DNA from: an uncultured Acidobacteriaceae bacterium
GTDB taxonomy: Bacteria > Acidobacteriota > Terriglobia > Terriglobales > Acidobacteriaceae
DNA length: 64,000 nt
Reading direction: 5' to 3'
Assembly: GCA_963807075.1 (NCBI GenBank)
Contig: CAWEAO010000018.1
Span: forward strand, 273,555-337,554
Of the stretch, positions 1-64,000 are shown piece by piece (the first letter of the stretch is position 1; every line of letters starts with the position of its first letter). The notes beneath the pieces were generated by a model that saw only the letters and a program-made list of their open reading frames with translations, ran no database searches and had not been told where the DNA came from. A program made the position numbers and the translations under genes.

Positions 1-323
1 CATTGGACTGGGCGGAGCACACAACTCCGATTGCAATTGAGGCAAGAATCACCGTCGTCCTCATCGTGATCTCCGCGACGCATTTTACGCCCGCACCGGT
101 TTGCAGTCTGTGAGACGGCTATGCGGCGGGATCGGTCTGATGGCTCTGCCCTCCTCTGTCGCTTTCGGGGGCCGTGCATGAAAATCACAGGGCGATCATC
201 GTTGTCTGAATTGCGGCTCCGTGTAACGCATTTCAGCTTCCACGATGTACGATTCTCACGCGGGGAAATTGAAGTGTGGATGACACTCGAAACTCAACCC
301 CCGGTCGAACACGAGGATCGGAC

Positions 324-1922
324 ATGATGAATTCGCACCGCACCGGACTTTGTCATTTTCTGTTGCTTTCCGCAGCAATCCTATTGCCTGCGACTATCTC
401 CGCGCAGGAGAAGCCCGCCGTCAAACTCGACCCCTCTGTAATGCCAAAGCTTGGCACGGTGGACCCGCGCTATCTCTCCTATAACATCGAGATGGTTGAA
501 GTGACCGGCGGCAGGTTCTGGAAGCCCTACAATTCTCCTCCTCCAACCGATGCCGAAAAGCAAAAAGCACAGAGTAATCCGAACCAGCAGGTCGGCATCA
601 GCCCAACCATGTTTCAATATCGCCCGCCCATCGAGCTCGCCAATGCCCGTCTTCGCAAGCTGGCTGCAGCGCTGGGGCCCTCCTATGTCAGGGTCAGCGG
701 AACATGGGCGAACAGTACGTATTTTCAGGACAACGATAATCCCGCAGCCGCCGAGGCGCCCGCGGGCTTCAAAACAGTGCTCACGCGTGCGGAGTGGAAA
801 GGCGTGATCGATTTCGCTCGCGCCGCGAATGCGCAAATTGTCACCTCCGTTGCCATCAGCGATGGAACAAGAAATCATGAGAGCGTCTGGACACCCGATC
901 AGGCAAAGGAGTTTTTCGCTTACACAAAGCGCGCCGGAGGTGTCATCGCAGCCTCTGAGTTCATGAATGAGCCAACCTTTCCAAATCCAGGCGGTGCTCC
1001 GAAGGACTACGACGCAGCCGCATTTGCTCGCGACGCAAAACTCTTCGAGACATTCCTGCGGAAAGAGTCGCCCAAGACTGTGTTTCTTGGCCCCGGCGGT
1101 GTTGGAGAAGGTATCTCCCTCGGACCGCCAGGGATGAAGATGACGTTGCTTCCAACGGAGGACCTGCTCAAAGCTACCGGGCCGATATTCGATGCATTTT
1201 CCTATCACTTCTACGGCGCGGTTTCACGACGCTGCGGCGGAAAACTGACCATCGATCAGGCGCTCTCGGCTGATTGGCTCGATCGCACGGATACGGTCGA
1301 AGCATTTTACGCAACACTCCGCGACCGCTATCTTCCCGGAAAGCCGATGTGGCTTAACGAAACCGCCGAAGCAGCCTGCGGAGGCGACCCCTTCGCCGGT
1401 CAGTTCGTCGACACATTCCGCTTTCTCAACCAGCTTGGCACGCTGGCGCAGAAGGGCGTTCAAGTCGTCATGCACAACACGCTCGCGGCCAGCGATTACA
1501 GCCTCCTCACCAGCGATACTTTCCAACCCAAGCCCGACTTCTGGGCGGCTGTGCTCTGGAAACAGACGATGGGCACCACGGTACTGAATCCGCTTGCGCC
1601 TTCCGACCCGGCGCTCAGAATCTACGCACACTGCGCGAAGGATTCGATAGATGAAATCACGCTGCTTGTGCTCAATACCGACAAGAATGAGAAACGCAGG
1701 ATTGTGCTTCCTTCCGCCGCTGAACGGTATACTCTCACCGCCGATGCACTTGATAGCACGTCGGTCTCTCTGAACGGCACCGCTCTGAAGGCAGCGCCAG
1801 ATGGGTCGCTACCGCCGATCAGCGGCCAACCTGTCAATGCTGGACCCTTCACACTCGACCCGCTGAGCATAACGTTCTTCACCATGTCCGCGCGGAACAA
1901 GAGTTGCCATGGAATGATGTAG
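324..1922 (+). CDS. Secreted glycoside hydrolase, GH79 (heparanase/beta-glucuronidase)-like
   Basis: Signal peptide after ATG at 324 (GAGGA upstream); clan GH-A motifs EFMNEP and WLNET(AEAACGG), VRVSGT, QLGTLAQKGVQVVMHNTL, PKPDFW; C-terminal beta domain. ORF track starts at 276. Confidence 0.75.
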   Translation: MMNSHRTGLCHFLLLSAAILLPATISAQEKPAVKLDPSVMPKLGTVDPRYLSYNIEMVEVTGGRFWKPYNSPPPTDAEKQKAQSNPNQQVGISPTMFQYRPPIELANARLRKLAAALGPSYVRVSGTWANSTYFQDNDNPAAAEAPAGFKTVLTRAEWKGVIDFARAANAQIVTSVAISDGTRNHESVWTPDQAKEFFAYTKRAGGVIAASEFMNEPTFPNPGGAPKDYDAAAFARDAKLFETFLRKESPKTVFLGPGGVGEGISLGPPGMKMTLLPTEDLLKATGPIFDAFSYHFYGAVSRRCGGKLTIDQALSADWLDRTDTVEAFYATLRDRYLPGKPMWLNETAEAACGGDPFAGQFVDTFRFLNQLGTLAQKGVQVVMHNTLAASDYSLLTSDTFQPKPDFWAAVLWKQTMGTTVLNPLAPSDPALRIYAHCAKDSIDEITLLVLNTDKNEKRRIVLPSAAERYTLTADALDSTSVSLNGTALKAAPDGSLPPISGQPVNAGPFTLDPLSITFFTMSARNKSCHGMM

Positions 1923-1982
1923 AGACCAGGATAGTCCCGGAAAGATGCCGGTCCTCTAACATTCAATACAATTAGGTCCATC

Positions 1983-3368
1983 GTGATTGTCAACCTGGCC
2001 AGGCGCGCGCATGACCATAACTGGGAACTCGATCCCATTACCCGGTCCCTGCTCGATACGGACTTTTACAAATTGCTCATGCTTCAGTTCATCTGGAAGC
2101 ATTTTCCGAAGACGCGCGCCACTTTCACTGTAATCAATCGCTCGCATGAGGTGCCGCTCGGCGACATTGTGGATATACGCGAATTGCGTGAACAACTGGA
2201 AGCAACGCGTAAACTGCGCTTCCATAAATCAGAACTGATCTGGCTTGCCGGCAACACGTTCTACGGACGCCGTGGCATCTTCGAGCCGGCATTCCTTCAG
2301 TGGCTCGATCGCGATTTTCGTCTTTCGGACTTCGATCTTTCCATTCATGAAGGCCAGATATCGCTTCGCTTCGACGGCCTCTGGACCGATACAACGATGT
2401 GGGAGATCTACTGTCTATCGGCAATCGATGAGCTCAAAACCCGCGCGAGTCTCAAGAAGCTCTCCGAACTGGAACTGGATATTCTGTACGCGCGCGCGAA
2501 AACACGCCTGTGGGAGAAAATGGCACGCCTTCGCGGCGTGCCCGATCTCAACGTCAGCGACTTTGGCACCCGCCGCCGCCACAGCTTCCTGTGGCAGGAG
2601 TATGTGGTGAAAGCCATGAGCGACGTGCTTGGCGCGAATTTCATCGGTAGCTCGAACACCTACATGGCATATACGCACGACCTGGAGGCCATCGGTACGA
2701 ATGCGCACGAATTGCCGATGGCGATGGCCGCTCTTGCCAATAGTGATGAAGAGTTGAAGCACGCGCAGTACCGCATGCTTGAACTTTGGCAACAGACTTA
2801 CCAGGGCGAATTGCTTATCCTGCTGCCGGACACATTCGGCACTACGCAATTTCTTGATAACGCTCCGGACTGGGTGGCGAACTGGACCGGCCAGCGCATG
2901 GACAGCAAGGATCCCTACCTTGCGGGCGATGAATATATCGGGTGGCTCCATCAGCACGGCCGTGATCCGAGATCCAAGCGGCTGATTGCATCAGACGGGC
3001 TCGACGTCGATCTCATTCTTTCCCTGCATGCACACTTTGGCGGGACAATTCTTAGTGATTCGTCACCGGCGGACTTTCGCAGCGCCGGCGATTTTCTCGA
3101 CAGGAAGAAATGGAAGCCGGAACCCCGGATCCGCTTCAGCGCCGGTTGGGGAACGTACCTCACCAACGATTTTCGGAACTGCAATCCTCGCAATGATGAC
3201 GGCTTCAATCCGGTCAGCCTGGTCTGCAAGCTTAGCGAAGTTGACGGGCGACCCGCGGTCAAGCTCTCAGACAATTACCAGAAGGCGATGGGGCCTCCGG
3301 CTGAAATCGAGCGTTATCGGCGGATTTTTGGAACCGCCGGAGTTGAAAATGTTCCGGTCACTGTTTGA
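1983..3368 (+). CDS. pncB: Nicotinate phosphoribosyltransferase
   Basis: SLLDTDFYKLLMLQ, DFGTRRRHS, GTNAHE, LPDTFGT, RMDSKDP, SDGLD, FSAGWGTYLTND, KLSDNYQKA motifs. Confidence 0.93.
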   Translation: MIVNLARRAHDHNWELDPITRSLLDTDFYKLLMLQFIWKHFPKTRATFTVINRSHEVPLGDIVDIRELREQLEATRKLRFHKSELIWLAGNTFYGRRGIFEPAFLQWLDRDFRLSDFDLSIHEGQISLRFDGLWTDTTMWEIYCLSAIDELKTRASLKKLSELELDILYARAKTRLWEKMARLRGVPDLNVSDFGTRRRHSFLWQEYVVKAMSDVLGANFIGSSNTYMAYTHDLEAIGTNAHELPMAMAALANSDEELKHAQYRMLELWQQTYQGELLILLPDTFGTTQFLDNAPDWVANWTGQRMDSKDPYLAGDEYIGWLHQHGRDPRSKRLIASDGLDVDLILSLHAHFGGTILSDSSPADFRSAGDFLDRKKWKPEPRIRFSAGWGTYLTNDFRNCNPRNDDGFNPVSLVCKLSEVDGRPAVKLSDNYQKAMGPPAEIERYRRIFGTAGVENVPVTV

Positions 3369-3428
3369 ATATTTCAGAGGCGAATTGTCAGCAAAAAATG
3401 TACGATGAAACGATCTCAGTAAGGAGAG

Positions 3429-3893
3429 GTGGCTTTGAAGAAATTTCTGGTGATTGCAGCAGCGGTGGCCTTTGTGGTGATGGGACGCCCGGTCGCGAAT
3501 GCTCAGGACCTGGGTATCAGTGGAAAATGGCACTTCGTTCTGGAGACCCCCGGTGGCGACCGCGAAGTTGACGCCGATTTCACCGTAGATGGCGACGGAA
3601 ATGTTACGGGAAAATGGGGCAATTCCGACGTTGCGGGGACCTACAAAGAAGGGAAACTCGCTCTCGATTTCCAGTTCACTTCGGAAGAGGTGGGAGCCAC
3701 CGCCTCAATGAAGATTGACGGCAAGCTGGACGATACCGCGGCTCTCGCGGGCGACTGGGCATTTTCCGAGTACAACGGAACGTACAAAGCGATGCGCCCG
3801 GCGGCGCCTGGACCTGCGGCTGCGCCTGCTCCTGCGGCTGCGCCAGTTCCAGCTTCGGATGCGAAGCCGAATGCGCCCGCCGATCCCCATTGA
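3429..3893 (+). CDS. Exported hypothetical protein, small beta domain with Pro/Ala-rich tail
   Basis: Signal peptide (KKFLVIAAAVAFVVMGRPVANA), ISGKWHF beta-rich domain, PAPAAAP tail; AAGGAGAGG upstream, true start may be TTG at 3435. Confidence 0.7.
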   Translation: MALKKFLVIAAAVAFVVMGRPVANAQDLGISGKWHFVLETPGGDREVDADFTVDGDGNVTGKWGNSDVAGTYKEGKLALDFQFTSEEVGATASMKIDGKLDDTAALAGDWAFSEYNGTYKAMRPAAPGPAAAPAPAAAPVPASDAKPNAPADPH

Positions 3894-4131
3894 GGCGGTA
3901 TCCCGATTTTCACGACGCGGCCCTGTTCTCAAAGGACAGGGCCTGCGTTTTGGTTAGAACAACCGATGTTTCGGCTTTAGGGGCACAATTGCCTGGTTTT
4001 GTTCCTCTAAGGCGAAAACCGGCCGTCTCTCTCGGGGCCGGTGGCTTTGTCTTGTGGATACTGCTTTCTTTTCAATTGTTAGCAAGTCTATGATGGATGA
4101 GTGAGCACGCGCTTATTTAGGGGGCACACTT

Positions 4132-4701
4132 TTGGCGCGACCAAAGAGCGATAGCAAGCGGAAGGCGATCCTCGAGGCGTCGATGGACTTGTTCGCGGCG
4201 CGAGGCATCGGACATACACCGACCTCGGCAATTTCGGCAGCCGCAGGTATAGCGGAAGGAACGCTGTTTACCTATTTCAAGACCAAGGATGAGCTCCTGA
4301 ACGAGCTCTATCGTGAGCTGCGCAAGGAGATGGACCAGGAGATGGGGGATTACCCGTTCGCTGCGGACGCCTATATCCGGCTTCGCTACGTCTGGGACCG
4401 TTATCTAAGCCTGGCAATGAGGTTTCCGAAGCGTCTGAAAGTGCTACAGCAGTTGCGTGCTTCCGGCCGGTTGCTCAAAGATGCTGAAGCACCCAACACG
4501 GCGATCATGGAGCTGCTACACACCACCAAGGAAGCTGCCAAAACAGGTGGTTTTCACGCGGCATCGGCCGAGCTTCTTGTGCTTCTGTTCCGCGCCCAGG
4601 CGGAAGCGACAGTTGAGTTTATTGGGGCGCATCGAGACCTTGAGGTGGAGAGCCGGGAACTGGGGTTCACGCTGATCTGGCGGGGTCTCACCGGGGCCTG
4701 A
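4132..4701 (+). CDS. TetR/AcrR family transcriptional regulator
   Basis: N-terminal HTH: ILEASMDLFAARGIGHTPTSAISAAAGIAEGTLFTYFKTKDELLNELY. Confidence 0.92.
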   Translation: MARPKSDSKRKAILEASMDLFAARGIGHTPTSAISAAAGIAEGTLFTYFKTKDELLNELYRELRKEMDQEMGDYPFAADAYIRLRYVWDRYLSLAMRFPKRLKVLQQLRASGRLLKDAEAPNTAIMELLHTTKEAAKTGGFHAASAELLVLLFRAQAEATVEFIGAHRDLEVESRELGFTLIWRGLTGA

Positions 4702-4719
4702 TTTATCTGCATTTAATGA

Positions 4720-5712
4720 GTGAGTGGTCATTTATTACTCTCCAATGCAAGATCTTTAGGAGAATTAGAAGTCGTGCAAGAATCAAGCGGTTCGCAACAC
4801 CGGGTTGCGGCCATCATCCCCTCTGACATCGGGAAATTGGCAATTGTTACATCTTCCACAAGTGGAATCGGTTTCGAGACCGCGCTCGCGCTGGCCCGGG
4901 CCGGGGCGGACATCATTGTTACAGGACGAGATTCAGGTGACGGGCATGAGGCTCTGGCCAAAATCAGGCCATTGGCGCCGCAAGCCCTGGTGCGTTTCGA
5001 AAAGCTGGACCTGGAGAGCCAGGCGTCGGTGGCTAGTTTCGCGATTCGACTGGCCAAGGCCGGCAGGCCGATTGATCTACTGATCAATAACGCGTGCACG
5101 CTGGCATTGCTGAAGCGGGAAGTGACAGCAGACGGATTTGAACTGCACCTGGCGACCAACTTTCTGAGCCACTTTGCACTTACGGCGCGTTTGCTACCTC
5201 TTTTGCGGGCCAGCAAGCAGCCGAGGGTGGTACAGCTCACCAGCACCGGGCGTCATCACGGAGAAATTTCACTGGATGATCTGCAGCTCGAGAGTGGGTA
5301 TACACCCCTGAGGGCGTACAGCCAGTCGAAGCTAGCCATGCTGATTTTCGCCATCGAATTACAGCGGCAGAGCGATGCGCATGGATGGGGGCTGGTGGGG
5401 GCCTCGGCGCAGCCTATCGGCGCGCGTGCAGCGCTGCTTGCGAATGCGACCGAAGTGACTGGATCGGTCGGTTGGTATCATCGCGCGCTGGGGGTTGTAC
5501 CTCCTCAAGCGCAAGGCGGAGTGCTACAGGCTGTACTGGACATATCCGAGCAGGAAGAGCAAAAGGATCCGACAGCTGCGAGAAGCCTTGCCGATCTAAT
5601 CGGGCCTACCGTTCCAGAGGCGCTGGATCTGCGCGTGCTGGATCCCGTGATGGGGCGCAAGCTGTGGGACATGGCTACTGAACTGACGCGGGTGCTGTGG
5701 CCGAGTGAATAA
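4720..5712 (+). CDS. Short-chain dehydrogenase/reductase (retinol-DH/WWOX-like), degenerate cofactor motifs
   Basis: IVTSSTSGIGFETALALA, LDLESQASV, IDLLINNA, DGFELHLATNFLSHFALT, YSQSK. Real start may be GTG 4774. Confidence 0.8.
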   Translation: MSGHLLLSNARSLGELEVVQESSGSQHRVAAIIPSDIGKLAIVTSSTSGIGFETALALARAGADIIVTGRDSGDGHEALAKIRPLAPQALVRFEKLDLESQASVASFAIRLAKAGRPIDLLINNACTLALLKREVTADGFELHLATNFLSHFALTARLLPLLRASKQPRVVQLTSTGRHHGEISLDDLQLESGYTPLRAYSQSKLAMLIFAIELQRQSDAHGWGLVGASAQPIGARAALLANATEVTGSVGWYHRALGVVPPQAQGGVLQAVLDISEQEEQKDPTAARSLADLIGPTVPEALDLRVLDPVMGRKLWDMATELTRVLWPSE

Positions 5713-5729
5713 GTAACGACCGCTGAAGT

Positions 5730-6113
5730 CTATTGCGGATTTGAAGCCGGGGCCGAATCCTGCGTATCGGCAGGGGGCGGGACCGGCTTGTTCTTTGCGC
5801 GCAGATACGCGATCAGGTCAGTGACATCCTCATCCGTCACCGACTCGCGAAAGGGCGGCATTTTCTGACCGCCATTGAGAATCTGGCTGGTAATTTTATC
5901 GGGGCTCCAGGTCTTGTCTTTAGGAAGCCCAATGAGCGATGGAGCCTTTTTGGTTCCGACGCCTCCGATACCGTGGCAGTAAGTGCAGCCCTTGTCGCGG
6001 AACAGGATGGCGCCTGCTTTTTCTTCGTCGCCCTTTTTTGACGCCGAGAGTGCGGAGGGAGTTGCGAGGAGTGCAATGAGGCCAAGAAACAGGAGAGAAC
6101 TGGAGGGCTTCAT
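5730..6113 (-). CDS. Monoheme class I cytochrome c, exported
   Basis: Signal peptide; CTYCH heme motif; KAPSL; distal Met in GGQKMPPF. Confidence 0.88.
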   Translation of the reverse strand: MKPSSSLLFLGLIALLATPSALSASKKGDEEKAGAILFRDKGCTYCHGIGGVGTKKAPSLIGLPKDKTWSPDKITSQILNGGQKMPPFRESVTDEDVTDLIAYLRAKNKPVPPPADTQDSAPASNPQ

Positions 6114-6129
6114 CCGATGGATCACATTG

Positions 6130-7197
6130 TTATTTTCTCATGCCGGTTTTGCTTTCGTGGTAAGCGCGCGCCTCGAGTTCCTCGATGGTGAGAGGGATGC
6201 AGCCCGGCGCGACGATGCCATATTTCACGTCGAGGAAATCACGCAGTTGGGCGGGCAGGTGAGGAACGATTTCCTGCCAGGTAATGGCCTTGCACCGTGT
6301 GCGCATGTCGGCGCCTTTGACGGCACTCATCACCTGGAACCAGGATTCGCGCAAGTCGGGTCGGCGTTCGTCGTGAACCACACAGAAGCTTGCTCGCGCG
6401 GCGTGGGCGCCCAGGACGTTGCGAATGAGCTGGTAGCTCGCGTAGCCCGACTGCCAGGGCTGTTCGGCATCGGCACGGGCTTCGATCCCGGCTTGGAATT
6501 CTCGTGCGACTTCCTCTGATCGATCGCAGGGAGGTTCCCATTCCTGCGTGAATTGTTCAACGAGCTCCACGGCTTGGCGACGGCGGCGAGTGCGCATCTG
6601 AACGCGCGGGAGCAACTCGCGATCGAAAACATCGTCGAAGTCGCGGTAGGCCTCGACGATGTGGGCTTCGCGACATTGGAAGTCCGACTCCGTGAGCTTG
6701 GCTTCGACGAGCAGGTCGCCCCAGCGCATATCGACTTCAGTGCGATCGACGCGTCCGCTGTTGAGAGGCACGCAGGCCTTCCAACCGAAGATGGGTTCAG
6801 ATTCTGTATCGATGCCGATGGCACGCCTCAGCGCCGGCGAAGCTGTGACTTCGGACGCACAGAAAATATTCATCAGCAGTGCATCGGAGCTCATGCAGGA
6901 ATCGAGTTCGCGCCATTTGCGTGCGGGATCGATTTGGGGGCGGGGGAGCGAGCGGCCCTGGGCATGAATCTTGTTGAATCGGCGGATCCACTCGGCGTGT
7001 GCGGAGATGGCTGCGTAGGCGGGCGGGTAGAAGTTGCCGTGGTGGCTGTCTTCTGGGGCGTAGACGACGACCGGGTTGCCACCGTAGCTTTCAACGTGGG
7101 CATGGCTGCGCGCGTAGAGCCGGTTGCGTTGGGCGAGGTCGGACCGGAGTTGGCTGGCGCGGAGGAATGCGGTCACGGAGAAGAGATCAGATGTCAT
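6130..7197 (-). CDS. Putative PD-(D/E)XK nuclease (resembles PGN_0703-family putative restriction endonuclease)
   Basis: SCMSSDALLMNIF, RTEVDM-x6-LVEAKLTESDF, YQLIRN; D...EAK spacing fits a PD-(D/E)XK active site. Confidence 0.6.
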   Translation of the reverse strand: MTSDLFSVTAFLRASQLRSDLAQRNRLYARSHAHVESYGGNPVVVYAPEDSHHGNFYPPAYAAISAHAEWIRRFNKIHAQGRSLPRPQIDPARKWRELDSCMSSDALLMNIFCASEVTASPALRRAIGIDTESEPIFGWKACVPLNSGRVDRTEVDMRWGDLLVEAKLTESDFQCREAHIVEAYRDFDDVFDRELLPRVQMRTRRRRQAVELVEQFTQEWEPPCDRSEEVAREFQAGIEARADAEQPWQSGYASYQLIRNVLGAHAARASFCVVHDERRPDLRESWFQVMSAVKGADMRTRCKAITWQEIVPHLPAQLRDFLDVKYGIVAPGCIPLTIEELEARAYHESKTGMRK

Positions 7198-7496
7198 GTG
7201 GTCCACTGGCTTACAGTTTTACGATTTCACGTTTCGAAGGTACTACCGCTGCCTCGTGCCGAAAATTGAGCAAACGCCGGTGGATTGGCGGAGTTTAGAG
7301 GGCTGCGCGGCAGGAGGAGAACAGGGGCGTGGTGACGAAAGGGCATGGTGCGGAATGGGGATTGCGATTGAAGAAGAAGCGGTTAGCTAATGATATTGCA
7401 GGCGATGGACTCGCGCATTATACTTACTCCACTTAACGTGGGGCGGACCTCAAGAGATTTGCCAAACCTGCAATTGAATAGAAGCGGGAGGATCAG

Positions 7497-8069
7497 ATGT
7501 TGAAAGCATTGTGGCGCGGTTGTGTATTCGCAGGATGCCTTGGTTCGTTGGCGATTGGTGCGCACGCTCAAGCAGTTGTGCATGCATTGACGGGCACGGT
7601 GAGCGGAAGCGATGACCTTTCGAAGACGCTGATGGTATTTCAGGACAATGGCTCGGAGAGTCAGTTCAAAGACATGACGAGCGGAAAGACCCGTGTTGTG
7701 ATTGATAAGAAGATCGGGCTCGATTCCGCGTCGCTTGAGGCCAACAAGAAGAAGGGCACTTATGTAATTGTCTTCTACTACGGCGACAATGACGACCGAA
7801 CCGTGGTGGCCCTGAAGAACCTCGGCGCAGGTCCTTTTACCTCGGCCGAGGGAACCGTAACAAAATTCGAGGGCAAGCAACACACAATTACATTGCTGGG
7901 TAAGGAGGGGGGCGAGCAGACCTTCAAGATCAGCGAGAACACGGTGGCAGATGGATACATGGGCGCAGTGGACGGATACAAATTCCAGGCGTCGAAAGGC
8001 GACCATGTTCGGGTGGTGGGGACGACGGAAAACGGAGCTGTGATGGCTTTGTTTATGCGGGAGATGTAA
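7497..8069 (+). CDS. Exported hypothetical protein with two OB-fold-like repeats
   Basis: Signal peptide ending AHA; two similar halves (LTGTVSGSD...KKGTYVIVFY and AEGTVTKFE...KGDHVRVVG); fold call is inference. Confidence 0.65.
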   Translation: MLKALWRGCVFAGCLGSLAIGAHAQAVVHALTGTVSGSDDLSKTLMVFQDNGSESQFKDMTSGKTRVVIDKKIGLDSASLEANKKKGTYVIVFYYGDNDDRTVVALKNLGAGPFTSAEGTVTKFEGKQHTITLLGKEGGEQTFKISENTVADGYMGAVDGYKFQASKGDHVRVVGTTENGAVMALFMREM

Positions 8070-8203
8070 GAAATAGGGAACAAGGGTGGTTGGTTTAAGG
8101 CCCGGGCCGCACGCTTTTGTCGTGCGGCTTTTGTGTTTTTGTTGGTTCATAGTCTCCGACGAATGTCTTGCACAGAATTGCGGTTCCATTGATTGCGCGA
8201 GAT

Positions 8204-8420
8204 CGTGCTTTCCCACCCATGCCGCGATGAGGCTGCGTCATGGATGGGGCACCCCAGCTTTGTTCAGATGACACCTGTTGTTTGTGTTCGTGTTCGTGCT
8301 TTCCCACCCATGCCGCGATGAGGCTGCGTCATGGATGGGGCACCCGGCTCGAGACGCATGTTTTGTGGAGACGCGGACGAAGAGCAACTTCAGATCCCTC
8401 GGCTTCGCTCGGGATGACAC
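8204..8420. repeat. REP-like palindrome cluster
   Basis: Two tandem copies of GTGCTTTCCCACCCATG-CCGCGATGAGGCTGCGT-CATGGATGGGGCACCC (8204-8254, 8295-8345) plus AGATCCCTCGGCTTCGCTCGGGATGAC (about 8393-8419). Confidence 0.85.
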
Positions 8421-8460
8421 CACTTATAAGTGGGTGGTGTGGAGGGATTGATGGGGCAGG

Positions 8461-10843
8461 TTAGAGGCCGGCGCCGGGGATGTAGTGGTACTCGATTTTG
8501 GCGGGTTGCTTGACGGGATCGCCGGTCAGGTCATGAGTGTGCCAGACTACGGATTCGCTGGCGACTTCGGGATGCTTGCGCAGGAATTCGAGGGCGTATG
8601 TGCTGGCGGTTGGGTCGTCTTTCTGGTCGGCGAATTTGGCTGACTCGATGGCGGCCTTTTGTTTTTCGCCGAGGCGGCGGTAAAGAATTGCAAGCTGGTA
8701 GTGCGCGGCTAGAGTCGTCGGGATCGATGGCCTGGAGTTTCTCGTATTCGGCGCGAGCGGCGGGATAGTCGTGCGCCTGGTAGTAGGAGAAGCCGAGTTC
8801 GCGGAGGCCATCTTTGGCCAGCGGATATTTGGCGAGCATGGCCTGAAGATCGGTGATGGCTTCCTGGATCTGGCCGGCGTTGCGTTCGACGATGGCGCGA
8901 TAGTAGAGAGCGCGGGGATCGCCGGGCAGAAGGGAGAGAGCCTTGGCGAGATGAGGCTTGGCGTCGTTGTAACGCTCCCATGAGATTTCTACTACTGCCA
9001 TGTTGGTGTAGGCGTCGGCGTAGTCGGGGCGCAGGGCGGCGACGCGTTCGAAAGCGTGGACGGAGGCTTCGTACTGGAAGGCATCGAGGAGAGCGATGCC
9101 GTAGTTGTTCCAGCGCATCCACTCTGGATTGGGCTGCGCGGCCGGCGAGCGTTCTTGAGATTCCATCGAGGCGGGGACGTTGTCGCCGATTTTCAGAGTA
9201 CGGGTGTCTGATGCAACTTCAAGCACGGGCTGGGAGAAGTGCTTACCGGTGGGCTGGTCCATTGCGTAGTCAATGAAGTGCTGATCGAAGCGGCGGTATC
9301 TCACGGTCGCGGTGATCGTGACGGCGCCTGAGATGACTTTGGGCAGGCGGAAACGATAGCGGACTAACTGCGAGCGGCCGGACTGGATGGTGTTGTTGTA
9401 GGCCTGTACGCGGTTGTGCCAGATCTCGTGGAGCCCATTGAGCTCGCCCTTGACGTTGATGAGCCGGTTGGTGAAGGAGTGCGCGGACGGATCGAGGTTG
9501 CCGTCTGGTTGGATGAAGCCCGACTCGGTGAGGACTTTGCCCGTGGCGTTTTTAACAGTGAAGTCGACCCAGGACTCGTAGAAGTCTCGCTGCTCCGGCA
9601 CGTAGGAGTGGCCTATGCCTTTGTTCTGAATGACAACGTCGGCGATGAGGGTTTCGCCCGGGGAGAGCGAGAAGCTGGTCAGGCCCAGGGGTGCGATCTG
9701 GGTGGTGCTGGCTGCGTCGTCGTTTGAGGATGCGGATTCTTTTTCGAGGGCGAAGATATCGACGTTGAGGACGCCTTTGCCGTCAATGCCCCCTTTAAGA
9801 AAGTCGACGAGTTTCTGAGACTGCTCGTCGAACTTGTAATAGGCGGGGTTGAGACTGTTGCCGCCAAGCCAGCGATGCGATACGAGGGTGCCGTCCTTGG
9901 CACCGGCGTCTTGCGCGTTGGCGGCGAGAGGCTGGCGCGGCATGTGGCAGGTCTGGCAGGTGGAGACGGTGTCTTTGCGGTAGAAGGGAAGGGGCGACTG
10001 TTTGGTGAAGCTGGCACCCTGCCACTCGTCGTAGACGGTGAAGGCGCGCTGGAACTTGTAGTCATCGAGCGAGCGGGTGATGGCGGCCTTGTGGCAGGCG
10101 GCGCAGAACTCGGCGGTCTTGTAGAGCGGGCGCATCACGGCCTGCTTGTGACGATCGAGATGGCTGAGGATTTCGGAGTCGGAAACAGGTCGCGTGACGG
10201 GCGCGCCTTTATCGTCGACCAGCACGGCGGGGATTCCCATGACGTAACTGCCGGTGCCGGTGGTGTCAGTGGACTGGATGGCGTGGCAGACGGAACATGT
10301 GATGCCTTCGTCCTCGAAGGGGCGCTTCTTAGGCATGCCCTGGGAGAGGTCGCCGGAGAAGAGCGCGATGGGGTTATGACAGCCTTCGCAGTGGCGGGAG
10401 AACTGCACTCCCTTTTCGGCGATGAGCATGTTGACGTTCTTCAGATACCAGGGCTGCCGAAAGCTGTTGGAGTGAACGGACTGGCGCCACTGGTGGTAGG
10501 CCTCCTGATGGCAGTGGCCGCAGTATTCGGCGTTGAGTACGTTGCGCGGATTGAGGAATTGGCCGTTGGCGGTCATGGCGTTTGAGGGGAGGAAGGGGGA
10601 TTCCTTGCCGAAGGCGTAGTTGTAGCGGAGGGCGACGGAGTCGTGGAATTGCGTGGTGGGCCCGGTCACGTGGATGTCAGCGGTGTAGGCGGCGGGAGGC
10701 AGATCGGGCACAGAGGGCGGGGGAGCCGGAACAGGATTAGAGGATGCGGGATCGGTGGCTGCGCGGCCAACAAAAGTGCCCGTAAGGGGCAGGGCGAAGA
10801 GTAGTGCACATAATGCCCAGCGACGCGGCGAGAATTTGAACAT
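8461..10843 (-). pseudogene. Pentaheme cytochrome c (c554-like) fused to C-terminal TPR domain; one-base frameshift at about 8713
   Basis: Signal peptide; CGHCH, CEGCH, CSVCH, CAACH, CQTCH; TPR region WNNYGIALL...AYTNMAV...; frame 8531-10882 breaks after AIDPDD and continues as LAAHYQLAILYRRLG in frame 8461-8811. Could be an intact gene with a sequencing error. Confidence 0.8.
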
Positions 10844-11002
10844 CTCGGAACGGACTCCCGGAATCAACGGCTTGAACTCCACGCAGGCAACGAGAGGAAG
10901 CTGCGAGGGACAGTTGAAACGTATCAGGGATGGGGGTTGGGATGTCTACCACCGAAAGGTGGAGTGCTGGTGACAGACAGCGGAGAAACCATCGCTGGCC
11001 AA

Positions 11003-11148
11003 AAGCAGGTCCTTCACTTCGCCTACCGCGCGGACAGTTTCTGTCTATGGGCACCGGGCATTGTTCAGATGACACCTGTTGTTTGTGCTGGTGTTCGTGC
11101 TTTCCCACCCATGTCGCGATGAAACTGCGTCGTGGATGGGGCACCGGG
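11003..11148. repeat. REP-like palindrome cluster
   Basis: AAGCAGGTCCTTCACTTCG at about 11003; 11061-11145 matches 8260-8344 at 79 of 85 nt. Confidence 0.85.
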
Positions 11149-11352
11149 CTTTCTAGGGATGCGATCGAAAGGCAAGAGTCATGGGAAGATCCGTTGTGGT
11201 TGAAGTCTGGGCATCACAGTTGCAGCGAGCGGTTCACAGAGTGGGATGAACGGGCGGAAATCGGGCTTGGATGGGGTGATGGGGCGCACATCCACTTAGC
11301 CAAATCGGGGCTGAAACTGTTACGGTTAATGAGTAAGATCACATAGTCCTAG

Positions 11353-11724
11353 ATGGCCTCCAGTCCTTATTTCTCTCTCGCAGTTTTGTTTGTAGCCGCG
11401 CTCGGGTTCGGGCTGGCTCCGCTGGGGCTTGCCTGGCTGTGGCAGAGAGTGTTTTCGCCCGCGAAACCAAATGTGATCAAGAATGCGATTTACGAGTGCG
11501 GGCTGGAATCGAGGGGCGATGCGTGGGTGCAATTCCGCTCGGCCTACTATCTTTACGCGATCATGTTTCTGATTTTTGATGTGGAAGCTGTGTTTTTGCT
11601 GCCCTTTGCGGTGGCGTTTACGGGATTGGGCGTGGCGGCGTGTTTGTCAATGATGGTGTTTGTGCTGCTGCTGATTGAGGGATTGGCCTGGGCCTGGGCC
11701 AAGGGTGTGTTGACGTGGGCGTGA
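11353..11724 (+). CDS. nuoA: NADH-quinone oxidoreductase subunit A
   Basis: YECG, YYLYAIMFLIFDVEAVFLLP, EGLAWAWAKGVLTW. Confidence 0.95.
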   Translation: MASSPYFSLAVLFVAALGFGLAPLGLAWLWQRVFSPAKPNVIKNAIYECGLESRGDAWVQFRSAYYLYAIMFLIFDVEAVFLLPFAVAFTGLGVAACLSMMVFVLLLIEGLAWAWAKGVLTWA

Positions 11725-11744
11725 GGCCGCTTTGCGGCCAGCTT

Positions 11745-11906
11745 CGAGCTACTAGCTTCTAGCGGCTAGCTCTTTCGTGCTGGTACGTGGTTTGCAGTGA
11801 AGCTAAAGATGCCAGATGTCGGACAGGTTGGTTTGGAATTCACCGGAAGCGGTGCTGGCGACTTGATCGGCACTTTCGGAGCTAGAGGCTAGAAGCTAGC
11901 AGCTCG
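11745..11906. repeat. Heptamer-based (TAGCTTC-like) inverted-repeat element between nuoA and nuoB
   Basis: Arms 11745-11772 and 11879-11906 are complementary at 25 of 28 nt, enclosing 106 nt. Confidence 0.8.
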
Positions 11907-11930
11907 TGGCTTGTTGGAGCGGAGCGATTC

Positions 11931-12545
11931 ATGGCGGTCGATGAAAAGCTGAAGATCGAACTCGGTAAGCAGGGCATCGTGGTCACGACTATCCAGGAGC
12001 TCTACAACTGGGGACGGCGGAGTTCGGTCTGGCCGATGCAGTTCGGACTGGCGTGCTGCGCGATCGAGATGATTGCGACGACAATGGCTCGCTATGACAT
12101 GGCGCGATTCGGTTCGGAGGTTTTCAGACCGTCGCCACGGCAGGCGGACCTGATGATTATCTCGGGGACGGTTACGAAGAAGATGGCGCCGCAGGTTGTC
12201 AGGCTCTATAACCAGATGGCCGAGCCGCGGTATGTGATCGCAATGGGGGCGTGCGCGATTTCGGGTGGGCCGTTCAAACAGGGGTACAACGTGCTGAAGG
12301 GGATCGATCGCTATATTCCGGTGGACGTGCACATTCCGGGGTGCCCGCCGAGGCCGGAGGCTCTGATCCAGGCGTTGATGACGTTGCAGAAGAAGATTGA
12401 CGAACAGCCTCTGACGGGTGAGGGGAGACCGCGGCATCTGGATGCAGAGGCGCAAGGGGAATTTCCTGTGCCGGAGTTCGGTGAGCACGATCTGGAACCC
12501 GCGTCGAACAAAGGCGTGTGGACGGTGCCGACGATTATTAAGTAG
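11931..12545 (+). CDS. nuoB: NADH-quinone oxidoreductase subunit B
   Basis: [46 protein letters not shown]. Confidence 0.97.
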
Positions 12546-12600
12546 CAGGGAACTGGGAACAGGACAGGGGAACTAGGGACTGAGGGCATTCGGAACGGGA

Positions 12601-13290
12601 GTGGTGTTGAAGACGGTTGAGGAAATCAAGGCGGCGATTGAAGCGGCGGTTTCGGGAGCTTCGGTGAAGATTATTCCGAATCCGAGCCCGAGCGCGCAAC
12701 AGTCTCTGCTGATCGACGCCCAGCATGCGACGGCGGTCGCCGCGTTTCTTCGTGATGACGAGGAACTGGCATTTGATTTCCTTTCGAATGTGACCGGAGT
12801 GGACTGGCTGGACAAGGAGATCGCCGAGAAAGTTAAAGTAACGCGGCAGGTCGCAAAGCCAGTGGAAGGCGGAGAGCCGGGCCAGGTCCTGATGGTGGAT
12901 GAGACGGTTGAAGAGACCCGGAAGCATGTGCAGCCGGGATATCTGGAAGCCGTATATCACCTCTTTTCGGTTGCGAAGAAGCATGGGCCCGTCGTGCTGA
13001 GGATGCGGACGGCGAATCGGACGGACAAGGCAGAGCTTCCATCGCTGACGCCGGTGTGGCGCTCGGCGGAGTTTCAGGAGCGCGAGGTTTTCGATCTGTT
13101 CGGGATTGTGTTTACGGGACATCCGGACCTGCGGCGAATTTTGATGTGGGATGAGTTCAAGGATTTTCCGATGCGCCGGGATTATGTGGAGCCGGATGAT
13201 TTCGAGTACGAGCCAACTCCGCATGATGAGGTGCTGAAACGCGCGCAGGCACACAAGGCGCAGGTTGCGGCTGAGGAGGTGAAGGAATGA
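12601..13290 (+). CDS. nuoC: NADH-quinone oxidoreductase subunit C
   Basis: [52 protein letters not shown]. Confidence 0.95.
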
Positions 13291-14489
13291 ACTCCTCTTC
13301 GACTCCTCTCGACAACGTGACGGTGCGACTGGCGCGATCGGAAAAGCTTGATGGGTGGAACCGGCCGCCGGTGATTGAGACAGATGGCGAGGGCGAGTTG
13401 CTGGAACTTGCCATGGGACCGCATCATCCTTCGACGCATGGTGTCTTCAGGATGGACCTGGCGCTGGATGGCGAACGCGTCGTCAGATTGAAGCCGGTCT
13501 TTGGATATCTCCATCGCAATCACGAAAAACTGGGCGAAGGCCAGAGCTACCTGGCGTCGATGCCGTACACGGACCGGCTGGACTACATCTGCTCGCTGAC
13601 GAATAACTGGGCATATGCCCTGGCGGTGGAGAAGCTGGTGGGGCAGGAAGTTCCGGAGCGCGCGGAGTATCTGCGGGTAATCCTTGCAGAGTTAACTCGC
13701 GTTCAGAATCATGCTTCGACGATTGGGTTTCTGCTGCAGGAGATGGGCGCCAGCGGCACTCCGCTGATGTATGCGTTTCGCGAGCGCGAACTGATCCTGG
13801 ATTTGTTTGAGAGCCTGACCGGCTCGCGCATGATGTGCAACTACATGCGCTTTGGCGGATGCAGAGTAGATGCTTCCGAAGCCTGGCTGAACGGGGCGCG
13901 CAAGGTAGTGGCGGCGTTGCCTCAGTTCATCGACGAATTTGAAAACTTTCTGATGTCGAATGAGATCCTGATGGCGCGTTGCCAGGGAGTGGGAGTGCTG
14001 AAGCCGGAGTTGGCCGTGAATGCCGGGATCAGCGGACCGATGCTGCGCGCATCGGGCGTGAACTACGACATTCGCAAGGTAGACCACTACGGAATCTATG
14101 ACCGCTTCAAGTTCCGCGTGCCGCTGGGCGATCATGGCGACATTTTCGACCGCTATATGATTCGCATGCTGGAGATGCGTGAATCCGTGTTGATTCTGGA
14201 GCAGGCCCTGAAGGAGTTGCCGGGTGGACCGGTCATGGATCCTAAAGCGAAGATCAGGAATTTCAGACCGAAAGCGGGCGAAGCGTACGGACGGATTGAA
14301 GCGCCGAAGGGCGAGTTGGGATTTTATTTGATCAGCGATGGAAGTCCGAATCCATATCGTTATCGTGTGCGGCCGCCTAGCTTGATCAACCTGACGGTAC
14401 TGGAAGATATGTGCCTGGGGAGCAACGTGGCAGATGTGGTGTTGATTTTCGGAAGTGTGGATATTGTGCTTGGAGAAGTGGATCGGTGA
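13287..14489 (+). CDS. nuoD: NADH-quinone oxidoreductase subunit D
   Basis: [49 protein letters not shown]; no NiFe CxxC pairs. Confidence 0.96.
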
Positions 14490-14501
14490 GCAGAAATCGA
14501 A

Positions 14502-14622
14502 AGCTACTAGCTTCTAGCTCCTAGCTTCCAGCTTGTTCTTGCGACTATGAAAGGCATCGACTGTTGTTGGTTATTCTTTGGGCACAGAAAAGCTAGAGGC
14601 TAGAAGCTAACAGCTAATAGCT
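14502..14622. repeat. Heptamer-based inverted-repeat element between nuoD and nuoI
   Basis: Left arm AGCTACTAGCTTCTAGCTCCTAGCTTCCAGCT (14502-14533), right arm AGCTAGAGGCTAGAAGCTAACAGCTAATAGCT (14591-14622). Confidence 0.8.
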
Positions 14623-14639
14623 GGTTTCAGGAGTTGCAA

Positions 14640-15317
14640 TTGCTCGGTGAAGGAATTCTGAAGGGACTGGCGGAGACGGCGCGAAATTTTGCCGGGAGCT
14701 TTGTCTCGAAAGAACGGATGACGACGGTGGAGTATCCGGAGGAGCGGCTGCCTTTGCCGGAGGCTTCGCGGAATTTTCCATTTCTGGTGTACGACGCCAG
14801 GAATCCGGATCCTGACGACTGGGAGAAGGGCCTGAGATGCGTGGCCTGCCAGATCTGCGAAAAGGAATGTCCGCCGAAGTGTATCTATATAGAGAAGAGC
14901 AAGGACAAGAAGCCGGATTACGTAGGCAAACCACAGATTTATCCGGCGAAGTTCGATATCGATATTTCGGTGTGCATGAGCTGCCAGATATGTGTTGAGG
15001 TCTGTCCGTTTGAAGCGATCAAGATGAATACGGAGTTTGAACTGGCGACGGACGACCGGTTTGGCGGGCTGTTGCTGGACCGGCACCAGTTGGCGCGATC
15101 GAACGAGTACTACCACGAGATTCATCCGACGGAGGCCGCGGAGGTGGATGCGCGGCTGGCCGGGGAGAAGGCCAAGGCGGAGGCGAAGGCCAAAGCTGCT
15201 GCAGTTGCGGCTGCGGCAAAGGCTGCTGCGGCACCGACGAACGCTCCGCCGGCGACTGGATCTGCGCCTGCCATGAAACCGCTCGCGAAGCCGACTGAAG
15301 GAGAGCCGAAAGCATGA
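14640..15317 (+). CDS. nuoI: NADH-quinone oxidoreductase subunit I (2x[4Fe-4S])
   Basis: TVEYPEER, CVACQICEKECPPKC, CMSCQICVEVCPFEAI; TTG 14640 is properly spaced from CAGGAG (ORF track gives 14634). Confidence 0.93.
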   Translation: MLGEGILKGLAETARNFAGSFVSKERMTTVEYPEERLPLPEASRNFPFLVYDARNPDPDDWEKGLRCVACQICEKECPPKCIYIEKSKDKKPDYVGKPQIYPAKFDIDISVCMSCQICVEVCPFEAIKMNTEFELATDDRFGGLLLDRHQLARSNEYYHEIHPTEAAEVDARLAGEKAKAEAKAKAAAVAAAAKAAAAPTNAPPATGSAPAMKPLAKPTEGEPKA

Positions 15318-16489
15318 TCGACAGGCTCGACCAGATTTTTGTTTTGTTGAAGCACTGGATCGTTGGCTATCTGCCGGCTGGTTTGCAGACACCGGTCGGC
15401 GTGATCCTGAGCGTGGTTTGCATTATTGGTTTGTATCCGGCGCTGTTTGCGTTGACGACGGTGCTGGAGCGCAAGGGCGTGGGGCGAATCCAGAATCGGC
15501 TGGGACCGAATCGTGTGGGTCCCTTCGGAATTTTGCAGCCCATGGCTGACGGCATCAAGTCGCTGACCAAAGAGGACATTGTTCCAACGAGCGCGGATGC
15601 GGTGGTGCATTTTCTTGCGCCGGTGATTTTGGTTGTGACGGTGTTCATGGGATTCGCGGTAATGCCCATGGGACGCAACATGGTGCTGGTGGATATGGAT
15701 GCCGGCCTGTTGTTTTATTTCGCCATGGGCGCGTCGTCGGAGCTTTCGGTTTTTATGGCGGGGTGGGGCAGCCGCAACAAGTATTCACTGCTGGGTGCGA
15801 TGCGCGCTGTGGCGCAGATGATCAGCTACGAAGTAGCACTCCTGCTTTCGAGCGTGGTGATCGTGATGATGACCGGGTCGCTCTCGCTGGTGAAGATTGT
15901 GGAGGCACAGAATCACTACAGCTATGGACTGCCGCACTGGTTCATCTTTACGCCGTGGGGCTTCGCAGGGTTTTTGATGTACGCGATTGCGGGGACGGCA
16001 GAGACAAACCGCTCGCCTTTTGATTTGCCGGAGGGCGAGTCGGAACTGGTGGCGGGGTATCACACGGAATATTCGGGATTCAAGTTTGCGCTGTTCTTCC
16101 TTGGGGAGTATGTGGCGATGTTCTCGATCTCGGGATTGGGATCGACTCTGTTCCTGGGTGGATGGACGGCGCCGCTGGCGGCGCTGCAATGGGTTCCGTC
16201 GTGGATCTGGTTTTTCGGGAAGTTGTTTGTGTCGATGTGCGTGTTTATCTGGTTGCGCGGCACGCTGCCGAGGCTCAGGCAGGACCAGCTTATGAACTTT
16301 GCGTGGAAGTTTGTGCTTCCGATGTGCCTTCTGAATTTGTTTGTGGCTGGGCTTTGGCGGTTTCTGGGCGAAGGGTTGCTGCGCTGGATCGTTTGTTCGG
16401 GGATCCTGATTTTGGCGTATGCGGTAATGGGCAGTGCGGAGATGCGGAGAAAACACTTCGGGCCGAGGACGTATCGGTATGCGGAGTAA
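15314..16489 (+). CDS. nuoH: NADH-quinone oxidoreductase subunit H
   Basis: ERKGVGRIQNRLGPNRVGPFGILQPMADGIKSLTKE, KYSLLGAMRAVAQMISYE, AETNRSPFDLPEGESELVAGY, RGTLPRLRQDQLM. Confidence 0.96.
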   Translation: MIDRLDQIFVLLKHWIVGYLPAGLQTPVGVILSVVCIIGLYPALFALTTVLERKGVGRIQNRLGPNRVGPFGILQPMADGIKSLTKEDIVPTSADAVVHFLAPVILVVTVFMGFAVMPMGRNMVLVDMDAGLLFYFAMGASSELSVFMAGWGSRNKYSLLGAMRAVAQMISYEVALLLSSVVIVMMTGSLSLVKIVEAQNHYSYGLPHWFIFTPWGFAGFLMYAIAGTAETNRSPFDLPEGESELVAGYHTEYSGFKFALFFLGEYVAMFSISGLGSTLFLGGWTAPLAALQWVPSWIWFFGKLFVSMCVFIWLRGTLPRLRQDQLMNFAWKFVLPMCLLNLFVAGLWRFLGEGLLRWIVCSGILILAYAVMGSAEMRRKHFGPRTYRYAE

Positions 16490-16502
16490 GGGTGGAATGG
16501 GG

Positions 16503-16716
16503 TTCGTGCTTTCCCACCCATGCGCGGAAAAGCCTGCGCATGGATGGGGCGCCCACATCCTTCCAGGTTTCAGACGCGAGACCCTTCGGCTTCGCTCAGG
16601 GCAGGCTCTGGGGCACCCGGATTATTGGAATGTGGTAGTGGTGAGATTGTGACGCGGTGGGCTTTGTTGCTTTCCCACCCATGACGCGATGAAAACGCGT
16701 CATGGATGGGGCACCC
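16503..16716. repeat. REP-like palindrome cluster inside the nuo operon (nuoH-nuoJ)
   Basis: Two TTTCCCACCCATG..CATGGATGGGGC copies (16503-16554, 16668-16716) flanking CCCTTCGGCTTCGCTCAGGGCAGG. Confidence 0.85.
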
Positions 16717-16738
16717 AGCGGGAAAGGGGCGGCTGGCG

Positions 16739-17239
16739 GTGGGAATTGTTTTCTATCTGATATCGGCGCTGACCGTGGCCGGCGCGCTGGCAGCCGTGCT
16801 GCTGAAGAACCTGGTACATTGCGCCCTGGCGCTGACAATAGCGTTTCTGGGACTGGCGTTGCTGTTCCTGCGGCTTGATGCGCAGTTTGCGGGTTTCGCG
16901 CAGATTCTGGTTTACGTCGGGGCGGTGGCGATCCTGGTTGTATTTGCGATTTTGCTGACGCGCGGGTCCGAACTGCCGAAGGATGGCGTGTTCTCGAAGA
17001 CGTGGGTCGTTGGGTTGGCGATTGCGGCTGCCCTGTTTGCCGTGCTGGGTTGGGCAGTGCTGCAGGCCGGGCCGTGGCTTCCGAATGAAACTGCGGCGCC
17101 GCAGGTGACGGTGAACCAGATCGGGCAGGCGTTGATGGGGCGGTATGTGTTGCCACTGGAGATTGTTGCGGTGCTGCTGACGGCGGCGCTGCTGGGCGCG
17201 GTGATTGTGGCCATGCACGAGAAAGAAGGGACGAAGTGA
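16739..17239 (+). CDS. nuoJ: NADH-quinone oxidoreductase subunit J
   Basis: KNLVHCALAL, DAQFAGFAQILVYVGAVAILVVFAILL, YVLPLEIVAVLLTAALLGA; GTG 16739 after GAAAGGGG. The ORF-track ATG at 16706 lies inside a REP copy. Confidence 0.93.
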   Translation: MGIVFYLISALTVAGALAAVLLKNLVHCALALTIAFLGLALLFLRLDAQFAGFAQILVYVGAVAILVVFAILLTRGSELPKDGVFSKTWVVGLAIAAALFAVLGWAVLQAGPWLPNETAAPQVTVNQIGQALMGRYVLPLEIVAVLLTAALLGAVIVAMHEKEGTK

Positions 17240-17553
17240 TGGCGACGCCGCTGACGGGATATTTGCTGGTGGCTGCACTGATCTTCGCGATCGGGTTGGC
17301 GGGCGCTTTGACGCGGCGGAACGCGATCCTGGTGCTGATCGGGATAGAACTGATGCTGAACGCGGCGAATCTGAATTTGATTGCGTTCTGGCGGTATGGA
17401 CCGCATCCCGAGGCGCTGACGGGAATGATGTTTGCGATTTTTTCGATTGCGGTGGCGGCGGCAGAGGCCGCGGTGGGATTGGGGTTAGTGATTTCGATCT
17501 ATCGCCACGCGAAGACGACGGACCTGGACCAAATGAACAGGATGAAGGGGTGA
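17236..17553 (+). CDS. nuoK: NADH-quinone oxidoreductase subunit K
   Basis: RRNAILVLIGIELMLNAANLNL, AVAAAEAAVGLGLVISIYR. Confidence 0.96.
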   Translation: MMATPLTGYLLVAALIFAIGLAGALTRRNAILVLIGIELMLNAANLNLIAFWRYGPHPEALTGMMFAIFSIAVAAAEAAVGLGLVISIYRHAKTTDLDQMNRMKG

Positions 17554-17557
17554 GCCG

Positions 17558-19633
17558 GTGATGCAAGAAGGATTGGCGTTCACTCCTCAACTGGGGACGA
17601 GCGGAATTGCGCAGTGGCTGTGGCTGGTGCCGGTGTTACCAGTCCTGGCTGCGGGCGTGATTGCAATTCTGAAACAGCCGATGCGGAAGCTCGCGTCGGG
17701 ACTGGCGATCGGGTCGCTTGGGATTTCGTTGTTGTTAGCGCTGTTTGCATTCGGGCATGTGCTGAGCGGATGGTCGCACGGATATGCCGTGCGCGAGGTG
17801 GTGAACTTCTCGTGGATTCAGGTAGGTGAGGCACCGGTTGACCTGGGGTGGGTGCTTGATCCGCTGGCGGCGGTGATGCTGGTGATGGTCACGTTTGTCG
17901 GGCTGCTGATCTTTATCTACTCCGTCGGATACATGGAGCACGATGAGAACTACACGCGGTTCTTCTGCTTCCTGAGCTTGTTTGCGGGGGCGATGCTGGG
18001 CGTGGTGATTGCGAACAGCATTTTGCTGCTGTTCATGTGCTGGGAGTTGGTGGGGCTCACGTCATACCTGCTGATCGGGTTCTGGTATCAGAAGCCTTCG
18101 GCGGCAGCGGCGGCGAAGAAGGCATTCCTGACGACACGCGTAGGCGATGTGTTTTTCCTGCTTGGGATTGTGTGGTTATTTGCGCAGACCGGCACTCTGC
18201 TGTTTTACGACCACGGCGCGGGATCGATGGAGCCTCTGGCACTGGGTGGACTGCTGGTGCATCACTCGGCCTGGGGACTGACGGCGGCGGGCGCGATAGG
18301 GCTGCTGATTTTCGCCGGAGCGGCGGGAAAAAGCGGACAGATTCCGCTGCATGTGTGGCTGCCGGATGCGATGGAAGGTCCGACGCCGGTGTCGGCGCTG
18401 ATTCATGCGGCGACGATGGTTGCTGCGGGTGTTTATCTTGTGGCGCGCGTGTATCCGCTGATGAGTGCGGGTATGCCGGCGGGGGGAACAACTACAGCAC
18501 TGACGGTGGTGACGTGGGTTGGTGCGTCTACTGCGGTGTTTGCAGCGCTGATTGCGGTGGCGCAGAACGACATCAAGCGGATTCTGGCTTATTCGACTGT
18601 GTCGCAGCTGGGATACATGATGGCGGGGCTTGGCGTGGGCGGCGTGGCGGTGGGCATGTTCCACCTGATTACGCATGCATTCTTCAAGGCGCTGCTGTTC
18701 ATGGGAGCGGGTTCGGTGATTCACGGCGCGCATGAGGAACAGGACATCCGGAAGATGGGCGGGTTGAGAAAGCCCATGTTTGTCACGTTTGTCACGTACG
18801 GTATCGGCATGCTGGCGCTTTGTGGATTTCCGCTGTTCTTCTCAGGGTTCTGGAGCAAGGACGGGATACTGGAGGCGGCGCAGCACTGGAGCCTGGCGAA
18901 GACTCCGTTTTACATGCTGGTGTTTGGCGCGCTGCTTACGGCGTTCTACATGACGCGGCAGGTGAGCTACGTGTTTTTCGGGACCTGGCGAGGCCATGGG
19001 CATGCGCATGAGAGTCCGCGGGTGATGACGATGCCGCTGGCGATCCTGGCGTTTTTTGCGGTGACTCTGGCCGCAATTGGAACGCCGGCGTGGCCCTGGT
19101 TCAGGGCGTTTCTTAACGGGAATGCGGCACCGTTTGATTTAGCGGGATTCAAGGAGCCGGGGCTCGGGATGCTGATGCTCACGTCGTCTTTGGTGGTGCT
19201 GGTGGGGCTTGGGCTGGGATGGTGGATCTACGGCGCGAAGTCGCCTGCGGCTGAGGAGCCCGATGCGCTGGAGAAGGCCATGCCGCCGGTGTGGGCGGTG
19301 CTGCGCGACAAGTTCTATATTGACGAACTTTACGGCGCGACGGTAATTGCGTTTTATGAGTGGTGGGCGAAGGTTGCCGATTGGCTGGATCGGAACGTGT
19401 GGGGCGGGATTGTGGCGGGAGTGGCGCTGGTGTTCCGCGGATGGGCGCAGTTGAATCGGTTCCTGGACACGAACGTGGTTGACGGCGGCTTTGACAAGGG
19501 CTGCGAAGAGATCGCGACAGGCGGCGGATTGCTGGCGCGGGTACAGAACGGACGCGGGCAGATGTATCTGCGACTTCTGGCGCTAGCGGTGGTGGTGCTG
19601 GCCGCCATCCTGATCTGGAGCGGCCGCTCATGA
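17558..19633 (+). CDS. nuoL: NADH-quinone oxidoreductase subunit L with extended lateral helix
   Basis: WELVGLTSYLLIGFW, GKSGQIPLHVWLPDAMEGPTPVSALIHAATMV, DIKRILAYSTVSQLGYM, HAFFKALLF, FWSKD, KFYIDELY. Confidence 0.96.
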   Translation: MMQEGLAFTPQLGTSGIAQWLWLVPVLPVLAAGVIAILKQPMRKLASGLAIGSLGISLLLALFAFGHVLSGWSHGYAVREVVNFSWIQVGEAPVDLGWVLDPLAAVMLVMVTFVGLLIFIYSVGYMEHDENYTRFFCFLSLFAGAMLGVVIANSILLLFMCWELVGLTSYLLIGFWYQKPSAAAAAKKAFLTTRVGDVFFLLGIVWLFAQTGTLLFYDHGAGSMEPLALGGLLVHHSAWGLTAAGAIGLLIFAGAAGKSGQIPLHVWLPDAMEGPTPVSALIHAATMVAAGVYLVARVYPLMSAGMPAGGTTTALTVVTWVGASTAVFAALIAVAQNDIKRILAYSTVSQLGYMMAGLGVGGVAVGMFHLITHAFFKALLFMGAGSVIHGAHEEQDIRKMGGLRKPMFVTFVTYGIGMLALCGFPLFFSGFWSKDGILEAAQHWSLAKTPFYMLVFGALLTAFYMTRQVSYVFFGTWRGHGHAHESPRVMTMPLAILAFFAVTLAAIGTPAWPWFRAFLNGNAAPFDLAGFKEPGLGMLMLTSSLVVLVGLGLGWWIYGAKSPAAEEPDALEKAMPPVWAVLRDKFYIDELYGATVIAFYEWWAKVADWLDRNVWGGIVAGVALVFRGWAQLNRFLDTNVVDGGFDKGCEEIATGGGLLARVQNGRGQMYLRLLALAVVVLAAILIWSGRS

Positions 19634-21183
19634 ACGCAATGATGAACGGAATTCCGTGGCTCACGATTATTACGGTGCTGCCGGTTGTCGGCGCGGCGAT
19701 TGCGCTGTTGTCGGGCAAGCATGCGCGGGGCGTTGCACAAGTAACAGGCATCATCGCTTTCGTGCTTTCCCTTGCGATCTGGTTGCACTTGCCGGGGGAT
19801 GGGTCTATCGGCATGGAGGAATTGCATCGCAACTGGGTGCCTTCGCTGGGAATTCAGTATCACCTGGGCGTCGATGGGCTGGGAGCGCTGATGCTGTTGT
19901 TGTCGGCGCTGGTGACGCTGATGAGTATCGATGCGGCGCATCGCGTGCATCACGAACCGGGGTTGTTTTTTGCGCTGGTGCTGCTGCTTGAGGCAGGGCT
20001 GTTCGGGTCGTTCACGGCATTGAATTTCTTCCATTGGTTTTTGTTCTGGGAACTGAGCCTGATTCCGGCATTCTTCCTGATCAAACTTTGGGGCGGACCA
20101 AAGCGTGGGCCGGCGGCTACGCAATTCTTTGTGTACACGATGGCGGGGAGCGTGGCGCTGCTGCTGGCGTTTCTCGCGGTTTTCCTGTCAACGGGATCGA
20201 TGGAGTTTGGCGACTTGGCGGCAATGGCTGCGAACGGATCGCTGGCGCAGCAGGTGACTGCACACCTGGGATCGGGAATTGCCGGAGGCCACGTGATGAT
20301 GTGGCTTGCCATTGGGGTGTTGGCGGGATTTGCGGTAAAGGTGCCGATGGCGCCGTTCCACACGTGGCTGCCAGCGGCATATGCTGAGGCGCCGTCGCCG
20401 GTGACGATGCTGCTGACGGGCGCGATGTCGAAGATGGGCGTGTACGGTTTGCTGCGGATTGCGCTGCCGCTGTTTGGAGCGCAGATCGCAGAGATCAGAA
20501 CGCCGCTGCTGGTGCTGGCGGTGATCACGGTGGTGATGGGCGCGTGGGCTGCGGCGGCACAGAAGGATTTGAAGCGCGTACTGGCGTACTCGTCGGTGAA
20601 TCACCTCGGGTATTGCTTGCTGGGGATTTTTGCAATCGCGGTTCCGGGCGGCGCAAATGTTGCGGTGGGAACGAGCCAGGCGGCGGCGCTGAATGGCGTG
20701 ATTCTGCAAATGTTCAATCACGGGCTGACGGCTGCGGCACTGTTCTGGTTCATCGCGATGATTCAGTTCAGGAGCGGTGGACTGCGCGGGATTGACGACT
20801 TTGGCGGATTGCGGAAGCCTGCACCGGTGTTTGCGGGGCTGATGGGGATTGCGCTGTTTTCGTCCCTGGGACTGCCGGGGCTGAACGGATTTGTGGGTGA
20901 GTTTTTGATCTTCCGCGGTGTGTTTCCGTTGTCGTGGTTAGCGGCGACATTTTCAGTTTTGGGGTTGCTGGTGACGGCGGTCGTGATTCTGACGGTGATC
21001 CAGAAGGTGTTCACCGGGCCGGTGCCTGCGCAATGGGCGGAGTTTCCGGATCTGCATGGCGGGGAGCGGTCTGGGATGGCGCCGGTGATTGGATTGATGT
21101 TCTTGCTCGGGGTGGTACCGCAGCTGATCGTGGGACGTGTGAATCCTACGGTTGAGTATCTGCTGGCGCATTGGAGATTTTGA
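19630..21183 (+). CDS. nuoM: NADH-quinone oxidoreductase subunit M (first copy)
   Basis: GVDGL, FWELSLIPAFFLIKLWGG, KVPMAPFHTWLPAAYAEAP, SKMGVYG, KRVLAYSSVNHLG, GLPGLNGFVGEF. Confidence 0.93.
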   Translation: MNAMMNGIPWLTIITVLPVVGAAIALLSGKHARGVAQVTGIIAFVLSLAIWLHLPGDGSIGMEELHRNWVPSLGIQYHLGVDGLGALMLLLSALVTLMSIDAAHRVHHEPGLFFALVLLLEAGLFGSFTALNFFHWFLFWELSLIPAFFLIKLWGGPKRGPAATQFFVYTMAGSVALLLAFLAVFLSTGSMEFGDLAAMAANGSLAQQVTAHLGSGIAGGHVMMWLAIGVLAGFAVKVPMAPFHTWLPAAYAEAPSPVTMLLTGAMSKMGVYGLLRIALPLFGAQIAEIRTPLLVLAVITVVMGAWAAAAQKDLKRVLAYSSVNHLGYCLLGIFAIAVPGGANVAVGTSQAAALNGVILQMFNHGLTAAALFWFIAMIQFRSGGLRGIDDFGGLRKPAPVFAGLMGIALFSSLGLPGLNGFVGEFLIFRGVFPLSWLAATFSVLGLLVTAVVILTVIQKVFTGPVPAQWAEFPDLHGGERSGMAPVIGLMFLLGVVPQLIVGRVNPTVEYLLAHWRF

Positions 21184-21246
21184 TGGTGGTTGGCGGCTTT
21201 AGTACGAGATTTTCGGCACGATTCAAGTCGTGTCCGGATGCTAAGC

Positions 21247-21366
21247 AAAAGCAGGTCCTTCGCTCCGCTTACCCCAACTTTGTTGGGGCCCCAAGCTGCT
21301 CCGCTCAGGATGACGCGAAAATTAATAAGGCGAAGATGACATGGCTAAGGCCGTGTCCTTTCAAAG
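21247..21366. repeat. REP-like palindrome between the two nuoM genes
   Basis: AAGCAGGTCCTTCGCTCCGC...GCTCCGCTCAGGATGAC and GGCTAAGGCCGTGTCCTTTCAAA; related to motifs at 8393, 11003 and 16580. Confidence 0.65.
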
Positions 21367-21389
21367 CCGCGATTTTTAGGATTAGCTAA

Positions 21390-22899
21390 ATGTTGGCTTG
21401 GACGATTTACATCTCGTTTGCCGGTGCGCTGGTGCTGGCGCTACTGCCGAAGAATAATGCGGTGCTGGCGCGATGGTTTGCGCTTGCAGTGGCAGTGACG
21501 GGATTTGCGATTGGCGTTGCCGGGTTTATGCAGGGCGCGGGCCAGGGACGCGTGACGATTGTCGATGTGCCGTGGGTGGCATCGATGGGCATCCACTTCA
21601 CTCTGGCTGCGGACGGGATCAGCCGCGTGCTGGTGTTGCTGACAGGATTGGCCGCGGTGGCGGGCGTGCTCTTCAGTTGGAACATTGATGTGCGGACGAA
21701 TGAGTTTTTCGCTTTCTTTCTCGCGCTCATCGGCGGCGTCTACGGAGTGTTTCTCAGCTTCGATCTTTTCCTGCTGTTTGTGTTTTACGAGATTGCCATC
21801 GTGCCGAAGTACTTCCTGATCGCGATCTGGGGATCGACGCGGCGCGAGTATGCGGCGATGAAACTGGCGTTGTATTCGTTTGTCGGATCGGCGATGGTGC
21901 TGATTGGATTGCTGGCCGCGTATGCGATTTCCGGTAGCCACTCGACGGGGCTGGTGGCGCTCGCGAATGCAAATCTTCCGGTAAGTTTTCAGATGTGGGC
22001 GTTTCCGCTGGTATTTGTCGGATTCGGAATACTGGCGGGCTTGTGGCCTTTTCACACATGGGCGCCAACCGGCCACGTGGCTGCGCCGACGGCAGCTTCG
22101 ATGTTGCTGGCCGGCGTGGTGATGAAGCTGGGCGCTTACGGGTGCCTTGCGTGTGGCGATTGGATTGTTTCCGCACGGGATGGATCCGTGGGGATGGTCG
22201 TTTGCGGGGATCGGATCGTGGCGCGATGTGTTCGCCATCCTCGCGGTCATCGGAATTGTGTACGGGGCGCTGGTGGCGTTAGCCCAGACCGATTTCAAAT
22301 TTGTGATTGGCTACTCGAGCGTAAGCCACATGGGGTTTGTGCTGCTGGGCCTGGTGACGCTGAAGCAGATTGGTGTGACGGGCGCGGTGCTGCAGATGTT
22401 TTCGCACGGTGTGATTGCGGGACTGCTGTTCGCGATTGTGGGGCGGATTGTTTATGAGCGCACGCATACGCGACAACTGGCGGAGCTGGAGACGATGCAC
22501 CTGGGCAAGCGGATGCCGTTTGCGGCGTGGGCGTTTGTGATTGCAGGCATGGCGTCGATGGGGCTGCCGGGATTCTCAGGATTTGTGGCGGAACTGCAGG
22601 TGCTGGTTGGTTCGTGGATTGCGAAGCCGTGGTGGACGGCGGCGGCGGGCGTCGGAATCGTTATCGGCGTGGCGTATACGTGGCGCGCGCTGCAGAAGGC
22701 GTTCTTCTCTGACAGACTACCGACAGCAGAAGAGCATCCGGCGTCGGGGTGGGAGAAGTTTGAAGCAATTACATGGCCCGAGATTGCAGGTACGTCCTTG
22801 TTGGTGGCGGCGACTCTGATTGTTGGTGTGTATCCGAAGATTTTGCTCGATTCGATTGAGCCGGCAGTGAAGGCGCTGCTTGCGGGAGGGATGCAATGA
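21390..22899 (+). pseudogene. nuoM: NADH-quinone oxidoreductase subunit M (second copy); one-base frameshift at about 22147
   Basis: ADGIS, FYEIAIVPKYFLIAIWG, HTWAPTGHVAAP, KLGAYGCL in 21390-22457, continuing as RVAIGLF...YSSVSHMG...MFSHG...GLPGFSGFVAE in 22147-22899. Removing one T of TGCCTTGCGT fuses them. Confidence 0.88.
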
Positions 22900-24446
22900 A
22901 CTACGCAGACCTTTTCCGCGTGACGCTGCCGGAGACGGCGCTGGATATTGCGGCGCTGCTGGTGCTGGTAGTGGACCTTGGATTTTTGCGCAAAGCGGCG
23001 GCGCAGACGCGCGTGATGGCGGCGGTGTTGCTGGGTGCGATCGGCTGCGGCGCAGCTTTGGCCGTCATGCCGTTTCAGGCGTCTGGTGGATTGACGTATC
23101 CCGACAGTGCGGACTTGTTGCTGGCGACGGGTGGCTATACGGCGATCGCCCAGGTTGGCATCTTGGCGTTGACGGTGTTGACGCTGTTTCTGCTGATTGG
23201 ATCGGATTTTACGCAGCATGTGGGCGAGTACGTTGCCGTAGTCCTGACGGCGGCGACGGGCGGATTGCTGATATCGGCGGCGCAGGACCTGCTGGTGATC
23301 TTTGTCGGCCTGGAACTGCTGAGCCTGGGGTTGTATATCCTGACGGCATTTGCGAAGAAGTCCGGGAAGAGCGCCGAGGCAGCGATGAAATATTACCTCT
23401 TCGGCGGAATGTCGGCTGCGTTTCTGCTGTTTGGTTTCAGCTATCTGTACGGACTCACGGGATCGACAAATCTGCACCGTATGTTACTGGGACTTTATGG
23501 GCCACATGCACTTGAGGCCTCGCCGCTGTTGTATGTGGCGCTGGTGATGATTGCGGCGGGGCTGGGATTCAAAGTGGCGGCGGTGCCGTTTCACTTGTGG
23601 GCGCCGGATACCTATGAGGGCGCGCCTGCGCCGGCCGCGGCGTTTATCGCTTCGGTGTCAAAGGTGGCTAGCTTTGCGCTGCTCATTGGAATCAGCACAG
23701 CGGCATGGCACGTATTCGATGGAATGCGCGGCGGCCATGTTTCATTGGTAGTTGGACGCTATACGCAACAGGTGCAGGTTTATCACGACTTTCGGATGGC
23801 TTGGTCGCAGGTTTTGATCGTGCTGGCGGTGGCGTCGATGGTGCTGGGAAACCTGGCGGCGCTGGCGCAGTCGAGCGTTCGACGGTTGCTTGCATATTCG
23901 GCGATTGCTCATGCCGGCTACATCCTGCTGGGGCTGGCGTTCTTCTCGTATTCGTCGCAGAGTGCGCAGGCGATTTTGTATTACATCCTGACGTATGGGT
24001 TGACGACGATTGGGGCCTTTGGTGCGGTTGCGGTGGTGGAGCGCGCCGGTGGCAGCGATCGCATGGATGCGTTTCTCGGCCTCGCGAAGCGCAATGGGTT
24101 GCTGGCGGTGGTGATGATGGTACTGTTTCTGTCGCTGGCTGGGATTCCTCCTCTGGTGGGATTCTGGGCGAAGTTCAATTTGTTCGCCGCAGTGCTGAGG
24201 GTGTATCCGACGGGACTTGGCATTGGACTGGTAGCGCTGGCGGTGGCGATGAGCGCGGTGTCGCTCTACTACTATCTGCAGGTGCTGAAGCGCGTGTTTG
24301 TGATGCCTGCGGCGAATTTGTTACCGATCAAGGCGAATCACATTACGATGGGCGTGCTGGCGCTGATTGCACTGGCGGTGGTGGTGCTGGGATGCCTGCC
24401 CGGGTTGCTGCAGACGTGGATGGCCAGGTTCTACGCGGGGATGTAA
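22896..24446 (+). CDS. nuoN: NADH-quinone oxidoreductase subunit N
   Basis: GLELLSLGLYIL, EAAMKYYLFG, FKVAAVPFHLWAPDTYEGAP, RRLLAYSAIAHAGY, SLAGIPPLVGFWAK, YYYL. Confidence 0.95.
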   Translation: MNYADLFRVTLPETALDIAALLVLVVDLGFLRKAAAQTRVMAAVLLGAIGCGAALAVMPFQASGGLTYPDSADLLLATGGYTAIAQVGILALTVLTLFLLIGSDFTQHVGEYVAVVLTAATGGLLISAAQDLLVIFVGLELLSLGLYILTAFAKKSGKSAEAAMKYYLFGGMSAAFLLFGFSYLYGLTGSTNLHRMLLGLYGPHALEASPLLYVALVMIAAGLGFKVAAVPFHLWAPDTYEGAPAPAAAFIASVSKVASFALLIGISTAAWHVFDGMRGGHVSLVVGRYTQQVQVYHDFRMAWSQVLIVLAVASMVLGNLAALAQSSVRRLLAYSAIAHAGYILLGLAFFSYSSQSAQAILYYILTYGLTTIGAFGAVAVVERAGGSDRMDAFLGLAKRNGLLAVVMMVLFLSLAGIPPLVGFWAKFNLFAAVLRVYPTGLGIGLVALAVAMSAVSLYYYLQVLKRVFVMPAANLLPIKANHITMGVLALIALAVVVLGCLPGLLQTWMARFYAGM

Positions 24447-24567
24447 ACTCGCGTCCTTTCAAAGCGGTCGAGAATCGTGCTCTGCCAAGTCTCAAAGTGT
24501 GACAGTTTCGCGAAACGCCCCTTTCAGGTACGCGGATGAGGCGCGCGCGGCAGGCTTCAAGAAACAA

Positions 24568-26409
24568 TCAGAGTTTGCAAATCAGCAATTCGCGCTCATA
24601 GATCATCTCCGGGGGGAGATGATCGTGGAGTTCGATGAAGAGCTCTTCGTGCGCGATCACTTCCTTGCGCCAGGCCGCGCGATCTACGGCCATGAGCGCC
24701 TCGAAGGTTTCCTGCGCGAAGTCGAGGCCGGTCCAGTCGATGTCTTCGTACCTCGGAACCCACCCAATTGCGGTTTCGCGGCCTCGGCCATGGCCTTGTA
24801 CCCGCTCGACGATCCAGCGCAGCACGCGCATGTTTTCGCTGAAGCCGGGCCAGAGGAATTTCCCGTTTTCATCCTTACGGAACCAGTTCACATTGAAGAT
24901 GCGGGGGGTGACGTCGAGGCCGCGCTGCATTTTGATCCAGTGACGGAAGTAGTCGCCCATGTGATAGCCGCAGAAGGGCAGCATAGCCATGGGATCGCGG
25001 CGCACTTTGCCGACCGCGCCGGCCGCGGCTGCGGTGGTTTCAGAGCCCATCGTGGCGCCGATGTAGACGCCGCTGGACCAGTTGAACGCCTGGTAGACGA
25101 GCGGAAGCGTGTGAGAGCGGCGCCCGCCGAAGATAATGGCGCTGATCGGCACGCCCTCGGGAGATTCCCAGGCGGGGTCCATCGTGGGGCATTGCGATGC
25201 GGGCGCGGTGAAGCGTCCATTGGGATGCGCCGCGGTGCTGCCGTTCTTCTTGCCGATGGCGGGGGTCCACTGCTCGCCGCGCCAATCGCGGCATTCAGCA
25301 GGCGGCTTCTCGGTCATGCCTTCCCACCACACTCCGCCGTCGGGAGTGAGCGCGACATTGGTGAAGATTGTGTTGCGCGATAGCGCCGCCATTGCCGACG
25401 GGTTCGTTCTCACGCTGGTTCCGGGAGCGACTCCAAAGAATCCATACTCAGGATTGATGGCTCTCAATCGGCCACTAGCGTCCGGTTTGATCCAGGCAAT
25501 GTCGTCGCCGACCGTCCACACCTTCCAGCCGTGCATGGACTTGGGCGGAATCAACATGGCGAAATTGGTTTTGCCACAGGCAGAAGGGAATGCTGCAGCA
25601 ACGTAGGTCTTTTCGCCTTCCGGGCTTTCGACACCGAGGATGAGCATGTGTTCAGCCATCCAGCCTTCGTCGCGGGCGATGTTGGAGGCTATGCGAAGAG
25701 CGAAGCACTTCTTGCTGAGGAGGGCATTGCCGCCGTAACCGGAACCGTAGGACCAGATTTCGCGGCTCTCAGGGAAGTGCACGATGTACTTGGTGTCGTT
25801 GCAGGGCCAGGGGACATCCTTCTGGCCAGGCTTGAGCGGCACGCCCACAGTGTGCATGCAGGGGACGACGCGCTTCTCGTCCTTATCGATCTCGGCGAAG
25901 ACGGGCGCGCCGATTCGGGCCATGATGCGCATGTTGACGACGACGTATGGAGAATCAGTGAGTTGCACACCAATGCCGGACATGGGCGAGCCGACGGGGC
26001 CCATGCTGAAGGGGAGAACATACATGGTGCGGCCCTGCATACAGCCTTTGAAGAGCTGCTTGAGGCGACGGCGCATCACATAAGGGTCTTCCCAGTTATT
26101 CGTCGGGCCGGCGGCATCGCGCGAAAGCGAACATATAAAGGTACGGTCTTCCACGCGGGCCACATCGTTCGGGGACGAGCGCGCATAAAAACATCCGGGC
26201 CATTTTTTCTGATCGAGGCGCGTGAATGTGCCCGAAGACACGAGGCGATCGCAAAGGAAGTCGTATTCCGCCTGAGAACCATCGACCCAGTGGATGGAGT
26301 CGGGACGGCAGAGTTCTGCCATCTTTTCGACCCATCGAATAAGGTGTTTATTGGTGGTTGGCGGAGTTTGAACTGTGGACGGCTCGTGGTTAAGAGCGGA
26401 CTGCTTCAT
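24568..26409 (-). CDS. pckG: Phosphoenolpyruvate carboxykinase (GTP)
   Basis: [84 protein letters not shown]. Confidence 0.96.
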
Positions 26410-26538
26410 ATTGCTATGGTTCTCCTGCGCTGTCTCTCTGTTACAGGCTACAGAAACTGCGGTGGCTGCGGAAGTGAAGAAACTGACTTTCCCTTGGATG
26501 CAACAGTCTATCGCAGTGCATGCCCGGGAAATTGTGAT

Positions 26539-27696
26539 CTAGAACTCGTGATGTTGGTCGATGACTTCGGCGATTGTGTTTGGTTCGGGATTAGCGGCTT
26601 CGGCCTGGCTTCGTACTTTGGCAACGGCGAGCCAGTTGTCCTTGTGTCGATGCTCGGCCATCCAGGGTGGAAGAGGCATGCACAGATGTTCACTGAGCGC
26701 GGCGGCGTAGCTCTCATATAAGGCTCGCAGATCGCGGAGCCGTTCGTAAGATTCGCCATCGCGGCATACACTGACGCCGCTCTGGCAGAGAAGTTGATAG
26801 AGCTGTTCGTAGCTTTCGCGCGGCAAACGATCTGGGATGTCCTGTTTCGGTTTGATGGAGAAGACCTGCGCCAGGTCGACCACGGCATGACGCGCCATGG
26901 CGAAGGTGAGCTGCGCCTGGCGTGCTTCATGTCCACGAACACCGGCGATGAGCAGAGCCGATGTATCGAGCATGGCGGTAAGCGCGCTGAGCCAGCTCTG
27001 GTTGGTGTGCTGCGAACGGAAATAACAAAGCAAGGTGTAGGAGATGTGGCTTTCGAGCAGTTCGGCAGACCAGCGCTCCCACTCGGAGAGCAGACTGGCG
27101 AGGGCGCTTTCGGCCCCATCAAAAGAGTGCCGGCGCAACAACTCCGCAGCCGTGGGAGGCGATCCGGCACGGGCATCGAGTAACGAGATGCTGACTTCGC
27201 GCCGGGAGAACGCTCCATAAAGGACGGGGAAGTAGCCCATGACGATGGCGAGAAAGCCGAAGCCGGTACCGGCTTCACATGTGGAGAGGGCGCGCGCAAT
27301 CTGCGCATGGGGCGTGACGTCGCCGAGTCCCAGCGTGAAAAAGTTGGTTCCGCTGACATAGAGATCGGACAGATACCCGATGTGCTCCGACGCGTCGCTG
27401 AAGGGGCTGCCAAGGGAGTAGTAGATCAGCGAGTAACCGAGGACCATGCCACAAGCCCACACCACCAGCAGAAAGATCAGGGACAGCGGTCCATAAAAGC
27501 TGAGTGCAGTTTCGCGCTTGCGGGGATGGCGGATTCTGACGGCAACAAAACGCCATGGCATCCAGGTGAGGATGTAGAAGATACGGGTGAGGCGTAGGCG
27601 GCCCGCAGCCCGGCGCGGCAGGATGATGGTCTGGAACGCATCCAGCAGCACCACCAAGACACAGAGGACTCCCAGCAGCATCGTGACGACTTGCAT
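26539..27696 (-). CDS. Two-TM ion channel (potassium channel family)
   Basis: Pore region LYVSGTNFFTLGLGDVTP between two TM helices; conserved cytoplasmic LDARAGSPP and ESHISY. Confidence 0.78.
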   Translation of the reverse strand: MQVVTMLLGVLCVLVVLLDAFQTIILPRRAAGRLRLTRIFYILTWMPWRFVAVRIRHPRKRETALSFYGPLSLIFLLVVWACGMVLGYSLIYYSLGSPFSDASEHIGYLSDLYVSGTNFFTLGLGDVTPHAQIARALSTCEAGTGFGFLAIVMGYFPVLYGAFSRREVSISLLDARAGSPPTAAELLRRHSFDGAESALASLLSEWERWSAELLESHISYTLLCYFRSQHTNQSWLSALTAMLDTSALLIAGVRGHEARQAQLTFAMARHAVVDLAQVFSIKPKQDIPDRLPRESYEQLYQLLCQSGVSVCRDGESYERLRDLRALYESYAAALSEHLCMPLPPWMAEHRHKDNWLAVAKVRSQAEAANPEPNTIAEVIDQHHEF

Positions 27697-27782
27697 TGAC
27701 CCTCCGGCGGCGCATTTTGGGGTGGCTGAATGCGCAACGCCCGATTACCGTATCCTAGCTGAGTCAGGCATTGGCAGGCCCC

Positions 27783-28007
27783 ATGATTGAACTTGGAAAG
27801 GCGCTTCTCGGTCTCGGGCTCCTGCTGGCGGTGATTGGTGCGGTGCTGCTGATTGCGGCACGCTTCGGGTTGCCGCTCGGCCGGCTGCCCGGCGATTTCG
27901 CGTATCGCGGCAAGAATGTCTCGTTCTTCTTTCCGCTTGGCACGTCGATCCTGATCAGCGTCATTCTTTCGATTCTCTTCTATCTCATCTCGCGATTTCG
28001 CCGTTGA
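27783..28007 (+). CDS. Small membrane protein (DUF2905-like)
   Basis: GRLPGDFAYRGKNVSFFFPLGTSILISVILS motif between hydrophobic segments. Confidence 0.85.
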   Translation: MIELGKALLGLGLLLAVIGAVLLIAARFGLPLGRLPGDFAYRGKNVSFFFPLGTSILISVILSILFYLISRFRR

Positions 28008-28518
28008 GGCAGTGCTATCTGACGCTGCCGCGGCGGATCAGGTGCAGCGCGCCAGCTGTCTCGCGCACGGAGGTCAGGGGAGGGCGACCTTTCCCTTAAA
28101 TCCAAAGTAAACGCTATCTACCCATCCCCTGCAGCATCAACTGCCGTTCAGTGACGACCATCACACACCCTCAGCCGGTTGGCTGAGATAGCGTTATTGG
28201 CGGTCTACTGAAACGATTTAGGCGGGGCATTTCAGGCATTCGCCAGTGAGCCATTCAACTCAGCGATGATCTCGCTCGATGGCCATCGAATTTGTGTGAT
28301 TGCTTCGTTTGTGCGTGCGGGTAGCCGATAGATGGTGGCAGCTCAGAAAGTCAGCTGAAGCCATGTTGAGTCGAGAGACATTGCAGCACCGGCTAGAGTG
28401 CAATTCGATGGAGAGAATCTCCAGAGTCGGCGAAAGAGCCGAGCTTTCAGATCGAAAGCAAAATGCACTTTCCAGGCTGCAGTAACCAGACAGTATCACT
28501 TCGGAATAGGAGAGTCAG

Positions 28519-31500
28519 ATGGAAGTGAAATCAATTCAAAGGATCTGCAGGGTCCTTTTGCTACCGTTGTTGTTTGCATTGGCAAGCGTGGGGTTGCATG
28601 CGCAGGCCAATTCGAACATCACCGGCATCGTTTCGGACCAGACCGGAGCAGTCGTCGCGGGAGCGAAGGTTGTTCTGACTGATCCAGCCACGGGCGCAAT
28701 TAAAACAACGATAACGGGCGACACCGGTCTGTACGAAATTGCCGGTTTGAACGCAGCAAACTACAACATGACGGTCACGGCGAAGGGATTCCAGACATTT
28801 GTACAGAATGGAATCGTCGTCAACGTGTCAGCAACATTTCGTGTTGACCCCAAGCTCACGGTTGGCTCGGAAGCAACAACGGTCACTGTTGAGGCCAACG
28901 CCCTGACGGTGCAAAGCGATTCAAACGTTGTGAGCACGCTGATCAACGAGCAGCAAATTACCGAACTCGCGACCAACGGCCGCAACATCGTCGCACTTGC
29001 GACATTGGGACTCGGCGTCAGCGGCAACCTGCCGGACTCGAACACGCCGACTTCAGTAGGCTCGAGCTTTGCAATCAGCTTCAACGGTCTGAACCAGGCA
29101 CACAATATCTGGCTGATCGATGGCGGCGAAGCATATGACCGCGGTTCCGGCGGCAAATCGTCCATGATGCCTTCGCAGGATGCATTGGGCGAATTCACAG
29201 TAATGGCCAGCAACTATCCACCGGACTACGGTATCTCTTCAGGCGGCACGATTTCGATGTCGATCAAGAGAGGCACGCAGGCTTTCCACGGTACGTTGTG
29301 GGAATTCGTTCGCAACGACGCCCTTCAGGCACACAACTATTTCGATGCCCCCGGCGCGAATAAGCCGGAACTTCGTCTGAACATTTTCGGCGGCAACCTT
29401 GGTGGTCCGCTGTACATTCCTCACGTTTACAACGACAACAAGCAGCGGACATTCTTCTTCGTCAACGAAGAGTGGCGCAAAATCGTGCAGGGCAGCGCAC
29501 CGGCCGGCATTCACGCGATTCCGGACTCGAACTTCATTACTTCGGCGCAGGACTTTACCTACGTCGCTCCGGCCTACAACTCGGGCCATCAGATTGTGGT
29601 TCCGAACCCGGCTCCGGGCACGGCGCTCGCAGCGGCGATTGCAGCGGATGGACTCACACCAGGCAGTCCATTCCCAGGAAACGTCGTCAAGGCAAACTTG
29701 CTTGACGCTGTGGCCCTCCAATTCAACAGCGTTGGAGGAATTCCGAAGGCGAACGTTTCAGGCGACCTGATCTCGGTTTCGAGCAAGCAGCCGACCAACG
29801 TCCGTGAGGACCTCTTCCGCATCGATCACAACATCAATGACAAATGGCAGCTCTTTGGCCACTACATTGGCGACTCGGTTAGCCAAACCTATGCCACGTC
29901 AATGTGGAGCGGTGACAGCTACCCTACAGTTGGCTCGAACTTCAGCAACCCATCGTGGAGTTCAGTAATCAAGCTGACCGGTTCTCTCACGCCGAATGTG
30001 CTTCTTGAGGCCGCGTTCAATTTCAACGGCAACAAGATCAGCATTCTACCTTCGGGAACCGCCTATCAGAAACCGTCCGGCTGGTCGGGACAGTCGTTCT
30101 TCCCGCAGACGTCCGCTGCTGACAATCGTTTACCCAGCGTGAACCTTGGTTCGTATGGAACACAATTCGACCCATGGTCACAGCCCTGGAAGAACGCCGC
30201 TATGGACTACGCCGAAGTGTTTGGCCTCTCGGTCACGGAAGGCAAACACACGATGAAATTCGGCGGCGGCTACAACCGCTACACCAAGAACCAGCAGATC
30301 TTCGGAAACAAAAACGGCTACTTTAACTTCAGCGACAACTGGGACAAAGGCGCGCCGACAACGGCGAACCTTACTGGCGACTCATACATCGACTTCCTGA
30401 TGGGATTGAGCACCGGCTATTCGCAGTTGCAAAACCAGGACATCCGTCACTACGTGAATCAGACGGTTTCGGCATATGCAGAAGACAATTGGCATATTTC
30501 GAGCCGCTTGAGCCTGCAGTACGGTATTCGCTATGATGCGATGCCGCATGCGTGGGAACGGAACAATCTGCTGGCGAGCTTCGATCCGAAGCAGTACCAG
30601 GCAGGACAAGCCCCGACGGTCGATCCCTCGACGGGTGCGTTCTGTACCGCCGTTTCTGGTACTTGCCCGAACGTCAGCGCTGGATTGCAAACCTATCAAG
30701 GTGCGCAATTCTATCTGAATGGCGTAACCATCGCCGGACAGAACGGGACGCCAACTGGTATGACAAAGAACTTCTACAAGACTGTCATGCCTCGCCTCGG
30801 GTTTTCGTATGACGTGACGGGGAATGGCAAGACCGTTCTTCGGGGCGGCTTTGGTACGTTCTTTGAGCGTATGCAGGGCAACGACGTTTACAACATTGCA
30901 GCGGCGGCGCCGTTCTCGAACACGCCGAGCCTGAGCAACGTCGGATTCGCAAATCCATTCGCGAGCTGGCAAACCGGCGCCACCTTACCATCGACGAGCT
31001 TGCCGGTCGTGCCGCAAGGCATGACGACCATCGATACCAACTACCCAGCTCCAGGTGTTGCGCAATACAGCCTGGGCGTGCAGCGTGAGATCGTTCCTTC
31101 TTTGATCTTCATGACGCAGTATGTGGGTAATATCGGGTGGCATCAGAACGTTATATTCCCGATCAATCCGTTCCCGCTGGGCACAAATATGGCAACTCGC
31201 CAATTGGCAGGCGCCGGGAAACTCACAGGTGCGCAGACAACACTGGCTCGGACGTTCCCTGGGTTCAACGGAATCAGCCAGGAATCGAACATTGCCACCT
31301 CAAGCTACAACAGCTTCCAGGCTGGACTCCGTCAGCAGAGCCGGCACGGTCTGAGTTTCGAAATCGACTATACGTATGCACACGAAATCGATACCCAGGT
31401 AGGCAGCTCGGATCTGAACACATCCACGAACCCGTTCAATCTGAAGTATGACAAGGGATCTGGCTCGCTCGATCGTCGCCAGATTTTCAGTGCGAACTAT

Positions 31501-32040
31501 GTCTGGCAGATACCGTTGTTCGCGCACTCCAAGGGATTGGCGCACGCGATAATCGGCGGTTGGGAACTCTCCGGTACAGTGATCTCTGAGACTGGTCTGC
31601 CATGGGCCGGCAACAACGCTCCGAGCGATGGTGGCAGTGATACCGTCGGCCTGGGCGGCAACTACACCATCCGTCCTAACTTCACGGGCAAGGTGCATTA
31701 TCCGAAGGCGAGAAACGCCAGCGGCGTCTACCAGTATGTCTCGGCAGCCGGATTCACGCAGCCAGTGGCGGCGTGGAACGGCGGTCAGAACCTGGGATTC
31801 GGCAACGCGGGCAGGGACATCGTTGTTGGTCCCGGTCGCACCAACTTCAACACGAACCTCTACAAGTCGTTTGCGATCACCGAGCGTGCACACTTTGAGT
31901 TCCGCTGTGAATCGTATAACACGTTCAATCACACGCAGTTCAATAACTTTCACAACAACATTACCGGAAGCGATTTCGGCAATGTGAGCGGCGTGCAGGA
32001 TCCGAGAACCTTCGAACTCGCAGGCAAGCTGGTCTTCTAG
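28519..32040 (+). CDS. TonB-dependent receptor (Oar-like, carboxypeptidase-regulatory N-domain)
   Basis: Signal peptide; ITGIVSDQTGAVVAGAKV; GTLWEFVRNDAL; NIFGGNLGGP; PRLGFSYD; GPGRTNF; ends DPRTFELAGKLVF. Confidence 0.92.
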   Translation: MEVKSIQRICRVLLLPLLFALASVGLHAQANSNITGIVSDQTGAVVAGAKVVLTDPATGAIKTTITGDTGLYEIAGLNAANYNMTVTAKGFQTFVQNGIVVNVSATFRVDPKLTVGSEATTVTVEANALTVQSDSNVVSTLINEQQITELATNGRNIVALATLGLGVSGNLPDSNTPTSVGSSFAISFNGLNQAHNIWLIDGGEAYDRGSGGKSSMMPSQDALGEFTVMASNYPPDYGISSGGTISMSIKRGTQAFHGTLWEFVRNDALQAHNYFDAPGANKPELRLNIFGGNLGGPLYIPHVYNDNKQRTFFFVNEEWRKIVQGSAPAGIHAIPDSNFITSAQDFTYVAPAYNSGHQIVVPNPAPGTALAAAIAADGLTPGSPFPGNVVKANLLDAVALQFNSVGGIPKANVSGDLISVSSKQPTNVREDLFRIDHNINDKWQLFGHYIGDSVSQTYATSMWSGDSYPTVGSNFSNPSWSSVIKLTGSLTPNVLLEAAFNFNGNKISILPSGTAYQKPSGWSGQSFFPQTSAADNRLPSVNLGSYGTQFDPWSQPWKNAAMDYAEVFGLSVTEGKHTMKFGGGYNRYTKNQQIFGNKNGYFNFSDNWDKGAPTTANLTGDSYIDFLMGLSTGYSQLQNQDIRHYVNQTVSAYAEDNWHISSRLSLQYGIRYDAMPHAWERNNLLASFDPKQYQAGQAPTVDPSTGAFCTAVSGTCPNVSAGLQTYQGAQFYLNGVTIAGQNGTPTGMTKNFYKTVMPRLGFSYDVTGNGKTVLRGGFGTFFERMQGNDVYNIAAAAPFSNTPSLSNVGFANPFASWQTGATLPSTSLPVVPQGMTTIDTNYPAPGVAQYSLGVQREIVPSLIFMTQYVGNIGWHQNVIFPINPFPLGTNMATRQLAGAGKLTGAQTTLARTFPGFNGISQESNIATSSYNSFQAGLRQQSRHGLSFEIDYTYAHEIDTQVGSSDLNTSTNPFNLKYDKGSGSLDRRQIFSANYVWQIPLFAHSKGLAHAIIGGWELSGTVISETGLPWAGNNAPSDGGSDTVGLGGNYTIRPNFTGKVHYPKARNASGVYQYVSAAGFTQPVAAWNGGQNLGFGNAGRDIVVGPGRTNFNTNLYKSFAITERAHFEFRCESYNTFNHTQFNNFHNNITGSDFGNVSGVQDPRTFELAGKLVF

Positions 32041-32058
32041 TTCGAACCTGAACCATTG

Positions 32059-32094
32059 GGGCGCGATGGCCTTTGCCATCGCGCCCTGTTTTTT
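32059..32094 (+). terminator. Intrinsic terminator
   Basis: 12-bp stem GGGCGCGATGGC/GCCATCGCGCCC followed by TGTTTTTT. Confidence 0.85.
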
Positions 32095-32208
32095 AGAGTG
32101 CAGATCCCCAGCAAGCTGTTCCAACTGCCGACGCCAGTGCGGAGAGCTACACAGATCCCTTTGACCAGGGCGCCAAGTTCATACGACAACATGCAAGACT
32201 GATGCGCG

Positions 32209-35200
32209 TTACATGAGTGTCAGCGTAACGGTAGTGGCGTGATTGACCCCATTCGCCGAGTGGGCGTTGACGGTGACATTGACTATCGTCGATTGGGCGG
32301 ATGTCGTCTGACTTGAGTTCAGGGCCGTATGTCCGCCGCATCCGATGGCTCCGGCGCCGAGAATCACGATTGCCAGGAACAGCGCCGACGCGGAGAGCAG
32401 CTTGAGGAGCCTTCTGCGCTGCTTCGAAGAAATCCAAAACAGAAGAGGAAAGAGCGCCAGGGCGAATGGCGCACGTGAGCGAATCTCGTTACCCGAACCT
32501 GCGGCAAGCGGAGCAGTGTGTATCGTCATCTGCACCACCGAGGTGCCGTCAGGCTGCTTTGCCGGTGTGCCGAAGGAGCAGGTCGAGCCGGCCGAGAGTC
32601 CAGAGCAGTCAAGTGAAGGAATTTGGTCGAAGCCGTTCTTCGGTGTAATCAGGAGGGCAACGTCGACGCTCTGGCCGGGAGAAGCAGAGATGCTCGATGG
32701 GGTGGCTTTGACCTCGAAGTCAGGGCCCATGATGTTAACGGTGACTGCGTTCGAGCTTGATCCGCCGAAAGAACTGTCGCCTGCGTAGCTGGCTGTGATG
32801 GCGTCGTTGCCCGGCGGTAAGGCTGCGGTTGTGAGGTAAGCCTTTCCACTCGCGAGGACGGCAGTACCGATTTTGCTTTTTCCAATGAGGAAGTCCACGT
32901 TGCCCGTTGGAATTGCCGAACCAGAAATTGCCGCAACGGTTGCTGTCAAGCAGATCGTAAAGCCCTGGTCAGCTTGCGGAGTCGAGGAGGCAAGAGCAGT
33001 GCTGGTGACGAGCGCGCCCGGAGAGGGAACTGGATTGGGCGCAGCAACCAAAGGGTTAACGGTGATAGCGACGGAGTTCGAATTGGACGGATTGAAGAGT
33101 GAGGCGCCGGCGTAGGTGGCGGTAATGGAATCCAAGCCGGCCGGAAGCGATGATGTGGTGAGCGTCGCAGTCCCTGCGGTCAGCATCACTGTGCCGATAT
33201 TGGCTGAGCCGTTAAAGAAAGTGATGGAGCCAGTTGGAGTTGCATTGCCGCTGGCCTGCTTTACCGCGGCCGTCAGGGTAACCGCCGAATTCTGAGTGAT
33301 GCCTGTCGATGAGGTCGTCAGCATTGTCGATGTTTTGACGGCGACAGCGTTGACGGTGACGGCGACGATAGCGGAGGTGGACCTGTTGAAGGTAGAGGTA
33401 CCGGCGTAAGACGCAGTAAGTGAGTTGGCGCCCGCGGGGAGAGATGCAATCGTGATCGTTGCGGAACCGGCTGAGAGCTGCGCCGATCCGATCACTGCGG
33501 AGCCGCTGAAGAAAGTGACCGAGCCGGTGGGCGCGATGGTGCCGCTGGCTTGCTTGACGATGGCCGTCAGTGTCAACGGCGAGTTCTGGGTGATGCTGAT
33601 TGCGGATGGGGTAAGTGCTGTGACCGTGTTAACGGCGGTAGGAGCAGCAAGACTAACAGTGACAGACACGATGTTAGAGCTGGAAGCCTTGAAGGAGACA
33701 GCGCCGGAGTAAGCGGCAGTGACCGAGTCGGTTCCAACGGGGAGTGCCGATGTAGAGATGCTTGCGATTCCGGAAGAGAGCGTCGCGGATCCGAGTGAGA
33801 CTGTGCCGCTGTAGAACGTCACGGTGCCCGTCGGGAGAGCAGCGCCACTGGCTGGCTTCACTGTCGCCGAGAGGGTGACAGACGCATTCTGCGTGAGGGC
33901 AGACGAGGACGACGCCAATGTCGTAGTGGTGCTGACTGCGGCAGAATTCACGGTGATAGGAATGACATTGGAAGTGGATGCAAGAAAATTTGTCGTTCCT
34001 GCGTAAATGGCGGTGACAGAGTCGGTTCCAACAGGGAGTGCAGATGTAGAGATGCTTGCGATTCCAGAAGAGAGCGTCGCCGATCCGAGGGGGGTCGCGC
34101 CGCTGTAGAAGGTGACCGAGCCCGTGGGAGCACCGGTTCCGCTTGCTGGCTTCACTGCTGCAGAAAGAGTGACGGGCGTGCCTTGCGTGATCGTCGAGGC
34201 GGAAGAGGAGAGTGAAGCACTCGTCCCGATGACGGCCGGGATTGGCAGTGACCGTCAGATTGAAGGTAGCAGAATGCACGCGATCGCCACTGATGGCCCA
34301 TAAAGTGACCGGCACAGTTTGCGCAGTGGATGTGGACGATGCCGTGAGTGTCAGGGTGGAGTAGCCGTTGGTCAGGCTCTGGTTGCTGAAGGATGCCGTT
34401 ACGCCCGTGGGCAATCCGGAGACACTGAGATTCACTGCGCCAAAGTTGAAGGAGTTTACACGAACGTTTGCAGTCGCAAGACCGGATGTCATGGTGTAGG
34501 AGCCGCTGTCAACACTGACATTGAGGTCGGGGTAAGCTGCGGAGGGCGGTGCGCAGGATGATGCTGGCGACGCACTTGGTTCTGCCCATGTGGAGTTGTA
34601 ATCGGCTCCGGTGGCAGTCTGCCAGCCGGCGAGGTCAACGTTTTTGCCATTGGCAATGCGGAATGCGTTCGGCGTGCCGGGGTCGTACCAAGTATTGAAG
34701 CTGGATTTCACCGTGCTGGTGAAGTCGGTCCAGTCCGTTCCGCTGACGTACGTGCCGAAGACATACTGCCCGGGAAGCGCATCGATAAACTCGTTGCCGG
34801 ACATCGTGGTTCCCGTTGTGACAAGGTTGTAGACTTGGCCCGTCTGCCAGTTAGTGGTGCTGATGCCACCTGCGGTTCCGGCAAGATAGAACTGTGCCTG
34901 GTATTTGTTGGTTGCGCCGTTGTTGTAGAAGACGTTGTTGTCGACAGTCAGTTCCTGAGTGTTGAGGACATTTACGCCGACTCCGCTGGAGCAAAGGTGG
35001 CTGTTCTCAAGAGTGACGGGGCCTTCGTTGCGCTCGAGCTGAAGCGCGGCGTTGTAACTTCCGACAAGCGTGGCGTTGTTGATGGTGATGTTCTGGTTGT
35101 CGGTATCGAACCAGAGGCCCTGTGCCTGATTGTTATAGGAGAGGTGCCCCTGGACAGAGGTGGTTCGCATCTGGAAGAACTTCGCGCCGCCTGATGCCCA

Positions 35201-36154
35201 GTTGTACAAGGTGGCCTCCGCGCCACGCCAGTTGTTGTAATCAGTCTCGTTGCCGGTGTAGAGCGCGGCCTGATCTCTTGTTCCCTGAAAACCGACGCCG
35301 CCGTTGTAGCTGGCCATGGAATTCTGGACGGTGATGTTGCTGGACGACGAGATGCCGAGGCCGCCCCAGTTATTCCAATTTGCCTGGACTGAGTCAACGA
35401 GAACATTGGAACTGCTGGTAACCGTCGCGCCGCTGGTATTGATGCAACTCGCAGCGTGTTCGAAGACAAGGCCGCGCAGAACGATGTTGCTGCGGCCGAC
35501 GATGCTGATGGTTTTCGCGCGTGACGCCACTTCGATGGTGGCGTTTGAGGGTTCCGTCCCTGACGGCGGCCATAGGTGCAGCGTACCGTCGGTAGAGCCG
35601 ACGAAGAATGTGCCTGGTTTGAGGTCTGAGTAGTTAAGCACTTGCGTCATCGCGATGCCGTTCAGGAAGAGCATCTCGGTGTGAAGCGCGATGGGCTGCA
35701 AGGCGGGCCAACCGCTGGGGAGCGCACATGTGCTCTGGGCCGGTGTCCAGTTGGCGACATAAGCTCCGGAGTATTGAGGATCGGTGGACCATGCCGAGAT
35801 AAGATCGGACGCAGCAATAATGGCGGTTCCGTTTGTGGCGGCCTGAATCGTCAGTGCGGCTGATGTCTGGCCCGATACCGGATTGACGCTTACGGTTTCG
35901 CGATAGATGCCGGCATCGACAATGATTCTGGTTCCGATGCTTTTCTGATTATTGATGTTCGCCTTGTTCACAGCAGCCTGGATCGTCTTCAGTGGAGAAG
36001 AACTGGCGCCGGAATTGGCATCTGAACCGGAGTGCGCGTCGACATAAAGGACGGCGGTCTGATTTTCGACGACATTGGCCTGGGAACGCGCGCGGGGCCC
36101 GATAACTACCAGAGCCGCAAGGGAGAGGGAGCAAAGAACTCTCGCCAACTTCAT
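32209..36154 (-). pseudogene. Secreted right-handed beta-helix protein with tandem Ig-like (Big_3-type) repeats and C-terminal membrane anchor; one-base frameshift at about 34236
   Basis: Signal peptide at 36154; LYVDAHSGSDANSG..SPLKTIQAA; parallel beta-helix repeats; the frame breaks at TVTANP and resumes AVIGTSASLSSS into ORF 32209-34155 with repeated TGSVTFYSG...LG.ATLSSG.AS...ITATY.G units. Confidence 0.8.
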
Positions 36155-36529
36155 GACTTGCCTCAAAAAAGGAAAAAGATCGGCAATTAAGCACCGCGGC
36201 TTAGCATCCCCGCCGCAGCAGCGAAGAATTGCCGAGCCTGAGCTGCAGTACAGAAGGCGCTTCCTGTCTTGCTTCAACCTTCAGGCGCAAGCTTGAAACA
36301 GGCAGTGAGGGCGTAGTCAACGCACACTTCGGCCGTCCCTCGGATGGGGTGCTTCAAGCGCATGCGATATGGCGCATTGAGCTGTAAGGCTGCTAGGTGT
36401 GTTGATGTAATGTTAGCGAAAACTGATTGTATCCGGCGCGCGGAGTACCGATTGACTATTACTGAAGCACCGTTACGTTAGTTCAGTAAATATGTAGCAC
36501 CCGTCTGATTGGCCTTCAGGGAGCGCGCG

Positions 36530-37621
36530 CTATTCAGGATAGGGTTCGCCTGCGCGGACCACGCGAATGTCATGATCCGTGAACTGAGCATGTCCGCTGG
36601 GCAATTCCACCTTGGGCATATGGCAGCTTGTGCAGTTTGATTTTGCAACGGAGCAGGTCTTTGCCGCGGGATGTGATGATGCAGTTTTGGTTTCCGCATG
36701 GCATGCAAGACATTTGGCATCGTAGTACGCTACGTTGTGATTTACCGGCTGGTGCGGATTGTGACATGCGAGACAGCTGATGCGCGGATCGTTACCGATG
36801 AAGCACTTGCTGTTTTCAAGGCGATAAGGCTGGAAGCGCACGAATGCGGGACCGCGCCACTTGTTGTGCATCACGGTATCCCACGTGCGATGACACTGGC
36901 CGCAAAAGTCAGAAATCTGTTCGGAATCAAGACGGTTGAGTGATTTCGGCAAGGTCTTGAAGTTGTTCTGCGCGGCATCGGCCATGTGCTGCTGCGCACC
37001 GGCGTGGCAACGCTCGCAGTCGAGGCCGGGAGTGACTTTGGCTGGCTTCAATTTCTCGCCTGCGATGACTCCACTGCCGTGACAATTGAAACAGGTGCGC
37101 GTTTCCCAGATTGGCAGTTGGCGCCCCATTGCTTCTGTCACATTGTGGGGCGTGATCTTCTGGTCGCCGGGAGTGAGGGCGAGACCCTGGGCCGCCGGGA
37201 AGTAGCTCACAAGGCTTTCGTAGAAATGCCCATCCTTCTCAAGCACCCACGTTTGTGCGTGCTGCCCGAAGGTCCAATGGATGGGAAGTGTAAGAGTGTC
37301 AGAGCCGTCGGAGACCGTGTAGGTGCTCTGGCCATCCTTTGTCTGAATCCTGTAGGTATAACCACCCATCTGAACGCTGAGGTCGGGATGGGCGTTGAGC
37401 GTGGGATTGGCGCCTTGTGCTTCCATGGCGTGGCGCATCGGCGCGGTTGCGTAAGAAGTGGTGACGCCATTGTGACAGGTTGCGCAGGTGAGCGGAGCGT
37501 CCAATTGCTTCGCATGCTGAGCGAGGCCCGGGCGAGGTGCGAGGAACGCGCAGAAGACTACAGCAGCGGCGGCCGCGCCTGTTCTCGCTAAGATCGATCT
37601 TGAACTATTTCGCCAGGTCAC
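36530..37621 (-). CDS. Exported heptaheme cytochrome c
   Basis: Signal peptide; seven CxxCH: CATCH, CFNCH, CERCH, CGQCH, CLACH, CLACH, CTSCH; ends FTDHDIRV. Confidence 0.9.
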   Translation of the reverse strand: MTWRNSSRSILARTGAAAAAVVFCAFLAPRPGLAQHAKQLDAPLTCATCHNGVTTSYATAPMRHAMEAQGANPTLNAHPDLSVQMGGYTYRIQTKDGQSTYTVSDGSDTLTLPIHWTFGQHAQTWVLEKDGHFYESLVSYFPAAQGLALTPGDQKITPHNVTEAMGRQLPIWETRTCFNCHGSGVIAGEKLKPAKVTPGLDCERCHAGAQQHMADAAQNNFKTLPKSLNRLDSEQISDFCGQCHRTWDTVMHNKWRGPAFVRFQPYRLENSKCFIGNDPRISCLACHNPHQPVNHNVAYYDAKCLACHAETKTASSHPAAKTCSVAKSNCTSCHMPKVELPSGHAQFTDHDIRVVRAGEPYPE

Positions 37622-38744
37622 TGCAGATCCTGCGCTCGCGCGCTGCTTCTTCTCTGTTGCCGCTGCGGGAGTAGATGGAGACGAGTCCGAGGTGGGCTTC
37701 GAGGTTGTTGGGATCGGAGACGAGGATCTGGTTCAGCAGCTCGCCGCCGCGCTTCATGTCGCCAGTCTCAGCCAGCGAGCGACCTAGTGCGAGTTGGGCC
37801 ATCTCCATGTCGGGGGCATTGGCATAGGCGCGCTGCGCCGGTTGAAGAGCTTCGCTGAATCGGCCCGCAATTACGAGCGTAAGTGCGAGCATGGCGTTGG
37901 CCGTTTCGTTGGTTGGATTGGCGGCCAGTTCGCTGTGAAACTGATCGATGGCAAGACCTGGATCGTGCGGAAAGAGCAGAAAGCCGTAGAAGTAGTGGAG
38001 ATTGAGCGCGTCAGGATAGCGGGTGAAGAGCTGCGAGAAGAGTTCGTCGGCCTTCTCGTTATCGCCGGAGAGGAAGACATATCCTGCATTCCCGGCGGCT
38101 TGATATAGCTCGCGGTTCTGCGCAGGCACGTCTTTCGGAAAGGTGGGAATCCGCATTCCGGCGAGGCCGATGCCAATCATCAGATCGGGTGCATCGGCGT
38201 GCTTCGCGGCAAAGAGTCCGTATTGCTCAAGAGCGTCCTGGAACCGGCTGGCATGTGCGAGGAGTTGGGCGAGGTGGTAGCGAATGATCTGCTCATTCTG
38301 GGGTTGATTGAGAGCGCCGTGTGCGACCGCCTGCTCAAGATCGCGGAGCGCGCCGTCGTAGGCGCCGGTTTCATATTCGCAAAGACCTCGAAGCGCCATG
38401 GCGGGGACGGCGGTGGGAACAAGTTGGAGGAGGTGTGTGAATGCGTCGATGGCGCCGGGGAATTGGTTGGCGCTGTACTGGAGGACGCCGAGGTACCACC
38501 AGCCTTCCTGCCAATCGGGCTTGAGCTGCGTGGCCTGGCTGTAGAGCTGGATGGCGAGGGGCAGGTCCTGCCGGTTGCGGGCGGCAGCAGCGCGTGCGGC
38601 CAGGTCGTCAAACTCGGCGGGCGCCTGCTGAGGCGGGGGCGTTTCTGGTGCAGCGTACAGCGCACGCGTGACCGGAAGCGCGGGAATCAACACTAGAAAT
38701 AAGAGGCCGCGGGCGGCCGCAATGGGGAAGACGGAGATTGCCAC
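37605..38744 (-). CDS. Exported tetratricopeptide-repeat protein
   Basis: Signal peptide; repeated TPR helices (WYLGVLQY, ALRGLCEY, YHLAQLL, ALGRSLAE, AHLGLVSIY); overlaps the cytochrome start by 17 nt. Confidence 0.88.
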   Translation of the reverse strand: MAISVFPIAAARGLLFLVLIPALPVTRALYAAPETPPPQQAPAEFDDLAARAAAARNRQDLPLAIQLYSQATQLKPDWQEGWWYLGVLQYSANQFPGAIDAFTHLLQLVPTAVPAMALRGLCEYETGAYDGALRDLEQAVAHGALNQPQNEQIIRYHLAQLLAHASRFQDALEQYGLFAAKHADAPDLMIGIGLAGMRIPTFPKDVPAQNRELYQAAGNAGYVFLSGDNEKADELFSQLFTRYPDALNLHYFYGFLLFPHDPGLAIDQFHSELAANPTNETANAMLALTLVIAGRFSEALQPAQRAYANAPDMEMAQLALGRSLAETGDMKRGGELLNQILVSDPNNLEAHLGLVSIYSRSGNREEAARERRICSDLAK

Positions 38745-39047
38745 GTTCTGCCTGGGATGCCGTGCAAATTCTGTGATGTAAGACGAATCTGACGCAAAAA
38801 CATCGCCGGCTGGATTCCGCGGAATTCAGTTCCGGCGCGAGAGGAATCGTACCTCGAATGACATGGTAGCAGGTGGGGAGGGCGAAACGATCGCTTGCCG
38901 AAACGGGCCAGGGGAGTGCGTGACAGCTGTGTTTCAGGGTAAGTTCACGGATCGTCGAATGTTTGTCGCATAACTCCATGAGCCGCCGAGCTTTCCATGC
39001 GCCTTGAATGACATGACGCTTTAGTACCCGGAGAGGTATCTACCACT

Positions 39048-39252
39048 GGATCATCGAGGTCCCCTAAGAGTGCAACAGGCATAGGTCCAAGGATGTATTG
39101 GTTTTCCGGGAATCGGACCTAACCTTTGGATAGAGCAAGTGTTTGTCTTAGGCCTTTGAGTGCGTCTTACGACGCTACCTGACGGTTGTGAAGTGTTTGC
39201 TTCATGATGTCCTTTCGAAAAAAGCCCGCTAATCGGCGGGCTTTCCCTTTTC
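39048..39252 (+). ncRNA. Candidate structured non-coding RNA of unknown family
   Basis: Nested stems CCTAAGA/TCTTAGG and TAGGTCC/GGACCTA, hairpins GCGTC-TTAC-GACGC and TGAAGT/GCTTCA, followed by a terminator; no ORF. Family not recognised. Confidence 0.35.
39218..39252. terminator. Bidirectional intrinsic terminator
   Basis: AAAAAAGCCCGC-TAATCG-GCGGGCTTTCCCTTTT; T-tracts on both strands. Confidence 0.75.
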
Positions 39253-39655
39253 TCACCTAGCCGCTCCTGGGGGCATGTTCGGCAGGGCCGCACAATCACG
39301 ATGCACAGCGCTTCTGTAACGTGCAACGTAAACCCTTTTGCAAAGAATTGTGAGAACTTTTGTTGAGCAGCACCGTCTTGTTAACCAGCCAATATGAGTT
39401 TGGCGCAAACATTGACTCACACTCCATCGAACCCGGTTATCAAGGTAGAGCATCGCGGTGGCGGATCGACGGTACCCCAGCGTCCGATACGCTCGTTTAC
39501 AACGTTGAGTGACCGTTTTTACCAATTCCTCGCGTACCTGATCTCGTTTGTGCTCCGGTGATGTCCTCAAAACAGCCGCTCTCATGACATTACCGGCATT
39601 CGAATGAGGTTACGCGCTGATGCTAACCTGTTCACAGGCCTCTCTTCAGAGATGT

Positions 39656-39732
39656 GGCCCCGTAGCTCAGATGGATAGAGCATCGGTTTCCTAAACCGCA
39701 GGTCGGCTGTTCGAATCAGCCCGGGGTCACCA
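39656..39732 (+). tRNA. tRNA-Arg (anticodon CCT)
   Basis: Acceptor GGCCCCG/CGGGGTC-A-CCA, D arm GCTC..GAGC, anticodon loop TTCCTAA, T arm GGCTG-TTCGAAT-CAGCC; 77 nt with encoded CCA. Confidence 0.95.
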
Positions 39733-39869
39733 GCTTTCCCTTCGTTGAAACTCACCTCATAACAGTTGCTCCGCCAGTCAGGGGCGAGAGAGCTCATGAC
39801 CGCAAATGGATTCCCCTTGTGTTTCTAGGGAAGTCGCGGTAATCTCCCTATGAAACCACAGGGGAGTTG

Positions 39870-40229
39870 ATGGAGAAGGCCCGGCTCGATCTGTTTCGCG
39901 GAACGTTGGACGTATTGATCCTCAAGTCGCTCATCTGGGGTCCGCTGCATGGCTATGCGATTACCGACTTCATTCGCCGGCTTAGCGACGAGGTCTTGCT
40001 GGTGGAAGAGGGGACGCTCTATCCGGCGCTTTGGCGGCTGGAGAGCAGGGAACTGATCGAAGCCGAGTGGGGGCTTTCGGAGAACAATCGCAAAGCCAAG
40101 TACTACCGGCTCACCACCGCGGGTCGGCGACAGCTGCAGCATGAGGCCCGGAATTGGGATGCATATGCGGTGGCCGTGGGCAAGGTGCTGGGTGCAACGC
40201 GCCTGGACTCACCGGGAGATCCTGCATGA
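39870..40229 (+). CDS. PadR family transcriptional regulator (Acidobacterial type)
   Basis: GTLDVLILKSL, LHGYAI, VEEGTLYPALWRLE, SENNRKAKYYRLT. Confidence 0.93.
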   Translation: MEKARLDLFRGTLDVLILKSLIWGPLHGYAITDFIRRLSDEVLLVEEGTLYPALWRLESRELIEAEWGLSENNRKAKYYRLTTAGRRQLQHEARNWDAYAVAVGKVLGATRLDSPGDPA

Positions 40230-42904
40230 GGAAGATTCCCCTTTGGCGACGCTACTCCCGCCTTCTCGGGCCCGATCCCGCAGCCGATGTCACCGATGAG
40301 TTGCGTTTCCATCTGGAGGCCAAGACTGAGGATCTGGTTAACCGGGGATGGTCGCGGGACGAAGCGCGGCGAGAGGCAGAGCGGCAGTTTGGAGATGTCC
40401 GCGCGGTGCAGCAGGTCGGAGAAAGGCTGGGAGAGAAGATGGAACGCCGGAAGCGCTTCAGCGACTACCGCAATGAGTTTGGTCGCGACATCCGCCACAC
40501 CCTGCGCAGCTTCCGCAAAAACTCGGGGTTCGCCGCGATCGCGATTCTTGTGCTGGCCCTGGGTATCGGGGTGAATGCAGCCGTCTTCAGTGTTGTGAAT
40601 ACGCTGCTGCTGCGTCCGTTGCCCTTTCCCGACTCGCAGAGACTCGTCTGGTTCACGGGAGGTAAATCGCTTGCGACCAAGATCCGTGCGTCCGCAGGAC
40701 TCTCGGCACAGACCTATACCGTTGACGCTTACGAGGAATTCAAGCGCAACACGCAGTCATTTCACGCTGTGACCAGCTATCAGACTTTCTATAGTTCGAT
40801 TCAATACAAGCTGACGGGAAGGGGAGAGCCTCAGCAACTGGTGGCCGTCGAGATTGCGGAAAACTTTCTCTCCACGCTCGGTGTTCGACCCGCATTGGGA
40901 CGTGACTTCACCAGGGAAGAGTGCCAGAAAGGTGGACGAGCCGCGGTTATGCTCAGCTACTACTTCTGGAAGAATCAGTTTGCCGCCGACCCCGCCATTG
41001 TGGGCAAAGATGTCATCGTGAACGGAAAGTCGGTGACCGTGGTTGGTGTTCTTCCGGCTAGCTTTGACTTCGGAGCGGTCTTTGCTCCGGGGATGAAGGT
41101 GGATGTTTTTGTCCCGGCCGTTATGGATTTCTGGCGTACGTGGGGAAACACCCTCGCCGTTGTAGGCCGACTGAAACCCGGAGTAAGTGTGGCGCAGGCG
41201 CAGGACGAAGCTGATCGCCTCTTTCCGCACCTCAAAGTTGTCCATCCGGACTGGTATGAAGATTACGCATCCGATCTGACGACACTGAAAGATCACGTGA
41301 GCGGACAACTTCGCCGTTCGCTGGTGGTTTTATGGTCTGCGGTGGGGATGATCCTTCTCATCGTCTGCGTAAATCTGTCGAACCTGCAATTGAGCCGCGC
41401 TGCGACGCGCAGTAAAGAACTCGCCATGCGCCGCGCCCTGGGTGCAAGCCGCAGCCGCGTCATTCGCCAGTTGCTTACCGAGAGCATGGTGCTCTCCATC
41501 GCCGGGGCCGCGCTGGGACTTTGCCTCGCGGCTGCGATTGTGTTTTATCTCGCGCATCAGGCGTCGATTACGTTGCCGCTGCTGACCACGATTCGTCTGG
41601 ACAGCGCGGCACTGGGCTGGACGCTGCTGATTGCGCTGACTGCGGGCATTCTTTTCGGACTGGCGCCTGCGTTCAAACTTTCCGGCGCCGATCTGCAGAC
41701 TGCGCTTAAAGACAATGGAAACGGCATGGCAGCGGGCCGGAGTCACGAACGTTTCCGCGCCACGCTGGTCGTCTCGGAGATTGCACTGGCATGCATTCTG
41801 CTGGTGGGGGCGGGACTTCTGCTGCGGAGTTTTCTGCGCGTCCTCGATGTCGATCTTGGGTTTGAACCGAGCCACGCCGCCTCAATGCAAGTGGATTACG
41901 ACGATGGCGGCAAACTGGAGAACCGGGGACCCATTCTGCAGGAGATGCTGCGACGTGTGTCAGCATTGCCGGGCGTCGATTCCGCGGGTATTTCGGACAT
42001 GCTTCCATTGGATCGGAATCGGACCTGGGGGATCGCGGCTCTGGGTACTTCTTCAAAGGACCGGGATACCCAGGCTTTTGTTTATGTTGTCACCCCGGGC
42101 TACATTCCGACGCTGGGCATGCGTATCCGCGCCGGCCGCGACTTCAACTGGACAGATACCCCGGCGAGCCAGCATGTGGTCATCATCAATGAGGCGGCAG
42201 CGCGCCGCGAATGGCCAGGGCAAAACCCGATCGGGAAAATGGCAGAAGGGATCGAGAAGAATCCAGTGCGCGTGATCGGCGTGATCTCAGACGTACGCGA
42301 GAGCAGTCTTGAAGCGGTCTCAAGCCCTGAAATTTACGTTCCCATGACCCAAAATGCGGATGCGGAGGGCGCTACGCTCGTTGTCCGCAGTCGAGTCTCG
42401 CCGGAGTCCCTGGCTTCGAGCGTCCTTACGACTCTTCGTTCGCTTAATCCGGGCCAGCCGGCGGCGGAGTTCAGACCACTGCAGATGCTGGTGGACCATG
42501 CAGTGTCGCCGCGCAGGTTCTTTGTTCTTCTTGTCACTATCTTTGCGGGGCTTGGAGTGCTTTTGGCAGCGCTGGGAATTTACGGTGTCATCTCTTATTC
42601 CGTTACCCAGAAGACACAGGAGATCGGGGTGCGCATGGCCCTTGGCGCGACTGCCGGCCGGGTGCTTCGAGATGTGATGACCGGTACTTTGCGCCTGACT
42701 CTGGCCGGCATCGCTCTGGGCACGGTGGCATCGCTGGTTGTCGCTCGTCTGATTGCGTCCCTTCTGTTTTCAACGTCGCCCTGGGACATGCGAACGTTTC
42801 TGGCTATGGTGGCCGCGCTGCTTACAGTCGCACTCATAGCCGGATATGTTCCAGCACGCCGGGCTTCTCGCGTCAGTCCGATGAGCGCTCTTCGCAACAA
42901 TTAG
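40226..42904 (+). CDS. ABC transporter permease, duplicated MacB/FtsX type (ADOP-like)
   Basis: ATGA overlap with padR; DELRFHLE, LALGIGVNAAVFSVVN, ELAMRRALGASR, SEIALACILLVGAGLLLRSF, QEIGVRMALGA, PARRAS. Confidence 0.92.
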   Translation: MRKIPLWRRYSRLLGPDPAADVTDELRFHLEAKTEDLVNRGWSRDEARREAERQFGDVRAVQQVGERLGEKMERRKRFSDYRNEFGRDIRHTLRSFRKNSGFAAIAILVLALGIGVNAAVFSVVNTLLLRPLPFPDSQRLVWFTGGKSLATKIRASAGLSAQTYTVDAYEEFKRNTQSFHAVTSYQTFYSSIQYKLTGRGEPQQLVAVEIAENFLSTLGVRPALGRDFTREECQKGGRAAVMLSYYFWKNQFAADPAIVGKDVIVNGKSVTVVGVLPASFDFGAVFAPGMKVDVFVPAVMDFWRTWGNTLAVVGRLKPGVSVAQAQDEADRLFPHLKVVHPDWYEDYASDLTTLKDHVSGQLRRSLVVLWSAVGMILLIVCVNLSNLQLSRAATRSKELAMRRALGASRSRVIRQLLTESMVLSIAGAALGLCLAAAIVFYLAHQASITLPLLTTIRLDSAALGWTLLIALTAGILFGLAPAFKLSGADLQTALKDNGNGMAAGRSHERFRATLVVSEIALACILLVGAGLLLRSFLRVLDVDLGFEPSHAASMQVDYDDGGKLENRGPILQEMLRRVSALPGVDSAGISDMLPLDRNRTWGIAALGTSSKDRDTQAFVYVVTPGYIPTLGMRIRAGRDFNWTDTPASQHVVIINEAAARREWPGQNPIGKMAEGIEKNPVRVIGVISDVRESSLEAVSSPEIYVPMTQNADAEGATLVVRSRVSPESLASSVLTTLRSLNPGQPAAEFRPLQMLVDHAVSPRRFFVLLVTIFAGLGVLLAALGIYGVISYSVTQKTQEIGVRMALGATAGRVLRDVMTGTLRLTLAGIALGTVASLVVARLIASLLFSTSPWDMRTFLAMVAALLTVALIAGYVPARRASRVSPMSALRNN

Positions 42905-42941
42905 GGCACCCATTCAACCGCCGGAATTTGAACAGGCGGTT

Positions 42942-42970
42942 TTGACTTCATGCGGGTCGGCCTTTATAAA
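42942..42970 (+). promoter_or_regulatory. Sigma70-type promoter for riboswitch/receptor transcript
   Basis: TTGACT-N17-TATAAA. Confidence 0.6.
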
Positions 42971-43039
42971 TGTTCATGTCATTGAAACTCATTTCATGAC
43001 TACCTCTCCGCTCAATTTCGAGCGAGCGAGGCTATAACC

Positions 43040-43300
43040 GCAATCGTCAGGATGCTCGGGAAGGCGGTGAAAGTCCGCCACTGCCCCGCAACTGTGAGCG
43101 CCCCCTGTTCGGCTTTCGTCGAACGAGGAAACCAGCCAGAGTCCTCTTGCCGCGTTTGGCGAGGGCCCTGAAAAAACCACTGGAGCAGCCCTGCGCCACG
43201 GCGCAGCATGGCTCCGGGAAGGTGGCTGAATGCCACCCCAATGACGAAGATCCGTCGTTGGGGGATCCGGCGAGGCGCAAGTCAGGAGACCGGTCCTGTG
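43040..43300 (+). promoter_or_regulatory. Cobalamin (AdoCbl) riboswitch
   Basis: GGGAA-GGCGGTGAAAGTCCGCC-ACTGCCCCGCAACTGT, CCACTGG, GGGAAGG, AAGTCAGGAGACCGG; closing CAGG/CCTG; upstream of a TonB receptor. Confidence 0.95.
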
Positions 43301-43342
43301 CGCTCAACCAGCTTGCGTTCCGAGGGGAACGGAGGAGCCATC

Positions 43343-45841
43343 ATGTCATTTCGTACGGTTCATCGCTTATTTTCCGGTCGTCTTCTTGCCCGCGGTGCGT
43401 GGGTCACCACCCTGCTTTGCGTCTTTGCGATTGCGGGGCACGCCGCGTCGATTCGCGGGGTGGTCGCAGATGCGTCTGGCGCGCGGATCAGCGGCGCAAC
43501 GGTGGATCTGGTCTCCAATGGATCGGTTGTGGGGTCGGCAGTCTCCGGGGCGGATGGAAGTTTTCAGATTATGACCGGTCAGCGCGGCCGGTTCTTCCTT
43601 GTGGTTTCGGCCACCAAGTTTCGCCAACTGGAGACGCCGGGTTTCTATGCGGGACAGCTCGACAGCATTGAGCGGAATATCGTGCTGGAGCCCGAGTGGG
43701 TGCACGAGTCGATCGTAGTCACGGCGACTGGAACGCCGACGCCACAACCGCAGACCGGCGCGGCGACCAGCGTGATTGGCCCGACCGAACTGGAGCTAGC
43801 CCAGGACATGGTGAGCTTGCTCAGGCTGATGCCCGGAACGTTTGTGACGCAGTCAGGCCAGCGGGGTGCACAGAGTTCTTTATTTGTGCGCGGGGGCGAT
43901 TCTGACGGGAACCTGGTGCAGATGAATGGCGTGAATGCCACTGACATGGGTGGGCGATTCGACTTCGGGCCGCTTTCGACCACGGGAATGGAACGGAGCG
44001 AGATCTATCGCGGGCCGAACTCGAACCTCTACGGAGCAGGCGCCGAGAGCAGCGTGGTCAGCGCGACAACCGCTCATGGAACCACGAGCTTTCCCTCGCT
44101 GATTTTTCACGGAGACTGGGGAAACTTTGAGAGCTCACGGGAAGAACTGGAGGCGGCCGGCACGTTCGGAAAGCTTGATTACCTGGGCGCCTACAGCTGG
44201 CAGCAGACTGCGAACGACCTGCCGAACGACGAATACCACGTGGGAACTGCGGTGGCGAATGTGGGTTTCGCGCCGACCGGGTCGACACAGATTCGCGGCA
44301 CGCTGTACTACGGGGTCGATGGGACGGGCGTGCCGGGAACGTGGGAGTTTTATCACCTGGCGAACAGCGCGACGGAGAAAGACCAGGACCTTTACATCGG
44401 CGCGTCAATCGACAACCAGACCACCGCAGATTTTCACAACATGGTGCGGTACGGCGCGACGCGCAAGCGGGAGCAGTACAACCTGTGGGAACAGACAGGC
44501 TCGGGAATCTTCGACGCCTATGGCAACAGCTTTGGAGACCTGGTGACGATTACCGGAGCGAATGGCTACTCGGTAACCGGTCGAGCGCTGATGGATTTTG
44601 CGGGAACGTATCCGCAGGGGTACCAGCTCTTCTCAAACCGCGATGCGTTGGTGTACCAGGGCGATTACGCGTTTACGCCCCACCTGACGGCGCAAATCGG
44701 GTTTGGATATGAAAACGAGCGTTACACCGGCGAGATCAATCGCACGAATTATGACTACCGCGCAGCGGTGCACGGCGATTTCAAGAACCGTCTCTTCTAT
44801 ACCCTTGGCGGGGACTTGGAGCACTACTCGCTTTTCGGCGTTCAGACGACGCCGCGCGCTGCCTTCTCGTTATACGTGTTTCGGCCGCGCAACGGAGTGC
44901 TGAGCGGGACGCGTGTGATGTTCAACTTCGGCGATGCGGTGCGCGAGCCTTCGGGGCCAGACCAGCTTTACTCGCTCTATAGCTTTCTTGAGCAGAACCC
45001 TCCGGATGGCCCGGCGACGATTCAGCAGATGCATATTTCGCCGATCAGCGCGCCGACCGCGCGGACGTATGAAGGCGGGCTGGAGCAGGCGTTCTTCAGC
45101 GAGCGCCTGATGTTCAGGACGAGCTTCTTCCACAATGAGTTCGGAAAGCAAATCGAGTACGTGGGGCTGAATTTGATACCGGAGCTGTTGCCGAACTTGA
45201 CGCCGGAGCAGCAGCAGCAGCTTGCCCAGCAACTGCAGGCGGACGGAGCGTATGAGCTGACGCTGAACACCCAGGCCTACCGCGCGATGGGAGTCGAAGC
45301 CACGGTGGAGAGCGGGATCGGCCGGTACATCTTTCTGCGCGGCGGGTACACCTATCTGGATTCTGTGATTCAGCGGTCGTATACCAATGACGACGTGGAA
45401 CTGCTGGGGCCGGTTCCGACCTATGACGGCATTCCGGTTGGGCCTGATTCGCCGCTGGTGGGAGCTCGGCCGTTCCGGCGGCCTCCGCACACTGGATTTT
45501 TCACGGCCAGCTATTCGCAGGGCAGGGCGACGCTGCTTTTGAATTCGGCTTTCGTGAGCCGGTCAGACGATTCGGACTTTCTGGGTGGTTTCGACATCAA
45601 TGGAGGCAACAGCCTTCTGCTGCCGAATCGCAACCTCGACCACGGGTACGCGAAGGTCGACCTGGGCGGCAGTTTTCGCCTTCGGGACTGGCTCGGCGTG
45701 TACGGGCAGGTCGAGAATCTGACCAACAACCAGCACATTGCTCCGATAGGCTACGTGAGCCTGCCGACAAGCGTGCGTCTGGGGTTGAAGCTGCAGTGGG
45801 GCAGGGAGAAGGCGAACGTTGTGCCTTCGGCGCAAAAATAA
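43343..45841 (+). CDS. TonB-dependent receptor, probable cobalamin transporter (BtuB-like)
   Basis: GGAGG RBS; ESIVVTATGTPT, SLFVRGGDSDGN, EIYRGPNSNLYGAGA, PFRRPPH, ENLTNNQ; riboswitch upstream. Confidence 0.88.
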   Translation: MSFRTVHRLFSGRLLARGAWVTTLLCVFAIAGHAASIRGVVADASGARISGATVDLVSNGSVVGSAVSGADGSFQIMTGQRGRFFLVVSATKFRQLETPGFYAGQLDSIERNIVLEPEWVHESIVVTATGTPTPQPQTGAATSVIGPTELELAQDMVSLLRLMPGTFVTQSGQRGAQSSLFVRGGDSDGNLVQMNGVNATDMGGRFDFGPLSTTGMERSEIYRGPNSNLYGAGAESSVVSATTAHGTTSFPSLIFHGDWGNFESSREELEAAGTFGKLDYLGAYSWQQTANDLPNDEYHVGTAVANVGFAPTGSTQIRGTLYYGVDGTGVPGTWEFYHLANSATEKDQDLYIGASIDNQTTADFHNMVRYGATRKREQYNLWEQTGSGIFDAYGNSFGDLVTITGANGYSVTGRALMDFAGTYPQGYQLFSNRDALVYQGDYAFTPHLTAQIGFGYENERYTGEINRTNYDYRAAVHGDFKNRLFYTLGGDLEHYSLFGVQTTPRAAFSLYVFRPRNGVLSGTRVMFNFGDAVREPSGPDQLYSLYSFLEQNPPDGPATIQQMHISPISAPTARTYEGGLEQAFFSERLMFRTSFFHNEFGKQIEYVGLNLIPELLPNLTPEQQQQLAQQLQADGAYELTLNTQAYRAMGVEATVESGIGRYIFLRGGYTYLDSVIQRSYTNDDVELLGPVPTYDGIPVGPDSPLVGARPFRRPPHTGFFTASYSQGRATLLLNSAFVSRSDDSDFLGGFDINGGNSLLLPNRNLDHGYAKVDLGGSFRLRDWLGVYGQVENLTNNQHIAPIGYVSLPTSVRLGLKLQWGREKANVVPSAQK

Positions 45842-46216
45842 GGTGGCGCGCTCCGGCTCGTTTCCATGCGGTGCACAATGGTCGGTGCATTCATCAGAGG
45901 CTAAAAGCCATCCTCTCAGGCGATTTGGGGCACGGGACCCCTTTTGCGCCGACCTGCGCTCTTTCAGATCTGAAGGCAGAATTGCATCAGGTTCTTGACG
46001 CCCTTTTCCACAGGAGAGGTCTTGAATACTCGGTTGTCATGAGAATTTCTCTTGGGAAAACCGGGGCACCTGTCACAAACTATTCCTAATCTGATCTTCC
46101 TCTCACTCATAATTCCAACTCGCCAGGCAATTCCGAGAACGGGCCCGTAGCGGAATCCGTAGTGCCGCTATCCCCAAAACTGAAGAAGCGAAAACAACTT
46201 TCGCCGTGAGGAGCAT

Positions 46217-49200
46217 ATGAATCGACCTTTCTGGAGGAGTGCCGCTCAGTATGGTTTGTTGTGTTTGACTGTCCTTATTTGTTCACCGCATGGACTGGGC
46301 CAGCAGACCTTGGGATCACTGAATGGAACAGTCGTTGATTCGTCGGGAGCCGCAGTGCCGGGCGCAACCGTCGCCGTCACAAATTCGGCGATCAATTACT
46401 CAACCATCACCACCACTTCAAGCACCGGGTTTTACCAGGTGTTCAACCTGCCCATCGGCACCTATTCGGTAAAAGTCAGCCACGCAGGGTTCGAGACAAC
46501 GCAGTACAAGGGAATTGCAGTTCAGGAAGCCCGCGCGACCACCCTCAATTCGACATTGAAGGTCGGGCAGGTCTCCGAGTCGATTGAGGTCACCGCAACT
46601 CCACTGCTGAATGCAACGGATGCGACCAACGGCTACACGCTCGATAGCGCGCAGATCGACATGACGCCGCTGGCGACGGGCAGCTTTACACAAGTCGCGG
46701 TGCTGTCTCCGGGCGTGAATGCTGAACTGCTATCGAATTTGGATTCCAACTCGGGATTGGGTAATCAACCCATCTGGGCGAATGGCCAGCGCGATACGTC
46801 CAACACCTTCCAGGTGAATGGAGTCGACTCGACCAACCTGTTCAATGGCAAGAGTTCCTCAGGCGCAAACTCGCAGCGTTACAACTTCAATATCGGCAGT
46901 GCTCCCACTGTCGGCGGATCGTTCTCTGTCGGTACATCGGTGTATGGCTCAAACGGCAACAGCCTGCCCTCTCCTCCGCCAGAGTTCACGCAGGAGCTGC
47001 GTGTGAATGTCTCCATGTACGATGCGCAGCAGGGCGCCACCAGCGGCGCGCAGATCGACGTCAGCACCAGCACCGGCACCAATGACTGGCACGGCCAGCT
47101 CTACGGCTCCTATGCCAACAATATGATGAACGCCTCGCCCTTCTTCTTTAATCAGGCGTATCAACTGACCCAGCAGGGAATCGGGGTCTTCCCGCGATCG
47201 ATGGTCAACCCCTGGCTTCGCCGCTGGAGCACGGGTATCACGGCAGGCGGTCCAATAATCAAGAACAAGCTCTTCTTTTTCGCGGCTTACCAGCTCCGCG
47301 TAAATGAAGATAATGCTACGGGATTGTCGACAATGACGGTTCCCAGCGGCCTGACCGATGACCGCAGCTCCGCTGGGCTTGAAGCTGCCGATCTTTCATG
47401 GGGAGGGAAGGGGAACGTCCCCATCGATCCGATTGCATCCACACTGTTGAACGCCAAACTGCCGAATGGCGACTACATGATTCCCTCGGCCCAGTCCAGC
47501 GCACCCTACGAATATGGCGTGCCGAATGTGTTCCTGATTGGAACCGCACGGTTGAATTCTGATCAGGCCAATGTTGCGCTCGACTACGATGCCACCCAGA
47601 AAGATCGCATTTCGGCGAAGTACTTCTATCAGAACGCGCCGGTTACTCGTCCCTTCGGTTTCTCGCAAGCGCCCGGCTTCCCGGTTACGCAGCACAACGG
47701 TTCGCAGGTTTTTTCGCTTGATAACACAATCTCTATCAGCCCGCGGTTGAACTGGGAACAGCGCCTTGGATTTGTCCGCATGGGTTCGTTCAGCAACTAT
47801 CAGCAGACGGTTCCGGGGGGCAACATGGGCGTCTCAGGCGAGCAGACAACTGGCCTGACCCCAAATGTTTTGCCCGGTTTGCAGATCAACAACTTCGGCT
47901 ACTTTGACCAGTCTTCGCCGAATCTCTACGTGGGCCCGGCCGGCGTACCCGGCGCTTTTGTAAACATGGGCTACTATCAGAACCGTGTGAACCCCTCAAC
48001 GAACCTCATCTTTACGACGGGCAAGCACACCATTGTCGCAGGTGGCGGATATAGTTACACGCAGCTGAATATCACCAATAACCGCACAGGTCATGCCCAG
48101 CTCACGGTAAGTGGTTTTGACAATTTCCTTCAGGGGACCGTAAAAAGCGCGAGTGTTCTCCAAAGTATCGATACAACCACGAACCGCAACAATGCCAATC
48201 GGTACTACCGCACCAATGAATTCAACGGCTATGTGCAGGACAAGTGGCAGCTTCTGAGCAACCTCAGCATCACGGCCGGGGTTCGCTATGACTACCACGG
48301 CGGCATGACGGAAAAGTACGGCGACATGTTCAACTTCGATCCCGCGTTATACGACGTGACCGGTACCTCGACAACGGGATTCAACGTAGTTAATTCCGGA
48401 TTCGTCATCGCCGGCAACAACAAGCAGAACCCGAGTAAGGGCGTTTCGGCGTCAACCCTGGAAGGGCGCCAGTGGGGCTTCTCGCCTCGCGTCGGCTTTG
48501 CCTGGTCTCCCAAGGCCATGAACAACAAACTGGTAATCAGTGGCGGCGGCGGTTTGTACTACGACCGCGGCGAACTGTTCACCTATCTCTCCCAACCGGC
48601 AGGCAGTTCCATCGGTGGCCCCTTTGGTGTAACTGAATCCTCCCCCTTGGTCAGTCTCGCACAATCGAATTCGTCTAGCGGAAGTCTGACTCTGGGAAAT
48701 CCTTTGGGAGACCTGGCTTTCAGTACTCCAGCACAGGGTGGCTTCTACACGCCGCCAAGTTCAGACCCAGGTGTGGTTGGCCAGGCTCTGCAGGCCCAGC
48801 TGAACCAGATGACCGGATCGCCCAGCGGGTATTTCGCTCAATTTGGTAAAAACTGCAGCGGCTGGCAAAGTCAGGAAGGATACTTCCTCTGCACCACGCC
48901 ACTGAACTTTGGCATTTACGACAAGAATAACGTTCTGCCTTACACAATCAACTACACCCTGAATGTGCAATGGCAGCCGACGAATACGGTGGCAGTCTCG
49001 ATTGGATACACGGGCAACCGTGGTCGCCATGCTGTGATTCCGATTCCGATCAATGAGCCCGGCATCGCAACTCCGACGAATCCGATCTGGGGCGAGACGG
49101 CGTCGTATGGCATGGACGTCTTGAACCAGAACTCGGAGGACTGCGGATACGATTACTGCCCGATTGCGGTTGAACCATGGAACACGTTCGACGCGGGCAA

Positions 49201-50371
49201 CACGGACTTCAGGGCACCGTATGTCGGGTTTAGTCCCAATGCCGCGGACTTCAAGACAGTTGGTAACTCGGCCTACGATGCACTGGAAGCGCACGTAGAG
49301 AAGCGGCTGTCGCATCATTTCCAGATCGGCGGCAGCTACACATACGGCCATGCCCTCGATGAACAGAGCGACATTGGCCTGTTTTTCACCGGCAACAACC
49401 CCAAGAATCTGCGCGACTCCTGGGCCTCTTCCGACTTTGACCGTACGCAGGTGTTTGTCGCCAACTTCCAGGTCGATATACCGAATATGGTGAAGACCAG
49501 CAACTTTGCTTCCTACATTTTCAACGACTGGCACTTTACCGGAATTGGGACCTTGCAAAGCGGTGAGCCGTATTCACTCTATGAGTTTTATGGCGCGGTG
49601 GGCAGCATCAACTTCGGAAACTTCCCGACCCTGATGAACCCGGTTCTGGGCATCAAGGATCCGAAGCATCCGAAAACCGCGATGACGGGCAACAAAGGCT
49701 CTTTCCGCACCGGGGGAGCAGAGGCCAACTACATTCCAGCACTTGACCCTTCGCAGATTGCCATCACCTACCTGGCGCCCGGCACGAACGGTATCCCGGT
49801 TTCAACGGGTGACGATCCGTCGGATGTCTACCAAACGGCATTCAATACGGGACAGCGCAATATCTTCCGCCAGGGAGGTCAGAAGCGCCTCGATCTGTCG
49901 TACCGCAAGGGGTTCAAGATCACGGAAAAAATCAGAGCGCAGTATGAACTCAACGTCTTTAACCTGACCAACACAACCAGTCTTGACGTCCCGCAGAACC
50001 AGGCGCAAATTCGCCAGAACAACGGATGCTCGGCGACTGCGATCAGCGCTTATGGGGGTGAGAACAATTGCAACCAATACCGTAGTTATCTGGGTTACGG
50101 TCAGGTTGTGACCTCGAATAGTCCGGCGGACCAACAGTCGGCATTGGCCAACCTGGATCAGGTGCCCTTCTCAACTGGTTCAGGTAAAACCACGCAGCTT
50201 CCACTGACGCTATCGCTCCAGCAACAACAGGGTACTTGCACTCTTGAAGCCCTGACAATTGCGGGTACGAACCCACCCACCTGCCCCAACAACGCTGCCA
50301 ACTGGGGTTCGGTGACGGGAACGATCGGCGGTTCCCGCGCATTCACCATGGGCTTCCATGTCATCTTCTAG
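46217..50371 (+). CDS. TonB-dependent receptor (Oar-like, 1384 aa)
   Basis: Signal peptide; LNGTVVDSSGAAVPGATV; QGATSGAQIDV; FSPRVGFAWSP; ends GSRAFTMGFHVIF. Confidence 0.92.
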   Translation: MNRPFWRSAAQYGLLCLTVLICSPHGLGQQTLGSLNGTVVDSSGAAVPGATVAVTNSAINYSTITTTSSTGFYQVFNLPIGTYSVKVSHAGFETTQYKGIAVQEARATTLNSTLKVGQVSESIEVTATPLLNATDATNGYTLDSAQIDMTPLATGSFTQVAVLSPGVNAELLSNLDSNSGLGNQPIWANGQRDTSNTFQVNGVDSTNLFNGKSSSGANSQRYNFNIGSAPTVGGSFSVGTSVYGSNGNSLPSPPPEFTQELRVNVSMYDAQQGATSGAQIDVSTSTGTNDWHGQLYGSYANNMMNASPFFFNQAYQLTQQGIGVFPRSMVNPWLRRWSTGITAGGPIIKNKLFFFAAYQLRVNEDNATGLSTMTVPSGLTDDRSSAGLEAADLSWGGKGNVPIDPIASTLLNAKLPNGDYMIPSAQSSAPYEYGVPNVFLIGTARLNSDQANVALDYDATQKDRISAKYFYQNAPVTRPFGFSQAPGFPVTQHNGSQVFSLDNTISISPRLNWEQRLGFVRMGSFSNYQQTVPGGNMGVSGEQTTGLTPNVLPGLQINNFGYFDQSSPNLYVGPAGVPGAFVNMGYYQNRVNPSTNLIFTTGKHTIVAGGGYSYTQLNITNNRTGHAQLTVSGFDNFLQGTVKSASVLQSIDTTTNRNNANRYYRTNEFNGYVQDKWQLLSNLSITAGVRYDYHGGMTEKYGDMFNFDPALYDVTGTSTTGFNVVNSGFVIAGNNKQNPSKGVSASTLEGRQWGFSPRVGFAWSPKAMNNKLVISGGGGLYYDRGELFTYLSQPAGSSIGGPFGVTESSPLVSLAQSNSSSGSLTLGNPLGDLAFSTPAQGGFYTPPSSDPGVVGQALQAQLNQMTGSPSGYFAQFGKNCSGWQSQEGYFLCTTPLNFGIYDKNNVLPYTINYTLNVQWQPTNTVAVSIGYTGNRGRHAVIPIPINEPGIATPTNPIWGETASYGMDVLNQNSEDCGYDYCPIAVEPWNTFDAGNTDFRAPYVGFSPNAADFKTVGNSAYDALEAHVEKRLSHHFQIGGSYTYGHALDEQSDIGLFFTGNNPKNLRDSWASSDFDRTQVFVANFQVDIPNMVKTSNFASYIFNDWHFTGIGTLQSGEPYSLYEFYGAVGSINFGNFPTLMNPVLGIKDPKHPKTAMTGNKGSFRTGGAEANYIPALDPSQIAITYLAPGTNGIPVSTGDDPSDVYQTAFNTGQRNIFRQGGQKRLDLSYRKGFKITEKIRAQYELNVFNLTNTTSLDVPQNQAQIRQNNGCSATAISAYGGENNCNQYRSYLGYGQVVTSNSPADQQSALANLDQVPFSTGSGKTTQLPLTLSLQQQQGTCTLEALTIAGTNPPTCPNNAANWGSVTGTIGGSRAFTMGFHVIF

Positions 50372-50392
50372 CGGATGCCCGGCAGGAACGCT

Positions 50393-50420
50393 AATCGGGA
50401 GCCTTCGGGCTCCCGATTTT
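50393..50420 (+). terminator. Intrinsic terminator
   Basis: AATCGGGAGCC-TTCG-GGCTCCCGATTTT. Confidence 0.85.
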
Positions 50421-50633
50421 CTGTCTGGCGTACCAACCAGAAGACGAGAGTGCATCGGGCGCGCCATCGCGGCCGGTTTCACTGTCGGCCGAACGGCGGG
50501 ATTAAGGATTGAGCTTCAGACCTAAAGCGAACAGTCCAAAAGTAAGGGTACTTGCACCTTTTTTGTTGTTCTTTGTGCGGACTCGGGGTTAAAGTTGGTT
50601 TTTCCACAGGTCAAATAAATTCTGGGGTGTCCA

Positions 50634-50894
50634 ATGGTTTGTCCCAAGTGCAAGTCAGGAGCCTTGTCCACGGTTCCTGCTGAGATTCGGCTCTATCGCA
50701 ACGCTCCCCGCACGATGAGCCACCCGCCCATGTCCCCACAGCCCGATGTCCACATCTGTCTGGATTGCGGCTTTTCTGAGTTCCTGGTCCCTGAGAAATG
50801 GCTTTTGGCAGGATGGCTTCAGCCGGCGAGGACCAAGGCGGCTCCGGTAAGTGTTCCGACGCCGATCAACGAAGTCCGTCGCCAGATCGCCTGA
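50634..50894 (+). CDS. Small putative zinc-ribbon protein
   Basis: CPKC at the N-terminus and CLDCG about 40 residues later followed by FSEF; isolated between terminators. Confidence 0.65.
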   Translation: MVCPKCKSGALSTVPAEIRLYRNAPRTMSHPPMSPQPDVHICLDCGFSEFLVPEKWLLAGWLQPARTKAAPVSVPTPINEVRRQIA

Positions 50895-50957
50895 GAATTG
50901 GGCTCGCGAAATGGCGACCCTGGTCGCCAGGATCGCCTATTGCAGTCGAGGATCGTG

Positions 50958-51000
50958 AAACCAAAAGGCCCCCAGCCGAAGCTGGAGGCCTTTGGTTTTT
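50958..51000 (-). terminator. groEL terminator
   Basis: AAACCAAAAGGCCCCCAGC-CGAA-GCTGGAGGCCTTTGGTTT long hairpin about 50 nt past the groEL stop. Confidence 0.7.
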
Positions 51001-51051
51001 GCAACGTTGCGTTTGAGGCGCCGCAGGCGCGGTTGGCCCCACCGCAGGTGG

Positions 51052-52843
<1,792 letters not shown>

Positions 52844-52854
52844 GCGCAGCGCGC

Positions 52855-53166
52855 CTACTTCTTGATGATGCCGAGGACTTCTTCCTCACGCATGATCAGG
52901 AACTCCTCGCCGTCGATCTTGATTTCGGTGCCGGAGTACTTGCCGAAGAGGATCTTGTCGCCGGCCTTGACGTCGAGAGGGAATACCTTGCCCTCGTCGT
53001 TTGATTTGCCCTTGCCGACCGAGACAACTTCGCCCTCCTGGGGCTTCTCTTTTGCGCTGTCGGGGATGATGATGCCGCCACGAACTGTTTCACCCTCTTC
53101 CAAACGGCGGACGAGGATACGATCGTGGAGCGGAGTGAAGGTCGTGGTAACCGATGTTGCTGCCAT
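52855..53166 (-). CDS. groS: Co-chaperonin GroES
   Basis: [47 protein letters not shown]. Confidence 0.98.
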
Positions 53167-53300
53167 TGCTTTGCTTCTCCTTCACACGCGGACTGGCGGG
53201 AAGCCGGCCGCGGACTGGTTGAGTTTTGGGTGAAAGCTTATGGAAAGCGGGCCTCAAAAGCAGGCCATTCAGCGACTTAAGCACTTTGATAGAGCATGTG

Positions 53301-53327
53301 CTAGCAATCGCCACTTCCAATTGCTAA
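53301..53327 (-). promoter_or_regulatory. CIRCE element (HrcA operator)
   Basis: Minus strand TTAGCAATT-N9-GATTGCTAG versus consensus TTAGCACTC-N9-GAGTGCTAA, upstream of groES. Confidence 0.8.
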
Positions 53328-53356
53328 AGATAGGAGTGGATAGGGCAGTTTGTCAA
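53327..53356 (-). promoter_or_regulatory. Sigma70-type groESL promoter
   Basis: TTGACA-N18-TATCTT on the minus strand, abutting CIRCE. Confidence 0.65.
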
Positions 53357-53462
53357 GTAGATATCGTTAAATGTGAGTGAAACTCGCTCAAGTTTAGCGA
53401 TCGGTCTTATTGGGCCAAGCTTGCACTAAGAGAGCAGCTAAACATACCGTTCTCTTCTGCGA

Positions 53463-54977
53463 TCAATTGGGCGTTTCTGACGCCTGACGGTAGAGGGGTA
53501 GCGCGGTGCGGAATCCCCAAGCGGCGAAGTAGGAACACCCAATTGCAATGCCGGCAAGCACAAGCCAAAGGGATGAAATCTCTCGCCGGAATACCAGGAC
53601 GACCCAAATGCCAGAAGCAAGAATGGCGGTTGGCAATCCAAGTCCGCGCAGCATTTCAGATGCAAGGAGACCAAAGGAAATGCGAGCGTATTTGCACGCC
53701 TCAAACGTGAACCAGGTACAGACGATCGGTAGCTGAACGACCGCCATTGAGAACGCCATGCCGGCTGCTCCATATCGGGGTACCAGAATGAGCGCTACTG
53801 CGATGGTGACGATGCTGCCGGACGCGGAGATCAGGGCGGCTTTTCGGTAATGGCCCGCTGCGTAGAGAAGCAGATCAGATGTATACAAAAATGCGTGTCC
53901 AAGAACAGACAAAAGCAGCCATTGCATTACGAGTGCGGATGCAGCATAGGCTTTTCCAGCCCAAATCTGGATTAGCGGGTACGCGAAGATAGAGCCCAGC
54001 ACAATAAAAGGCAAAACCAAACCAAGAACCAATCTCTGAGCGCTGAGGTAGATCTTGCGCAAACGATCGATGTTGTTATTCAGGGCCGTCTCTGACATTA
54101 ACGGCAAGCAGACGGCGGCGCCACGATCAACCAGGAACCAAAGATGATTTGGCATTTTGGACGCGAGTCCAAAGATGGCGGCTTCTCTCATTGAGCCGAA
54201 GGAGCCAAGAATCGTCCAGATGAAAACCTCAAAGAAGAAGGCCGATGTGTTGTTTAAGAAGGTCCATTTACTTTGGCTAAAAAGGTTCTTGAGTATGCTC
54301 CAGCGAAAGTGACGCAGATGGAGTTGGCGGACTGAAAACACTGAGCGCAGGAAGACGAAGGATAAAAGAAGCTGAACGGCCCCCGCCGCACATTGCACTG
54401 CAGCCAAAGCTGCTATGCCGTATCCCAAAGAGAGCACTGTCACACTGCAAACAAAGATCAGACCGGAGCCCGCGAGTTCGATCTGATTTACACGATCGAA
54501 TCGATTGGCTGCTTGATAGAGAGGTTCGAATGCGAGACTCACGAATCCAAATAGAATCTTGCCAGCCGCGGCCACAAAAATGAGCGACGCTTCATGAACA
54601 AACTCACGAGGGATGTTGAAGGGTCCGGGCAGAACCAGAGACACTCCGAGCAGGATGACTGCACCAATTGCTCCTATCACGGCCGATGCAGAAATCACCG
54701 TGGTTAACAATTCGCCAAGCCGGTTCTTCTCAGGGCTGGATAAAGCCGCGACATACGCCTGGACGAGAACGCTGGAAACGCCGAGATCAAGCAGGTAGAG
54801 CGTCGTGGACAGGAAAATGACGAACAGATAAAGACCATATTCGGGAACAGATAATCGCCGGACAACGAAGGACGTCAGTCCAAAATTCAGAGCCAGCTGG
54901 CAAAAGTGGCCGAAGTAATTCCAGGATATATTTCGTGCGGTTGTGCTCGGAGGCGTCTTGTTCTTCTCTTCATCCAT
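53463..54977 (-). CDS. Oligosaccharide/polysaccharide flippase (Wzx-like)
   Basis: ARNISWNYFG, RRLSVPEYGLY, LDLGVSS, about 12-14 TM helices, LVPRYGAAGMA; start at MDEEK (ORF track 55115). Confidence 0.88.
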   Translation of the reverse strand: MDEEKNKTPPSTTARNISWNYFGHFCQLALNFGLTSFVVRRLSVPEYGLYLFVIFLSTTLYLLDLGVSSVLVQAYVAALSSPEKNRLGELLTTVISASAVIGAIGAVILLGVSLVLPGPFNIPREFVHEASLIFVAAAGKILFGFVSLAFEPLYQAANRFDRVNQIELAGSGLIFVCSVTVLSLGYGIAALAAVQCAAGAVQLLLSFVFLRSVFSVRQLHLRHFRWSILKNLFSQSKWTFLNNTSAFFFEVFIWTILGSFGSMREAAIFGLASKMPNHLWFLVDRGAAVCLPLMSETALNNNIDRLRKIYLSAQRLVLGLVLPFIVLGSIFAYPLIQIWAGKAYAASALVMQWLLLSVLGHAFLYTSDLLLYAAGHYRKAALISASGSIVTIAVALILVPRYGAAGMAFSMAVVQLPIVCTWFTFEACKYARISFGLLASEMLRGLGLPTAILASGIWVVLVFRREISSLWLVLAGIAIGCSYFAAWGFRTALPLYRQASETPN

Positions 54978-55205
54978 GTTGGATTCCAGAGTTCCTGTCC
55001 GAAATGACGATCGGACGAAGTCACCGGTCGAGGGTCCTTGCGTGCTTTGCTGCGAACTTTTCCAAACGGGCAATCCCACCGGGACATACTTAGTGTTAGC
55101 AGACCGTTGCCCCATTTGAGGGGTTGAAATTAAGGAGTGTGAGAAGGCATCGACCCTTCGTGAGCCTTTGACGGGCAGCTTTTGGCTGCTCGGTTCAGCT
55201 CTGGT

Positions 55206-56960
55206 TCATTTGAGATGGACTGCTCTAAGTACCCGGCCGCCGACTCGACGGACCACTCGCCGCGCGCGGTCCGATGCCACGCTCATCAGATTGAATCCGA
55301 GAGTAACCATGCTCCTCATATCGCCCAGGGTCCTGAAATGGACTACTTCGGCACGGCGCAACCGCAGCAAGTCGGTTCCCAGATAGTTCAAGCCTTCGTC
55401 GCACGTCAGAGCAAGGTCAAAGTGGCTGCGCGCTATTTCGGCCACGGCCGCAGTGTAGTAGCCGTAGGGGTATGCGAGGCTCGGAACGGGAACTCCAAGG
55501 AGATCTTCGAGGCGCTTGCGGCTGCCCCTCATTTCCTCTGCAATCTGCTCAGGCGTCAAGAGAGTTAGATCCGCATGTGTTTTCGTGTGAGCGCCAAACT
55601 CGATTCCTTTATCAGCCCATTCACGAATCTGGCTTTCTGACATGAGCGGCTGCTCAGACAAACCGAGATGCAAATCCCATTTGTTCGTCCCACCAATCTC
55701 ATCCGAGACCACAAATACTGTTCCAGTGAGACCGTATTTGATTAAAAGCGGAAGACCGAACTCGACAATATCGGCATACGCGTCGTCGAAGGTCAAGAGG
55801 ATTGGCTTCTCGGGAAGCGTCGTGCCGTCACGGTGATAGGCGATCCAGTCTGATGAATGAATTGGCGTGTAGCCATGCTTTTTGAGCCACTGTAACTGGC
55901 GCTCAAACATTTCAGGAGAGACGGTCAGGTAACGATCGAATCCTTCTCTGAGTGGCCCGATGTTGTGGTACATCAGGATTGGAAGCCGCGCTCCGAACTC
56001 TTTTCGCAACGCCTGCCATGAACCGGTCATCTTCACCGCACTCCGATAGCCCACGATGTTCTGTTGAGTATAGAAGAGGCGTAACGCTGCTTTTTGGCAG
56101 CCAGGGAAACCTCTCAACTTTGAGAATCCCCAGGTAAGCGGCCTCAACAAGGGCTCAGCGGAGACCGGCGCCGTAGAGACTGCTCGCGCGACCGACCGCT
56201 TCCACCAAGGTTTGGCCGATACACCTCCGAAACGCGAAGTAGGCCGCAACTCGGGAAACATTCGGCCAAGCCGGATCTCGGCGTTGCCTTCCTCGCGAGC
56301 ATCCTCAACCACATCGCTCGGTTTCTTTGCGAAAATCTGATGAGTTTGAGCGTTAGGCAAATATGAAAACCGAAACCCAGCCCTCATCAGCCGAAATCCC
56401 AACTCCACATCGTTTCCGCGTGAAAACGATTCATCCAGGCCCCCAATGGAGAGAATCACGGAACGGGGAGCCGATGAATTGGCTGAGGCCATGCAACCGA
56501 ACCAGCCGGTCTCCGGCTCCTCGGCAGCCTTCTTCTCGAAAAACTCATCGCAAAATGAACGCGCCCAGTCAACAGCGAGTGGATCTCCATCATCGGGCGA
56601 CACGAGTACCGGGCCGAACGCAAGACACGTAAGCTCACTCCGCACCGCACGAGCGTGTTCAGAAACGACCGAAGGCCCGCACAGAATGTCGTCATCGAGA
56701 AAAAGCACCAGCTCGCCCTTGGCGGTTCGAAGGCCCGCATTAATCGCAGCAGCCTGGCCGCGATTTTGCTGTTCGATGACGCGAAGATTGGAATGGCTCG
56801 CGAATCCCCGAAGCAAGTCAGTCGTACCATCGGTAGAGCCATCAACCACAACAATGATTTCGTAATCTTCGCTGGGAAAGTCCTGCGCAAGGAGGGGTGG
56901 CAACGTGCGAGCCAGCATTTTGCAACGGTTATATGTCGCGATAATTACAGAGACTTGCAT
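55206..56960 (-). CDS. GT2 glycosyltransferase fused to NodB-like polysaccharide deacetylase
   Basis: N-terminal VSVIIATYNR, VVVDGSTD, LFLDDD, GNDVELG; C-terminal ILMYHNI, LTFDDAY, EFGAHTKTHADL, LAYPYG. Confidence 0.9.
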   Translation of the reverse strand: MQVSVIIATYNRCKMLARTLPPLLAQDFPSEDYEIIVVVDGSTDGTTDLLRGFASHSNLRVIEQQNRGQAAAINAGLRTAKGELVLFLDDDILCGPSVVSEHARAVRSELTCLAFGPVLVSPDDGDPLAVDWARSFCDEFFEKKAAEEPETGWFGCMASANSSAPRSVILSIGGLDESFSRGNDVELGFRLMRAGFRFSYLPNAQTHQIFAKKPSDVVEDAREEGNAEIRLGRMFPELRPTSRFGGVSAKPWWKRSVARAVSTAPVSAEPLLRPLTWGFSKLRGFPGCQKAALRLFYTQQNIVGYRSAVKMTGSWQALRKEFGARLPILMYHNIGPLREGFDRYLTVSPEMFERQLQWLKKHGYTPIHSSDWIAYHRDGTTLPEKPILLTFDDAYADIVEFGLPLLIKYGLTGTVFVVSDEIGGTNKWDLHLGLSEQPLMSESQIREWADKGIEFGAHTKTHADLTLLTPEQIAEEMRGSRKRLEDLLGVPVPSLAYPYGYYTAAVAEIARSHFDLALTCDEGLNYLGTDLLRLRRAEVVHFRTLGDMRSMVTLGFNLMSVASDRARRVVRRVGGRVLRAVHLK

Positions 56961-56962
56961 GT

Positions 56963-57730
56963 TCAATCGCGGCGCTTCCGCAGCAACGTATGGACAAACG
57001 GACACACGCATTGATCAATCGATTCGTCGATAATCTCAAACCGCGGATCCTTCTTGATGTAGTCGTTGATCAGGGTTCCGCGTATAAGCAGCTTCCCGAT
57101 CCAGGTATGTTCTACTTCGTTGTCGGTGACCGTGTTGCCAACCAGAAAATAGCCGCCCGGCTTAAGCGCTGTGGTCAGCCTCTCACAAGCATCTCGCAGT
57201 ATGGATGGGCGCAGGATATACTCAAGCACTCCTGTGGCGACAATCAGGTCGTAGGCTCCTGAGATTGGGTCGCAGCGCACGTCCCATTCTGCAAATTCAA
57301 CGTTCTTTTGATCGCTGCAGAGTTTCTTTGCGCGTTCGAGGGCAATCAGGGAAAGGTCCAGTGCGAGGAGCTTCTCGCAGCGCTCCGAGAGCATCCTCGT
57401 GAACATCCCCTCCGCGCAACCCACTTCCAGCGCACTTGGAAAGAGGCCCTCAGGCTTTGCCATACGAAGGAACTCCATTGCCCGTTGAAAGCGAAACTGC
57501 TCGAGGTCCCGAGCAAATCCATAGGGGTCAAGTTGCTGGAAATTCTCGTCAACCGCGGCACGATTCCGTTCGCTGCTGTCGACGAGGGTGCTCTTGATTT
57601 CCAGCATGTAGCCGATAGCTGTTCGGAAGATCGGGACCTTTTCCAGAACCCCTCGTGATGTGCGATACGCGGAATAGAGGGTCCCTTGTTTTCTCAAATC
57701 AGCTCCTTGGAAAGGAATGTGATCAGACAC
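56963..57730 (-). CDS. SAM-dependent methyltransferase, NodS-like
   Basis: DPYGF..EQFRF, ALEVGCAEGMFTRMLSERCEKLLALD, YDLIVATGVLEYI, LKPGGYFLVG. Confidence 0.82.
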   Translation of the reverse strand: MSDHIPFQGADLRKQGTLYSAYRTSRGVLEKVPIFRTAIGYMLEIKSTLVDSSERNRAAVDENFQQLDPYGFARDLEQFRFQRAMEFLRMAKPEGLFPSALEVGCAEGMFTRMLSERCEKLLALDLSLIALERAKKLCSDQKNVEFAEWDVRCDPISGAYDLIVATGVLEYILRPSILRDACERLTTALKPGGYFLVGNTVTDNEVEHTWIGKLLIRGTLINDYIKKDPRFEIIDESIDQCVCPFVHTLLRKRRD

Positions 57731-57860
57731 TATAGGGTAAATTGAAATTGCTCAAACGCCAATTTTAGTAACGGGTGGATTGGCCAGAAGCGGCTTTATC
57801 AAGTGCAGTGTGTGGGTAGGGAAGGTGTGTCGCACGCTTGGCTGTTCAAGCTTGATGTTT

Positions 57861-58823
57861 CTAGTTTTCCTTCGTTTTTGGCGTGCGGAGAAAGAGCCAG
57901 AGGCCCTTCACCGAAGCTTTAACCAGTGTGCGCCATCCGCTGGTTACGATCTCGCCGGGTTCCTGAGGGTCGCGTGGCCAGTCGAGCGGTTTGCGGCGAA
58001 TGCGGCGAAGAAGGAACCGGACGAGGTTCATCCTCTGATCGGGAAATTCAGCGAACAACAGCAGGCAATAAGTGATGGAGTTTTGCGCTTCGTTCTCGAC
58101 CGTGTCGCGGCTCAGGGTCGGATGGAAGACGACGGCAGAGGGAAGGTAAACGGCCTTAAAACCGTTCGAGAGTAAACGAGCAAAGGCATAAGACTCTTCG
58201 CCGATCTGGAACGGTGCGCCGCGGCCAAGACGTACATCGAACATCGGGGACGCGCTGCATGCACTCTTGCGCAATGCCATGTTGCTGCCAAGGCCCATTC
58301 CGCCAAAGGTGGCAATTTCAAACCAGCGTGGGTCCCGATTGCTGAGAACGCGCGGACTCTCCAACTCTCCGGCGCCGTTGGAACCTGGGGTGATTACCCT
58401 GCCCGTAGAGGCCGCGGTCTTTTCGTCAGCGAACGGTTCCATGAGCATGCCGAGCCAATCGGGCGCGGGAATTGCATCATCATCAAGGAAGGCCACGATC
58501 TCAGTGTCACTCTCGGCGAGTCCGCGGTTGCGCGTGCGGCTCAATCCCTGGACCGGCTCGAAGATGTACCGCGCGCCGAACTCGCGGCTCACGTTTTCTG
58601 TTTCCTTGTCGCCCTGGGTGTTGTCGACGACCAGAACATGGTCGGGCCCGGGGTCAAGCCGGGCAACGCCCCGAAGGCACTCCTTCAAAACCTGGGGACG
58701 GTTTCTTGTACAGATAACGACCGTTGCAGTCAGGGTCGCTTCCTTGCAGCCAGAGCTCACCGTTATGTGCGCGAGGCCACTCGCCGGAGCATTCAATCCA
58801 CAGACCTCATGTTCGAATTCCAA
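57861..58823 (-). CDS. GT2 family glycosyltransferase
   Basis: TVVICTRNR, VLVVDN, GLSRTRNRG, VAFLDDDA, GSNMALRK, GEES. Confidence 0.9.
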   Translation of the reverse strand: MEFEHEVCGLNAPASGLAHITVSSGCKEATLTATVVICTRNRPQVLKECLRGVARLDPGPDHVLVVDNTQGDKETENVSREFGARYIFEPVQGLSRTRNRGLAESDTEIVAFLDDDAIPAPDWLGMLMEPFADEKTAASTGRVITPGSNGAGELESPRVLSNRDPRWFEIATFGGMGLGSNMALRKSACSASPMFDVRLGRGAPFQIGEESYAFARLLSNGFKAVYLPSAVVFHPTLSRDTVENEAQNSITYCLLLFAEFPDQRMNLVRFLLRRIRRKPLDWPRDPQEPGEIVTSGWRTLVKASVKGLWLFLRTPKTKEN

Positions 58824-59044
58824 CCGCGCTTCAAGCGCCTATGCCCGGCGCTCTTCAATCGGCGTAAGAGATGGGGAGACAACCTCCCCAATCCCATTAT
58901 CTCAAAGATCATGAAGGGGTCTTGCAGGTGCAGGTTGTGCCAGCCGAAGGGCCCTTCGGCTATCTGTCTCCGAGTGGAGCGCTGTCCGGCGGCCGGCTCT
59001 TGCGCCTTCTGTTCAAGATGCGTGGGCCTGGCGGCCAGGTTGGA

Positions 59045-60394
59045 TCAGATGGCCAGGGATGCTAGCAGGGCGAAGCCCAGTCCGGCAAAGGAGATGATGG
59101 TTTCGCAGATCGACCACGACTTCATGGTTTCAGTGACGCTTAAGTTCAGATATTCCTTGACCAGCCAGAAGCCGCCATCGTTGACGTGCGAAAAGATCAG
59201 CGAACCGGCGCCGGTAGCGATGGCAAGTAATTCAGGCGAAACGCCCGGCGTTTGCAACGCGATGGGAGCAACAATGCCGGCGGCGGTGGTCATGGCAACG
59301 GTTGCCGATCCGGTGGCCAGGCGCATGAGGGCGGCAAGCAGCCAGGCGAGGAAGAGCAGCGGTAGATGGCGCTGCATCGCGATATCGATCATGGCGTGAG
59401 AGACGCCGCTATCCTGCAACACACGGCCGAAACCGCCGCCAGCGCCGACCAGGAGAGTGATGGTCGCGGTAGGCGCGAGGCACTCGTTGCTGAAGCGCAG
59501 GATGGTCTCTTTTGTGACGCCGCGCATGATGCCGAGCGTGATGAAACTGATGAGGACTCCGATGAGGAGGGCAATGTCGTCATTGCCGAGGAAGCGGATT
59601 GCCTGGTTGGCAAAACTGTCTTTTGCTGCGAACACGTCGGCCCAACTGCCGATGAGCATCAAGGCGACGGGAAGAAGGATGCTGCCGATGGTGAGCCAGA
59701 AGCCGGGTAATTTGCGGTCCGGGTTGTGATCGGCAAAGTCGTCGGCCATGGGATTTTCGGCAGGCATCTTGATCCAGGGGCCGATGACTTTCGCAAACAA
59801 TGGTCCCGCGAGCGCGGCGGTAGGAATTGCGATTATGAGGGCGTAGAGAATGGTGCGGCCCACATCAGCATGGTACGTATTCACCGCAAGCAGCGCTGCG
59901 GGATGCGGGGGCACAAGGCCGTGATCGACAGAAAGAGCGGCGACCAGCGGCAGGGCGACGCGGATCAACGGGGTTCCGGTGCGGCGAGCGACGGTGAAGG
60001 CGATGGGAATGAGCAGCACGAATCCGACTTCGAAGAAAGCGGGAAGGCCAACAATGAGACCGATGCACATCATGGCCCAGGGAACGCGCTTTTCGCCGAA
60101 GACGCGAATCAGTGTGAGCGCGACCGTGTCGGCTCCGCCGGATTCCGCCATCATTTTGCCGAGCATGGTGCCGAGCGCAACCACAACGGCAATGTGGCCA
60201 AGTGTTCCGCCAACGCCCGCTTCAAATGAGTGGACCACACCTGACAGTGGCATTCCTGAGACGATGGCGAGCGCGAGAGAAGCCAGCAGCAGGCTAAGAA
60301 ATGGATTCAGCTTAAGAACGGTGACGAGCAGGACGATTCCAACGACAGCGCCGAGTGCGGTGAGCAATAGAAAGATGCTGTGAGGATCGATCAT
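59045..60394 (-). CDS. GntP family (gluconate:H+ symporter-like) permease
   Basis: KLNPFLSLLL, GTMLGKMMAESGGA, FFEVGFVLLIP, HGLVPPHP, GAGGGFGRVL, GSATVAM, SHVNDGGFW. Confidence 0.93.
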   Translation of the reverse strand: MIDPHSIFLLLTALGAVVGIVLLVTVLKLNPFLSLLLASLALAIVSGMPLSGVVHSFEAGVGGTLGHIAVVVALGTMLGKMMAESGGADTVALTLIRVFGEKRVPWAMMCIGLIVGLPAFFEVGFVLLIPIAFTVARRTGTPLIRVALPLVAALSVDHGLVPPHPAALLAVNTYHADVGRTILYALIIAIPTAALAGPLFAKVIGPWIKMPAENPMADDFADHNPDRKLPGFWLTIGSILLPVALMLIGSWADVFAAKDSFANQAIRFLGNDDIALLIGVLISFITLGIMRGVTKETILRFSNECLAPTATITLLVGAGGGFGRVLQDSGVSHAMIDIAMQRHLPLLFLAWLLAALMRLATGSATVAMTTAAGIVAPIALQTPGVSPELLAIATGAGSLIFSHVNDGGFWLVKEYLNLSVTETMKSWSICETIISFAGLGFALLASLAI

Positions 60395-60428
60395 CGGCTG
60401 GCCAGTTCTCGAGAGATCACTGCGCGCT

Positions 60429-61883
60429 TCATTGGAGCCACTGGGTCGCGCTGCCTGGAAGGAAGCGGCCTGCGCGGTTTCCGGTGAGTCCTTGAGCAGT
60501 GTACGACAGCGTGCCGTTTACCCAGACGCATTCGATGCCCTGGGCCGCACGGATCGGGTCGGCGAATGTCGCGGTGTCGAGGATCGTGTCGGGATTGAAG
60601 AGGACCAGGTCTGCCCAGTGGTTTTCGGCGATAGCTCCGCGCTCGGCGAGACCGAAGCGTCGGGCGGGCATGGTGGTCATTTTGTGAATGGCCTGCGGAA
60701 GCGTGAACAGCTTTTCGTCGCGGCAGTAGCGGCCCAGCACGCGGGGAAACGCTCCCCAGAGGCGGGGATGAGGATGCTTGTCCCATGGCAAGCCGTCCGA
60801 GCCAATCATCGTGGCAGGGTGCGCGAGGATGCGGCGCATATCGTCCTCATCGATGCTGTGATAGATGGCGCCTGCGGGCTGCAGACGCTTGGCTGCATCG
60901 AGTTGATTCATATCCCATTCGGCGGCGATGTCGGCGAGAGTACGCCCTGCGACTTCGGGGTAGGCGGTGCTCCAGGTAATCCCGATCCCGACCCGTGGGT
61001 CAACTTGTTTGAGGTCGAGGGTGCTGGAGCCAGCGGCGTAGGGATAACAGTCGCAGCCAATATGCTGGTTGGTGCGCGCCTGTTCGAGCGCATGGAGGAC
61101 TTCGCCGCTGCGTCCCCAGTTCGCGATGCCGGCGCACTTGAGATGCGAAATAACGACAGGTGACCTGCTCGAGCGACCGATGCGGAAGGCTTCATCCATG
61201 GCATCGAGGATCGCGTCCGTTTCCGTGCGCAAGTGCGTGACGTAGACGGCATTCGCGCCAATGAGAGCATCAGCCAATGCGAGCACTTCATCGGTGCTCG
61301 CGGCGTTTGCCGAAGAATATGCCAGGCCGGAACTGAGGCCGAGTGCGCCGGCGGCGAGAGCCGAGGTGAGTTCGGCATGCATCGACCGAATCTCCCCGTC
61401 GGTAGCGGTGCGATCGAGACGGTCCATGTGGTTGTTACGAAGCGATGTGTGTCCGATAAGGGCGGCGACGTTGACGGCGGGTCTAGCAGCGTCGAGTTCG
61501 GCGAGGTAGTGGGCGAAGGTTGGGTAGCGGAAATTATTACGCTTGCCGAGCAGGTTCATCGGATCGGGCGGATCGGCTTTGAGGCGCACGGGCGAAGCAC
61601 TGATGCCGCAGTTGCCGACGATCACGGTGGTGACGCCCTGGGAGATCTTGGGCAGCATCGTCGGCGTTTCGATTACGCTGGTGTCGTCATGGGTATGCGC
61701 GTCGATGAAGCCGGGCGCCAGGCAGAGGCCGTCGGCTTCGATTACGTGATCGGCGCGGCACTTCAAAGGCACGTCTATCGCGGCTATGCGGCCGTTGTGC
61801 AGGGCGACATCGAGCAGTTGTGCGTCGCTTCCGCTGCCGTCGAGCACTCTTGCATTTCGTATGAGCGTGTCGCAATTCAGCAT
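60429..61883 (-). CDS. N-acyl-D-amino-acid deacylase (D-aminoacylase)
   Basis: LIRNARVLDGSG, PGFIDAHTHDD, QGVTTVIVGNCG, GSDG, HPRLWGAFPRVLG, ADLVLF; start MLNCDT at 61883 (ORF track extends to 62363). Confidence 0.92.
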   Translation of the reverse strand: MLNCDTLIRNARVLDGSGSDAQLLDVALHNGRIAAIDVPLKCRADHVIEADGLCLAPGFIDAHTHDDTSVIETPTMLPKISQGVTTVIVGNCGISASPVRLKADPPDPMNLLGKRNNFRYPTFAHYLAELDAARPAVNVAALIGHTSLRNNHMDRLDRTATDGEIRSMHAELTSALAAGALGLSSGLAYSSANAASTDEVLALADALIGANAVYVTHLRTETDAILDAMDEAFRIGRSSRSPVVISHLKCAGIANWGRSGEVLHALEQARTNQHIGCDCYPYAAGSSTLDLKQVDPRVGIGITWSTAYPEVAGRTLADIAAEWDMNQLDAAKRLQPAGAIYHSIDEDDMRRILAHPATMIGSDGLPWDKHPHPRLWGAFPRVLGRYCRDEKLFTLPQAIHKMTTMPARRFGLAERGAIAENHWADLVLFNPDTILDTATFADPIRAAQGIECVWVNGTLSYTAQGLTGNRAGRFLPGSATQWLQ

Positions 61884-62019
61884 CTGGACTGACTCAGAAT
61901 ATAGACTATGGTCGCGGGCAGGAGAAGACGCCCAGCGGCGAGGTGTGATGATTCGCGAAAAGAGCACAAGGACGCGGTCGGAGCGCCAGATCGGCCGGCT
62001 TAACAAGGGGCTCGGCACG

Positions 62020-63228
62020 ATGGACTCGCCGACAGCCGCTGAGGATATCGTGCGCCTGGGGTGGAACCTTCTGCGCGAGGACCTGAGCCTGCCGTCTGCC
62101 GTCCTGTATCGCGATCGCCTCGAGCACAATCTCGCATGGATGCAGCGCTTCATGGATGCATACAAGGTCCGGCTGGCGCCGCATGGGAAGACGACGATGG
62201 CGCCGCGACTCTTTGAGATGCAATTGAAGAGTGGGGCGTGGGGCATCACGCTGGCGAGCGCCCACCAGGCAAAGGTGGCGCATACGCATGGTGTGTCCCG
62301 AGTGCTGATGGCAAATGAGCTTGTGGGCAAACAAAACATGGAGACGATCGCCGCGTTGCTCACCGATCCGGAGTTTGAGTTTTATTGCCTGGTGGATTCG
62401 GCGGCTGGCGTCGATCTTCTGGGAGAATTCTTTTCGGCGCGCGGGCTGCGGCTGAACGTGCTGCTGGAACTGGGCGTAATGGGCGGACGTTGCGGAGTTC
62501 GCGATGATGCGCAGTTGGAGGCTGTGCTGGAAGCGTTGGCCCGGTGGAGCGACACGATACAGCTTTGCGGAGTGGAGCTCTACGAAGGCGTCCTGAAGGA
62601 GGAGGCAGAAATTCGCGCGTTTATGCAGCGAGCCTGCAAGGTAATCCGGACGCTGCTGGATCGGAAGGCATTCGCGCGAGTGCCGGCCCTGCTTTCGGGC
62701 GCGGGATCAGCATGGTACGACGTGGTCGCGGAGGAATTCGCTGCCGCAGGATTCGGCGATGCGGTGGAAATTGTGCTGCGGCCGGGATGCTACCTCACCC
62801 ACGACGTAGGCAGCTACGAGACGCAGCAGAGGCGAATCCTCACATCGAATCCGATTGCGCGCGAGATGCGCTCCGGGCTCGTGCCGGCGCTTCACGTGTG
62901 GGCGTACGTGCAATCGATTCCTGAGGCCGAACTAGCGGTGGTGGGAATGGGCCGTCGCGATGCGGCGTTTGACTCAGGATTGCCAACGCCTGCGCTTCAC
63001 TTCCGCCCCGGCACTGACCACCCGCAGGCCTGCCCCTCGCATTGGGAAACCACGAAAATAATGGATCAGCACGCGTATATGAAGATTGCGGCTGGGGATG
63101 ATGTGCGTGTTGGCGATATGGTGGGGTTCAACATTTCGCACCCATGCCTCACATTCGACAAGTGGAGGACGCTGCCGATTCTGGATGGCCATTACAACGT
63201 GGTGGATGTAGTGCAGACGTATTTCTAG
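62020..63228 (+). CDS. PLP-dependent amino-acid deaminase (D-serine dehydratase/D-threonine aldolase-like, alanine-racemase fold)
   Basis: LEHNLAWMQ, LAPHGKTTMAP (PLP Lys), LMANELVG, GGRCGVR, LRPGCYLTHD, MDQHAYM, ISHPCLTFDKW; start could be 61948. Confidence 0.88.
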   Translation: MDSPTAAEDIVRLGWNLLREDLSLPSAVLYRDRLEHNLAWMQRFMDAYKVRLAPHGKTTMAPRLFEMQLKSGAWGITLASAHQAKVAHTHGVSRVLMANELVGKQNMETIAALLTDPEFEFYCLVDSAAGVDLLGEFFSARGLRLNVLLELGVMGGRCGVRDDAQLEAVLEALARWSDTIQLCGVELYEGVLKEEAEIRAFMQRACKVIRTLLDRKAFARVPALLSGAGSAWYDVVAEEFAAAGFGDAVEIVLRPGCYLTHDVGSYETQQRRILTSNPIAREMRSGLVPALHVWAYVQSIPEAELAVVGMGRRDAAFDSGLPTPALHFRPGTDHPQACPSHWETTKIMDQHAYMKIAAGDDVRVGDMVGFNISHPCLTFDKWRTLPILDGHYNVVDVVQTYF

Positions 63229-63373
63229 GATATCCGCGCGTTGTTGTCCGATTCGGACTGTCTCTGGGCCGGACCGAATCATAGTGATTGTGGATCCCGT
63301 TTCCTTTCGGGAACCCTGATAAGTGGCGACTGCCTGCCATTCGCATAAGCAGGAAAATGCGCGTCAAGTCGGG

Positions 63374-63820
63374 TCAGGAGATTGCGAGCAGGTCCTGGCG
63401 GAGGGTATCCCAATTCACGGAACTGGCCCCACTTTCAATTTCTTCGTGTGTACGTTGCCACACAGGAAGAGCGCGCGCAAGCAGGTTTCGACCTTTGTCG
63501 GTGAGGACGAGGATGCGGCTGCGGCGGTCGCTTGGATCCTTCTGGACTTTGACGAGGCCGCGGCGCTCAAGCGGCTTCAATGCGGCGGTCAACGTGGTAC
63601 GATCCATCGCGAGCAGGGAAGCGACTGGCCCCATAGGCGGCGGCTCCGGGCGATTGAGCGACATGAGCAACGAGAACTGGCCGTTGGTAAGCTCGAAGGG
63701 ACGCAGTTCCTCATCGAAGCGCCGGGCCAGGGCGCGCGCGGCACGCTGCACGTGAAGACAGAGACATCGGTCTCTGACCATCAGTGTTGTTTCGTATGGC
63801 AGCGTTTTTGTACTTGACAC
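63374..63820 (-). CDS. MarR family transcriptional regulator
   Basis: CLCLHVQRAARALARRFD, LTNGQFSLL, MDRTTLTAALKPLERRGLV, DRRSRILVLT. Confidence 0.93.
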   Translation of the reverse strand: MSSTKTLPYETTLMVRDRCLCLHVQRAARALARRFDEELRPFELTNGQFSLLMSLNRPEPPPMGPVASLLAMDRTTLTAALKPLERRGLVKVQKDPSDRRSRILVLTDKGRNLLARALPVWQRTHEEIESGASSVNWDTLRQDLLAIS

Positions 63821-63826
63821 AGGGCA

Positions 63827-63855
63827 AGAATAGTTGATATCAACGTATTCGTCAA
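63827..63855 (-). promoter_or_regulatory. marR promoter with palindromic operator in the spacer
   Basis: Minus strand TTGACG-N17-TATTCT; perfect palindrome GTTGATATCAAC at 63833-63844. Confidence 0.6.
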
Positions 63856-63900
63856 GTAATACGATGTGGTCGAGTCCGATTCCCCTCGGAGGTCTTCACG

Positions 63901-64000
63901 ATGTCCTTCCTGCATGATCTCAAGATAGCTGTCCGCTCGTTGTGGCGCGTTCGCGCGTTGTGGTTCACAGTGGCGCTAACGCTGGCGTTGGGAATCGGTG
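63901..64000 (+). CDS. ABC permease (ADOP/MacB-like), 5' end truncated by window edge
   Basis: MSFLHDLKIAVRSLWRVRALWFTVALTLALGIG matches the N-terminus of the 40226 permease family; GGAGG upstream. Confidence 0.8.
   Translation, partial: MSFLHDLKIAVRSLWRVRALWFTVALTLALGIG

Follow-up and report, generated by a model that had tools for sequence, protein, structure and literature searches.

A probable operon for a headless complex I with two NuoM subunits in an uncultured Acidobacteriaceae bacterium

Within the 64,000-nucleotide stretch of DNA analysed here (the window), which comes from a soil acidobacterium, we found a nuo operon that fairly probably encodes a functional headless complex I of the 2M type, that is, a quinone-reducing, proton-pumping enzyme lacking NuoEFG, in which L, M1, M2 and N are the four antiporter-like subunits. 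The operon is real and conserved, but it belongs to a form already described, the 2M complex I of Chadwick, Hemp, Fischer and Orphan (2018, ISME J 12:2668; as reported in PMC6606698, PMC9040806, PMC7117926 and PMC11636273), and is not a new kind of system. An earlier note on this DNA had proposed such a homolog without an NADH-input module, and the assignment is supported by the NuoM profile scores, a 26-residue duplication in NuoL and conservation in 80 of 80 related loci. The new details would be that M2 falls into a NuoM clade lacking an ion-pair lysine (K-less), that this clade is shared with the sole M of headless complexes, and that M1 is canonical.

Searches with Pfam and NCBIfam profiles located twelve consecutive genes on the plus strand at 11353-24446, in the order A-B-C-D-I-H-J-K-L-M1-M2-N. 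Every gene in this interval matched a nuo family, and nuoE, nuoF and nuoG were absent from it. The genes and associated elements are given below, with gene starts taken as mechanical starts of open reading frames.

11098..11145, no strand: REP-like palindrome of 48 nt preceding nuoA, with two more copies in the nuoH-nuoJ gap (16507-16554 and 16668-16715)
11353..11724, + strand: nuoA (PF00507, E 6e-31)
11740..11911, no strand: CTAG-rich inverted repeat in the nuoA-nuoB gap; second pair at 14502-14615, in the nuoD-nuoI gap
11931..12545, + strand: nuoB (PF01058; NF011394, 370 bits, above cut-off; alignment)
12601..13290, + strand: nuoC (PF00329, E 5e-36)
13287..14489, + strand: nuoD (PF00346, E 2e-89; alignment)
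14634..15317, + strand: nuoI (Fer4 families; NuoI models below their cut-offs; alignment)
15314..16489, + strand: nuoH (PF00146, E 6e-116; NF004741 above cut-off)
16706..17239, + strand: nuoJ (PF00499)
17236..17553, + strand: nuoK (PF00420; alignment)
17558..19633, + strand: nuoL, 691 aa (PF00662 and PF00361; NF005141, 628 bits, above cut-off)
19364..19519, + strand: NuoL lateral helix, two 26-residue modules (aa 603-628 and 629-654; self-comparison)
19630..21183, + strand: nuoM1 (TIGR01972, 428 bits; alignment; tree)
21390..22899, + strand: nuoM2, split, 502 aa if the frames are joined (first half TIGR01972 positions 1-256, second half 272-484)
22896..24446, + strand: nuoN (TIGR01770, 337 bits, above cut-off)

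Thus the gene content and order set out in the earlier note were borne out, including the twelve consecutive nuo genes, the position of nuoI before nuoH, the lack of nuoE/F/G and the two divergent nuoM paralogs (about 30% identical), but nuoM2 is not a single open frame, a split that the note had missed. In all 80 of the related Acidobacteriaceae loci, gene order was identical and M2 lay in one frame. An open reading frame just upstream of nuoA (10930-11346), considered as an extra subunit, is probably not a gene, as it has neither a coding signal nor matches in Pfam or NCBIfam. The repeats recur in the genome, with 43 copies of the REP-like core (TTTCCCACCCATG; about 0.2 expected) and 62 of the CTAG-rich core (GCTAGAAGCTAG; about 0.7 expected).

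Alignments showed that the Fe-S, quinone-site and pump residues are intact across B, D, I, K, L, M1 and N. Specifically, NuoB keeps the four Cys ligands of cluster N2, NuoD the quinone-site motifs HPSTHG and DRLDY, and NuoK both E-channel glutamates; NuoL retains all canonical pump residues and NuoN the canonical E/K/K/K set. NuoI contains a pair of CxxCxxCxxxCP motifs and ends in a tail of about 50-60 residues rich in Ala, Lys and Pro; of its 227 residues, only about 170 are covered by alignments with relatives. In addition, NuoB carries a one-residue insert in common with Bacteroides NuoB, together with a C-terminal extension, and NuoD is missing about 23 internal residues, as is Bacteroides NuoCD.

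L, M1, M2 and N were matched best by NuoL, NuoM and NuoN models, and Mrp models scored far lower. Against TIGR01972 (NuoM), M1 scored 428 bits and M2 about 436, as did intact M2 orthologs (433-436), whereas MrpD models gave only 154-177 bits for either protein; in the tree both lie outside the L and N clades. The earlier note had asked whether either copy groups with MrpD or other antiporters; these scores exclude MrpD for both, leaving two NuoM-type proteins. Nor is the cluster an Mrp antiporter, since all its genes match nuo families and no other Mrp component is present.

The two NuoM proteins differ at a key residue and in their apparent descent. M1 keeps the canonical E141, K237, K315 and E424 (E. 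coli E144/K234/K265/E407), giving E/K/K/E at the pump positions, whereas M2 has E/L/K/E: Leu215 (codon at 22032) takes the place of the TM7 lysine of the Glu/Lys ion pair, and there is an additional lysine, Lys140 (codon at 21807). Leucine occupies this position in 78 of 78 relatives. In the tree, M2 sits within a single K-less NuoM clade (support 100) together with the sole M genes of EFG-less clusters, among them the single NuoM found in headless 11-subunit complexes, for example in Bacteroides; M1 forms a separate deep branch in common with the first M of another two-M cluster. Since M2 shares both its clade and the loss of the TM7 lysine with the lone M of 11-gene clusters, the Bacteroides one among them, we infer that M2 may be the native M of the headless complex I lineage, and M1 looks like an added fourth pump subunit. 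When M1 was used as a query for homologues, all matches came from close Acidobacteriaceae and were 80% identical or more, so that the search speaks only for that group. Occallatibacter savannae, a relative in culture, has an M1 ortholog 82% identical and, judged from this match, probably carries the operon.

The lateral helix of NuoL is lengthened by an internal duplication of 26 residues (WAKVADWLDRNV..., aa 603-628, and WAQLNRFLDTNV..., aa 629-654); in self-comparison, an offset of 26 scored 33 and all other offsets 16 or less. A helix longer by about 26 residues is the hallmark of 2M complexes according to papers citing their description (PMC9040806, PMC6606698). The anchor-to-anchor distance was 76 in two-M clusters versus 51-52 in one-M and canonical NuoL, helix length tracking the number of M genes among the clusters sampled. 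An AlphaFold2 model of NuoL (22 sequences) gave a usable core, with residues 588-691 at pLDDT below 50, too low to measure helix length. The helix bears on whether M1 and M2 might be alternative subunits, one per complex, as their identity of only about 30% and their difference at a key residue might suggest. We consider this extremely unlikely, as the longer helix occurs in all sampled two-M clusters and the short one in all sampled one-M headless clusters, and as the two genes are adjacent and co-oriented in the same cluster, directly abutting in most of the 80 relatives. In the complex with both M subunits, the helix, one 26-residue module longer than usual, would clamp a four-subunit membrane arm.

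The nuoM2 gene reads in frame 0 from 21390 and then in frame +1 from about 22147-22149, where the window has an extra base (TGCCTTGCG) as against TGCC-TGCG in every relative. Programmed frameshifting was rejected because the shift is absent from all relatives. The break is probably an assembly indel, since the gene is unbroken in 80/80 relatives, its dN/dS against the nearest relatives is 0.044-0.048 at a dS of about 0.6 (as low as in the other subunits, and showing strong purifying selection), and many other genes are split in this 30-contig MAG, where 44 candidate frame switches were counted on strict criteria and 172 on loose ones. The four switches inspected outside the window all resemble splits of single genes, one seen in Pfam (Amidohydro_3, profile positions 116/118) and three judged by eye (ClpC-like, ABC transporter and TamB-like); a fifth split gene is likely within the window at about 34190. 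A recent one-base insertion truly inactivating nuoM2 in this strain, leaving a complex that is dead or built without M2, would fit the extra base and the two overlapping frames, the location of the shift at a TT doublet rather than a long homopolymer, and our failure to find an intact same-strain copy, the 50-nt stretch of the break being absent with or without the extra base from the metagenome contigs scanned. Such inactivation is nevertheless distinctly unlikely, given the intact relatives, the low dN/dS, the lack of a second lesion and the dozens of similar splits in the assembly, whose junctions are likewise without long homopolymers and which include the one judged by eye in the ClpC-like gene. 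The earlier note had named inactivation of M2 as a point against its reading; M2 is indeed frameshifted here, but an assembly indel or a very recent event fits the evidence better than long-standing loss.

In current models, the TM7 lysine forms part of the ion pair in every antiporter-like subunit (PMC9271201), and M2, which lacks it, may therefore not pump like a canonical M. A bolder reading, which we offer as doubtful, is that the loss in the M2 clade is a functional redesign and not neutral, so that M2-type subunits would relay charge rather than pump. If so, the Glu/Lys pair would have been abandoned by a whole NuoM clade, whose members are the sole M in headless complexes (those of Bacteroidota and others) and the second one in 2M complexes; headless one-M complexes would have two true pumps and 2M complexes three plus a relay, 2M enzymes having regained a full pump by adding the canonical M1. 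We found no mention of such a redesign in the literature searched, in which Chadwick et al. (2018) was represented by papers citing it. The missing lysine offers a concrete natural variant for testing models of proton pumping.

In line with the note, which placed the electron donor outside the window, no donor gene is linked to the operon; the flanks of the operon are non-syntenic, and conserved neighbours were ruled out as donor candidates because the downstream flank is syntenic in none of the 80 relatives. The note had also suggested a genome search for a second full nuo operon, orphan nuoEFG and OFOR genes, which recovered a canonical complex I operon on contig C27, with a fused nuoEF and nuoG, and four OFOR-type genes, including a 1238-aa PFOR. 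Two NuoF-like genes elsewhere were rejected as an orphan nuoEFG on inspection of translations by eye, one (C18:188522) sitting in a Hox-type NiFe-hydrogenase cluster and the other (C11:422718) being fused to a GltD-like domain and adjoining a group-4 hydrogenase-like cluster. A tblastn search of the genome with L, M and N found no further antiporter-like locus beyond C18, C27 and C11. Electrons would enter at NuoI from a soluble low-potential carrier, likeliest a ferredoxin or flavodoxin reduced by the 2-oxoacid:ferredoxin oxidoreductases of the genome, and for every two electrons the enzyme would translocate one proton more than a complex with three pumps, or would run in reverse at the same cost.

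The cluster might instead borrow the NADH module of C27 (fused NuoEF plus NuoG) and so be a four-pump complex I linked to NADH. The genome does contain one canonical operon, whose EF-G set could in principle dock, and the C27 operon is without nuoB, a lone copy of which lies on C11, so that subunits are already encoded apart from their operon. This alternative is unlikely: the C11 NuoB is predicted to supply the B missing from the canonical operon, EFG is also absent from the clusters of other relatives, both two-M and one-M, and a complete absence of NuoEFG is reported for Bacteroidota (PMC6560451). The earlier note had recognized that nuoEFG elsewhere might complete an ordinary complex I; EF-G does exist on C27, but the NuoB and NuoD indels and the clade of M2 are held in common with headless complexes. 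It is very unlikely that the enzyme works mainly in reverse, with proton influx through four pumps driving quinol electrons up to ferredoxin to provide low-potential reductant. Reverse operation has been proposed for the 2M-type complexes of Nitrospira and Manganitrophus (PMC6606698, PMC9040806), and with an additional pump less proton-motive force is required for each electron pair, but those organisms are autotrophs requiring ferredoxin for the rTCA cycle whereas the relatives here are soil Acidobacteriaceae, the OFORs of the genome make reduced ferredoxin from organic acids, and no ferredoxin-consuming pathway is linked to the operon. The number of protons that respiratory enzymes can move per electron pair, and the way in which cells on low-energy substrates make or spend low-potential reductant, are questions to which 2M complex I is relevant, and the cultured O. 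savannae, with its probable operon, makes donor and stoichiometry testable.

Canonical 14-subunit complex I (E. coli nuo and the C27 operon) matches the cluster in its core subunits and in the conserved Fe-S, quinone-site and pump residues of B, D, I, K, L, M1 and N. It differs by the presence of NuoE, F and G, by a lone NuoM whose Glu/Lys pair is complete, and by a NuoL helix about 24-25 residues shorter. The rhizobial 'green' complex I (Sinorhizobium meliloti pSymA, locus L085; PMC9040806) also has four antiporter-like subunits, but it includes nuoE/F and, in place of NuoL, a pair of MrpD-like subunits, whereas the cluster here has a true NuoL and a NuoM-type extra; its NuoL contains Proton_antipo_N and scores above the NuoL equivalog cut-off, and is thus not of the green type. 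The first tree contained an outlier of unusual composition, a 586-aa ORF of S. meliloti pSymA; it is part of the 'green' complex and was left out of later analysis. The headless NDH-1 of Bacteroidota (11 subunits; PMC6560451; Bacteroides finegoldii, locus L092) likewise lacks NuoEFG and shares the NuoB insert, the NuoD deletion and a NuoM in one clade with M2, both without the TM7 lysine. It differs in having one NuoM and eleven subunits (here two and twelve genes), a normal-length NuoL helix (anchor distance 51 versus 76), a fused nuoCD where nuoC and nuoD are separate here, and the order H-I instead of I-H. The acidobacterial 2M form would thus derive from a headless lineage also found in gut Bacteroidota. 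With 2M complexes as defined in PMC6606698 and PMC9040806, the sources of the ferredoxin hypothesis, the cluster shares the second NuoM gene between nuoL and nuoN, the NuoL helix about 26 residues longer and, as in the Nitrospira clade, the absence of nuoE/F. In those accounts, Nitrospira clade 3 clusters keep an enlarged nuoG (PMC6606698), which is lacking at 11353-24446, nuoBCDI are encoded apart in cultured Chloroflexi whereas all lie in one operon here, and the placement of nuoI before nuoH sets the cluster apart from those described. A 2M complex of the same arrangement is expressed (transcribed) in Acidobacterium capsulatum, of the same family (PMC11636273), and the acidobacterial form is a compact, single-operon, NuoG-less 2M complex that is widespread in Terracidiphilus-like soil bacteria.

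ORF listing and profile searches over positions 11353-24446 identified NuoA, B, C, D, I, H, J, K, L, M, M and N as twelve successive plus-strand genes and detected no NuoE, F or G among them, bearing out the claim of the earlier note that this is a twelve-gene nuo cluster with two NuoM subunits and no nuoE/F/G. Gene order was identical in all 80 related loci fetched, and the nearest public relatives of the window are Terracidiphilus-like Acidobacteriaceae. The source MAG comprises 5.76 Mb in 30 contigs and is 96.7% complete, with the window located on contig C18. The features of the region are as follows.

11353-24446, plus strand: nuo cluster
19630-21183, plus strand: nuoM1, encoding M1
21390-22899, plus strand: nuoM2, encoding M2
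11098-11145, 16507-16554 and 16668-16715: REP-like 48-nt hairpin, its core present 43 times in the genome
11740-11911 and 14502-14615: CTAG-rich inverted repeat, its core present 62 times in the genome
Upstream neighbour, divergent: multihaem cytochrome/TPR protein gene
Downstream neighbour, convergent: PEP carboxykinase gene

Unusually long gaps (about 145-215 nt) within the operon are filled by the two genome-wide palindromic repeat families, which are REP- or MITE-like elements. The gap between nuoM1 and nuoM2 (21184-21389) and the region 5' of nuoA (10883-11352) have in common the motif AAAAGCAGGTCCTTC[A/G]CT[T/C]CGC...; this gap of about 200 nt occurs only in the closest relatives, the two genes abutting in most others. 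A 138-codon ORF directly 5' of nuoA gave no family match and no coding signal. The C-terminus of NuoI is a low-complexity tail of about 50-60 residues, rich in Ala, Lys and Pro (15140-15317) and poorly kept in relatives; it might serve for docking or tethering where electrons enter the complex, or might simply be disordered.

The gene content and order reported in the earlier note stood, but a frameshift in nuoM2 had gone unreported there. The gene is not a single open frame: it runs in frame 0 from 21390 and then in frame +1 through to 22899, the two halves matching positions 1-256 and 272-484 of the NuoM profile. Alignment with nine relatives placed an extra base at about 22147-22149 (TGCCTTGCG versus TGCC-TGCG), and the halves are joined in one frame in 80 of 80 related loci. 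Read through and compared with its nearest relatives, M2 gave a dN/dS of 0.044-0.048 (dS about 0.6), as low as for NuoD, H, L and M1, and this comparison revealed no second lesion; a real, very recent mutation is one possible explanation of the break. A home-made codon-usage scan for sites where the coding signal changes frame without a stop yielded 172 loose and 44 strict candidates genome-wide, among about 4800 coding segments. All four candidates inspected outside the window look like splits of normally single genes, namely those for a ClpC-like AAA+ protein, an ABC transporter and a TamB-like protein (these three judged by eye) and an amidohydrolase gene whose halves align with residues 10-116 and 118-469 of its Pfam profile. 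Within the window, a beta-helix/Big_3_5 surface protein gene is probably split at about 34190-34194 (minus strand), and there is perhaps an additional frame break at 8709-8714 (minus strand). Long homopolymers were absent from the inspected split junctions and likewise from the M2 site. A scan of metagenomes for another copy of this strain was negative. The many apparent gene splits mark the assembly as indel-prone, and the M2 break is most likely an assembly indel. With so many apparent frameshifts, single broken genes anywhere in the source genome should be read with caution.

Papers citing Chadwick et al. 2018 (PMC6606698, PMC9040806) define 2M complex I as having two NuoM subunits and a longer NuoL, whose C-terminal amphipathic helix contains about 26 inserted residues. 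Against TIGR01972, M1 scored 428 bits and intact M2 orthologs 433-436 bits; MrpD models gave both copies 154-177 bits, far under these values, and an MrpD identity of M1 or M2 was ruled out by these scores. In the trees, a check that the earlier note had proposed, both copies fell outside the NuoL and NuoN groups. NuoL is 691 residues long and carries in its tail WAKVADWLDRNV and WAQLNRFLDTNV, spaced exactly 26 residues; in a self-comparison, offset 26 scored 33 and every other offset at most 16. The conserved YxDxxY and Q/E-x-G anchors are 76 residues apart in the window, 20 relatives and a two-M comparison cluster (L089), but 51-52 apart in the one-M headless clusters (without NuoEFG) of Bacteroides finegoldii (L092) and L086 and in the genome's own canonical NuoL. 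An AlphaFold2 model of NuoL contained no confident lateral helix. Since both M copies score as NuoM, NuoL bears the 26-residue repeat and the anchor distance is 76, the cluster carries, at the sequence level, the defining marks of the published 2M type, upholding the 2M reading in the earlier note.

All four N2 cluster cysteines are retained in NuoB, as are both CxxCxxCxxxCP motifs in NuoI, the quinone-site motifs HPSTHG and DRLDY in NuoD, both glutamates in NuoK and all canonical pump residues in NuoL and NuoN. Current models place a Glu/Lys ion pair in each antiporter-like subunit (PMC9271201). M1 has E141, K237, K315 and E424 as counterparts of E. coli NuoM E144, K234, K265 and E407; M2 has E134, L215, K303 and E401, with leucine (codon at 22032) in place of the TM7 lysine of the pair. 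The alignment flanking the missing lysine has no gaps across 45 residues, and M2 has an additional lysine six residues past E134. At the TM7 position, all 78 relatives with an M2 matching the motif have leucine, and all 43 M1 matches have lysine. We found no mention of the missing lysine in the literature searched, which did not cover Chadwick et al. 2018.

A HMMER search of 1.84 billion representatives with an intact M2 ortholog as query, from which the best 150 matches were kept, showed the TM7 lysine to be absent in 36 of about 125 full-length sequences among these matches. In a FastTree tree, these 36 formed one clade (support 100) nested within ordinary NuoM, with L, I or F at the position of E. 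coli K234. The clade contains M2, the NuoM of B. finegoldii, the sole NuoM of the EFG-less clusters L086 (A-B-C-D-H-I-J-K-L-M-N) and L088, and the second M of the two-M clusters L089 and L090; M1 lies on a separate deep branch together with the first M of L089. In addition, Bacteroides and the window share a one-residue insert in NuoB and an internal deletion in NuoD that removes about 23 residues. A headless NDH-1 lineage has been described for Bacteroidota (PMC6560451), and because M2 falls in the lysine-less clade and these indels are shared, we infer from the sequences that the whole window cluster belongs to it. M2 would then be the native M of this lineage, and M1 an added subunit, gained along with the extra NuoL helix module. 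Across 201 evenly sampled Acidobacteriota genomes, M1 orthologs with 59% identity or more were present in all three others of the window's genus and in 2 of the 12 remaining genomes from the family, with matches at 38-42% identity in a few other families; the cultured Occallatibacter savannae has an M1 ortholog of 82% identity.

Neighbouring genes suggested no donor candidate linked to the operon, and its downstream flank was conserved in none of the relatives, in agreement with the earlier statement that the window encodes no donor. The genome search proposed with that statement found a second, canonical nuo operon with EF-G and genes for 2-oxoacid:ferredoxin oxidoreductases (OFOR), but no orphan nuoEFG, the other NuoF-like genes adjoining hydrogenase clusters. 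The canonical operon (contig C27, 145146-158869) reads A-C-D-(small ORF)-EF fusion-G-H-I-J-K-L-M-N and lacks nuoB; a lone nuoB, 58% identical to that of the window, lies on contig C11 (291081-291662). The NuoF-like gene on C18 is, by eye, a member of a Hox-type NiFe-hydrogenase cluster, and a NuoF-like fusion on C11 adjoins a group-4 hydrogenase-like cluster. Translations inspected by eye indicate that the Hox-type cluster (C18, 185734-190632, about 85 kb upstream of the window) is of the bidirectional kind (HoxE/F/U/Y/H-like), with a large-subunit gene that is fragmented across several frames. The N-module encoded on C27 might dock onto the window complex, which is the main rival to a separate donor; however, Bacteroidota, which are without NuoEFG, reportedly run complexes of the headless lineage. 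Four OFOR-type genes are present, one of them a pyruvate:ferredoxin oxidoreductase of 1238 residues, so that reduced ferredoxin or flavodoxin would be available and, by analogy with other EFG-less complexes, is the likeliest donor.

The same kind of complex has been reported, and is transcribed, in Acidobacterium capsulatum (PMC11636273), and the operon's kind of system is already known; what this locus adds is a connection with the headless lineage, the absence of the ion-pair lysine from M2 and its clade, and a warning about assembly quality.
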